Assembly: GCA_037379345.1 (NCBI GenBank)
Contig: CM074516.1
Location: 25,048,001 to 25,111,851 of the forward strand
DNA: 63,851 nt
Direction: 5' to 3'
Source: Perna viridis
Taxonomy: Eukaryota
The notes under the pieces are model-generated. The model saw nothing but the letters and a program-made list of their open reading frames with translations, had not been told where the DNA came from and did not search any database. Shown piece by piece: positions 1 through 63,851 of this stretch. The position numbers and the translations under genes are program-made. Position 1 is the first letter of the stretch. Every line of letters begins with the position of its first letter.

Positions 1-313
1 AATGTTTTTCTAAAATTTTGAACATTTATTGTTTTTTTTTCAAAAAAGATCCCAGCCCCTCTTTTCCCCTCGTTTTCAAAATGGTCAAAGACTTCTTAGC
101 ACTTTGGCATACTTCACAATTTTTAACCCTTATGGGCATCTCTAGCTACATTTTCTCAGTTTAAGTGAGACAACTAGATTAATTTGTGCAGATACTGGAA
201 ATATTACAGTTCTCCACAGATGTTGGGAATGTTTTACACATCATGTGACATCAGTTTTTTGTCATCTTTCAAAATGTTCTTGCTCAAATATTCAAGTAAT
301 AAATTGCAGATAT

Positions 314-468
314 CAGTCTTCACAACTAACTGTACAGTTCACCGGCCAGAAATACATTTTTCAGAAATTTTAATATAGTGACTGTTGGCCTGTAGTAGTT
401 AATTTTACAGGCTCACCTCCATTTTGACTAGCCTTGGGCCTTGGACTACTACTTAACTGTGAAGACTA
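314..468. mobile_element. MITE-like element, ~16-bp imperfect TIRs
   Basis: cagtcttcacaactaa ... ttaactgtgaagacta inverted termini. Confidence 0.55.
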
Positions 469-842
469 TCATGTCTAAAAAGTTTTTATTAAGAAACAAT
501 ATAAAAATTCTGTTATCACATCATACAAGTATTTCTTCTGTCATGAAAATGAGATGATCTACTCTATTATCAGGAATGCAAGTTAAAAAAGATAAAAAGA
601 AAATGAGTTCTCAGTGAACAGGTATTTTGATAAGTATGTATCAACTTGTTAGAAATATAAAACTAAGTACAAATGTAGAAGCATAGACTTTGGTTTAATT
701 ATTTTTTCCCTCTGCCACAGAGGTATATACAATAAAGAACTTGGTCTGCTTATGAAATTTTTTGTTGTGGGACAGGTGAATTACACACACTTGACTCTTA
801 AATTACATTTAATAACATGTTGAATATATTTCATTTTTTCAG

Positions 843-3800
843 GCCTCAGAAGGGGGCCAGGAAGGGGAACCAAAGACAGTTACAATGAGAGCTGTCAGTG
901 TGACTGAAAAGACAGTCCCTTCAGAAACACCAGTCAATCTTACTGCTGTCAAAGATTCAGAGCTTGAAATGGACCCCTATAATGAGGATGAGGTATTTTC
1001 AATCAAAGATTTCTATATCAACCAGTCTTTCAGAAGGTTTGTTGGACCGTTTGATATCGCCGGTAAAGATGTGACAGGACCGGTAAAAAATTGGAATGAC
1101 AGACCAGAACTCCGGAAAATTTCCGATATTAGTCATTCTTGATTCAGGTCAAAATAGACGGTAAAACTTGGTTTGGTCCTGAAAATAGTATGTCATCACA
1201 GAATCGAATGTCCTGAAAAAAAAATGAACCTTTGGAAAGACTGATCAACTTGTTAAAGTTTTATTTTTTTGACGATTGATCAAATTCATAATGAAAGTCT
1301 TTAAATTTTTGAAAATTTAACCCCAAGATTATACATGTGTATATGTTAATTTTCATGCTTTTTCTTACCTTAACCTATAATTTGTTGTATTTGATGTGAT
1401 TTATCTGATAACTTGCTTATACAGTTACAAGCATACATTTTGTACATTGTATGTCTTATTGATTTGCATTGGTGTATTTCAGACTGAACTCCGATTTTTA
1501 CATTCCAAACCAACCTGTTTTATTGTAATTGGAAAACCAGGAGCAGGAAAGACTACTCTTGTCAGACGCTTAGCTGCAGAATGGAAGTGTGAATTGATTA
1601 ATCGTATGTTTACTGAGTTTCTTAGTCAAGTTTTTTTGTACCATATTTGTTAGATTTGCCTCAAATTAAAACATTTGCTTAAGATGAGTAGTTGAATACA
1701 TGATATGATAGATCAAAGAACCCAAACAATATTTTACATATCTAGTTTGACTGAATATTTTGATTGATATACAATTGAAATTTTGAAAACATAAGTCATT
1801 GTTAATTTTGAAAGTTTTTTACTTGTATTTAAGTTAATATATCATATTTTCATGTATTTGAGCTCTATGAAGACTTAGAATGGATAAAATAATCTCATAA
1901 AGAATTCATTTTGACATTTTTTTCTGTTATTGCAGCAACTGATATTATACTGAGAGCCATAGAAATGGAAACTGACAATGGAAAGAAGTGTGCAGAGATA
2001 TTAAACAGAGGAGAGGCTGTCTCAGAAGATATGGTGCTTAAAATGATTGAAGAAAAAGTCAACTCTCCTGAAGTAGCACATCATGGTATAATCAAACTTT
2101 AATTTTTATTATCATAAGCATTTTTTCTATTAAAACAAAAACCTTGTATCAGTGTACTGTTGGTTAGTGTAAAAGTGTAAAAATATATTAACTAACTTTA
2201 TTTTATGTTGTAATCTTGAAGAAGTTCTGTGGGTCATGCATATTATATGAAAGATTATAATTTGAAGCAATGTTTTTTTGTATTCATTGTTTGATATATA
2301 AAAAAACATTTTACAAAAAGAGTATGTTATTGTGCTTTTTGTCCCTAGATATTGATTGAATTTGTCTAATATATTCTAGGTTATGTTTTGGATGACTTTC
2401 CTAGTCTGTCAGAGGAGAACATGAGTATAAAAGATCAGCTTGAACTTATTAAAAATTGGAAACTTAAACCAGATTTTATCATAAATATTAAGGTAATAAC
2501 TTAATTGAAATTGTCATTTCATTTGAAAAAGAGTAGTATAAGATTTCAGAAGTAAGTGAAGAATATACATGTTAGTAAAAAGAAAGGGTATTTGAAGCAG
2601 TGAAAAATATGTTTTAAAGTATTATCATGTTTTATCTTCGGCAAAATAAGTCAATACACAATAATTAAAAAAAATGTATTAACTAACTTTATTTTATGTT
2701 ATAATCTTGAAGAAGTTCTATGGGTCATGCATATTATATGAAAGATTATAATTTGAAACAATATTTTCTATCATATTTCTTATTCTGTTTACTGTATTCG
2801 TAAAATTTTTAACACAAGCATCGAAGTCTTACATTGTAAGAATAAATTGCCAGAATCTCTAAAGTACATGTATCAGATTAGGTATTTATTCAATTTTAGA
2901 TACCGGACAAAGATTTAGAAGTTAGAAGAACTGGACAGAAAATTGATCCAGTTACTGGTATTACCTACATTAAAGAAGTTTATGCACCAGAAAAGCCTCC
3001 TAAACAGGTAACCATTATTATAAATGTCATGTAAGTTATGTCCCTTTCTAAAGACACACCTTCAGCAGACTATACTATGATTCATTTGATACTCATGATG
3101 AATGCACTAAAAAATTACATGTTCAGTCATTAAATTATATTAAATGTTCATGTACTAGACTTTTCATCAAAGAGTTGCACTTATGGCAAGCTCATTTACC
3201 TAATGGATGTTTAAAATCATCCATTATGTACATGTGTAATAATTTTAATCCAGAGAAAGTAACCAAGATCAGCATGCAGTATAATTCCATATTGCACTAA
3301 TGCAAACATAGCTTCAAGTTCATTGAAGTCACCAGTTAGGAAGAGGTGACTTGAACAAAATTTTAGGCTTTGTTATACAATGATCTGATGGAAATAATAC
3401 TCCCTAGAATTCATGCAACAGCACTAAATTATCTGATGACAATATCCCAATTTTTTGTCTAGCCTGAGAAAGAGGAAGGAGAAGAGGAAGAGGAGGAAGA
3501 AGAAGCAGAGGAGGAGGAAGCTGCATTAGAGGTATAAACTTACTGTTTTACTCATGTTATATATTGGATTCTCTACTTTATTGCGTTTTTGAGAAATTTT
3601 CCCATAGTTGTACTTACTAATTATTTTGTTTGTCAATGCAGTAGCCTGAGAAGGTAAACCATTGCTATGTTTTAATGTTAGTTTATATTCAGAATTCAAG
3701 ATTTGTTTACTTAAGGGTGGACGTAACATAAATTTGCACCAAGGAAAATACCATGAGAAGTATATGTTTTATTTTTGCATTATTTTGTTTATGTTTACGT

Positions 3801-6800
3801 TATCCAGTTAGTTTACAAATTAGAACAACTGACATAAATAAAAGAAATATCTTGATTTTGTCTGATCATTGTAATTCTTATGTGTTCATTTGCTATACAG
3901 GAAGAAGAAATGATTGAAGAACTTCCTCCAGAAACATTGGAGAGATTAGTACGAAGACCAGAGGATTTGCCAGAGAAAGTTGGAGATAATATACGCAAAT
4001 ACAAAACTAACATGCTGAGACTTCTTGAGGTATTAAAAACTATCTCCTTTTTTGCCAGTATTTCAACTGAATGGTAAACATATGTTTTTTTACCCTATTC
4101 AATGAGTGGGTGGTATATTTGAATCACCTTTTCTGTCATGTCTGTCCATCCAAATTTTGTCTCAATTATCTCAGTGCCTAATGCTTGGATTGATTTCAAA
4201 TTTAGTGTTAGGCTTTATATTGATGGGGTATACATTGTAAGCCATTTTGGGTATTGTACACTATCAGCTTCCAGTTTCATGGGACTTTGTCATTTTTCAC
4301 TAAATAGAATGATTGAGAAAATTTTGTCACAAAAATCTCAGAATCCAATAGATGGGTTGATTGTGAATTTAGTATATAGATGTAAGTGATTTTGGGTGTT
4401 GTCAAATATTCACTTCCTGTACAAGATGGGGTATATCTAGCATGGCAATGCATACAACTTCAAGCTTGTAAATTTTAGCTGGTTCAACTGCTAAAATATA
4501 ATAATTTTTTTTATATTTCTAACATTATTCTTAGATTAAAATGGTGATATTTAAAATTTATGTTGGTAAGGCTGTAATAGAAAGTTTACAAACCTTAAAA
4601 GTTAAGGTTTGTTTACTTGGAAGATCACAATAAAGGACTACTTTTCTTCGGCAAATGTGGTCATTTTTTTTTCTTTAGAATCCATTTATTCAGCAAAACC
4701 ATCAGTGTCTTTCTTTCAGTTTTTAATATGCATATTTTTTGCTTTCAATAATATTTCCGATTGAACACTCTTCTTCTTAAATAAAAAAAAAAGCATTATC
4801 TACAACTTTTGTTTAGAAGTAGCAATTTGCTGGTTAAGATTGGTTAAATTGAAATATTTTGTAGGATTATATGGCAGATCATGACCAACAGTACTTAGTA
4901 GAGATGGATGGAAATCAAGCTTCAACAGTTTTATTCAAGGTGAGATAAATATAAAAGGAATCAAATAGATATTTGTAAATTTCAGTGGTTTCATGTGTGC
5001 ATACATGTCTATTTGTGTATATATATATATATATTTGAATTTGACAGTTCTAACATCCTTGGGAATTTTTCAGACCCTTCTATAAGTTTACATTATCTTC
5101 CCTGTATCAATTTTATCCAATGGAGCAGTGTAGCGAATAGAGTTGTCACATTCTGAGACGTTGTGTGTAGAATATTGATTTGTTGTGACATGCATCTTTA
5201 ATTTGATCCTCTATCCTATGTAGTAACACCTAGATTAACTGTCCTGTACTACCATACATCGTGTACTAAGTTACAGACCTAGATTAATCCTACGAGGAGG
5301 AATGACCCGGCCAGCAAAAGCTATATTTTTATATAGCCTAGCTGGCTGAGTGGTCTAGGGTGCTGGACTTAGTGCAGGTGGTGTTGCCATAAATGTCACA
5401 GCTGTACAAGTTCGAGTCCCATGGAGGGAACGACCAAAAATTTGAATTTGACAGTTCTAACATTGTTGGGAATTTTTCACATATATATGCTTCTTTTTTT
5501 CAGTTAGGCAATTGTGTGACTGTGAAAATAATTAAATTCAGATGCTGAAGAGATAGAAAATAGTCTAGCTAACTGAATAAAAATAAATAGTTTTTTAATT
5601 TGCTATGAATTCTCATTACTTTTATTTATACTAAAGGTCTTCTGTTGCAGTAATCAAATTTTCAAATAATTTAAGGTTCACTTCTCATTTTTTTTTTAAG
5701 CTCTAAAAACTTACATATGTTATGTACATTTTTCAGCAATTAATGACCAGATTGAGTTGTTTTGTGCTAAGGCCAGCGGCAGTGCCAATGCGGCTCATTG
5801 ACCCAGATGAAGAGGATGTTCCTGAGGATATTGAGGCTGATGAGTTAATGCGTCTCCTTGGTCCAAAGAGAATGGTTGGTCCACGTTTCAGATGGCGTCG
5901 CAGTAAATGGATGAAAAATTGTCCTGTGGCATTACATGAAGGGAACATTTTGCCAGGGAAACCAGAATTTGCTGTCAGGTATTTATTTCCAATGATTCTA
6001 TATTGATATTGTAATTTGTAAGCGACTTAATGTTACATAATTCATTGTAAACTTTTTTAAGTCATTTTCTCTGAAAACAAAAGCATGGGTAAAAAGTCAG
6101 AAATATTCGGAATAGCAGGAATTAAAGTTAAGAAAAAAAAATTATTGTTACTTTGGAATAGCAATTCCTTATTTACTTATGCCAGAAATGATTTTTCTTT
6201 ACAATTATAAACTTAGTCAAATGTTGTTTCCACCAGCAAGTGACAGTCTTGTCTAATCATTTCACATTTTAATTTTCAGTTTCTTAGATAAGATCTACTG
6301 TTTGTCCAGTGTGGATGCTATTACAAAGTTTATAAAGAATCCTAGACCATACCTTCTTCCACCACAGCCCCGCCCTCCATGCAAATTGTGTGTCATGGGA
6401 CCGCCCCTTTCAGGAAAGACAACCTTGTGTAATTTACTTGCTTCAAAATATGGTGCAAAGGTTTGTTGATATTTTTTTAGTGAAAATGTTAAAACAAGTA
6501 CTGAAGTGTATATATACTAGAAAAAATACTAAAAAAATCCATAGCTTAATTTTTGGATGGATATAATAAAATGCAAAAAAGGGAAGTATTTATTATGTTC
6601 AAAAACTACATGGCATGTTTTGCATGTTTACTTTAGAAATAAATTTAAAAAAATAAAGAGTATTTTATGAAAAAAGTATAAGTATTTCAAATTTTGTACC
6701 CTTAATATAGGTGCTGGACATGGATGCCATAATACAGCCTCATTTAGATGAAGAAAAGAAAAGGTTCCTCGAGAAAACTAAGGAAGACACAACAGAAACT

Positions 6801-9800
6801 GCTATAGCTACTGTAAAGATGAAGATAAAAGAACAGATGGAAGCTGAACAGGCTGCACGGGAAGCTGAAGGTATAGTTATAAATACAAATGATGAAGCAA
6901 ATAAATAAATAAACATCCTGAAATTTGCAGTGAAACTATGTATTGTCTGTGTTTCTTTTACTTCACTTAACCCTTTGACCTTACAGGTACATGTGATTTT
7001 TTTTTTTGGAATTGGTTGTATTTAGATTTCATTAATTGTTAACTGATCCTTTAAATCAATGTGAAATATTAATTTTTCTAAATGTTTTTTCATAAATTAA
7101 GATCCGCCAAGAGAATTGGTTTACCTCTTACAAGTTAGCTTGTTCATGTACAGGAATTTAGGACAAATGTTGTTTTAAAATCTTGATCTAAAATCATGTA
7201 CAAAAATAGTTTATCCTTACATTGATTGATTTCTTGTACCAGAATGTTCAGTTTTAAAATGTCACAACAAAGTACTCATTTGGTTTCAAAATATTAAAAA
7301 AAAACATTTCTTCACAGATATGCTAAGATTTTTCAATACATCAATGTTCTTTACTTTAAAGAGACATTGTTTAAGATAGACAAACCTATAAAAACTAGTA
7401 AGTCATATTTGGTATTGAGGTTTTCTTATAGCAGATTGTAGAATTACATTTTTAATCAGGTTATAGAAAATGGCATAAAGATACATGTATATAGAAATTG
7501 TTGTTTCTATCAATGAAATTTCTTAGTTGGTATCTGTTTTGCATGTCATTTAGAAATTTGACTAATTTATTTATTAGTTGGGTATAAGGTGAAGAATTTG
7601 ACTGTTAAATTGTTTGTTTATTGCTTTTTGTTCTGTTAAATCACAAATCATTGGCATATTTTGATTATATGTTTTATCACATGTAGGAAGAAAATACATG
7701 TATTCAGATATCCCTTAAGTTTTTTTCTTCTTCAAAAACCGTATTAATTCATAATAAGATTAAAGTTCAAACAAACAACAGTTTCTGATCAGTACGTCAA
7801 AATTCATGTTTTTCAAACCTTGTTGTTTGGAATTTTTGATATTTATTTTTCTTTTTTTCAAATATGAGAAGGTGTAAATCAATATGTAAGCATTTCATTT
7901 AAAGTAGCAGGGTTTGATTAATGCAAGTTGCTGCACCACTAGGGAAATATGCTTACATTCTTTGATTTTAAAAAGATTATTTTTGATAATATAGAAGCAA
8001 GGATTGAGGCTGAGAAAACCAAGGAAATGATGCCTGGTATGTCTAGAAAATGGTAGAAAAATCGCAGTGGAAAACCTTTGGTTTTTGTGTGTTTGTTTAT
8101 AGTTTTTGTCTTGTTGTTAGTTTCTATTTCCAATCGTTAGTTTTCTATGTGATAAAGTTGATAGTTGTGTTTGTGTGCATAGTTATGTAGATGTGGTGTG
8201 TAATTTCATGTACAGAATTAGCAAAATTAGAAGAAGAGGAGGCTGAGGCAGAAGAAGAATTGGCTGAAGGTATCCATGACTATCACTTGCATGATGGGAT
8301 ATATCTCACTTTTAGTATTAGTCCACTCTGTAGCCTCACTATAGTTGAAGAGCACTTTTTAGTGTAGACTAATTTTATAATCACATACACTATATTTATG
8401 AACATCTACACAATCCTGTCACCATTTTTTTTAAGTCCTACTCATTGGTATTCATAGTCTTACTAACTAATGTCCACAGTCCTATTACCAATTTCTGAAA
8501 TCCTTACTCATGGGTATTCAGAGTTTTGCCAACCAATGTCCACAGTCCTATCACAAATTTTGGAAGTCCTACTCACTGGTATTCAAAGTTTTGGTAACCA
8601 ATGTCCACAGTCCAACTCTATATTGAAAGTTCAATCACCACTTACCTTAGGACTTGTGCACTATTGATCATCATTCACAATTCTACACATAGGTATATTA
8701 AGCCCATCTTCACTAGCCAATTGTTCCGGTCCTGCCCCCCTCCGTTTACAGGGGACAGGACCGAACCATTGGCTAGTGAAGATAATTTAATCCATCCAAA
8801 TCTTGTTCACAATTATTTACAATCTTGCTCACCAATATTCACATAAAGTTTGTCAATTCATCTTTTGTTCAAGTCATAAAACTACTGACCGAGTGACTCT
8901 TTTTCCATCTCTTAGACTTTTAAAATGTCTTCTTTCATTTAACCATAAATTTCAACTACTAATTGTATTTAAAATCAAAGCCAAATCATGGTAGAATCAG
9001 AAGAATGAACATTAGTTGTCAAAGATTGAAGGTTAAAAGAATTTATAGAATCATTTTTGGTAGATGTTTTTAGCTTTGTCTTTCAGGAAACAATTAAATC
9101 ATTCTTCTCCATTGTTTTCATTTTTTTTAATTTTCACACAACAGATTCATGTAAAAAGGATTCTCCACCCATGGTGACATATCTTTTCAATGTTTAAGGT
9201 GAAATAAAACTATTGCATGATATTTAGTCATAATGGTAGAAATGTGCTAGTTTTTTTCATGAATTATAATTTTTATAAAAGTAGAGCTATGCTAGAATTT
9301 AGGTTTTAGAAAACTTTTGATGTTCCAGTATTTGATAATGTATAATCATTTAGCAGAGTTGACTTTGCTATTGGAATTAATTATTATATATTAAGTAATT
9401 CTGAGAGCACTTAGTCTGTAAGAATATACGCATTGTATTGTTTCTATATATTTCTTTTTAAAGGATGGTTTGATGTTTAATCATTCTTTCTAAATATGAA
9501 AGGAAGTTATTTCTTCCCACTGCTTTGTCTAGAGATAAAGCTATAATGACTCATTTACTTTCAAAATACAGTTTGCACCACTCTTTTTCTGCATCTTAAA
9601 GCATTCATTGACCTTGTTTTGTCCTATTTTTAGATGAAGAAAAGAAAGATTCTGATGATGGTAAGACCCTAATTATGTCCCCTTTCTTTAGTTGAAACCT
9701 TTAGTTAGCACATGTTGTACTCTGTTGCACATATTCTTCTTTCTTTCTAGCACTCAGTCTCATTCAAATTTTCTGGCACAAATTCTTCCTTGTCCAACCT

Positions 9801-12800
9801 ACTCCTGCTTATTCTTTTACAATCTTGTACTGTAGGAGACTTCTGTCTATACCAAGTAAATTTAGCTTCCTTTTTCTGCTTGTGCAAATATCGCTGCTTT
9901 AATTGTGCCAAAAACACATGTTTCATTATCATTTTCCACTAAATCTGTCTCTTTTAACAACCACGGCAAAGTGTGAATCGTTTGTTTTACTTCTGACATT
10001 TTTATGTTTGTTTCTTATAGATTTCTTTTCATCCTTCCTTTTTGCTTTGTTTCATTTATTATGCATGTAACCTAGAGTTTTATACATATTTATTCATGTA
10101 GCACTGTACCTGTATTATTTTTCATATTATTATTTACAGGTTACATTTTATGACTCAATGCAGTTTTCAGGTTTCCTCCTGGACTGAAATAGTTGTAGTG
10201 AAATAATATTTTCATCGCACACATTTCCTTGTTTATAAACTTGAGACAACTTAATACAAATTCATGGAACATTGGAAGCCTGCGAGATAGGTTGGAGAAT
10301 TAGGTCCATTGCCTTTGTGTATGACTGTGTTTCCTTTTTGGCCTGTATAAATCTTGTCACATATCAAATGATTTTCTTTGAAATCTACTAAGAAATCTGT
10401 TGAGAAACTTATCATAAGTCCATATTAAGGTATTAGTGATAACAACTTAAAAAAAGTTGATAGTTTATTTTTGTACATTATAAAATGCCCCTTAATAGCC
10501 ACTCTTATGAAATCTCAGAAGTTTGAATTCTCATAAATGGCTATTATTAGATATCCAACCTGTGGTCAATTACTGTGATTTGAATTTGAATGAAAAAAAA
10601 ATCAGATATATTACAAAGGAGTAAGTCTGCCCTAGTGCATTGGATAAAGGAAACTGTTCTTAGTTTGCCTGTCAATTAACTGTATTTATTTAAACAATAG
10701 AGACAACTACAGATGCGGAGGCAAAGAAAGATGCAGATGACTCAGATAAACAAGAGGATGACGAAAAGCAAGATGGGGAAGGTGACAACGAATCACATGC
10801 TAGCTAGCTATGATATTTATTTTACTAACCATGCTACTTTTCTTCATTTATCAGATATAAAGACAACTTACACCAACATATTATGCTGACAGCTGTAGAT
10901 TTAGTTTCATGTCCTTTCACTTTTGAACTGCTAGCTTTAGTTATCACTGCAAATCACTCCTCATACTTCTTTTGTTTACATTTTCAGGATGTTATTTTCA
11001 CTTCCTAGAATTTTAAGGCCTTCCAATGAATTCCTATTTGTTAAGATTTGTAAAACTCAACCTCAGCCTTTTATTTCTTTTCTTTGAATATGCTCTCCTA
11101 GACCATTACTTCAAAGATGATTTTGAAATTCCAGTTAAGAATTTAATAAGAAATCAATAAAAGGAGATTCACAATGGTAATCTTTCCTTTCAGTCAAACT
11201 ATTTGCATGCACATATCAAAATTTTTCATTGCATGGTATCATTTTGAAAATTGTATCATTTTTATTGCATTTTGTGAAACGTAGTGATTTTAAGCCGACA
11301 CATCTAGTTGTTATCTTGTTCTTACAACTTGTGATAATATGAGTGAAGCTAATTTGATTCGTTTCTACAAGCCAATTTTTAGATTTCATTGCTTATTCCA
11401 TTTTTCATAGCCACATATAGATAAGAATGCTGCTAGCTGATGTAATAAATTATGAAAACAATTTTGCCTAAATGAGAGATTTTTTTAGTAGATCTTTCAT
11501 TTGAATACATCATGAGATATAACTTACAATAAATTCTCTTGATAATTTCGCTACTCTTGCTGTTAACAAAATTTTTTTAATTGTATGAAAAAAAAACAAA
11601 AACGTATATACATGTGTGTATAAAAATTTTAATTTGTTGTCAGTTTTGAATTGCTGTTAATATTCCCAAGGTTTGCCAAGGTTCCAACTTCCAGCTAGAT
11701 GGGTTCCTACAGAGTAAAGATTACATTTGTATATTGCTTCAAATTTGTTAATGTGTAACATATAGACTGAAAAGTAAGGCCTTCATAGTTTTAGAATATT
11801 ACTCATACACGATGACACAGTAGGTCTGATAATTTGGTACTATTTTTTACTTAATGGCAGGTTATCATCAAGAAGAATGTGAAACTTATTTTAATAATGT
11901 TTTTTTTGTGAAGCTTGGATTTCTGACTGTAAATCTTGTAGACAAAATTAATAATGCAGTTTTTATCCTTTTTTTCAGGTGTTGTAACTGATGAACAAGG
12001 TGGAGAAACTGGTCAAGAGGATAGTAAAGAAGAAAAACCAGATGAAAAATCATCTGATGAGAAAGCAACAGAATCTGAATCGGACAAACCTACTGAAGAA
12101 AAACCAGAGGCTCCAAAAATGCCAGAGGTTGATGCTAAGCATCCTGAGGTCATTGCCATGGTTGAGGAGGCTTTGAAAGAGGCAGAGAAACAGCCAGTAA
12201 CCCTTACTCCTGAAGTCTATGTTGAGATTCTAGAGACGGCAATCAAAGATGCTGAAAAGGAGATGAGGGATGAAAATGGAGAAGGCCCACTGTATGTAAA
12301 TCAGTCGTTTAATAATCTGTTGAAGTAATGTGTTTCCATTATTTTTGAAATAGCCTGATTTAAGTCATGTCTTGTCCTTTTTATGAAATGAATGTGTAAA
12401 GGAAATACTTCTATACTTTTTTTCATGTTTTTATACCTTTATTTTCCCCTTCTTTTGACAAGCAAGTTGTAAAAAAACTTCCAAGATTGAATTATGATTG
12501 TTGTTTATAAATAGCTTACCTGAAGTATTTTTGATATTTTTCTTTACAGTAATGGTGGCTGGATTCTAGATAACTTCCCACGTACTCGTGACCAGTGGAG
12601 CATGGCCATCGAAAAAAATGTCCTTCCAGACGATGTTATATGTCTTAAGGATAATGATAACGGAGACTTCCTTCTCAAAAGATACTATACCATCAATAAG
12701 GAAGAAATTGATGCTCAGATCAAACTCAGAAAGGAAGCTGAGGAGAAAAAAAGAAAACAAGAGGAAGAAGAAAAAAGGTATTGCAAGGGGAGATAATTTA

Positions 12801-15800
12801 AGAAAAGTCCCAGTAGTATAGTTCTTGACATTAAAAATTCAGAACGTTTTTTGTTTTTGTTTATTACATTAGATTTTATGAACTGAAAATTAAACATAGC
12901 AGTAACTTTAGTTCACTGGCTGCAAATTTTAATAGCCTGAAAAGAGTCAAAGAAAATACAAGTTAATGACTGTTTTAAATTTTGTTTGATGTATGATATT
13001 TGAGTAGTAGAACTTATTTTAGTTCTTGTTTTGATCAAAATCTATAAAAATAGTGCTACTTGCAATTTTCTACTTCAGTGCTGTAGAGAGGAAGCATACA
13101 ATGTCTAAAAGAATTTAAGTTTTTCTTTATAGCCCTTACCATAACAATTTATCTTTTAAATTCTGTCTCTTCTTTCTCACAAAATATGATTATTCAGGAT
13201 GCATAAACTGTCAAAGGAGTGAGTCAGAAGTTATCTTTGTGAAGATGTTATTACTTTTACACTTTCTGATGTTCCTCTTAATAAATCTATTTAATTACTG
13301 TTAGTAGATGTTATTACTTTACATGTTCTGATATTCTCTTGTTAAATCTGTTGAATTATTATAGTATTTTATTATTGGTATGTTTCTGCAAGTGTGATGT
13401 TTTCTCTTTTCACTAGATGAAAACTGATTAAATTCATGTTTTTTTGTGTGCTTAGATGATTTTTGTACTCTGCCTATGACGTTGAGGCGCAAATATGTTT
13501 TCAGTCTTTGTGTTTTTTTTTTTTATCTCAGTTCTGTATTTTTTCCATTAAGATAAGGTTTCACCACCAGGGAACTTTTTATAACTTAAATATGTTTCTT
13601 GACTAATGACAATAGAAACAAAAAGTTTTGCTTCAATCATAAAATTGTGTTGAACATGTTGAAGCTTTTTCCCATGAAGATAAGAGTATATTATGAATCT
13701 TGATATGTGTGTTGGTCATAAGATAGGCAATTTTATAGTTATGAATGAAAAGTGCTTAGATGACATCCATATTGCATGACTTGTTTTTTTTTTTCTATTT
13801 TTTTGTGCTGGAGATATTTGCTTTTAATGTTTGCTTGATTTTTTTTCTACATTAGTATTTTTCAGTTTTTATAATACCTATACTTTTATTGTTTATTTGA
13901 GAAAGTACATCAAAAATGAGCTTCATGCATAATTTATCTACGATAGTAAGAAGTTGAACCTCACTTTCATCTAGCAAAAATATACTGGTAAATCTAGCAA
14001 GAAAAAGTATCATAAAATATATTTTTTCACAGGAGAAGGTTGGAGGAGGAAAAGAGAGCGGAAGAAGAGGCTGCTAGGAAGGCTGCAGAAGAAGAGAGGT
14101 TGAGAAAGCTGGAAGAGGGAGGAGAAGAAGAAGGGGAAGGAGGGGAAGATGAAGGTAAGGGGAGATAATCACTTCTTAGAAATCATATTTTTTGAGTTTC
14201 TCATATAATATTCTATTGCTCTAATGAGATTCCCTTATCATCAGTTTGGTTTTGTTTAGGATGTTTGAAATGTATGTCTTCTTGGAAATGATAAGCATAG
14301 AATAAATGTTGTCTCAAATCTGAGAAATGTTGATGTAAATTCTCGAAGAGTTGGCAACTTTCATTATTAAATCCAAAGCTATGGTAAAAGCAGTGTTCTA
14401 GGATTATTCAAAATTATTGGTTTCCATGGGAGAACTATAAATGAAGATTAACTTTTCCTCACTTAAAGTTTGCTTTCTACTTGCCAAAGGGAAAGTGGGT
14501 TGTAATAATCAACTTTCCCACAACAAAATTGTACTTGCCCAGGGTGACATAAAAGTATAACGTGTAATCCTAGAACACTGTAAAGTATGAAATATTTCAA
14601 GGAATTGCACAAATCTGGGGAAAACATGAGAACAACACTCCTTGTATTTTGAAAAAAAGTTCTAAATGCAGTCCTTTTTCCAATTCAAGGGAATTTTGCA
14701 ATCAAAATAAAACTTTACATTATGAAGTGGTCTTGTCATTTTATGAATATATTTTAAATTTTTAATTTTGAATTAAATGAAAACCCAACACTTTGATAGT
14801 GAAATTGAAGTTTGATTTCTAAATTAGGAGTATATTCTAAACAATAATGAATTGTCAATATTGTTACATAGTATTTATTATTTTTTTATACTATAAACTG
14901 AGGTTGTTTCTTTTACGATTAGAAGAAAATGAATCAGTTGGTAAGAAATTCATTTCAATGGCTTCATATATATATATATGCATATCTGTATACACCAACC
15001 ACAGAATTAAACACATCAGTTTATCACATACATATTCAGGAGTATTGTAGCACAATTAAAATGTCACATCATTAAAGTTGGTTTAATCATCTTTGGTTAG
15101 GACAGTCTGGACCAATATGTTTTCATTGAATGATGCATTTATTGTACAAGTACATGTAAATGTTTCATTCATAATTATATTTGATATTTTAGTTTTTATT
15201 TGGTGAATTATAGCTGTTTTCTTCATGTTTAAATTCAGGTCTTGTTATGATGAATTTGATCAATTTCTTAACCATTAAACCATACAACTAGTGTACAGAT
15301 GGAAAAAAAACATACATCTCAGTGATGCACACAGTGTACACAGTCAAATGTGCCACATATGTGTATGATAATCATATAATGCTCGATTCATATGATAATT
15401 GTACGTCAATTGAAACATGTGAATCATACCATGCTTGATGCATATGATTATCGTATGTAAACTGAAACATATGTGAATCATACCATGCTTGGTTCATATG
15501 ATTCTCATGTGTAGCACTTTAGACTGTGTACAACATCAGTCTTAAACAGATTATTAGCTTTGCATGTACTTATCTACATGTATTCCCTGCTTTTATACCC
15601 TGGAGATCTTTAGATGGTTAGGTTATTTCCATTTCCAAATGATATCCTTCAAAACTGAGTATAGAAATTCTATCATACATAGAAACATTGCCATTCAGAA
15701 GTTAAGAGTTTAAATGTAAGAACATTTTTATTAGCCAAATAGTATTAAAATGACATGAGGTAATAATGGAAAAGTAAAATTTTAGGAAGATGTACTAATA

Positions 15801-18800
15801 TGTATTACTTAACATTTTATTGACCCTTGTCTTGTAAAAAACACTTTATTTTGTGTAAAGCTGATTTAAAAAAGTTGCCAAGTAATTTCTTATGCTTTGC
15901 TTCATAGCATTTATATAATAATATAGCATGACTGCATTCCCCTTACTATATATATATATTATTATAAAATTTTGCATGTTTAAACCATATTCTTGTAAGT
16001 TTTATTGCATGGAATTTATACAAAAAAGTAATTCTTTATATCAGTTGACTTTTTTGTTGTTTATTTATGTTTACGTTGTCAGACAGATTTTGAAAAATGC
16101 ACACAATGACTATTTAATATTCAAGGATAATATATTAAAACAACATACAGTGTTGTCTGATACATAAATATACCTGTAATCCTGTATATTTAGTTACAGT
16201 GTAAATCTGATTTCTTTGGCAACTAAATGAGACCTGTATATTTTATGATGATATGATAATTGAACGCATTTTTAAATGATGCTTAGAAGTAACAAAATTC
16301 TCTTTCTGAAAATATTCATGTATATAGATCGAACCATTTAGCACACACAATACTGGTGACAGAATCAAGATCATTTTTTGAAGTTAATAATTACATTGAA
16401 TTGGATTACTCCTTTTTGATTGTTTCCTTCTATTTTCTGTGTGTAATGGAGGCATTCAAATGGCCATGTAATATAGTGAAGAATTATTAGTTTCAAATCT
16501 ACTCACATTTATTAGAAAAGTATTTACATTCCTATGGTATTGACATTTTCTTGTCTGTCCAGTTTTGTTTTTTTTTCTTGGTTACCACATAAATCTTGAA
16601 TATCAAGCCATTTTCATTTTTTTTCTTTGATATTTCTAAGATTCCAATTACATTCAGAATAATTTTTTGTCATTTTACATGTAGACAAATGTAAACTAAT
16701 ATAAATTGATGAAAAAAAAATACCGTAAATGAATCAAAAAATAAATTTGATGACCAAAAGAAAGAATGTAGATATTTTTAGAAGTTATGCATGAATCAAT
16801 TAACTGTTTTCACCAACTGTTTGTGCATGTTTGTTTAGCAAGTAAAAGTGATGCACCTGCACAACTTGAAGAGGGGGAAGAAAAGGAGGAGGAAAAAGAG
16901 GCAGAGGCCGAGGCTAAAGGTCTGATATACCGCTAATAAAAAATAATATTTGGCGAAACAGTTTTAGGGTTGACTGTATTAGAAAATGGATTGAAAAAGT
17001 AGTTTAAACACACATGTGAACTTGAATCTAATTCATTCTATTGCTGAAAAATCTAGTATTGTAGGAGATATCAGGTATACTGTGGGTGGTATAGTACCAA
17101 TATTTGTGCACTTTTACACTGTTCACTGAATTTATGGGTTTATTGTATTTGACATTGGCATTTGGTTTAGGGATTTCATTGCATGTGGTTATTTTTTTAA
17201 TTGAGTTTTATGTAAAATTTGTTGTGATTTAACTTAATGTTTTATGCATGGTGTATTGCATGATAAAGATTTAAACACAAACAGTGTTTTACCTTGCCAC
17301 ATTTTCATAGCATTAAATTAAATCATCAGGTGTGGTAATTGGCATGTTTTTGTCTTACCAAACATTTATATGTCACAATGATTTTAACTATTCTGGTTTT
17401 GTCAATTTTAGAAGAGGAAGAAACAAAACATGAGCCTGATGAGGCCAAGCAGGATCCAGAAGGTAAATTGATCTTTGTTACTGAAGGAAACATTTCATAT
17501 AAGGAAACCTTTTATACACCTGCATCAATATTCATACTTGTAGTAGTGTCAAGTCTTATTGTATAAAAAAATGTCAACTGTCATACATGTCGTATATGTA
17601 TTGTTAAGCTTTATTATATACATAGGTGCCACTCTTTATTGTGTTGTTAAGTTTCATTGTATACTTGGGTATCAACTTTCATTGTGTCATTAGGTTCATA
17701 TTATACATGAGTGTCAACTTTCATTGTATTGTTAAGTTGCATTGTATACTTGGATGTCAACTTCCATTGTGTAGTTAAGTTTTATTGTACACATGTGTCA
17801 TTTTTCATGGTAAATTGAATTTTTTTTGTTTTGGAGTTATAAATTCAAGGATTTAATTTAACCATTCACTTTCCCAAATGAAATTTTTGTTATGGTGGTA
17901 ATTCAAGCAATGGTTTTATGTTTTCTGACTTTCACAGTATGGCTTGTACATTGAAAGAATTTTTTTGGTCTATAACTATTTGTGGGTGTATTTTTAATGA
18001 AAATTCTATGTTCTGTGGAATGTCGATTCAAACACATTTAAAGAATGTGATAGTGCATGTATACATGTATATGTTATACAAATGAAATTTAGTCCATCTT
18101 AGACTAGAATTATACATTTATTCAAATTTCTGTGATTACAATATGATAAGTCAGTATAATGAACATTTATACTATAGTTTGCCTGTGATTGGTAGTTTCT
18201 TTAGAGTCTTAGTTGTATGGATTTTTATCTTTATTTCAGTTGATGAAGCATCAAAAGAGCCAACAGTTACTATTGAAGAAGATCCTGATGTAAGTGGTCA
18301 GACTTGGTTTTATAAAAAAAAGTATTATTTTTAGATGTCTTACACCTTCTTGCTCTGATTTAAAAAAAACTTGACTTGAAAAATGGTATAAAAAAATTTT
18401 GATTATGTATATAGATTCTTCTTCAGTGATGAGGGGTTTAGATTTATCCACTTGAGATGATAAAATCTTAATTTTACCATAGAGAGTGAAGAATAAATAG
18501 GCAGAAGAAAAATAAGTTTCTCCTACAAAATCTGTCAAAAACTTGGGAAATGCAAAATGTTTGGAAACCTCACACAGAAATGTAATCTCTACAAGCATTA
18601 GCTACAAATGGAAAAAATAGTTTTATGAAACTCAGATGGGTAACTATGATCCTGACTTTTTGATAATGATGTGACTTTGTATGATAGGAGATCAGTTGTA
18701 TATTAAACTTTAGGTTGTTTGTACATTGAACAGACAATAAAACCTAAGAAAGTATCAAAAAAGAAAAAGGTATCATTTGTTAACATCTAAAAATGTTAAT

Positions 18801-21800
18801 TTGCATGCTATCCTGGTAACTGTTACTATGGTTACAATGATTTCAAACTTTCTGTGTGACATAATGTTACTATTTGGTAAACCATTGAAGATTTATATTC
18901 ATATTTGGTGAATGTTCTATGAAAAACGATCATAGTTTTGCATGCATGCACATTTGTGTCAATTTTTTTGTTGCTAAATGAATGTTACTAATGTTTATTG
19001 GCTTAAATTCATTAAATGTTGGATTTGATTTTTGACTGTTAAAGGAATTCATGGTTCAAGTTTCCACTTTATGTTTTAAGTTGTTGAAATAATTCATGTT
19101 GATTTTTTATATAGCACTTAACTGTATTTTAAAGTTATTACCAATTTTGTTTGAACTTTTTTAATAGGTAAATATAACTAAAATATAAATAACTTAATAT
19201 AATCTGGATCCCTAATTTTTCTTTTGATGATTACAGAAAGTTCCAGATGGTCCAGAATTAGATGATTTCAAAGAGAAGCGTAAAGAGTATGACCGAGACA
19301 TTGGCAACATCCTTGCTACCATCTCTGGTGGAAGTTCTATTGATCCAGTCTTGGTGGAATTAGAAGAGAAAGCTGTGGAGAAGGTTCTTGATGAGACCTC
19401 ACTAAATATAGAAAGTAAGGGGGATAATGAGATTTCTTGGTAAACTTTTACTTTATGAAAGTAGGAGGTTTAACAGGTATAAAACCTTTTTTAACCCAAC
19501 ATCGGAATTTTTTTAGGTGCAAAAATAATCTTGTTTAGAAATATCTTCACTAGTGAATGGAAAAATGCAAATTGTATGTTTTGTACTATGAAAAATATGG
19601 TCATTGTTTTGACCTGGTTTTTACAAATTGATTAATGGGTATATCAAATTATTTTCTTTGTGTAACAGTTGATTTATTTTACAGAACAATTTAAACCTCA
19701 GTCCTGGGAGTTGTCAGGAGCTGATATGGATGAGGAAGAAGAGGACTTACAGAATGATGCTGATGCTGCTGGAGAGGATGAGGAAGAAGCTGAGGAAGAG
19801 GAAGAGGTAATGATTATCATTTTGATAAGTTATTCTGTTCATCTGAGGTTGAGAAGAGGTCAGAATCATTAATTTAGCTAGTTTAAGAATGATTGAGGTC
19901 ATTGTCAGCAAGTTAGCCTTTTAAACATACTTTAATGTATGTTGTATAATTTATGCCTGGTTTCTGTTTATATCAAATGATATATAGTGCTCTTTATGAA
20001 TGAATGCATTCCTTGTCCAGCTACAAGACTGTTTATCAGTTCTAAACCAATTTTGACAATTTTTACACTTAAGTTTAGTGAAGTGGCTCCAGTTTTAAAG
20101 AAAATAAGAAGTTTAGTATTCATTGTATTTTCTTGTGTTTTTTAGGAGGAAGATACAAACAGAGGCCGTGGTAAGAAGAAACCTCTTGGTGACACCAACT
20201 GGTTCTGTCCAGTTGCACTGAAGGAGAACTTTGTATTGTATCCTGGTAATCCAGAGATAGCAGCTAGATACAGGGAGAAAACCTATTATTTCTCTACTAC
20301 AGAGGCCAGGGATAAGTTTCTTGCAACTCCTGAGGAGTTCCTAACTAAGAATGAGTCACCCAAGGTAATATTCATTTTTTTTACATCTTTATATACCTAG
20401 AAATGTACCACCAATATAATGTTAAGGCTGCCTCCCTTTAATGAAACAGTATCTTGATCAAGTCTTATGTTAATAGTTATTATGTTTTGTAGTGTAACTT
20501 ATTGCTTCATCTAAGAAGAAACACAGATAATATGTTGATGCTAAAATGAAGTTCAGTACAAACACATCAAAGTCCATATGAATTAATATTAAAGGACTGT
20601 ATAACAGAGTTCTAAGGGTATTATACAAAAGTCTTGTGCTTTTTTTTATCATGAAATGTCTGTTGTAAATGTATTGTATTTTTATTGTCCCTTTAAGGCA
20701 CCACCATTGAGACTGCTAATGTTAGGACCAAAGGGAGCAGGTAAATCTCTCCACAGCCGTAACATGGCCAGGAAGATGGGTCTCTTCCACATCTCATTCA
20801 AAGACAGATTACAGGAGCTTATTATTCACAAAACAAAGAAAAGGATTGGTCCAGAATATGAGCAGGACAATCTTCCAGATCCTGAAGAAGAAGAGTAAGT
20901 GCATTGAAATATTACAAATAGCCTCTTTTAATATCTCCAAATTCAATTATTATTATTTTTTTTTAATGCCAATTTAAGATTTGTGCAGAAAATTTACAAA
21001 GCTCCCCTTAGTGATACTTGTGAAAACTATGGAATTGAAGCATTAAATATGACCTCTTTTGTACAGGGAACCAGATGGAGATGAGGCAGGAGTTACTGGT
21101 CCTGATGGACAAGCTGTTCCTCCAGAAACCTCTGAAAGTGAGAGTAAAGAGAACCAGGAGGAAGAAGAGGTAGAGTACACAGAAGAGGAAGAAGCCATAA
21201 AGAATAACCTTGAAAGTGAGGAGCCACTGCCTGCTGAGGTGTTGGATAATATACTACAGCCATTCTGGCATAAAGAACCATACAAGTATGTTTCATTGTC
21301 TGCTTTTATCATGCTTTTCTATATTATTTTCTTTATCTCAGTTTAATCAATTTCTTTGTAAATATCATTTTTTTTAATTACAAAGTTAATAAGACGAGAT
21401 CTATAGACTCTAGTCTGAAAAATGCTGTAGAAAAATTAAACTTGTGGACTTTCAAAAGCAAATTAACCCTATTGGGCATCTTTTTAAAATTTAATTGAAA
21501 TATTTAAATTAAAATCTTTTCCTTTAGGTCAACAGGGTTCATTCTTGAAGGATTCCCGAGGACCAGTGAAGAGGCAAAATACCTTGCTGAGATGGGCCTA
21601 TTCCCTGATGTTGCTTGTATCCTCAATGTGGAGGTAGAAGATGTCATAAATAGATTACTGCCACCGAAGATGGTGAAATGGACAGTCAGGAGAGATAAAA
21701 AGTTAGCTATCAAACAGAGAAAGAAGGAAAAAGCAAAGAAGAAAAGGGTAAGGCTGTAATGGTGTATTTTTTTAGAATTGCATTGTTGTCATGCTGGATT

Positions 21801-24800
21801 TTCAAAACATTCTTGGTTTTTAGGTTAAATCTTCTGTAGATTTGAAAATTTATACTTATTTTTTGCCTTCATAGCTTGTTTCAAACAACATGTAATTGTT
21901 ATACACTACTTTGTATTGTGTCTTAGCTATTATGATGTTAAGTATTAAAACATGTTTTTTTCAAGTACAAATGTATTTTGTTGGCTTGTCATAAGTTCAC
22001 AACATATGGTAGTTGTATTTCATTCATGTATAAGCTTGAGGTAATGGAGTTAAGGGCTATTGACCTTCTGGTGTTTCTGTGTTTGAACCTTACACAATTT
22101 CATATTACCAACAGGAAGAACAGATACAGAAAAGAAGAGAAGAACTGGAAAAAGAACAGGAAGAGAAAAGAAAAGAAAGACAGGTATTTTAAGAATATTT
22201 GTGACATATCTGTCACATGATTTTATGAAGGGAGGGAAGATGGAAGCGGAATTTTTCGAAGGGAATAAGATATGCAAATCATGATATGAATCCAATATAA
22301 ATTTGAGTCTAATTTTATCTTGTATACAGTAGATAGAAAAGATTTTAGATAATAATTGTTTATGAAATTCAAAGAGTTGTTAAGTATTATTATTGTCAGG
22401 ACAATTTAAAGTACTGTTTTTTTTCTTTTTACAGGCTGAGAAAGAAGCTCAGAGAGCTGAAGCTGAGTCAGATGAAGAGATTGAAGAGGAGGAAGTGGAA
22501 GAAGAGGAAGAGGACAACATTGAGGCAATCTTAGCTGAGGAGTTTGAAGAGGAAGAGGAGGAGGAAGAAGAAGAGGAAGAAGCAGAGGATGAGGCCCAAG
22601 ATAGAATGAAAAATGATATTTCAGAAGTGTATGACAATGATAAAAACAGATTGGAAAATGTTCAGGTAAATATAACGTATTCAGAAGTACTGTGATAATA
22701 AGGAATAGATGATGTGTAGATACGTCAAGCAGGAGAAAATGAGAAAGTGGTATGACACATTTTATTATTACCATAAAAAATACAAATGGTGGAAAATTGA
22801 TTATTTAGTGTAACTGTTTTCATCATTTTGAATTATCCTCTCATTATTCATATTATCATTTCGGCATGGGCATTTGATGTTTGTAAGAGACTTGTGTGGT
22901 TTTGATAAAAGTAACAAAATGTAATTTTATCGCCTTATTATAGACATCATTCATGGAGGTGCTAATTGACTCAATAGAAGTGGACAGCAGTAGAAAGCCA
23001 CACATTATTTCATATGTAATGTCCAAAAAACTAAAGAAATACATCCAGGCAAGACACAGTATGTTTGAGAGAATCTACCCTGTCAGTGAGGCCCTGGCCA
23101 GAAGAATGTTACAGACAGGCTACAAACAGCCCAGCAGATTTGGTCGATGGTGTCCTGTCAAGGTAAGTCATTTTTTATTTCAGGAAATGTTGGTTGAAAA
23201 AAGACTATGGATGGTGGAGAAGAAAAAACCTATAAAACCCAATGACATGGTACACAGCCTTTTAGAGAAATTATAGATAAAGTTTTTTATTTTGAAATAC
23301 CTGGTTTTATTTTTATGCACGATTTGAATTCTTTCCTAGCGTATGCTCAACATCTTTCTTTGAAATTATAATGAATGAACTTTTCATTTTTTTCAAAGCA
23401 TTCAAACCAGACTGGAATATAAACTTCCATCATAGAGCATAATGTTTGCATTACATCTTTTTTTCCAGTCAAAAGAAGGTAATTGTATCCAGCCTATGAG
23501 TGGAATGGGATACCCAACATACCCGTGTATATACAGACAGAACATCTACTATCTATCTTCTGTTCAGGCCAGAGATGAGTTCATGCAGGATCCTATGGCC
23601 TTCCTCACACAGCCAACACCCAAACCTGTAGTCCCAATCAGGATGGCTGTGATTGGACCTCCAAAGTCTGGCAAAACTACATGTAAGTCTTTTGTTGTGT
23701 TCACTTCTTTATACATTTTATACTGATTAAGTTAAAAAGCTTAAATAATACAGTTGATGATTTGTAAATGTGATAAGGAAGAGATGACACATTGCATTAA
23801 GATAATTTCCTCCATTTAAAATTTTGTTGTATCTTTTTAAATCTTATATAATTCTTTCGTAAAGATTGTTTTATGTTTCATTGTTTTAAAAAAGGCCATG
23901 TATGAAATGCTTACTTTACAATTATCATGAGTAAAATTCATAAACATCACAAATATTTACAACTTTCTTGTCATTGCAGTGGCCAATAGATTTGTGGAGG
24001 AGTATGGTTTGGTCAGGTTGTCTATTGGAGAAGCAATGAGGCGTGTCATGATGGAACAGCCAAAGTCCGACCTGTCGAAACAGATACAGAATCATGTGAC
24101 CAAAGGTTTAACAGTACCTGATGAACTGGCTGTCCAAGCTTTGGATATCTGCTTACTGGACATGAAATCTCAAACCAGAGGGTATGTTTTGGATAAGGAA
24201 GTGAAATAATAAGTTATCTGCTTTTTGTCTGATTGATGTTGTGCTAAGAGATATTGAATATAAAAAGTTAATATCACACAGAAAAATCTGTTTATTAAAA
24301 TGATTGTATGAGGAGGCCAATACCTACGTGTCAATTTATTGTACCCCCACTTTGAAGTTTTGGGGTGTATAGTGATAATGATTTGTATTATTTGCATTTT
24401 TAAAGGTCTCTTTATAAGCACTTTATAAACAGTCCAATTATTTAGAGTAGCTTGAAACCTGGAATTTTATCAAAGACACCATTTATACATACATTATCAT
24501 ATATATATCATTTAGATACATTTTGGATGGTTATCCCAATACCATGAAACAAGTAGAGTTGATGACAGAAAGATGTATCATACCTGTCAGAGTTATAGAA
24601 CTTGATATTGACAGTAAAGAGGTCATGGTCAGAGGTCTGAGAGACAGAATGTCACCATCTAGGTTGGTGTTATACCTGTTTGAAATATTGACTTTGAAAG
24701 TAGCGAGGCTATGATTAGAGAGAGTAATCAAGGAAACCAAGGTTATAGCGGTAATCAAAAGAATGTAATCCAGGGACAAAGACCCGACATGGAAAACAGA

Positions 24801-27800
24801 CATACACAACAGAACATAAAGTAACTAAAATCATACATACAAAGTAACAAAAGCGAATGAGCAACTCAGACTCCACTAAAAACTGGGAGCATGGACCAGA
24901 TGCACTGGTAGGGTAAGCGTCCTCTGCTTTTTTAGAAACACCTGCCGAGTTGCTCATAAAAAGTCAAGTCCGGGGTAGACAAACGAGGAGAGGAAAACTA
25001 TGACCTGTTGAATAAATCAGTTTTCATGGTGCAGATGGATGCACCATAACAATCCACAAGTTCATGATGATGACCATAAAACTTCTGTAGTGATGACTTC
25101 AATCTTGTAGAGGTCAGAGAGATGGAATGTCAGCCTCTAGATAGGTACTATACCTATTTGAAGTAATGAATTTTACATTGACATTTAATGTTCAACGTCT
25201 TTAGTTTAAGGGACAGAATATATATGACGCTTTATGTATAGATTTTTCATCAATTATATGTGGGTACGAATTGCAGAAAAAATTAACAAAAAACTTATAA
25301 AATATCTGATTATTTTTAAGACCTTGATAAAAATGTGCAAATGGTTTTCCCTAGAAAAAAGACATTTGCCAATGTTGAGTATTATTGATCATACTCAAAA
25401 AAGAAACCTTTTTTTTTTTACTCATATTTGTTCATTCTTCATGTGACATAATTTATATTTCAGGGTGTTACCACTACATGACAGTTCACAAATTCTGGCA
25501 ATCAAATTAGCTGCATACAACAAAGAGGTTGCTGCTGTTAAGGAATATTATGTTCAGGAACATATGAACTTTATTAAGGTCGATGGTCAAAGGTCAAAAT
25601 GGTGGGTGTGGAATAGGAGTCTGGACATTGCCCATGAAAGTGTTAAAAAGATTCAGACCTATCTACAGAGAATCTCTGATGGTAGGTATATAACACAAGG
25701 GATTTAACTTCTAAATATAAAAAAAAAACACCAAAAGATATTTAAGAGTTATGATAAAGATCATTTTAACCAATGATGTATGCCATATCATGAAATAATG
25801 ATTATGAAATGGTTACCTAAAACAAAAATATTTTGATCTTACATAAGTATGAATAACAAGTAATCAGGTGATTAAAATGGTATAATGGCTATTTTAACAC
25901 CCTCAAACCTTTTTAATCAATTCTAGTGATACCAAAAGAATCCCTCCAAACTTCTCATTTGAGTCATATTTATAGTGTCCTTTGTTTTACTTTCAGGTCG
26001 ATCAGCCTCCATTAGTGATATGTGCATCACACCCAGTGAGTTCTTGCAGAGAGTTGGTGATTTTGGACAGTATTGTCCTGTCAGTCTGGCATTACGGGGA
26101 GAACTTGTTGATTGTTCATCAAAAGTGTCACTGGAGTTTGCTGCTGAATTTAGAGGTAGATATGTTTACCATCCTTCTTGCTATTTACAATGATTGAAAA
26201 ACAATACAAATTATACACATTGATGAACAAAAAAACTAATTAAGATTTAAAGGCATGAATAATTTTCATTTCTATATCAAATAATTAGTGATTTTGTATG
26301 TTGAAAAAATAGATGGAGATATATTGACATTTTTTATGTTCTACTTCTACCTACAGAAGACAGATATATAACATTTATCAAAAAGTTGTCAGTTATCCAT
26401 CATCTTAAATTTCAGTTGACAATCAACAAAATAAATGATAAAATCTTTTGTATTTAGCACACTACTACAAGATGGCTGGTCCTGAGGAGTTGAAACATTT
26501 CTTAGCCGATCCTGAGAAGTTTGTCCCACCTCTGGCACCACGTAAACTGCCTCCTCCAGAGTTGTTACCTAAAAGATACGATCCTAAAGAAGTGAAAGCT
26601 TCACAGGTTATAGAACTGAAGGGATACTGTCCTGTTACTTTCTTAGATGGCAAGTGCAGGTAGGGTGAAGAAGTAATGAGTTTTATATCCAGTTTCCTGG
26701 AGTATCACATATATTGCATACATATATCCTAAACAGAGAATTTCCAAAGAGGCCAATGGTTAACTTTGTAGCAGATCTTTTGTATATATTTTTGTGAGTT
26801 AATGATAATATCCATACAATATTTTGAATTGATCACTTTTTACCTTTGTAGATATGAAGCAATAGTTCCTGGCAATCAAGATTTTATTGGAGAGTACCAA
26901 GGGAAATATTTCTACATGGAGACAGAAGAAAAATTAAATAAATTTTTGAAGTAAGTACAAAATAGTCTGGCTCTGTGAATTAATAGAATGATACCATTAA
27001 AAAGACAAAACTTAAATAAAAAAAATAAATTTTTTCCCTCAACTCGTATAAAAGAGTAAGCAGGCTCATGGTTACTGGTATCTTTGTGTTGTTAAAGGAT
27101 GTGATATGTAAAAAGCTTCATGAAACTTTCATAATTTTGGATATGAGAGCTATTGACTTAGTTCATGAATATCATTTAAATGTAAAATTGGGAATTTGAG
27201 TACCTTCAGTTAATTAAATCAATTGCAGTAAGTCTACATCAATAAAAAAAATATTTTCCTGTATAATTCATCAATAAATGTTATTTTCAGACTACCAGAG
27301 AAATACTCTAATCTTACACTACCACACAAACTGCCTCCTCCAAAAGATGCCCTCCCAGTCACTGGCCTTCCAATGCTGGGTTATATGGAGCAGACTGCTG
27401 CCACAAATCTGGTGAAAGCATTAACAGCTGTTGGTAATTTCAAACCTAAATATCCTTTCCTGACTCCAGCCAGGTCTGCCCAGTTGTATGTTGCGTATCA
27501 CTTAAAAGGTAGGTAAAATACTGTATTAAATCATTCTAGTATTTGTGGTTTAAAAGAACAGGTTTTATGTATAGTTATCTTGATAAATCATTTTGTTGGT
27601 GTTGGTTTTCCATATTTTTCGCCGAATTTCACATGAAAATCGGGTTATTATAGGATAATTCTAATCATGAGATTCTTCATGCATATAGTCGTTTTTGATA
27701 GGTCGAGGTCGTCTTTGCTAGAAAGTTCATACTTGCATGCACTTTGCCAGATTGTTCATACATGCGTGAATGCCGGTCAACTTGAAACCAATATGGCCGC

Positions 27801-28861
27801 CGTCTACTTCAAAAGAGTGTGGCAATGAACTTAACAGCATAATAAAGCTGTTACTTAGTTAATTACATCAACATCAATTTTTATTTTACCGGTCAAGTTT
27901 GTTTACAGAGAGTAATTTTCAGCTCGGGGAAAGAAGTGCTTAAAATCTAACTACCAGTAAATTCACCCCAAAATTAAATTGTCCCAAAAAAGATTTTATA
28001 AATACATTTACTGATTCAACACATATAAACAAAACAATTCCAAAATGTTGGGATAGAATTATAAGGATTAAACAGTTATTTTCGGTCTTTCATGCATATA
28101 TGAACGACCAAAAAATAGCTGTTTAATCCTATAGTGAATGTTGGTATTCGGTATCCAGCATCAGTTACTTGTCCCATATCGTGGAATCCAATTTCAGGGC
28201 TTTCTGACATCTGCTTCCTTTTACTGAAATTCGGTTATTTTTGTCTTCCACCCATTTTCTAAAAATTCTTAATGCATATTATGCTCTATAGGTTGTGAAT
28301 ATCTCCAAAGTAGCCTTGTTAAAAATCCCAACTTTCAGGGTTTTACGGATCATTTTCATAAAATACAACTAAAAATATGGATTATCATAAAAATAGCATA
28401 ATCAGTTCTATAGATAAGGCGTTTGAATATTTCAGATTTGTGCTTTTTATAATAGTTAATTCTTTAAGGCAAAAGAAAAATGAAATTTGATTTTTTATTT
28501 GTAGAGTTATAATGTACAATTTCTTCCACAAAGAAATGGTGACATTTCAGTTTACACATACTGCAAATTTTTTTCCCATATTTTCATTCTAACTGATACA
28601 GTTAGGAAATGTAAATTTATAATTTATAGTACCCTTATTTTACTTTCAGCCTTTAATCCCAAGAGTTCAGATTATGTGAGAAAGAAGTACAAGCAGAAAT
28701 TACAGAAATTTGAAGACACATGTAGATTAATTGGATATTTAGGAGACAATATGACTGTAAGGTATCGTGATCCAAATGATCGACCAGGAGACTTTGACAA
28801 TAAGTTAGAAACATTCTTTGCCCTGAAAGGAATTGAACCAACTACCACATGGCTTGCATAA
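843..28861 (+). CDS. AK9: Adenylate kinase 9 (multi-exon; start codon possibly 885 or in an exon upstream of the window)
   Basis: Four P-loops: GKPGAGKT (exon 1483-1603), GPPLSGKT (6280-6460), GPKGAGKS (20698-20894), GPPKSGKT (23469-23682). AK motifs GYVLDDFP, GWILDNFP, GFILEGFP, DGYP; YHS-like CPV..Y..F...P repeats; AK9-type C-terminus LPMLGYMEQ..KPKYPFL..AYHLKAFNPK. Exons read with AG/GT boundaries (approximate): 843-992, 1483-1603, 1936-2085, 2380-2492, 2900-3007, 3463-3531, 3901-4029, 4865-4939, 5737-5978, 6280-6460, 6711-6870, 7995-8036, 8216-8269, 9634-9660, 10701-10781, 11979-12291, 12550-12777, 14033-14154, 14923-14940, 16839-16919, 17412-17462, 18240-18289, 18734-18769, 19237-19414, 19685-19806, 20146-20364, 20698-20894, 21067-21284, 21528-21747, 22114-22183, 22435-22665, 22944-23162, 23469-23682, 23980-24181, 24517-24662, 25464-25681, 25997-26155, 26458-26659, 26852-26951, 27291-27508, 28650-28861 (stop TAA). 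The frame is open upstream of ATG 885 back to the acceptor. Confidence 0.93.
1023..1243. mobile_element. MITE with 17-bp TIRs and 6-bp flanking direct repeat
   Basis: cagtctttcagaaggtt ... aacctttggaaagactg, flanked on both sides by atcaac. Confidence 0.7.
1483..1603 (+). CDS. AK9: AK9 exon with first P-loop (GKPGAGKT)
   Basis: tttcag acceptor and gtatgt donor; encodes TELRFLHSKPTCFIVIGKPGAGKTTLVRRLA. Confidence 0.9.
2186..2762 (+). repeat. ~85-bp direct repeat pair (2186-2271, 2677-2762) flanking an AK9 exon
   Basis: tattaactaactttattttatgtt...gattataatttgaa near-identical in both introns. Confidence 0.85.
4085..4470 (+). mobile_element. Decayed Helentron-associated (HINE/DINE-like) non-autonomous element
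   Basis: T-run start, 5' subterminal repeat, gtctgtccatcc microsatellite-like stretch, core with a partial internal repeat, 3' end ggggtatat...cttgt; family call from architecture only. Confidence 0.45.
5038..5481 (+). mobile_element. ~450-bp direct-repeat-bounded element with internal tRNA-Leu-like segment (copy 1)
   Basis: aatttgacagttctaacat..tgggaatttttca at both ends; A box tggctgagtgg, B box gttcgagtccc; flanked by (TA)n. Confidence 0.8.
6280..6460 (+). CDS. AK9: AK9 exon with second P-loop (GPPLSGKT)
   Basis: Encodes FLDKIYCLSS..FIKNPRPYLLPPQPRPPCKLCVMGPPLSGKT; canonical splice sites. Confidence 0.9.
8400..8612 (+). repeat. Minisatellite, ~3 diverged copies of a ~65-bp unit
   Basis: tgtccacagtcc...tcctactcantggtattca repeated. 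Confidence 0.7.
8706..8783. repeat. Foldback/hairpin mini-element (~33-bp arms)
   Basis: atcttcactagccaattgttccggtcctgcccc / ggggacaggaccgaaccattggctagtgaagat. Confidence 0.8.
14391..14580. mobile_element. MITE with perfect 16-bp TIRs
   Basis: cagtgttctaggatta ... taatcctagaacactg; no clean TSD. Confidence 0.75.
15335..15532. mobile_element. MITE with ~27-bp imperfect TIRs and internal tandem repeats
   Basis: tgtacacagtcaaatgtgccacatatg ... catgtgtagcactttagactgtgtaca; internal gaatcataccatgcttg repeats. Confidence 0.7.
17590..17800 (+). repeat. Minisatellite, ~5 copies of a ~42-bp unit
   Basis: tcaactttcattgtgt..ttaagtttcattgtatac repeated. Confidence 0.75.
20698..20894 (+). CDS. AK9: AK9 exon with third P-loop (GPKGAGKS)
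   Basis: Encodes APPLRLLMLGPKGAGKSLHSR; gtaagt donor. Confidence 0.9.
23469..23682 (+). CDS. AK9: AK9 exon with fourth P-loop (GPPKSGKT)
   Basis: Encodes PKPVVPIRMAVIGPPKSGKTT; gtaagt donor. Confidence 0.9.
24721..25110 (-). mobile_element. Naiad-type PLE 3' fragment (RT C-terminus plus 3' UTR) in an AK9 intron
   Basis: Matches 35129-35210 (LKSSLQKFYG..HELV) and continues into the shared 3' UTR. Confidence 0.85.
27645..28132. mobile_element. Non-autonomous DNA element with long terminal hairpin (possibly Crypton-like)
   Basis: CpG-richer insert; 28064-28130 is a hairpin with ~30-bp arms; ttcatgcatata occurs near both ends. Confidence 0.45.
28650..28861 (+). CDS. AK9: AK9 terminal coding exon
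   Basis: tttcag acceptor; encodes FNPKSSDYVRKKYKQKLQKFEDTC...TWLA then TAA. Confidence 0.88.
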
Positions 28862-30149
28862 ATATGGCTGATGTGTTGCAATGTGATTTTAATGGAAAGG
28901 TGTATTGAGTATCTGTGATATATTTTAAACAACCAATTATGACTTGTTTTTGTCAACTTGTTAAAAATTGTGTAAAATTGAACAGTTATAAATTTTTAGG
29001 AAATTCTATTTGAAATCAAGAAAATATGTTGAAAAGATTATTTTATGCTAGTGCTACAAATATTTTGATAGGCCATTGCTTGTAAAACAGCAAAGACTTT
29101 CAGAATCATGAAGTCATGGTTGAAGGGAGCCTTATATCCTTCTGATATAGACATATGAGTTCTCTAATTCCTTTTGTACACTATCATTTGCATTTTTCCA
29201 AGTAAAAGTTTGTTTTGTGTTTATATTACAATATGTTAAGTGCATTACTTCATTCTGTTTTATTGTATTTTTTCATTGAAGTGAAGCCAGTTGTAATTGT
29301 AAAGATTTGTTTTGTTTATGAACATGTATGTTTATGTGATAGTTTTTGATTAAAAATTCCATCAGTTGGATTTTCCACGTAGAAAATTTTCAATTAGTTA
29401 AATCCAAGTTTTTCACTTAATTTTGTATTTCCCACATAATTCTTACTATTTAGAAGGATAGTGCCTTTAAATCCAGTTGAGCTTTAGTAATGAATGTTGA
29501 TTCAGTCAGTAAAACATAAATAATTTATTTGAATACCTTTACAGAGGAGTAAAGTTGTAATGTAAAGTTACATTGATGAGTCCTGCAAATCTGTGATTGA
29601 AGCCTTTACTGTAAAATTTTATTTTGTTTATTTTACTAAGGAACAATTCTATTATACTGTATTTTATATTGACATTCCGTCCAAATGTTAATAAATTTAA
29701 AATCATACTTTTAATGGTGTTTTATTTCGTCAGCGAGAATTTTTTTTTAAGTTTAGCTGAGGTATATATAAACTTTTTTGGGGCTATCAACCCAACCTGG
29801 GAAGTACTTTTGATCATAACCCTTAGTTATAATAGTAAAGATACATTAGCTTGAATTGAAGTGATTCCAATTTCAATACAACTCAGACAATTTCAGTTGA
29901 GTTGATATTTATACTTCACAGATATATCTCAATCCAAACATGTTATTCAGTTGCTGCAGTTTTCCATAAATCAGTCTTAAAACATTGATTATTGACTATT
30001 TTAAGAAGAACAAATAACTTTTTGTGTGTATTGTGGACCCGAAAAAGCCTTTGTAGCTATTAATAGAAAAACCCTCTTTAAACTGATTTACTCTTACAAT
30101 GTTTTTACAGAATTATTGTAGATGTGTATAAAGATGCATCCTTTCCATA

Positions 30150-30325
30150 TCAGTTATGGATGAGTTAACAGATTCATTCAAGTTAGGAGTGAAACGAGGT
30201 TGTATATTAAGAGCAACACATTTTTCTTTACATGTTTATGATCAGAGGGTGATCAAATTGAGATAAATAGTAAAGCGTCCTTAATTTATGCTGATGATTT
30301 AGTTCTATTATCACAACCAGCTTAA
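30150..30325 (+). mobile_element. Decayed LINE reverse transcriptase fragment
   Basis: Translates to GVKRGCIL...LIYADDLVLLS. Confidence 0.7.
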
Positions 30326-30386
30326 GGTCTCTAGAAAAGATTTTAGTAAGTGTGGTAAAGTCCTCAAAAGTATCTCAGTTTTTGTA

Positions 30387-30608
30387 TGATTGGTTGATTG
30401 GTTGATTAATTAACTTCCTATGGCAGATTTTTCATCCATTTCAGGATGAGAACTATTCACCAATAAAACAGACCCTGTATTGTACTAGTCTGACACGCTG
30501 AATCAGGTATTTATTGTGCTAGCTTACAGAAGCAACATCCCTCAGGTTGGGATCAAACCCACGACCTCCCACACTTGAGGCCAGCACGCTACCATGAGAC
30601 AACCGAGA
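30387..30608 (-). mobile_element. tRNA-derived SINE, internally deleted
   Basis: Minus-strand head ggtagcgtgctggcctcaagtgtgggaggtcgtgggtttgatccc; (AACCAATC)-type tail. Confidence 0.7.
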
Positions 30609-30639
30609 AGATTCGCATATGACTACAATTCCGAAAATG

Positions 30640-31135
30640 TTAACGGACAGGACAATTCTTTCCACTGGTGACATTTTATCTGCGCTCTACAAAACGACCC
30701 CCTAACCTCCAATAAGTCTCGCCCACGTAAACCATTTTGCAGCGTTTCCAAATCACAACTTCAATGACGTTTTCTGAGATATAGAACACGTGGCTGACCT
30801 CAACAGTTTCCCAACTATATGGACAAGTCATTTCGAACAGCGTGATCGTTTACAATGTCTTGTGCCTTTGTAAATGGCATTGGAGGCATTTGGAGGTTCT
30901 CTATAAAGAACTCGCGCTTTCAGATTCTTACCTTTTCTGTGGGCAATAATGGGAAGCAAACCCTGTATTTCATCATATCACATTGAGACCTGAAATCTTG
31001 GTCATCGCTACAAATACGGCGAAGTCTCAGAAATGGTAACTTGGTAATGGTATGTTTGCATGACTGGAGGGTGACAGAAGTAATAATTTAAGCAACATTG
31101 GGCACCTGTGCGTTTGTGAAAGACTGACCTACTAT
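30640..31135 (-). mobile_element. Decayed Penelope/Neptune-type PLE fragment (RT thumb, Zn-knuckle linker, C-terminal GIY-YIG)
   Basis: Minus strand: K.T....LNY...HP, FLRLRRICSDDQDF, GTRHCKRSRCSK*, ENVI.....KRCKMVYVGET..RLG.RF.E; deletions and frameshifts. Confidence 0.75.
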
Positions 31136-32142
31136 AGTGCTTGCCAGTAAGGCCGAAAATCTGGACCTTTCTTTCTGTATTTTTATACGCATTTTGTTTG
31201 TATTTAGTTCCCTTTTCTTTTTAAACGTGGCTGTTTTTTTCATTTATTAATTATTCTTATATACGCTTAACAACATATATTATTTTCATTATTGGGGAAT
31301 AAAGTCGTTTTCCTCTAACCCTCGATGTCATTAAATGAAAAATAATTTATTGCGTCATCCATTGGATGAAACAAAACCATTCTGGGATATTTCTGAACGC
31401 TTTATACGACTGAATGTAACAATAATCTTATAAATTAATATCTGGACGGCTAAAGTCCAAAGTTGTTTTTAATGGGCATGAAGTTTGCCACTTCTGGATT
31501 AGTTTATGTAGAATACACTAATATAAAAACGGCAAATATTATGATCTATAGCGGAAGTTCAACCAAGAAGACTCATTGCCTTCCCAAGTCTTTTTAACCG
31601 GATCGGAAAGAACGGCATATTGCAATTAAACATGAAAGTCATTCTTAATGGCTATTGATAATAACACAGCTACTCAACATGATAATGAGCAAAAATATTA
31701 AAGTCATATCATATAGCATTTGTCATACTCGTTGGTACACATACACATTAACAGGTTAATTACACGTCTATAGATAAAATCACTATCGATATACTTCACA
31801 ACAACCACTGTTTGTTATTTAACTTACTAATCAATTCCATAGTAGAAATATCACCTCTAAAATTTGGCAAAACTGTTCTTTCACGTCGAAATCTTTAAAA
31901 AAAAATATCATTTAAGGTTCATTTTCTGAGACATTGTCAGTAGTTTTTTTTTCTGATGCAGTATGGTCTGCACATATAACAAATTGAGTGGCTCTCATTG
32001 GTCTGTCATATCCCATTAACCGGTTTTAGTAGGGTAACAGGAATAATAATTATGTAACAATGGGCATCCGTGGGTTTGTGAAAAAAAAATGTTCAGCATG
32101 TGCTATCTAATTGATTTTTGACAATAAAAGAAACGAGTCCTG

Positions 32143-32204
32143 TTTTTTTTCTTTTTTCTTTCTTTCTTTTTCTTTTTTCTTTCTTTCTTTTTTTTTTTTT
32201 TTTT
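32143..32204 (+). repeat. (T)n/(TTTC)n microsatellite
   Basis: Pure pyrimidine tract. Confidence 0.9.
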
Positions 32205-32506
32205 AAATATTTCTAAAACATGGTTACCAATTAGCCTGTAACCTGTTTTGTTTTCTATAAAGTTTGAAATAAACTGGGTCAAATTTAACTTCCTCGACAT
32301 TTTTATCCGCATATTTTGCCTATTTGTGAAATTTTGCAGTTTCCCAAATTTAAAATACCTAAAACACCGCGGCTTCATCCCTTGCATTGCATATGGTAGA
32401 ACCTGTCGGTGATGGATTTGGCTTCCTCTTTCGATAGTTTTGGTTATGAGTACTTCTTGTATACAACTAATATTTTGATTATGATCTTCCTACATATTTG
32501 ATTTTA

Positions 32507-32550
32507 ATGCTGCTGATGAGAGGTTACTCCTTGAAACACGTGTACAGCAT
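32507..32550 (+). ncRNA. Minimal type I hammerhead ribozyme
   Basis: Stem I atgctg/cagcat; core CTGATGA; stem II gagg-ttact-cctt; GAAA; palindromic stem III acacgtgt; GUA cleavage triplet. Confidence 0.75.
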
Positions 32551-32675
32551 ATCGAAATTTACAGTAGATAAAACTGGTATTTTTTGTATTTACAATACCT
32601 GAAATTACTATTTTGCAGTCACTTTGCAAGGCTTGTAGATTATGTTATAATGCATGGTTTATAATTTGACTTTCA

Positions 32676-33123
32676 AATTTGACAGTTCTAACATCGTTGG
32701 GAAATTTTCAGACCATACTATACGTTTGCATATCTTCCCTGTATCAATTTGATCCGATGGAGCAGTGTAGCGAATAGAGTCGTCACATTCTGAGACGTTT
32801 GTATAATATTGATTTGTTGTGACATTCATCATTAATTTGATCCTCTATCATACATAATAACATCTAAATGAACTGTCCCGTACTACCAAACATAGTGTAC
32901 TAAGTTACAGTCCTAGATTAATCCTACGAGGAGGAATGACCCGGCCAGCGAAAGCTATATTATTATATAGCCTAGCTGGTCGAGTGGTCTAGGGCGCTGG
33001 ACTTAGTGCAGGCGATGTTGCCATAGATGTCACAGCGGTAAGAGTTCGTGTCCCGCGGAGGGAACGACCAAAAATTTGCATCGCAAATTTGACAGTTCTA
33101 ACATCTTTGGGAATTTTTCAGAT
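32676..33123 (+). mobile_element. ~450-bp direct-repeat-bounded element with internal tRNA-Leu-like segment (copy 2)
   Basis: Colinear with 5038-5481; followed by (TA)n. Confidence 0.8.
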
Positions 33124-33384
33124 CTTTATATATATATATGTACAGTATTTAGTAATAGCTGTTATGCTATCATCTTCCATACAATTCACAAAAGACAGCT
33201 AAAGACAAAACTCGACAGATGGAAATATCTTAGCTGCAGCGCTAGTATAGATTTTGTAGATCGAAAAGAGTGAGCAAGATATCAAAGATTCTAGCGGTAA
33301 CTTAAAGGATTATTCCAAAGATAAAGACTAGACAAGTAAAATAGATACTCATAACAACGAAAATCAAAAAAGCTAGGTAAATCA

Positions 33385-33656
33385 GCAAAGCGGACTACAC
33401 TGAAAACCTGAAGGATTGACAAGGTGTAGCAGTGGGGTATGCATCTGCTATTCTAGAAAAAAAATGAGTTGTGATTTGAAACTCCATACCAACAAAATAA
33501 CAATATAAAAAAAAAACTGGCGACAACGGTGACGCAAAAAGGCGAACCAAATGATCACTCTATAGTCGTGAAAAGTCATAACGTCACGCCCGGGAGCTGC
33601 ACATGAAATGCAATCCGGGGAGAACTGAGCGTCATAACAACAGAATTCCGGGTCTA
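33385..33656 (-). repeat. Diverged repeat shared with 63420-63641, related to the PLE 3' UTR motif
   Basis: cggactacactgaaaa...ttctagaaa...tgagttgtga...gacaacggtgacgcaaa...aattccgggtcta in both copies. Confidence 0.65.
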
Positions 33657-35128
33657 TGGAAAAAAATAACAAATTAAAATTTAAAGATAGTGTCTTAATA
33701 TGCAATGTGCTTCAAATGCAACTATACGCAATGTAGCTTTACTTTATCACTCGACGAAATCACTCATTTTTTAGGTTTTAGGTCTGAAAACAGGTGGAGT
33801 CGTGATAATGCTTAAGCGTTGCACACAAAAAACTTGCATGTTTGTCCATTTACCTGACAGGTAATTTGTTCATGAAAAATATAAATTGATGTACTGAATT
33901 GATGGCATATTGGCCTACATCATTGATTCATTATAAATGGGTAAACTATTTAAAAAGATTTAAAACTGTGACTTACTTTTACGGTATAAAATTAAATGGT
34001 CAATTCAACAATCTAAATGGCAACAAATACTGCTACTTCAGCTCCTATCAAACTAAGACAGCTTTGAGATTCTGTAGAAAACGATTAAACATTGGAAACA
34101 CTCAACAAAGTATGACATTGTACAAAGGAAGAAACTTGCATGTTTCAATAAACTACTCCATTCTTCCAAAAAAGGGAATTGATATCAGATAACAACCGAC
34201 GTACATCTCAGTAATGAGAAGTGTTAAAGCAAAGATTGTGGAGCTGAGATGTTGCAACGAAAATTTTACTATATATTTTACACATGCACTGACATATTTC
34301 CTTCTAAACTTTAACAGGAAGATTTCACTAAACAGAAACCAACGTTTGTTGACAATAAATGCATCATTAATTAGATTGATTGTAGGTATGTTTCAGACAG
34401 AAGACGAACGGACAGACGGGATGACATACAGGCGCGGTTGTTCCTATAAAACAATAATATCAGGTATATTATAATTTCGGCCGAGGGAAGTATCTACTTT
34501 TGTGTAAACCTCTGGACCCGCCATTTGTTTGGCTTATTCTTAATTATAAGCATGATATTTGATGGTCATGAAAATAATGGTTTTATAGTTTATAATGGAT
34601 TTACAGTTTATTTGCAAAATTTAAGTCTTAGCTCATTTGACGAAATATACAGCTGAAAAAAAACATTTAAATAAATGTAGATATAAATTATACTGACAAA
34701 AATATATCGGCATGGCAAACAAAAAAAAATGCTCAGGACAGACCATTTTATCAAATATGAAAAAGACAAGTGTCTGTAATCAAAACCATATTTAAATTTG
34801 CTCGTGTCTTTGCGAAATATATAAACTATGATTTGAATTCAAGTAATACGTGTTAAAACTATTCTTTATCCAAGTATTTATAACTCATAACCTCCAGAAG
34901 TGTAAAGTTTGCCTTTATAAGATATTTATAGGCCAATTTAGTTGAAATGCGCCATGAGGAAAAGTGTAAGGAAAGTTTTCCCACATCTTTTCCTTATAAA
35001 CAGGTAAACAATCTATTTGAGAAAAATGAAGTACCAGTCATTGCCTGACTCTTACACATAATGGTACTGAAGCAATTGTCTAGCGGTATCAAGGTCGCAG
35101 TAATTTCACATTCAGGCCAATTAGATTG

Positions 35129-37864
35129 TCATGTGGATACACCATAACGATCCACGAGTTCATGATAACGACCATAAAACTTCTGCAGTGATGACTTCAA
35201 TCTTGTAGCAACATAACCCTGTTCCAGAAGTCTATTTGTTAGAGTTCTAGCGCGATACAAAACGTCTGCGTAGTTTCGGCAAGCTTTGGCATAACGTATG
35301 AGTTGTGATATGAATACTCCATACGCAGGTGCCGAAGGGATGTTGCCACACATGAAAGGAAAGTTGACAATTCTGAATGAAAAGTCATCACGTTTGTCGT
35401 AAAGTTTGCTCAATAGTTTTCCTTTACCATCGATATCTAAGTGTAGGTCAAGATATGAGGCTGACTTCACAGTGTCTGTAGTATCCTTTATCTCAAGTTC
35501 TTTTGGGTAGATTCGATGTATCAAATCCCCGAAATTAGGATTGTTTAAAGATAATACGTCATCTTTATAGGAGAAACTGAGATTAAAGGATCTAGCCAAA
35601 CGATATACTTTCTTTCGGATCAGATCAGCTATAAAAGTCAGACTCATAAGAGTGAAGAAATAGGTCAGCAAGTAAAGGAGCACAATTTGTTCCCATTGGA
35701 ATGCCGACCATTTATTAAAAACGCGTCCACCACACTGGACAAATATGTTGTCAATTAAAAATTCCAGCATTTTGTCAACATCTTCCTCTGTATATTTGGA
35801 AGATGATTTGGAATTATTTCTTACAAAGTATGAGGAATCCCTACCAAGAACTATATATAGAACAATTTACATCTAGGTGTACCATCTTTTTTGGAAAAAA
35901 CAACGATGTATAATGTTTTAAAGTCGAGATTTTAACTGAGTATGGGGAATAGAAGTATACAGTGTTGAAAAATCATAGGTTTTAATGCTATTATATTCAG
36001 ATAATAGTCTTGAACTGATTGTATCCAAAAGATCTTTCGAATTTTTCAGGATCCACATTGAATTAATACCACTACGGGAGTAACAAGTGTTGTGGTAAGA
36101 CTGCAGACCCTCTTTGACAGTTGTGAGTATAGAAGTTAAAAGTTTTGAAAGAGGTTCGGTGGTACATTTTGCAGATCCAGCTATGAAACGTTGTTTGTAT
36201 GGATTCTTGTGGAGTTTAGGAATCCAGTACATGGACGGTAAATCACAAACATCGTCCTTGGTAGAGAGACCAAAAGAGGATAGCACAGATGTATGGTTTT
36301 CCACAATTCCTTCTTTGGAGAGAGTGGTAGCAGCATAGGTCTTATCACTGCTATTATTTTCTACGTCTACCTCTTATAACAAACATTTGATGTAGAACGT
36401 TTTTCAGACAAAAACAATGTTGTTTTGGGCTTTGTCTGCTGGTACGACAACATATTTATCATGTATAGTAGACAATGTTTTTGCTACATCGGGGTTTTTG
36501 AAAACTGATGTAGCCTTGGCACTCATTGACCTACTTAAAACTTTCATTCGTTTCAAAATGAAAGATCTCACGGCCTTTAACCACTCTGACAGAGAATCAA
36601 TGTCTTCTTGTTCTCGTTTTATCCATTTTCTAGCATAGTCCTCGACGGCATCCATAAGAACTTTAAAGTTATAATTCCAATTTATGGAGCGTGGTTCACG
36701 GTACTTGGGACCTTTAGAAAGGATATTACGCAGAGATTCGTTTTCGATAATGGTTAAATCTCCCGTAACGACGTGACCAAAAGGACCATATTTGAATGGA
36801 GAGGTTTTGCAGCAAGAACAGTCAGGTGGTTTAGCCTTGAAGTCCTCAGTCTCGAGGTTCTGGAATAACCTTTTATAATTGAAAATTTTGGATGGGTAAA
36901 GTATAGGAATATGAAATAATTGGTATGGATTTATCTTTGAAATATGGGGGAATTTTGTTGGTAATGATCGTTTTTCTTCATCTTGACTTTTCACACAAAC
37001 TGGTTTATAAAGAGTCTGTGGAAACCAATATTCAAGATGATGGCAACAAGTCTGTATAATGATGAGGTGGGGTCAGAAACAGGAGTGTCAAGACTTGTTT
37101 TGTAAAGGGAGTGTAGTAGAGTGAGAGGTATAGAATAAAGTTTGGTTCTAATGTAATGGAGTCCAAGAGGTTTTTGTATGAAAGGAAGGAGACCATCTAT
37201 GGAGACATCATGCAAATTAGGTGACGTATAGTGACGATGACCATGACTCCTTTCTTGGATTTTTGTCAAATAAATTCATCACATTTATGTTATTGTTATA
37301 TTGGCTTGAAATGTTTCCTATACTTTTGATGTTGTCATTACATCCGTAAGGTATTGTAGTACCTAGTTTGCGTATCCAGTATTCCTCTCTTTCCCAACGA
37401 TAGTTTTTACCTAGAACGGGACTGTTCGTAGGATGGTAATGTTTTTCTAAAATACGAACTTTCATGGAGAGGATTGAATGATCTTGTTGATTAAAGTGTT
37501 GATAAACTGTCGGGAATTTGGTGGTGTTAATTCCCGAACGATGACCGCACATTCTTTTATTTAATCGTTCTTGCGTTTCTCCGACATATATTAAACCACA
37601 TAAGTTGCACTCTAATCCATATATTAAGTTTGTTGATTTGCAACTTCAGTCATCGTGGCTTCTTGTATGGAAGGTTTTGTTTGTATGGGAACTGAAGAAG
37701 TAAGGGTCGGTTATTAGAATGTTGCATGTTTTGCAATTTTAAATACCACATTTTGATATGGTACAATGTGGTTCGTCATCGTTTAAAGTGATGGAACATG
37801 GTTTGATAATTTTAAAACAGTCAACAAATGAGTTGAATCGAGGCACCCTCAAAACTGGGATCAT
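35129..37864 (-). mobile_element. Penelope-like retroelement with N-terminal GIY-YIG endonuclease followed by RT (Naiad-type), decayed and 3'-truncated
   Basis: From ATG 37864: CGI*NCKTC, NLIYGLECNLCGLIYVGET..RLNKRM.GHR, REEYWIRKLGT..PYGCND, KGPKYREP, VVVPADKAQNN, YWIPKLHK, YDFSTLYTSIPH, YKDDVLSLNN, KLYDKRDDF, SQLIRYA; several stops and frameshifts. Confidence 0.92.
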
Positions 37865-40143
37865 CCTTGTATTTGTTATATACTAGTGGGGCTGCATATT
37901 TGATAGTGGGAGTAAGCCCTAGATGGGCTACACATTTAATATTGGGAGCAAGTCCCTGTGGTTGGCGAAAACTGTACATGTACATGTTACCGAGTGATAA
38001 AAAAATCTCTTTTAATCCGTAATATACGTTCGCTCTAGTCTTTTTATATTGTATACAGTGTAACTTGAGTTTTTTTAATATGTCGGGTATGATTGTAAAT
38101 TATATGGCAAGCCAAAGTGGACAAAAATGAGTGTATTCTAAAAATGATTTTTTTATATTACAAATTCAGTTTTCTAATAGTACAAATTATATTTCTTATA
38201 TCACAGAACACTCTTTAATATTGAAAAAAACCATTAATATAAAAAATATATTGTCTGTCTAGCGATGTGAAGGTCGCAGTAATTTCACTTTCGGATTGTA
38301 GAAATTGATTTAAAATTTTGAATTATTTTTCACCGCCTAAAACCGTCTCTAAACAACATGAGGCGGTAACGGATATACCCCCTGCTTTTACAGTAAAACT
38401 GGTTTTAAATATATTTGTTATGATTTGTTATGTAATCGGAAATGAGCTGAATTGCAAAGTCATAGAGAATGGTGCAGTGTACCAATTAAATTAGTTTTGT
38501 TAACCTTAATATGTTTAATATAATAATATACTTTGGTATATTGGTGGCGCAGGTAATATTATCACTTCAGTACTAACTATCAGATACAAAATGCTAACAA
38601 CCTCAAACCAATGTATGCTGTACCTCCGTTATTAAGTTTACGAATAAATACAAGTTTTTATTGCTATTGAATATTCAGCATGATTTTAATGGAATTTATT
38701 AGAAAAGAGAGACACCAACCAGGTGACAAGCCTGAACCATTGTTTGTATTCCCCTTTCTGAAAAAAAAACTGTTCCTCAAAAACAGATTGCTGAAAAAAA
38801 TTAAACTAAAAATTTCATCAAAGTTTGAACCCTACCATTGCATGCAAATAACATATCATTCGTGTGTTTTGCATTGTACTCGGAATTTACGCAAACTGCA
38901 AACTAACTTATTTGAAGAAACTAACGATAGGGGAATAAATTGAATGTAAATTTGGGACTTGTTGTATCAAGAAGGTTCGTATCCGGACCTGGAGCCTATC
39001 TATTTCTGGACATTTCCGTGAGAAGAAAGATAACTGGGATGTATTTTTGTTACTTTTCACATTACGTCCGTTCGTTAATTTAGTTATTCGATTATCTCTA
39101 TTATTTTAAGACTTTTTTTTTACAATACATTTAATTTGGAACAGAAATTATGAAGTATTAATGTGCAAATATATTTTTACTATTTTACCTATTTTAATGC
39201 ATGCATGGTTGCAACGTTAAATGTCCTTCCATGAAAACTAATCTGCACAAAACACACAACGTTATCTGTCTCATTAACGACCACATTCTATATGATGTCG
39301 GCTGTTCCTGTCCCAAGGTGATGTTGAATGTCTGATTCTTTATACTAGGTAAGATGTGGTTGCAGGATTTTCGTGAGTCAACTGAATTTGGTCTTCGCCT
39401 TTTCCATAAAAAGGTGATGCATTTGCAGGTTGCAAAACGTGTACTGCTTTTACACTGTCTATTAAACAGATTTTGTATGTTTTGATAGTTTAAAAAGTAC
39501 TTGATTACTTATCGATTTGATACATTTTGAAACTTGTGTAGTGCTTTCTCAAATCTTCAAATTTAGAGTTTAACAGAAACGGGGAGTACCGCATTAAATG
39601 ATAATGATGGCTTAAATAATTTTGTCAAGTTATGATAATTTTCAAAGTAGTAAAATTAATAGGCAACACTGATTAAAGCCGATACAAATATTAAATTGTT
39701 ATTACACTTACCTATTATAGAGAGGGTGTAAATTGCAATTTGTTAATGGCTGAAATAGATCTGTCGGAATTGACGAACGCAGTTAGGAAGTTGTTGTTTG
39801 AACATTTAATGCATACACGTATCGCATATTCCAGTTGATCGAGACACATCAGCGACATTGAAAAAGTCACAGTCATTTGAGTACAAATAACCCCGTCACT
39901 CATAGACAGAGTCTGTAGTGATAATTTAACTTATATCAAAACCATTGAATGGTTCTAACAAACGCAATCGAATAAAGTGGAAAAACACAAAGGTCAACAT
40001 AAATTATTTCAAATAACATATACTTTTTAATTCCTCAATAAGGTATAAAAAACTTTAAAGCGTTCTGCTTATTTAAAACTTAAGAACGGTATATCCTGTT
40101 TATAAATGCAAATAATTTTAAGCCTAGATAATACTTAACTTGC

Positions 40144-40470
40144 AATATTTATCTTCCGGATTGGTCTTTTTGTATACTTTTGCGATATTACCATATATAA
40201 CCTGACATCTAACAACAACGTAATTGTCCCGATGGGTCATCATCATGGTAAATGTACTGGTGCCATTAAACGTACAGGTTCCTGGCATAACTGTAAATGT
40301 TGTTGTTTCAGTATGAAGTAGTTGCTTTCGAAGTCGTCTGATCCTAATCCATATAAATCTACCTTGAGGTTTACCTACGTTACATGTAGAAGTAAAGGTT
40401 ATACTCTGCCTTTCCTCAATGCCAACTGAAGGAGTGAATGAGAGGATTGCGTCATGGGATGCTGGATTAA
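40144..40470 (-). CDS. Ig-like (C2-set/nephrin-like) domain exon, possibly part of a pseudogene
   Basis: ITFTSTCNVGKPQGRFIW...NGTSTFTM.MT..DN..VVRCQV; ag acceptor, GC-type donor. Confidence 0.6.
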
Positions 40471-40569
40471 CTATACAAATTTGCATATCATGTCTTTTAT
40501 ACACTAGTAATTTTCTATGTAATTTCAACATCATTCTCAACATCAATTGAAATTATCACCTTTATTGTA

Positions 40570-40810
40570 ATGACTTTTTATGAGCAACTCGGATGTTTCT
40601 AGAAAATCAGAGGACGGTTACCTTACCGGTGCACCTGGTCCATGCTCCCAGTGTTTAGTCGAGTTGCTCATTTGCTTTTGTTACTTTGTATGTATGATTT
40701 TAGTTACTTTATGTTCTTTGTTGTGTATGTCTGTTTTCCATGTCTAGTTTTTGTCCCTGAATTACAATCTTTTGATTACCGCTATAACCTTGGTTCCCTA
40801 GATTATTCTT
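40570..40810 (+). mobile_element. Naiad-type PLE 3' UTR fragment
   Basis: atgagcaactcgg...gagttgctcat...gattattct. Confidence 0.8.
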
Positions 40811-41022
40811 CGAAATTACTTGCTCTGACTTTCATTCCACAAAATCAAAGCTTATAAATACTCTTTGATAATTAACATTCTATGTTAGGTTAAACTTCTT
40901 ACAATCTATGTATGTAACTTTTTTGCACTTTATTTAAAGAGTTTGGTCAATAGTTAAAGAGTATGCAACTACTGCAAGGTACAGGATACAAACAGCATTA
41001 TATATGGTAGTCAAATGGGCCA

Positions 41023-41480
41023 ATGAGTGGTGTGTTACCATCAATTGAGAGAAAACAACAGCAAACCCTCTTTACACTCTCACCTAAAACCCAATCTGTC
41101 AAACTGACCATGGATGACATCCATATCACAATGGAAGATCAGCAAACATATCCTGGTGTAACCCTCGATAAAAGACTTACATGGAAACAGCATATAATGA
41201 CAGCAGACGCCAAAGCCAGACGAAAACTAAACATTATGAGAAAACTTGCTGGTACAAACTGGGGCGCTAATGAGAACGTTTTGAAATCTGTCTACGAAGG
41301 AATTGTACGCCCATATCTAGAATATGGCTCTAGTGCTTGGAAGACAGGAGCTAAGCCTCACCATCAGACTCTAGATAAAGTCCAGAATCTGGCACTCCGC
41401 ATCATCATAGGAGCCATGAAATCAACACTTATTGCTAGTATGGAGGAACTTACAAACATACCACCATAAAGTAAGAGAAG
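41023..41480 (+). mobile_element. LINE (I-group, Nimb/Ingi-like) RT C-terminal fragment
   Basis: YPGVTLDKRLTWKQHI...KLAGTNWGA...RPYLEYGSSAW...LDKVQNLALRIIIGAMKST. Confidence 0.85.
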
Positions 41481-41509
41481 AAAATTTTCTGTGTAATTTC
41501 AACATCATT

Positions 41510-41911
41510 CTGGTCCATGCTCCCAGTTTTTAGTGGAGTCTGAGTTGCTCATTTGCTTTTGTTACTTTGTATGTATGATTTTAGTTACTTTATGTTCTTT
41601 GTTGTGAATGCCTGTTTTCCATGTCTGGTCTTTGTCCCTGGATTGCATTCTTTTGATTACCGCTATAACCTTGGTTCCCTTGATTACTCTTTTAGTTACT
41701 TTATGTTCTTTGTTGTGTATGTCTGTTTTCCATGTCTGGTGTTTGTCCCTGGATTGCATTCTTTTGATTACCGCTATATCCTTGGTTCCCTTGATTACTC
41801 TTTTAGTTACTTTATGTTCTTTGTTGTGTATGTCTGTTTTCCATGTCTAGTTTTTGTCCCTGGATTACATTCTTTTGTTTACCTCTATAGCCTTGGTTCC
41901 CTAGATTATTC
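41510..41911 (+). repeat. PLE 3' UTR fragment with terminal 111 bp triplicated in tandem
   Basis: Units at ~41579-41689, 41690-41800, 41801-41911. Confidence 0.9.
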
Positions 41912-42378
41912 TTCGAAATTACTTGCTCTGACTTTCATTCCACAAAATCAAAGCTTATAAAAACTCTTTGATAATTAACATTCTATGTTAGGTTAAACTT
42001 CTTACAATCTATGTATGTAACTTTTTTGCACTTTATTTAAAGAAAATAGTAAATAAATCAAGAAGAAATAAAATATTTTGAACCTTCTCTAATCCTTTTA
42101 TTATCTTCAGTAAACTTAAATGGAAACAATATATTTTTTTAATAAAAAATACAATGTTTGTTTAGATGTTGAACATGTACATTTCAATCCTCGACGCTTC
42201 AATATTTAATTCATAACTCACACCACAACCATTCAATGGTTTGAACAAACGCTTATATAAGATCTGAACAAAATCTTTATTTAACCAAGTATGTTTTGAA
42301 CAGTCCCGTTAAATTTGTTTCACTTACAAATTTAACAAAGCACATACTAAAAGGTGCTTGTGACAATACCGAACTTAC

Positions 42379-42703
42379 AATAAACATTTATCGGACCGGT
42401 TTGTTTGTATTCTTTTTCGACATTATCATAGAAAATCTGACATCTAACAACAACGTCGTTATCCTTTTGGATCATCGTCATGGTGAATGTGCTTGTACCG
42501 TTAAATGTACAGGTACCTGGCATCACTGTAGCTGTTGCAGTTTCGGAATCAAATATTTGCTTTTGATACCCTCGAATCCTGATCCTTCTGAACCTACCTT
42601 AAGGTTTACCTACATTACCTGTACAGGTGAAGGTAATACTCTATCCTTCCTCAATCCAGCTGTAGGTTTAAACATAGTAAGGTATCTGGTGCTGCTGGGT
42701 TAC
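42379..42703 (-). pseudogene. Disabled Ig-like domain exon, paralog of 40144-40470
   Basis: ITFTCTGNVGKP*GRF...CTFNGTSTFTMTMIQKDNDVVVRCQI with in-frame TAG/TAA and a frameshift; gtaagt donor. Confidence 0.75.
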
Positions 42704-42882
42704 CTTTGAATATTAAAAAGTTATACATATTATGTAAATATATAAATTTATAAGAAGTCCAATGGGATGTGGGAACTCTACCATCTTACTTGCTTGTGCA
42801 TTACTATAAAGACCCATAGCATATATGTACAGGGGAGGATCAACATAGAATTTTTCAGCCTTGCATCAAATTAAAATATATA

Positions 42883-43336
42883 TATAGAAGGGTCTGAAAT
42901 ATTCCAAACGATGTTAGAATTGTCAAATTTGCGATGCAAATTTTTGGACGTTCCCTCCACGTCGAACTCGTACCGCTGTGACATCTATGGCAACAACGCC
43001 TGCACAAAGTCCAGTGCCCTAGACCACTAGGCCAGCTAGGCTATATAAAATATATAGCTTTCCCTGGCCGGGTCATTCCTCCACGCAGGATTAATCTAGG
43101 GCTGTAACTTAGTACACGATGTATGGTAGTACGGGACAGGTGTTATTAAGTAGGATAGAGGACCAAATTAATGATGCATGTCCTTACAAATCATCATTAA
43201 ACAAGCGTCTCAGAATGTGATGACTCTTCGCTACACTGCTCCACCGGATCAAATCGATGCAGGGAAGATAATGTAAACTTATAAAAGGATCTGAAAAATC
43301 CCAAACGATGTTAGAACTGTCAAATTTGCGATGCAA
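42883..43336 (-). mobile_element. ~450-bp direct-repeat-bounded element with internal tRNA-Leu-like segment (copy 3)
   Basis: Reverse complement of copies 1 and 2; ~55-bp terminal repeats; (TA)n at its 3' end. Confidence 0.8.
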
Positions 43337-43629
43337 GGCTGCAATATTTGCGATGAGTGATAGTCAAAATCCATAAATCAATGAAATAATCTGTTTTCTT
43401 TTTAACAACAATTGCAGGTAATATTTTAAAGTCAAGCGTTTCCTTATGTATTGTAATACTAGGACTAGGTTAGTTACTATCAATAGAAAAACAGGTATCA
43501 TTTTAAGGAATCGATATGAAATAAAAAAAAAAAAACAATATTCAAAGCGTTTTCTATTTTTCTGATTATTTCAGAACTTTTAGGTATACCTCTTAATTTT
43601 TTTTTTATAAAATCTACTTTGTTATTGAC

Positions 43630-44001
43630 CCGGTAATCAAAAGAATTTAATCCAGGGACAAAGACCAGACATGGAAAATAGACATACACAACAAAGAGCA
43701 TAAAATAACTTAAATCATACATATAACGTAACAAAAGCAAATGAGCAACTGGACTCACTAAAAACTGGGAGCATGGACCAGGTGCATCGGTAGGGTAAAC
43801 TTCCTCTGCCTTTCTGGAAACACCCACCGAGTTGCACATTAAAAGTAAAGTCCGGGGTAGACTAAGAAGGAATGGAAAACTATGACATGTTAAAAAAATA
43901 AGTATTATGGCGCAGATGGATACCCAGTAGCGATGCACGAGTTCATGATATCGACCATAAAACGTCTGTAGTGGTGACTTGTCTTGTAGCAACATAACAT
44001 A
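43630..44001 (-). mobile_element. Naiad-type PLE 3' fragment
   Basis: LQTFYGRYHELVHRY followed by the shared 3' UTR. Confidence 0.8.
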
Positions 44002-46462
44002 AGGTAATGAATAAAAAAGGTTCTGCAAAATTATTGCAAGTGAAGGCAAAAGCATCCCGCAACCACAGGTAAACAAGAAAAGAAACTTTTTCCATTATAT
44101 ACATACTTATATGCATACCTTTCACCTTGAATGAGGCAGTGTCTGATAGTACCGGTCAGCTAATGAGCAATTTCAGTAAGCAATATATTTTTACAGGAAT
44201 TATTACCGTAGAAGTGCAGTTTTTACTTGAGGTAAACCTCCAACATTATAAAGTATAAGGCAATCGGGTATAGAGATATTGGGCATGTGTCAAGGGCAAA
44301 AGAGACTGAGAATCGGTATTAATAAAGCACACAGTGATGATAGACTGTTTTACTCTAATTGAAATATAGCATATTGTATTAAATGAATATTAATAATAAG
44401 TAAATTTTGTTATATGCATAATTTCTGTTAATTGCTTTTGGGGCGACTTGGAATATGACTAGGAAATGAAACATGGAGGTAGTAGTAAAGGGGAATGGAG
44501 AAATAGCGGACTGAAAATAGGGAAGAGCGAAAAGTATACTTCTTAGAAAAACTGTAAATAGAAAATAATTCTGTGACCCTGAATGACTTTGTCCTCAGGA
44601 AAAATATATATATATGCTGTACTTTTAAAAGCGAGCGTGTCGTCTCTGAACGCTATTAGATTGTAAATGCATTAAAAATAAAATAGAATGATAATGATAA
44701 AAACATGATACATGAAACATTAAAAACACATAGATAAACAATCCAAAACAAGAAGTAAAAAATCGAAAGCACCTGGGAAACAAGATTTCTGTGCTTTTGG
44801 GCATACCACATGCTACAGCAGATACATTGTGTCTCTATATAGGCAAATCATCGATCAAATAAAATATTATTGAACCTTATTCTTTAGTCGTTTTATAATC
44901 AGAAAGAAATATACAATTGGTGTTGGCCAGTAACTAGAACGTTTAAACCATTATATTTCTATTGAAGTTTAATCCCTATGAGTAATGTTAACAGATTTCA
45001 ATATTTCGACACAGTATCACTCAGAGTGCAAAATTCTTGTAAACAGAAAAACCTATGTAATAAAAGCCTTCAACTTCAGTCGTGTATTTTTATATCTCGT
45101 TCCTGAATTTAAACAATTCATATTTATAAAAAAAGAAAGAAATTGTTTCTCTTCAGTTGTATGGTTTTCGTTTTTGCTTGTCACCACCATTCATTTTAGT
45201 CTTAAGTAGATTTTGTGGTGCAGATTTTCTGTTCGCAATGTAAATGTAATCATTTTTTAGTTTTAATTCATTTGATATATATCAATATTTGCTTCGGTTA
45301 GAGCATTTGTCATTTAGAAAATTGATAAACATAAATTGAATAGCAATATCAAGGCAAATACAAGAAAATTGAAAATAAACGGAATGGTCCATACTCGGTA
45401 AGGACATTTGCGACGGGAATGATAGTTAACCAGGTTTTATTGCCTGTTCCGATTTTCGGCGGATCTATTGGACAGAGTTGGTTAAATCATTACTAAAACA
45501 GGGCAAAAGGTATATCGGTGATATTATAAAAAAATAACATCGTCAAAAGTCTTTTCCATTTGCCCAAAAAAAAAAAAAAATAATAATAATAATAATATTT
45601 GTATATCGGAAATGATTTCAAAAGTATTTTTATAACTTTGGTCCAAAAGCCTGCCTCTCAGGCATTATTATGTCAGAATAAAGAATACTAGCATACCTTA
45701 ACTGAAAAATGAAAAAAAATGTGATGTAGTAGGTATATTAAAAATGTACATGAAATTAAAAGTGAATTTTTTTATTTAAGATAAAAAGTATAAAAACCAC
45801 GCGGAGGAAACAACTCTGAAATTCCTAGTTATGGTGGATAAATAATCGGATGCCTTGCTTCAAATTTAGGATTGTTAAGGTGAAAACATGGTCATTATAT
45901 CCATGTGTGAAATAAGGGATCTTGCTTCTTTCACTTCTTGTCTTTGCCAACATTTTACAGAAATGCCGATTCAAATAAATAAAGAAACAGATCGGCAAAG
46001 AGAGGGGCACAGATAGTGCCCATCGGAATGTTGATGATTTGCAGAAAAAATTTTCATAAAAGGTGGCACATATGTCAAGTAGAAATTCTTACATACTAAT
46101 CATATATTGTGTTCTGTAGTGGTTTAATCTGCAGTATTGTAACTTAAAATAAAAAGTATTGTAATATTTGCGATTCCGGCATGTAATGGCTTAATGAATG
46201 ATTTCTTTTAGACGAGTTTTCAATTCTCTTTTTAGTTGAGGTAATATATAATGTTAAAAAGTTAAGAGTAATTATTCATTGTTATTGTTTTAACTTCAGC
46301 AAAGGAGAGAAATTCAATGTTGTCTTCAAGATAAGAAGACTTAGGAAACCAAATTTAGTATTTGATGATAGTTCAATGGGCACAATAACATTGTTGGGGC
46401 ACAATCTTTTGTGGTCACTAATTGTTTCTCCTCTACTTATTAAGCTTGTAAAACTGTTGCAA

Positions 46463-47291
46463 AAGAGTAATCAAGGGAACCAAGGTTATAGCGGTAATCA
46501 AAAGAATGTAATCCAGGGACAAAGACCAGACATGGAAAACAGACATATACAACAAAGAACACAAAGTAACTAAAATCATACATACAAAGTAACAAAAGCA
46601 AATGAGGAACTCGGACTCCTATAAAACTTAGGAGCATTGTCCAGGTGCACCGGTAGGGTAGGCGTCCTCTGCTTTTCTAGAAACACTCGCAGTTGCTCAT
46701 AAAAAGTCAAGTCAGGGGTAGACAAACGAGGAAAGGAAAACTATGGCCCGTTTTCATGGTGCAGATGGATAAGTTCATGATGACGACCACAAAACTTCTG
46801 TAAGTGTAGGTCAAGATATGAGGCTGACTTCACAGTGTCTGTAGTATCCTTTGTCTCAAGTTCTTTGGGGTAGAGGCGATATATCAAATCTGGAAATTAG
46901 GATTGTTTAAAGATAATACGTCATCTTTATAGCAGAAACAGATTAAAGGATCTAGCCAAACGATATACTTTCTTTCGGATCAGATCAGCTATAAAGTCAG
47001 ACTCATTAGAGTGAAGGAATAGGTCAGCAAGTAAAGGAGCACAATTTGTTCCCATTGGAATGCCGACCATTTATTAAAAACGCGTCCACCACACTGGACA
47101 AATATGTTGTCGATTAAAAATTCCAGCATTTTGTAAACATTTTCTTCTGTATATTTGGAAGATGATTTGGAAGTATTTCTTACAAAGTATGAGGAATCTC
47201 CATCAAGAACTATATATTTGTATCTAGGTGTACCATCTTTTTTGGAAAAACAACGATGTATAATGTTTTAAGTCGGGATTTTAACTGAGTA
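46463..47291 (-). mobile_element. Naiad-type PLE 3' half with internal deletions
   Basis: 46803-47291 near-identical to 35440-35941; joined to the full 3' UTR. Confidence 0.88.
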
Positions 47292-47294
47292 CTT

Positions 47295-47995
47295 TCAAAG
47301 AACTCATACGATGGTATCATGATTTATAATTGTAGTTAATATCGAAAATATCGTAGTGGAATATATGACCAAGCTTTTAAACTTTCTCCGATACAGTAAT
47401 TTAGAAGGAGTTTCATCTTTGCATCTAGCAATAGTAAGTGTCGAGTTTGGTAGTTGTCAATCCACTAGAACGTAAAATCTAATTGAAGATATCTTGTCTC
47501 ATCAGTGAGAAACGTCAAAACGGTCGACCATACTGTTTTGTCAACCGTACAACTCCTGTTGTGATGATATGAATAAAGGTTATCCCTGATGTCTATATTA
47601 CAATATCCGCGCTCTTCAGAAAGTCCGTATACAGATAAAAGGCTCTACAGTAACAGATCAATTGTGAAATGTATACTGCTACTACGATAGGGGAATCTAA
47701 TTGGTGGAAAATCAAAATCATAACTGTCATATGGATTTTCGATTCCAAACGCCATTATGAATTATCTACATGAAGGTATCAATTAAGGTCTAGGAATGAC
47801 GCAGAGGAACGTGTTTCGACTCTCTTTTTTCAAACGTAGCCCTTGTAAATATCCGTCTTTGCACGAATATAAGAACAAATCCGGCCAAGAGTGGCGAACT
47901 TTTTGTTCCCATTTGTATTCCGAAGGTCTGCTGGAACCCCAAATTCGATAAAAATGTTGTCCACCAGAAATTCAAACACATTGAAAACATCAAAG
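47295..47995 (-). mobile_element. Older, diverged PLE RT fragment
   Basis: FQQTFGIQMGTKSSPLLA and YD..DFDFP.I.FP remnants. Confidence 0.6.
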
Positions 47996-48057
47996 TCTTT
48001 TTGTTAGTACCAGTGGGTTTTTCTTTGTGATGATGAATTTACATTTTTTTGTTTGGA

Positions 48058-48218
48058 GAAAACATTCCGAGTTGCTCATTTACTTTTGTTACTTTGTATG
48101 TATGATGTTGGTTAATTTATGTTCTTTGTTGTGAATGTCTGTTTTCCATGTCTGGTCTTTGTCCCTGGATTGCATTCTTTTGATTACCGCTGTAGCCTTG
48201 GTTCCCTTGATTACTCTT
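48058..48218 (+). mobile_element. Naiad-type PLE 3' UTR fragment
   Basis: ccgagttgctcatt...cttgattactct. Confidence 0.8.
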
Positions 48219-49844
48219 CCAATACCTCTAGTCCTAATATCACATTACTCCATTATATATTCTCTGTTCCCAATTCATTTACATAATTGTCCCATAAGAC
48301 GTAATTGTACAAATTACAAAGCTTTGTTTTAATAACACTAATCGAATTTTAATTATTCCTCGATTTTGCATGCAGTTTTCTGTTTATACAACGGTCGAAG
48401 TGACCTCAATAATTGTTCTTGTAAACATAAGTTATAAACGAATATTACTTTAATGTGAGCCCACTGATATTCATGATACAAAATAAGAGCACATAATTCT
48501 TTATTCTATAATGTGTCAATTAATACAAGATTTGAATTGTTTTATTTTTATGATAATCATCAAGGCTTGATGCTTTGCATACTAAATTAGCTTCTTTTCG
48601 GTTTGATCTAAAACCCGGAACGGCAATCGATTTGAAGACATATATGAGGTATTCAATATCCACTTTGAGCTATATATTTAGTTTTACAGGACGTAAATGC
48701 TGTTCAACGCATCTATATTTTTGTTATTGGGAGTATTATAACAGATACTAATTTAAGAAGAAATAAATTGACCTGGGGAAAATTTAATAATGTTAACCTT
48801 TAAAACGGAAGTTTTTTAACAGCTTATATAGTTTCCTTGTCAAAAAATTATGTCTGTTTAGTCGCACCGGTAGTGGACTTCAACTGTTGTAATAACAATT
48901 CTTTGCCATAATACCTGGAATCATAAAGTAGTTTTGTCACGGATATAAAACATATTTTAGTTTTATCAGAGGTTGTCTCCAATATTCTGATGAGAGTCTT
49001 ACAAGATTGAACAACGAAATATATTTAGATATGTGGTGTTCGAATGTCGACACGAATGACAATGGTATTGTAATAAACATTTTCTGAGAGTGAATCTATA
49101 AGCGAAAAATAGTGCGACGACACGATTGAAACATAGCCAAGTTCATTGAATGTCATTAGAACATCAACGAATATTAATATAAAGGTAAAATTTTGAATTT
49201 TTTGATTTTTGAAGGAAATCTTCTATATCATGATTATCAAAGTCCGATTTGTGTGTATTTGTTCAAATATTTTATAAAGTTTTTTTTATTGGCAAAACGA
49301 AGAATATGTTAATGTAGTATTCAATATCTATGACACGTGACTTGACACACTTTGACACACGATACTTTATCTTGTAGTTTGCGCGGCTACCTTTACGAAG
49401 GGTACCACTTTTTATCAATTGAATCCTATTTGTTTAAAACTATCAATCGCCAGATGCAGTTAAGAGAACATAAATAAAAACAAACCAAAACGAGACAAAA
49501 CAAACAACAAACCTAACAAACAACAAACATACAAATACAAACAAAAATGCAAAACAGAGCAACACAATAACAACGTTTCCGTCTGCATTTTTTATAAGTT
49601 GACGGAAATGGACATTTCATGCTAGCGTCTTTCAAAAACTCATATTAGCGATTGACAATAAAACAACAATGATGCATGTAATAATTATTATCATTATTGA
49701 CCGCAAACAATAGTTTGAGTGTAAAAATGTAGGTCGGTAACGTTATATAATGTTTTTGTGCCTCAGGTTAAGTTAACTCTATTCAGTTTATTTTCTGCAT
49801 TGTAATTTTGTTTCTGCGGTTGTTTTAGGATAGAAATATAAATC

Positions 49845-51536
49845 ATGTGCTGTCAACATTTAGGATGCATCGTCCATTTTATTACGGCAGGTGATATTGA
49901 GAATGGAGGTCGTGGAAGTGGATCAATATCATCCATTGTTTTGTCAATAACTACTTTGGGCGTTGCAATCGCTTTTCTTTTGTATACAACGGATGCGCAA
50001 ATCCATTTCAAGACTGATTTATTAAGAGGTACTTTGATAGTAATTACTTGTATAGCCATTTTAATAATAATGTTACTTTGCTTCGACATAAGTAAATCAA
50101 ACACAAGTAAAAGGAAATGCATGAAAGCCATCACTACTAAGCTTATTTGTTTATTGCTTTTTACCGTATTAACAAGTTTCTACCCATTCTTTTTAATTAT
50201 TATGAAGATTGAGTGTGATGAACTCCATATTGGAACGCTAAGAATAGTGTATAATTTTGTGCTTGTGGTATTTAACATTAGTCAAACGATTGGTCTTTGG
50301 TGTCTCAAACTTTTCAAGGATATTCAGAGAAAACCTTGCATACACAATTACGTTATAGCAATCGTCGTGTCAACAAATGCTTTAACATATTTGTTTTATA
50401 CATTCAAATTTCACTTTGAAGACAAAGATGTTCACCCGATATCGAATTTTACATTGAATTGTTCAAACTTAGTGGTCTCACAAACTTTAATTACTATAAT
50501 GCCATACTTTATCCCTCTGCCAATAGAAAATGCACTGCTGGCTATTTTGAGCATTAAGGACATTTCTTCTCAATTTAATCTAGACAAAGTGGAGGGAGAT
50601 CACGATGATAAATATGAAGACAGTCATTCTCAAATGAACAATTTGCTCTCTACGCGGACAGAATCTGTAAATGAAAATCATTTTGACCATAATGCTTTAT
50701 TAGAAGCAGGACTTTCAGGCGCAATCGGGGAATCTAGCTCAACACAGCTGAAGGAAAATAGCAAAAATCAAAATGTAGAGTTCGAAAAGCCCAAACAAAA
50801 CATTTGTGTAAATGGAAGTTGCCAATTAATTCCAGAATTATTTACTGTCATTGTTACTTCTACTTTAATTGTTATAGTATGGATTCTGAAACGCGAAGAG
50901 GTATCCATTGGACAAAACGTTATATATTTCATGTTGGATTCTGGTATATTGATTGCATGTATAGTTTGTTTTGTTAGTATTTACAAAAACTATCCTATTA
51001 TTGAGAAAAAAGTGCCAGTTAGTTTAAAGCATTACCTTATCTTGTTGGGCTTTTTAGGAGGCATTGTATTTACTGTTCTTCAGTTCATTGCTAGTTGTTA
51101 CAGAACAGACACAGTTTTACTAGTTTTATTGTGTGTGAAAAATGCAACCAAAATAATAGCAATTACTTTTCAAACAGTTTTGACTATTCGCATGAAAAAC
51201 GTTGAACATAAAGAGACCTCCATGAATAAATGGCTCTTCATTTTAGCCGTCTCAAATTTTTGCCTATGGTTTTACGATAGCTTTAATGAGTCATTATTTG
51301 CTTATGACGGAGAATACATGATGACGTATTTTGGAATCGATACATGGAAAACTGTGAGGCATATTTTTATTCCTTTAATAATTTTCTACAGATTTGAGTG
51401 TTTCCTGCTGTTTTTCGAATATTACACGAAACCGTCCTCTCTATCTATTTGTTCAGATGGAACATGTTACACTGTCTGTTCTTGTTTCTTGGATTGCAAG
51501 ACGAACGAACAAACTCCGTTATTACAAAACACGTAA
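49845..51536 (+). CDS. Otopetrin-like proton channel (divergent, single coding exon, 563 aa)
   Basis: Two hydrophobic multi-TM halves separated by a polar loop. Motifs STNALTY, PYFIPLPIENALL (cf. PYLYPF.IEYSL), FQT, SNFCLWFYDSF and YFG..TW..V.HIFIPLIIFYRFEC (cf. PL.IFYRFHS). Splice acceptor just upstream of the ATG (49828). Confidence 0.8.
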   Translation: MCCQHLGCIVHFITAGDIENGGRGSGSISSIVLSITTLGVAIAFLLYTTDAQIHFKTDLLRGTLIVITCIAILIIMLLCFDISKSNTSKRKCMKAITTKLICLLLFTVLTSFYPFFLIIMKIECDELHIGTLRIVYNFVLVVFNISQTIGLWCLKLFKDIQRKPCIHNYVIAIVVSTNALTYLFYTFKFHFEDKDVHPISNFTLNCSNLVVSQTLITIMPYFIPLPIENALLAILSIKDISSQFNLDKVEGDHDDKYEDSHSQMNNLLSTRTESVNENHFDHNALLEAGLSGAIGESSSTQLKENSKNQNVEFEKPKQNICVNGSCQLIPELFTVIVTSTLIVIVWILKREEVSIGQNVIYFMLDSGILIACIVCFVSIYKNYPIIEKKVPVSLKHYLILLGFLGGIVFTVLQFIASCYRTDTVLLVLLCVKNATKIIAITFQTVLTIRMKNVEHKETSMNKWLFILAVSNFCLWFYDSFNESLFAYDGEYMMTYFGIDTWKTVRHIFIPLIIFYRFECFLLFFEYYTKPSSLSICSDGTCYTVCSCFLDCKTNEQTPLLQNT

Positions 51537-53599
51537 GCGATTCGTGGGTATTGACAGTAATAATTTGAAAAAAAGTTTCCGTGTTTAAGACATTTATTTG
51601 ATGCATATTATAACCAAATGTGTAGAATCTTTTTGAATTTAATATATATAATACATTTGTTTGATAAAAAAATATGAAATTAAATACAATTCATTTCCTT
51701 GCATGTAACTGGTGTATTGTGTGTTATATATTTGCTATCTGAATCAAGAATGTTGTGACAAAGTTTAACATGCGAAATATTTTTGGTTTATGATAATTTT
51801 AATCAAGTTTACAGTTCTGGTCTCTCAAATACATGAGTTTTTCCTCCAATCATCAATTTTAAATATTTTGATAGGCTGAATTTGAGTTGAGGTAGGATTC
51901 AAGGAAAATCTGAATTTAGATTCTCTATGAAACCGAACTCTATATATAATGATTATCAAAGTTCGATTTGTGTGTATTTGTTCAAATATTTTACAATGTT
52001 CTTTTTTTATCGGCACTAATCTTAAGCCTTTAAAACAATTTGTTGCATGTACCTGGTGTATTGTATGTCATATATTTGCTATTTGTTCACACTTCAGCTT
52101 ATAATGAATTCACTATCGTATTGACGTTTATTACTTATGTCATTCAATGGAAATTTTAAATAAATTTTAAATTTTACGATATTTCTAGCAATGGTGACTG
52201 CTCAGTCGTTTTTATATCATTATATCATTAAATAGATCTATGGTTTTATTCTTTATTTTGTAAATAAAAACAACTATGCAATGAATACTGTTTTGTTTAT
52301 GAAGACATATATGGTTTAATATGTAGAATAACACTTGAAGACTAATGTAAACAGCGCTTATGTCGTATAGATAAGAAGACTGGACAGGCTATGTGATCGG
52401 TATTTCTGATGGAATATTAGTGACCTCCCATTAATACTTTATAGTTTCCAATTAAACAATTCGTTTCTAACAAACACGTATTTAACGAAATCGCTAATTT
52501 GGCGTTATGATTTCAAGGGATTTTGATTGGCTTTCTGTTTCGGTATGACACCGACACTGTATATTATTGCATATTGACCTTTATAGCTCAGATTTGTTCA
52601 CTTTTAAAATATATCAAAAACACATGCATACAAAAATATAATTAAATAAGTAAAAGTTAAAATGTACTTAATATAGTTGATTCAACCACAATGTTTACAA
52701 ATGCTAAATATTTTAGCTGTTTAATTTCATAAAAAATTCTCTGGGTTTTTAATTGAATCAAGCCATGGTATGCAAGTAAAATAAGCTTACTTGCCACTTC
52801 TTCATATGGACAGAAAAATCAAGCAAACATTAATACAAAACAACGAAACGAATGATTCCAATTCAGCTCGATCCATTCAGAAAAATAGTAGAGTTTTGGA
52901 AAGCCTTTTAACTCGAAATATTCTTTGGATGACCAAGTCATTGCAAAGTGTTGAACTGTTTTTTTCAAATCGCTTCATTAAAAAATGGTTTCTACGATTT
53001 AGACATAACATAAAAAACCTTAAAGAAAGCGAGTTTCAGCTATCAACAGCATGTTTCAGTTGACATGATATTGGAATGAAATCCTAAAATGATCATATTC
53101 TTACGTAAAAAAGTTAGATGGTAATTTGAATAGCAATAAAAAAATAAAGTTTAAATTCATAATATCAAGTTTTAAAAAGACGAAACTTTCATTAATTTAA
53201 AAAAATCAGAATGTTAAATTTACAAATCGTAAAACGAGTCGTAGTTCCGGGTTTTTAAAAATGTTAAAATTTATACTTAAGGAATACTTGTGTCCCCTTA
53301 TACATGTTCACAAATTCCAAGAGTTAGTGCGCAGGTATTAAAAATAGACTAGTAGACTCGATGTAAATCGTCAAACTTGAATTCATATTTAATATAATGT
53401 ATGATTTGAATTGACATTTTCATTTTCCATTGAATGGGCGCGTTAAATTTTTATTATACAAAAAAATCATGTTTATCTTTTTTCCTTTTAGCAATGCTAT
53501 TGAAATTAGAGATAACTTAATTCTTTATCAAATCCACAATTTGTGATTGTTGTCGTCAAAAGATGGACACAGATACATTGAAACGATTGTTTAAGTTGA

Positions 53600-53742
53600 A
53601 AGAGTAATCAAGGGAACCTAGATTTTAGCGGAAATCAAAATAATGAAATCCAGGAACAAAGACAAGACATGGAAAACAGACAAACATAACAAAGAACATA
53701 AAATAACCAAAATAATAGATACAAAGAAGCAAAAGTAAATGA
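53600..53742 (-). mobile_element. Diverged PLE 3' UTR tip (duplicated at 59401-59543)
   Basis: aagagtaatcaagggaacc...gacatggaaaacagac. Confidence 0.7.
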
Positions 53743-54329
53743 CCGTCTAGGACTACACTAAATAATGTTTGTTTGAAATATTTTCCACATATAACAACGC
53801 CTTGTAAATAGGACAAAACAATTCGGTTATTAAAGTCAAAAGGAAACTTTTCCGTGTTTTATAAATTTTGGTTGAATTACATCATTAACATTCTGAAGTT
53901 GTTTCCTTGTATGATTTAAATTGTTTTATTTTTTTATAAATATCGACGAACATGTGGTTTTGTTGTTTAAGATGATTTACCTAGTTACTGCCAGCTATTA
54001 ATGTTGTGAATTGTAGGAAAAGAAACAACATAATATTCCTCTTTGACAAATTATGTACTTCCAATGATCAGCTGTCTTATATAACAGATGCGCCTATCTT
54101 ATTCAACAATGACTAAGTCAGATACATAGAAACCTATCTAGACGAACGCTGAATAATTCGAAAACCTGACAAAATCAGTCGCATTTTAAAATCCGGTTAC
54201 ATCAATGATGAACCTTGGTAAACCAATAACCTGTTTAAAGGGGATCCGACAAGTACCCCTGCAGTTCTATCTAACGAAACGTGTTTATTGCGTGTTAAAA
54301 GCGTCAATTTTGATTTTTGCAAACAAATT

Positions 54330-55025
54330 TTACATAACAGTAAATGTGAATTTTTGACAAAAGATCACATATTTCGTTTCTTTTTTATGGTATCGCAAGC
54401 AATTCTCCATCATTTTGGAACTACTTAATAGTACACTTAAAAGATGCCGATGTCATTTGGGATACTTAAAATCAAACTTTGATGGATAAGTTAGAAAATG
54501 TTCAAATTGATGCAGCAAGAATTGTAACTGGTGGGAAAACGCTTACTTCTTTACAAACAATTTATGAAGAAAATAAATGGGAAACTTTGGCCTGCAGACG
54601 TAAAACTCATAAACTTGTTCTTTTCCATAAAATGTTAAATAACAAAACACCGAATTACCTAGATGTAAATGTCAAGTCAGTAGATTCTACTGCAATCTTT
54701 AAGCGCCTATTATACCGGTACAAGGTTAGGACAAATACCACATTCACGACTGCGGTTCAATTCTAGCGCCCTTAATTCCCATTTACTTGTTTTTAAAATC
54801 TTGTCAATTCAGCTACTTGTACTTGTGGCAAAAATTGAAAACACTAATCACTTTTTATTCCACTGTCCACTGAAGAACTGAATTCTAGCCTCGCTAGCTG
54901 AAATCCCTGCTGAAATCAATACAAATCTTCTAATCTGTGGATCTAACCAACTGAATAATGATCAAAACATTGCCATTTTTAACTCCACTCAGTTGTATGT
55001 TATCAAAAGTAAGAGATTTACTTGA
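54330..55025 (+). mobile_element. CR1/L2-like LINE 3' fragment (copy 1, 129-bp deletion)
   Basis: KLENVQIDAARIVTG...WETLACRRKTHKL; Cys-rich tail remnant. Confidence 0.75.
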
Positions 55026-55094
55026 CTGTTTCGTATATTTTAAAATTAAAATTCACTGTACTTTTGCACAGCAAAATCTTTGCTAATATAAAGA

Positions 55095-55720
55095 TAATTC
55101 AGGAACTGAATGTCGAGATTCAAAGTCCACAGAATTGTGTCCTTGGATCCTGAAAAATTTGAGATGCTATTGAAACCCTAAATTCACGTTTATTATCAGA
55201 ATAAAATAGCATTTATACTTTAATTCCAAATCATTATACATCTTTCTTACACAAGAAAATACGGCATAATTAGATAAAGATACGTAACAACACGGATATT
55301 TTGTACCGCGCTTATCTTCTAAAAATTAGGCTTCTGGAGGAACAAGATAAGTTGCTACAATATTGAAATCATCACTACAGAAATTTTAAGGTCATCATCA
55401 TGATCGTTACGGTGTTTCTATCAGCACCATGAGAACCGATTTGTTCAATGTGTGAAAGTTTTAGTTTCCTCTTTTGTCTACTCCGGAATGGACTTTTTAT
55501 GATCAGCTCATCGGGTGTTTCTAGAAAACCGCTTATCCTATCGGGGCACCTTGTCCATGGTCCCAGTTTTTAATTGAGTCTGAGTTGCGGTCATTTACTT
55601 TAATTTCTTTGTACATATTATCTTTCATGTTCTTTGTTATGTGTGTGTATGTTTCCTGTCTCATCACTGGAAAACATTCTTTTGATTTCTGCTAGGGTCT
55701 TAGTTCCCTTTATTAATCTT
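55095..55720 (+). mobile_element. Heavily deleted, diverged Naiad-type PLE (duplicated at 61035-61685)
   Basis: WILKN, LYRA..RLLE, KSSLQKF remnants followed by the 3' UTR. Confidence 0.7.
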
Positions 55721-56560
55721 TGATACCCGAAATAATGTATAATATTTAATTTTTTCTATTGGTTATAATATTGACTATCTTATTTACATATCGTTTTAGT
55801 TTCTGGCAATACTATTGCACGAAGACTTTTTTTATGATATGTTGTCATAAAATCCTGTTGAATGTGTTTTTATTGATATTGTGTTTGAGTAAACTAGATA
55901 TTCCTACCAATTGCTTTTTGGATTTGAACAAAATTACAGAAACATCGAGTATTCTTCGAGATACATTAGATTCTGTTTTTTGTATTCTGTATTGATACAA
56001 GCAAGTCTTACAAGATTGAACAACGAAATATATTTAGATATGTGGTGTTCGAACGTCGACACGAATGACAATGGTATTGTAATAAAACTTTTCTGAGAGT
56101 GAATCTATAAGCGAAATTATAATTGAAACATAGCCAAGTTCATTGAATGTCATTAGAACATCAGCGAATATTAATATAAAGGTAAAATTTTGAATTTTAT
56201 GATTTTTGAAGGAAATCTTCTATATCATGATTATCAAAGTCCGATTTGTGTGTATTTGTTCAAATAATTTATAAAGTTTTTTTTTATCGGCAAAACGAAA
56301 AATATGTTAATGTAGTATTCAATATCTATGACACGTGACTTGACACACTTTGACACACGATACTTTATCTTGTAGTTTGCGCGGCTACCTTTACGAAGGG
56401 TACCACTTTTTTCGATTGAATCCTATTTGTGTAAAACTATCAATCGCCAGATGCAGTTAAGAGAACATAAATAAAAACAAACCAAAACAAAACAAAACAA
56501 ACACAAACATACAAATACAAGCAAAAATGCAAAACAGAGCAACACAATAACAACTTTTCA

Positions 56561-56636
56561 GTCCATTTCCGTCAACTTATTAAAAATGCATACTGCATTT
56601 GCAGTATGTGTTTTTGATAAGTTTACGGAAATGGAC
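56561..56636. repeat. Hairpin with 36-bp arms
   Basis: gtccatttccgtcaacttattaaaaatgcatactgc-attt-gcagtatgtgtttttgataagtttacggaaatggac. Confidence 0.85.
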
Positions 56637-56867
56637 ATTTCATGCTAGCGTCTTTCAAAAATTCATATTAGCGATTGACAATAAAACAACAATGATGCAT
56701 GTAATAGTTATTATCATTATTGACCGCAAACAATAGTTTGAGTGTAAAAATGTAGGTCGGTAACGTTATATAATGTTTTTGTGCCTCAGGTTAAGTTAAC
56801 TCTATTCAGTTTATTTTCTGCATTGTAATTTTGTTTCTGCGGTTGTTTTAGGATAGAAATATAAATC

Positions 56868-57516
56868 ATGTGCTGTCAACATTTAGGATGCATCGTCCAT
56901 TTTATTACGGCAGGTGATATTGAGAATGGAGGTCGTGGAAGTGGATCAATATCATCCATTGTTTTGTCAATAAATACATTGGGCGTTGCAATCGCTTTTC
57001 TTTTGTATACAACGGATGCGCAAATCCATTTCAAGACTGATTTAGTAAGATGTACTTTGATAGTAATTACTTGTATAGCCATTTTAATAATAATGTTACT
57101 TTGCTTCGACATAAGTAAATCAAACACAAGTAAAAGGAAATGCATGAAAGCCATCACTACTAAGCTTATTTGTTTATTGCTTTTTACCGTATTAACAAGT
57201 TTCTACCCATTCTTTTTAATTATTATGAAGATTGAGTGTGATGAACTCAATCTTCATTTTAGCCGTCTCAAATTTTTGCCTATGGTTTTACGATAGTTTT
57301 AATGAGTCATTATTTGCTAATGACGGAGAATACATGATGATGTTTTTTGGAATCGATACATGGGAAACTGTGAGGCATATTTTTATTCCTTTAATAATTT
57401 TCTACAGATTTGAGTGTTTCCTGCTGTTTTTCGAATATTACACGAAACCGTCCTCTCTATCTATTTGTTCAGATGAAAAATATGAAATTAAATACAATTC
57501 ATTTCCTTGCATGTAA
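56868..57516 (+). pseudogene. Otopetrin-like pseudogene (duplicate with ~1-kb frameshifting deletion)
   Basis: Near-identical to 49845-50225 and 51235-51458; net loss of ~1007 nt; a second ~205-nt deletion removes the original stop. Confidence 0.9.
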
Positions 57517-60139
57517 CTGGTGTATTGTGTGTTATATATTTGCTATCTGAATCAAGAATGTTGTGACAAAGTTTAACATGCGAAATATTTTTGGTTTATG
57601 ATAATTTTAATCACGTTTACAGTTCTGGTCTCTCAAATACATGAGTTTTTCCTCCAATTATCAATTTCAAATAATTTGATAGGATGAAATTTGAGTTGAG
57701 GTAGGATTCAAGGAAAATCTGAATTTAGATTCTCTATGAAACCGAACTCTATATACAATGATTATCAAAGTTCGATTTGTGTGTATTTGTTCAAATATTT
57801 TACAATGTTCTTTTTTATCGGCACTAATCTTAAGCCTTTAAAACAATTTGTTGCATGTACCTGGTGTATTGTATATCATATATTTGCTATTTGTTCACAC
57901 TTTAGCTTATAATGAATTCACTATCGTATTGACGTTTATTACTTATTTCATTCAATGGAAATTTTAAATAAATTTTAAATTTTACGATATTTCTAGCAAT
58001 GGTGACTGCTCAGTCGTTTTTATATCATTAAATAGATCTATGGTTTTATTCTTTATTTTGTAAATAAAAACAACTATGCAATGAATACTGTTTTGTTTAT
58101 GAAGACATATATGGTTAATATGTAGAATAACACTTGAAGACTAATGTAAACAGCGCTTATGTCGTATAGATAAGAAGACTTGACAGGCTATGTGGTCGGT
58201 ATTTCTGATGGAATATCAGTGACCTCCCATTAATACTTTATAGTTTCCAATTAAACAATTCGTTTCTAACAAACACGTATGTAACGAAATCGCTAATTTG
58301 GCGTTCTGATTTCAAGGGATTTTGATTGGCTTTCTGTTTCGGTATGACACCGACACTGTATATTATTGCATATTGACCTTTATAGCTCAGATTTGTTCAC
58401 TTTTAAAATATATGAAAAACACATGCATACAAAAATATAATTAAATAAATAAAAGTTAAAATGTACTTAATATAGTTGATTCAACCACATTGTTTACAAA
58501 TGCTAAATATTTTAGCTGTTTAATTTCATAAAAAAATCTTTGGGTTTTTAATTGAATCAAGCCATGGTATGCAAGTAAAATAAGCTTACTTGCCACTTCG
58601 TCATATGGACAGAAAAATCAAGCAAACATTAATACAAAACAACGAAACGAATGATTCCAATTCAGTTCGATCCATTCAGAAAAATAGTAGAGTTTTGGAA
58701 AACCTTTTAACTCGAAATATTCTTTGGATGACCAAGTCATTGCAAAGTGTTGAACTGTTTTGTTCAAATCGCTTCATTAAAAAATGGTTTCTACGATTTA
58801 GACATAACATAAAAAACCTTAAAGAAAGCGAGTTTCAGCTACCAACATCATGTTTCAGTTGACATGATATTGGAATGAAATCCTAAAATGACCATGTTCT
58901 TACGTAAAGAAGTTCGATGGTAATTTGAATAGCAATAAAAAAAATAAAGTTTAAATTCATAATATCCAGTTTTAAAAAGACGGAACTTCCATTGATTTAA
59001 AAAAAATCAGAATGTTAAATTTACAAATCGTAAAACGAGTCGTAGTTCCGGGTTTTTAAAATTGTTAAAATTTATACTTAAGGAATACTTGTGTCCCCTT
59101 ATACATGTTCACAAATTTCAAGAGTTAGTGCGCAGGTATTAAAAATAGACTAATAGACTCGATGTAAATCGTCAAACCAGAATTCATATTTGATATAATG
59201 TATGATTTGAATCGACATTTTCATTTTGCATTGAATGGGCATGTTTAATTTTTATTATATAAAAAAATCATGTTTATCTTTTTTCACTTTAGCAATGCTG
59301 TTGAAATTAGAGATAACTGAATTCTTTATCAAATCCACAATTTGTGATAGTTGTCGTCAAAAGATGGACACAGATACATTGAAACGATTGTTTAAGTTGA
59401 AAGAGTAATCAAGGGAACCTAGATTTTAGCGGAAATCAAAATAATGAAATCCAGGAACAAAGACAAGACATGGAAAACAGACAAACGTAACAAAGAACAT
59501 AAAATAACCAAAATAATAGATACAAAGAAGCAAAAGTAAATGACCATCTAGGACTACACTAAATAATGTTTGTTTGAAATGTTTTCCACATATAACAACG
59601 TCTTGTAAAAAGGACAAAACAATTCGGTTATTAAAGTCAAAAGGAAAATTTTCCGTGTTTTTTTTTAAACTTTGGTTGAATTACATCATTAACATTCTGA
59701 AGTTGTTTCCTTGTATTATTTAAATTGTTTTATTTTTTGTATAAATATCGACGAACATGTGGTTTTGTTGTTTAAGATGATTTACCTAGTTACTGCCAGC
59801 TAGTAATGTTGTGAATTGTAGGAAAAGAAACAACGTAATATTCTTCTTTGACAAATTATGTACTTCCAATGTTCAGCTGTCTTATATAACAGATGCGCCT
59901 ATCTTATTCAACAATGACTAAGTCAGATACATAGAAACCTATCTAGACGAACGCTGAATAATTCGAAAACCTGACAAAACCAGTCGCATTTTAAAATTCC
60001 GTTACATCAATGATGAACCTTGGTAAACCAATAACATGTTTAAAGGGGATCCGACAAGTACCCCTGCAGTTCTATCTAACGAAACGTGTTTATTGCATGT
60101 TAAAAGCGTCAATTTTGATTTTTGCAAACAAATTTTACA

Positions 60140-60970
60140 TAACAGTAAATGTGCATTTTTGACAAAAGGTCACATATTTCGTTTCTTTTTTATGGTATCG
60201 CAAGCAATTCTCCATCATTTTGGAACAACTTAATAGTACACTTAAAAGATGCCGATGTTATTTGGGATACTCAAAATCAAACTTTTATAGATAAGTTAGA
60301 AAATGTTCAAATTGATGCAGCAAGAATTGTAACTGGTGGGAAAACGCTTACTTCTTTACAAAAACTTTATGAAGAAAATAAATGGGAAACTTTGGCCTGC
60401 AGACGTAAAACTCATAAACTTGTTCTTTTCCATAAACTGTTAAATAACAAAACACCGAATTACCTATCAGATGTTGTCCCTGATACAATTGCAAATCGCC
60501 ACAATCATAATACTACACGAGCAAATAATATCAATAACATTTGTACTCTCACTAATCTTTACGCAGACTATTTTTTACCTTCAACAGTGAAACTATGGAA
60601 AGAATTAGATGTAAATGTCAAGTCAGTAGATTCTACTGCAATCTTTAAGCGCCTATTATACCGGTACAAGGTTAGGACAGATACTACATTCACGACTGCG
60701 ATTCAATTCTAGCGCCCTTAATTCCCATTTACTTGTTTTTAAAATCTTGTCAATTCAACTACTTGTACTTGTGGCAAAATTGAAAACACTAATCACTTTT
60801 TATTCCACTGTCCACTGAAGAACTGAATTCTAGCCTCGCTAGCTGAAATCCCTGTTGAAATCAATACAAATCTTCTAATCTTTGGATCTAACCAACTGAA
60901 TGATGATCAAAACATTGCCATTTTCAACTCCACTCAGTTGTATGTTATCAAAAGTAAGAGATTTACTTGA
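60140..60970 (+). mobile_element. CR1/L2-like LINE 3' fragment (copy 2)
   Basis: AARIVTG...TPNYLSD...HNTTR...YFLPSTVKLWKELD. Confidence 0.78.
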
Positions 60971-62908
60971 CTGTTTCGTATATTTTAAAACTAAAATTCA
61001 CTGTACTTTTGCACAGCAAAATCTTTGCAAATATAAAGATAATTCAGGAACTGAATGTCGAGATTCAAAGTCCACAGAATTGTGTTCTTGGATCCTGAAA
61101 AATTTGAGATGTTATTGAAACCCTAAATTCACGTTTATTATCAGAATAAAATAGCATCAAAATCTATGATTTTTCTCTCATTTATACTTTAATTCCAAAT
61201 CATTATACATCTTTCTTATTCAAGAAAATACGGCACAATTAGATAAAGATACGTAACAACACGGATATTTTGTACCGCGCTTATCTTCTAAAAATTAGGC
61301 TTCTGGAGGAACAAGATAAGTTGCTACAATATTGACATCATCACTACAGAAATTTTAAGGTCATCATCATGATCGTTACGGTGTTTCTATCTGCACCATG
61401 AGAACCGATTTGTTCAATGTGTGAAAGGTTTAGTTTCCTCTTTTGTCTACTCCGGAATGGACTTTTTATGATCAGCTCATCGGGTGTTTCTAGAAAACCG
61501 CTTATCCTATCGGGTCACCTTGTCCCAGTTTTTAATTGAGTCTGAGTTGCGGTCAATTACTTCAATTTCTTTGTACATATTATCTTTCATGTTCTTTGTT
61601 ATGTGTGTGTGTATGTTTCCTGTCTCATCACTGGAAAACATTCTTTTGATTTCTGCTAGGATCTTAGTTCCCTTTAATAATCTTTGATACCCGAAATAAT
61701 GCATAATATTTAATTTTTTCTATTGGTTATAATCTTATTTACATATCGTTTTAGTTTCTGGCAATACTATTGCACGAAGACTTTTTTATGACATGTTGTC
61801 ATAAAATCCTGTTGAATGTGTTTTTATTGATATTTTGTTTGAGTAAACTAGGTATCCCTACCAATTGCTTTTTGGATTTTGAACAAAATTACAGAAACAT
61901 CGAGTATTCTTCGAGATACATTAGATTCTGTTTTTTGTATTCTGTATTGATACAAGCAAGTTCGAATTCAACAGTTTTTTTTTCTAGTTTGTTTTATTGT
62001 TATGCCTTACCACTACTGTCCCAGGTTAGGGGGAAGGGTTGAACATTCACAAACATATCAAACACCCGCCACATATTGTATGTACCTATCTCAAGCCAGC
62101 AACCTGTAGTCCAGAGATTATCGTTGTTTGTGGTGTTCAATGTTATTCGTGTTAAGTTTTTTTCCTTTAGCTTAAGTAAATTTTCGTTTTTCTTAATAAT
62201 GTCACATCATTTTGCTTTTGTGATGGTTTTGCCAATCGTTATGGACCGTTTGGTGACCTATAGAAGTTTAATAGTTCGTTGAATGGTATTTTGATGATTT
62301 TACCATCTTATTGGCAATCATACTACGACACCTTTATATATAATGATAATACAAAAAATATAATCCGAATGATTGAAATAAGTGTACGAACTTTAAAATG
62401 TAATTTTAGGAAAGGATATGTTTATAGCATTTTACCATTGCCAGGTAACTCATCAGCCCAGAGTGTTGGTGTACAGAAGTTTCGTGAAACAAAATATGGA
62501 CTTTGGTCATTATATGAAAATAGCAGCTTCACAGTAACACATACATGTATTTCACTTTCCTGTTTGCTCATCGTTTTTTAAACAGTATCCTTTTAAGAAG
62601 GGGTCCATGCAAAAAACATGCAGTGGTTGGCACATGACAAATTTTGGTATAAAAAATATTCGCCAATGTCATAGCAGAAATGCAATCTTTCTCAAAATAG
62701 ACAGATGGATTTTGATTAACTTTAATAATTAAAGAGAATTAAATCCCAAAATACATATTGAACTTTAGAGCCATTTTCTTAGCCATCCATTGTCGATATA
62801 AATCAAAGTTTATACCATTTGAAATGCATCTGATATAACCACTACATTGGAACAGACATTTCAGTTGGATAATATTTACCTTGAGCCATTAATATCATTG
62901 AATCTGCC

Positions 62909-63137
62909 TGGCATGGAAAACAAGCACACAAAACAGAGAACATAAAGTAACCAAAATAGTTCATACTAAATAAACAAAAGTAAATGAGCAACTCGGACTC
63001 CACTAAAAACTGGGAGCATGGGCCAGGTGCACCGGTAGGGTAAGCGTCCCCTGCTTTTCTAGAAACATCAAAGGTCGTCCAGGATAGACGAAAGAGAAAA
63101 GGGAAACTATGACACGTCGAACAAATAAGTTTTTTAT
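62909..63137 (-). mobile_element. Naiad-type PLE 3' UTR fragment
   Basis: atgagcaactcggactccactaaaaactgggagcatgg.ccaggtgcaccggtagggtaagcgtcc. Confidence 0.8.
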
Positions 63138-63392
63138 GTCAAGGGAGCTGTTGCTCAAATTTCTGTCCCGCGGAAACTACAAAAGTTCTGCCGAAAGTGG
63201 TTGAACACTACAAAGCTGTCCGTTCACGCATTGGTCCCTGTGCTATCCAGTAACTTCATGGCAACACCCGCGCACAAGTCTGCCATTGTTACAGAATATC
63301 AAAGGTGCACACTATTAAACATTTGCCACATCCAGCATTCAGTCCAGATCTAGCACCCTGTAACTTTTGGCTAAATCCATTTATCAAGGAAA
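63138..63392 (+). mobile_element. Mariner transposase fragment (decayed)
   Basis: LHGN..AHKS and LPHPAFSPDLAPCNFWL (cf. HDNA.PH and HPPYSPDLAPSDF). Confidence 0.8.
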
Positions 63393-63419
63393 GAAATACT
63401 AATGAAATAAAGATTAATC

Positions 63420-63641
63420 AATAAACCGGACTACACTGAAAACTGAAAGGATAGTCCAGGTTCACCGGTGGTGTATGCGTCTGTTTTCTAGAAACGTATG
63501 AGTTGTGACTTGAAACTTAATATCCACAACATAACAATATAAAGACTGGTGACAACGGTGACGCAAACTGGCTCATGATGTCAAGACCCGGGATATGTCC
63601 TTTACGCATTAAATGAGATCCGAGGAGTAATTCCGGGTCTA
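63420..63641 (-). repeat. Diverged repeat shared with 33385-33656
   Basis: Colinear blocks; includes ttctagaaaacagacgcatac.ccaccggtgaacctgg. Confidence 0.65.
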
Positions 63642-63851
63642 CGGGAAGATCCTATAATTTTCCTATTGAATTCAGCAAATTTAAATCTCAGATAATTATT
63701 TTGATTCGTCCGTATTTGGTCCAAACATCCCTTTGACGTATCTTTTCTTGTTGTATCAAGTAGAACATACAGATTCAAAAATCATTTGGCATTGTTTTCT
63801 ACACAAAGATAGCATATTATTATGGATTAAAATACTGTACCGTTTCTTCTG

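Follow-up and report, generated by a model that had tools for sequence, protein, structure and literature searches.

A close precedent for the element described here is found among the hammerhead-carrying SINE-like repeats of Schistosoma, which we take to be Sm-alpha. In these repeats the monomer cut by the hammerhead has its Pol III promoter at the 3' end, and propagation is therefore restricted to tandems (PMC6765202). Metazoan non-LTR retrozymes, which are defined by a type I hammerhead and set apart by it as described in PMC7229834, include mussel families of 350-390 bp (PMC7229834) and have been proposed to be non-autonomous derivatives of Penelope-like elements (PLEs; bioRxiv 10.64898/2026.07.22.740005); the term "Pol III" has no occurrence in the main texts of these two sources. 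The reverse transcriptase (RT) of PLEs starts internally after cutting AT-rich DNA, at two start sites that delimit a tail of 30-40 bp (PMC11167929). Naiads are often associated with (TA)n, are without hammerheads and rarely have target site duplications (TSDs), and non-autonomous members of their sister clade Chlamys, such as MRC1, make pseudo-LTRs (PMC8557442). In the text of PMC8557442 available to us no tRNA promoter is reported for PLEs, the word "tRNA" occurring once, for selenocysteine.

The DNA analysed is a 63,851-nt stretch of the Perna viridis genome (GCA_037379345.1, contig CM074516.1, positions 25,048,001 to 25,111,851), hereafter the window, which is AT-rich (28-37% GC). BLAST within this 64-kb window confirmed the three dispersed copies of the element at the places and on the strands given in a preliminary description. 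They are 83.8-88.4% identical over 450-468 bp (E 1e-137 to 1e-168), with a pairwise divergence of 8.9-11.3% in 425 ungapped columns. Their features are as follows.

5033..5488, forward strand: copy 1; repeats at 5033-5084 and 5440-5479, foldback at 5263-5375, A box from 5343
5018-5034 and 5481-5488, forward strand: TA runs on both sides of copy 1
32663/32674-33139, forward strand: copy 2
32663..32722, forward strand: left repeat R of copy 2, merging into a CTATA-like motif, the mark of the 3' end in the right repeat
32723..32896, forward strand: body of copy 2, about 175 bp, non-coding and without a known domain
32897..32960, forward strand: left arm of the copy 2 foldback, the complement of the opening ~45 nt of the tRNA-like head, bearing a small side hairpin (about 32922-32935)
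32960..32964, forward strand: loop of the copy 2 foldback, a candidate terminator for Pol III immediately upstream of the predicted start
32965..33053, forward strand: tRNA-like head of copy 2; A box 32977-32987, B box 33043-33053, predicted start at about 32965-32970
33072..33090, forward strand: 19-nt palindrome opening R in copy 2
33084..33130, forward strand: right repeat R of copy 2, with a T5 run at 33114-33118
33127..33139, forward strand: (TA)n run fused with the 3' end of copy 2 (target or tail)
42876..43336, reverse strand: copy 3; repeats at 43336-43280 and 42939-42883, foldback at 43115-43002, A box from 43034
42876-42886, reverse strand: TA run of copy 3
43330..43355, reverse strand: complex left junction of copy 3, with an inverted flank match and a duplicate of R sequence

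All three copies consist of one unit (407, 410 and 397 bp from repeat to repeat in copies 1, 2 and 3) plus a terminal redundancy R of 40-60 bp, the partial-tandem arrangement of a non-autonomous PLE. R measures about 40 bp in copy 1, 47-60 bp in copy 2 and 57 bp in copy 3; the repeat described earlier as 45-55 bp long is thus present in every copy, but its length varies from about 40 to 60 bp. Copy 2 begins at 32674; counting an in-register 6-nt match past a diverged 7-nt stretch moves its 5' end to 32663. Among the three copies in the window none is shorter than one unit, none is a multimer and none stands in tandem. An nhmmer profile recovered only these three, with no fourth copy and no head-only or R-only fragment above the reversed-window control, so the window holds neither a head-only copy nor a solo repeat. 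Outside it, a GTDB scan returned a single locus, a 22-nt chance match with dissimilar flanks in a bacterial contig of 68% GC, and BLAST found no relatives in plasmids.

Several other features of the window were recorded. A multi-exon adenylate kinase 9-like (AK9-like) gene occupies 816-28861 on the forward strand; the one exon tested was closest to named annelid and mollusc proteins (83% Owenia, 76% Lottia), and copy 1 is located between exons of this gene, on the same strand. Intronic minisatellites with periods of 66, 61, 52 and 43 bp are at 8433-8613, 13243-13366, 15370-15503 and 17597-17795. An otopetrin gene lies in a recent tandem segmental duplication (48995-56006 and 56004-61961, 92-97% identical), with a 564-aa ORF (49842-51536) and, at 56865-57516, a copy with an internal deletion; an otopetrin search gave no match at E 1e-20. 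The reverse strand also has two duplicated exons of Ig C2-set-like type at 40127-40552 and 42362-42666, which are 77% identical, one of them about 210 bp from copy 3. Isolated near-perfect palindromes of 67-76 bp, MITE-like or Helitron-like, are at 8707-8782 (below threshold on miRNA models), 56561-56636 and 28064-28130.

With the consensus of PMC8969392 as the scoring reference, an A box with a B box after it was seen at three places in the window and no others, all of them in copies of the element, and 20 shuffled windows gave two hits in total. The A boxes have 0, 1 and 0 mismatches and the B boxes 1, 2 and 2 in copies 1, 2 and 3, and the spacer between the boxes is 49-55 nt compared with 30-35 nt in the consensus printed in PMC8969392. 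Every copy has one A/B pair, located outside R and beginning 65-68% along the element; the promoter described as near the 3' end is therefore in the 3' part, though not at the very end. ARAGORN called no tRNA gene, Rfam gave no tRNA match at E up to 5 in the window or up to 10 locally, and BLAST against phages yielded zero hits and one irrelevant hit. Since no tool called a tRNA, the "Leu" in the earlier assignment of a tRNA-Leu-like A box and stem is a resemblance and not a called isotype; the A and B boxes themselves are found in all three copies. The A-box string quoted in that assignment is a consensus, present verbatim in none of them.

The element resembles bivalve tRNA SINEs and LP-SINEs in its A and B boxes, its 3' simple repeat and a size within their 200-700 bp (PMC11481361, PMC10294476, PMC4758252). 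With SINE2 elements it shares the A/B boxes (3/3 copies) but neither the position of the head nor the TSD, and membership was rejected. Because no copy begins at the tRNA-like head, the element is not an ordinary SINE. Bivalve SINE libraries required the tRNA region to be at the 5' end (PMC11481361, PMC10294476), so that the present layout would be excluded by design and families of this kind may have remained unclassified. Mytilid "unknown" SINEs of 394-418 bp, with AATC tails and TSDs, are among the matches listed (51 of 103) in PMC11481361, and SINE-derived satellites have been described (PMC10702118).

The ends of the copies are marked by alternating TA runs. As reported previously for the sequence following the right repeat, a run of 8-13 nt lies within 14 nt of the right end in 3/3 copies, compared with 0.43% of window positions; at the left end there is one in copy 1 alone. 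No significant direct match between the flanks was detected in any of the three copies (p 0.08, 0.23 and 0.91), and the flanks contain no 4-bp TSD; in copy 1 a TSD could be hidden, because TA flanks both sides. An AT-rich or microsatellite target without a clear TSD is PLE-like, target and tail being indistinguishable in copies 2 and 3. The right repeat of copy 3 extends across the CTATA that is also found after the left repeat, and at this point passes into (TA)n; the TATA of the element itself therefore overlaps the microsatellite.

Measured from a common anchor in R, the left ends are at -12 (copy 1, corrected for a deletion), -13 or -2 (copy 2) and -10 (copy 3), and the right ends at about +35, +45 and +47. 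The probability that three uniformly placed ends fall within 12 nt is 0.003. The expectation that 5' ends would vary while 3' ends are fixed failed as worded, both ends being confined to about 12 nt, and this clustering indicates that the element is one unit plus a short redundancy and not the product of random truncation. All left ends fall in the 19-nt palindrome, which itself follows an A5 run; the folding energy of the palindrome is not significant (z -1.4), and the same is true of small hairpins in R.

The left junction of copy 3 is complex. Its left flank has a 19-nt inverted match (17/19) to its own right flank at 42849-42867, which overlaps the element by 7 nt (p 0.0004), and the junction carries a 10-nt duplicate of R sequence (p 0.015), both values being relative to random window pairs and uncorrected for six flank and three duplicate comparisons. 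This structure agrees with a template switch made as cDNA synthesis on the tRNA-sense strand came to its end, and an older palindrome at the target would also account for it.

Comparison of the two repeats within copies bears on whether they were made from one template. In copy 1 both repeats have the same 7-bp deletion, and the left repeat matches the deleted right repeat for 5 nt past the breakpoint (chance 0.007-0.02, counting 3-4 non-TA bases). Both repeats of copy 3 carry the same G>T, the sole shared minority base in the 35-nt core of R. A C>T in the tail is common to different copies (left repeat of copy 3 and right repeat of copy 2), and within-copy repeat distances (2, 2 and 3) are not below those between copies (1-4). 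The repeat sequences are thus suggestive of a single template for both repeats of copy 1, mainly on account of the deletion. The shared changes could reflect subfamily masters, which would still require homogenisation of the repeats.

These shared changes weigh on the idea of a linear composite SINE, in which a head-R-(TA)n SINE acquired an upstream module, is transcribed from upstream and mobilised by a LINE, and the repeats are a frozen accident. The deletion in copy 1 and the shared base in copy 3 would then need homogenisation, and no upstream promoter was identified. The nearly fixed left ends and the SINE-like 3' simple repeat would suit such a composite, and mollusc LP-SINEs with extra sequence 5' of the tRNA head have been described; these, however, have a TSD (PMC4758252), as do 181 of 201 curated bivalve SINEs (PMC11481361), whereas none is found here. 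Self-BLAST of the window revealed no 3' tail common to the element and a LINE. On the whole we regard this origin as decidedly unlikely. ORF fragments resembling, by eye, C-terminal parts of LINE proteins are on the forward strand at 41011-41469, 54470-54766 and 60149-60712; the one of the three that was scanned had no Pfam hit.

The element contains a foldback of 113 nt (32897-33009 in copy 2), the right arm of which is formed by the first ~45 nt of the tRNA-like head. Its folding energy corresponds to z values of -5.8, -6.5 and -4.2, none of 200 shuffles being as stable in each copy; with the window shifted by 1-3 nt the values are -5.2, -5.4 and -2.8, and on the opposite strand -5.4, -5.6 and -3.4. 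Because it is significant on both strands, the foldback is no proof of an RNA stage. The nested hairpin overlapping the A box, as described earlier, is present but represents only the inner part of this structure. There is no compensatory change in 41 pairs across the three copies, extra conservation of the left arm is not significant (p 0.07, and 0.91 after allowing for window choice), and a plain DNA alignment of the arms is no better than with shuffles, so that the foldback rests on folding energy.

In tRNA-type promoters Pol III starts about 12 nt before the A box. A start 10-15 nt upstream of the A box is given in PMC8969392. The loop of the foldback contains a T-run (T5 in copy 1, interrupted in copy 2, T4 in copy 3) that ends about 12 nt before the A box. 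A run of T4 or longer adjoins the predicted start in 2/3 copies, while 2-6% of unit positions have one. The position of this run is the part of the pattern that is independent of the foldback, and the coincidence is modest and post hoc. If the unit is re-permuted at the loop, the 5' 45 nt of the modelled RNA would pair with its last 65 nt, leaving a U overhang, with a predicted end-pairing probability near 1; this pairing follows by construction from the foldback. In the re-permuted RNA a T5 inside R is at about +143 to +155, just before the putative priming site. The run is T5 in 4/6 repeats, T4 in one and broken in one, and its length equals that of the proposed terminator. Unit-length RNA therefore needs read-through at R, and this is the main internal difficulty of the cycle proposed below.

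A further question is whether the RNA could be processed by a ribozyme. A descriptor search of three doubled monomers, on both strands and with up to one mismatch, found no hammerhead core, although the descriptor is permissive, hitting 69 of 300 random stretches as well as the two look-alikes located outside the element. No Rfam ribozyme was found in the element, a weak negative because a hammerhead-like motif at 32509 was missed as well. An HDV-like fold was rejected by the pattern of the nested double pseudoknot (P1, P1.1, P2, P3, P4): an L3/P3-like motif is on the minus strand in 3/3 copies, all P1 candidates are mismatched and the P2 candidates are without the catalytic junction. Likewise, a GAAA/CUA internal loop is hammerhead-junction-like only without the catalytic strand. 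The 32509 motif (32509-32548, forward strand) is a minimal type I hammerhead-like sequence about 115-125 bp upstream of copy 2 only; it has stem I, the core, stem II, a palindromic stem III and three extra nucleotides, with non-significant folding and no Rfam hit, and is probably a PLE or retrozyme remnant. A weaker look-alike is at 48987.

The element is like metazoan non-LTR retrozymes in being short and non-coding, with a similar unit and dispersed monomers, and in the circular RNA and PLE-driven insertion proposed for them (PMC7229834; bioRxiv 10.64898/2026.07.22.740005). Having no hammerhead, it falls outside both the retrozyme and the Schistosoma SINE classes. With the Schistosoma repeats it shares the 3' Pol III promoter and a layout in which a single copy cannot propagate and the upstream unit transcribes the next; it differs from them, besides the missing hammerhead, in its 40-60 bp redundancy, the 113-nt foldback over the A box and the TA-associated ends (PMC6765202). 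The term "undescribed system" used in the preliminary description was too strong, since tandem-dependent repeats with a 3' Pol III promoter were already known from Schistosoma (PMC6765202); given this close precedent, the element is a ribozyme-free variant and not a new category.

A retrozyme-like cycle working without a ribozyme would require no tandem master: a read-through transcript of the 1.1-unit copy would be cut at the palindromes, the monomer circularised and the circle copied by a PLE RT, and the Pol III boxes would be passengers or make only a short RNA. That all left ends map to the palindrome, that the unit size is near that of mussel retrozymes (350-390 bp; PMC7229834) and that copy 1 lies in sense between AK9-like exons would agree with such a cycle. 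On the other hand, neither a hammerhead core nor an Rfam ribozyme is there to do the cutting, the palindrome is weak and is broken in the lineage of copy 1, and the retained A and B boxes would be left unexplained. Both the cycle and the passenger role of the boxes appear unlikely to us.

Mobilisation at the DNA level was also considered, either by an HUH rolling-circle mechanism of the Helitron or Replitron type or by a tyrosine recombinase, with the tRNA-like piece being captured. The foldback, as stable on either strand, and the lack of a TSD speak for it, but no Helitron-type ends were seen, no such transposase was present among the 10 of 57 ORFs scanned, and integration of a circle by a recombinase would give exactly one unit, not 1.1. 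Replitrons do have terminal direct repeats and hairpins, yet Replitron-1 has a repeat of 6 bp, and plants, algae and protists are named as hosts (PMC10288648). A DNA-level element is in our view very improbable.

Least tenable, and largely refuted, is a miniature LTR element (a TRIM, or one of the Helenus or Cassandra type) with very short LTRs. A 31-nt TG...CA core within R and a purine-rich stretch before the right repeat are reminiscent of such elements, and TRIMs with tRNA promoters exist in bivalves (PMC10886601). The repeat, however, runs past TG and CA by lengths that differ from copy to copy, there is no 4-bp TSD and no evident primer-binding site (PBS), the tRNA part is outside the repeat, and TRIM repeats are 100-250 bp long (PMC6934838). 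The TRIMp3 elements Cassandra, Helenus and Ajax are similar in combining a small-RNA Pol III promoter with a repeat-bounded non-autonomous element whose RNA is permuted relative to the DNA; they have the promoter inside both LTRs, a PBS, a PPT and a 4-5 bp TSD, whereas the present element has a single promoter outside the repeat and no TSD (PMC10886601).

With belief and doubt about evenly balanced, we consider the element to be a Penelope-type retroelement that is non-autonomous, relies on a tandem master for its transcription by Pol III and is reverse transcribed from an internal site once round the unit; equally balanced is our judgement that, as part of the same reading, the genomic copy carries the RNA sequence in circularly permuted form. 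We infer every step of the cycle that follows. On a tandem master (or an excised circle) Pol III would initiate about 12 nt upstream of the A box, pass the T5 in R without stopping, continue along the body of the following unit and terminate at the T-run of the foldback loop. The resulting ~400-nt RNA would form a long stem between its two termini, with a U overhang. A PLE endonuclease/RT would nick (TA)n and begin synthesis at an internal position, the UAUA following R (near +150 to +160). After copying R and the head as far as the RNA's 5' terminus, it would pass to the 3' end lying alongside, through a template jump or on a ligated circle. It would then copy the body and 40-60 nt of R again, and resolution of the product at the palindrome opening R would give R-body-head-R-(TA)n. 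A single copy could express only a ~150-nt RNA of head and R, and would not propagate itself.

The layout of the element fits that of PLEs, namely a unit with a short redundancy, a promoter in the 3' part, TA targets and no TSD (PMC8557442, PMC11167929). More specifically, the element is like Naiads and non-autonomous PLEs (MRC1, Chlamys clade) in its pseudo-LTR or tail redundancy, microsatellite bias, absence of a discernible TSD and absence of a hammerhead (PMC8557442). Non-autonomous PLEs generally share 3' sequence with an autonomous family, which was not found here among the Naiad pieces of the window, and are usually 5'-truncated (PMC8557442).

PLE remnants occur in the window. A degraded, near-full-length Naiad-type PLE in several frames is on the reverse strand at 35117-37700, and a piece 93% identical to it is at 46801-47291. 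It has an N-terminal GIY-YIG domain upstream of the RT region (Pfam E 8e-6) and the CxC, GxKY (as GPKY) and DKA motifs, which are Naiad diagnostics in PMC8557442; Pfam did not name the RT pieces. Twelve 5'-truncated Naiad-related 3' fragments are at 24721-25110, 33264-33371, 40571-40818, 41510-41921, 43631-43998, 46461-46802, 48066-48222, 53592-53762, 55348-55723, 59393-59563, 61324-61687 and 62912-63133. One of them contains a three-fold 111-bp partial tandem of the pseudo-LTR type (41579-41913), and two lie 130-300 bp from copies 2 and 3. An unclassified dispersed repeat, 79% identical between 33380-33538 and 63416-63567, is in both places beside a Naiad-related fragment.

With copy 2 alone as query, scores against 15 targets related to PLEs within the window did not exceed those of shuffles; the targets were the near-full Naiad, the hammerhead-like flank and 13 Naiad 3' fragments. 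None of the 13 Naiad 3' fragments in the window ends in (TA)n. In the Craig table of PMC8557442 a (TA)n preference is listed for 0/11 bivalve Naiads, and a 12-nt motif of R is absent, on one strand, from the supplement of that paper. The original proposal of a non-autonomous element mobilised by a PLE, distinct from an ordinary SINE, is upheld as far as the head position (0/3 copies begin there) and the PLE-like layout are concerned; the Naiad pieces share no sequence with the element and 0/3 copies are in tandem.

Taken together, the points counted for the cycle are the clustered ends, the deletion shared by the repeats of copy 1, the TA runs in 3/3 copies, the foldback, the T-run in its loop and the copy 3 junction. 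Counted against it are the lack of a tandem and of a sequence link to Naiads, the T5 in R, the lack of covariation, the C>T found across copies, and the fact that PLE copies are usually 5'-truncated and these are not, with n=3 copies. The element is real and unusual and was placed in none of the named families compared, and it works most plausibly as a PLE-dependent, tandem-fed Pol III retroposon, a judgement that may hold or fail about equally. No description of this layout was found in the literature covered, most subscription journals and Repbase Reports lying outside that coverage.

A broader generalisation, which we put forward tentatively and with considerable doubt, is that the element represents a class of Pol III retroposons which do without a ribozyme and parasitise the RTs of Penelope-type elements. 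As the terminator would adjoin the start, a tandem or circular template would yield RNA of exactly unit length. It is similarly conceivable, though doubtful, that in this class the inverted copy of the tRNA head clamps the RNA ends, and that an RT primed at (TA)n crosses the junction and regenerates both repeats.

From this one window, a count of three copies in 64 kb is suggestive of an abundant family. If the above generalisation is true, there would be PLE-dependent SINEs which standard curation discards because their head is not at the 5' end, and the element would provide a 400-nt minimal substrate for the formation of pseudo-LTRs and tails. Only one in vitro system is described for the way in which PLEs build these structures (PMC11167929); with a non-coding substrate of 400 nt whose ends are defined, priming at an internal site, jumping from end to end and resolution could be tested directly. 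Such elements would extend SINE biology beyond LINE partners, and would show the strategy of the Schistosoma repeats and retrozymes running without a ribozyme.
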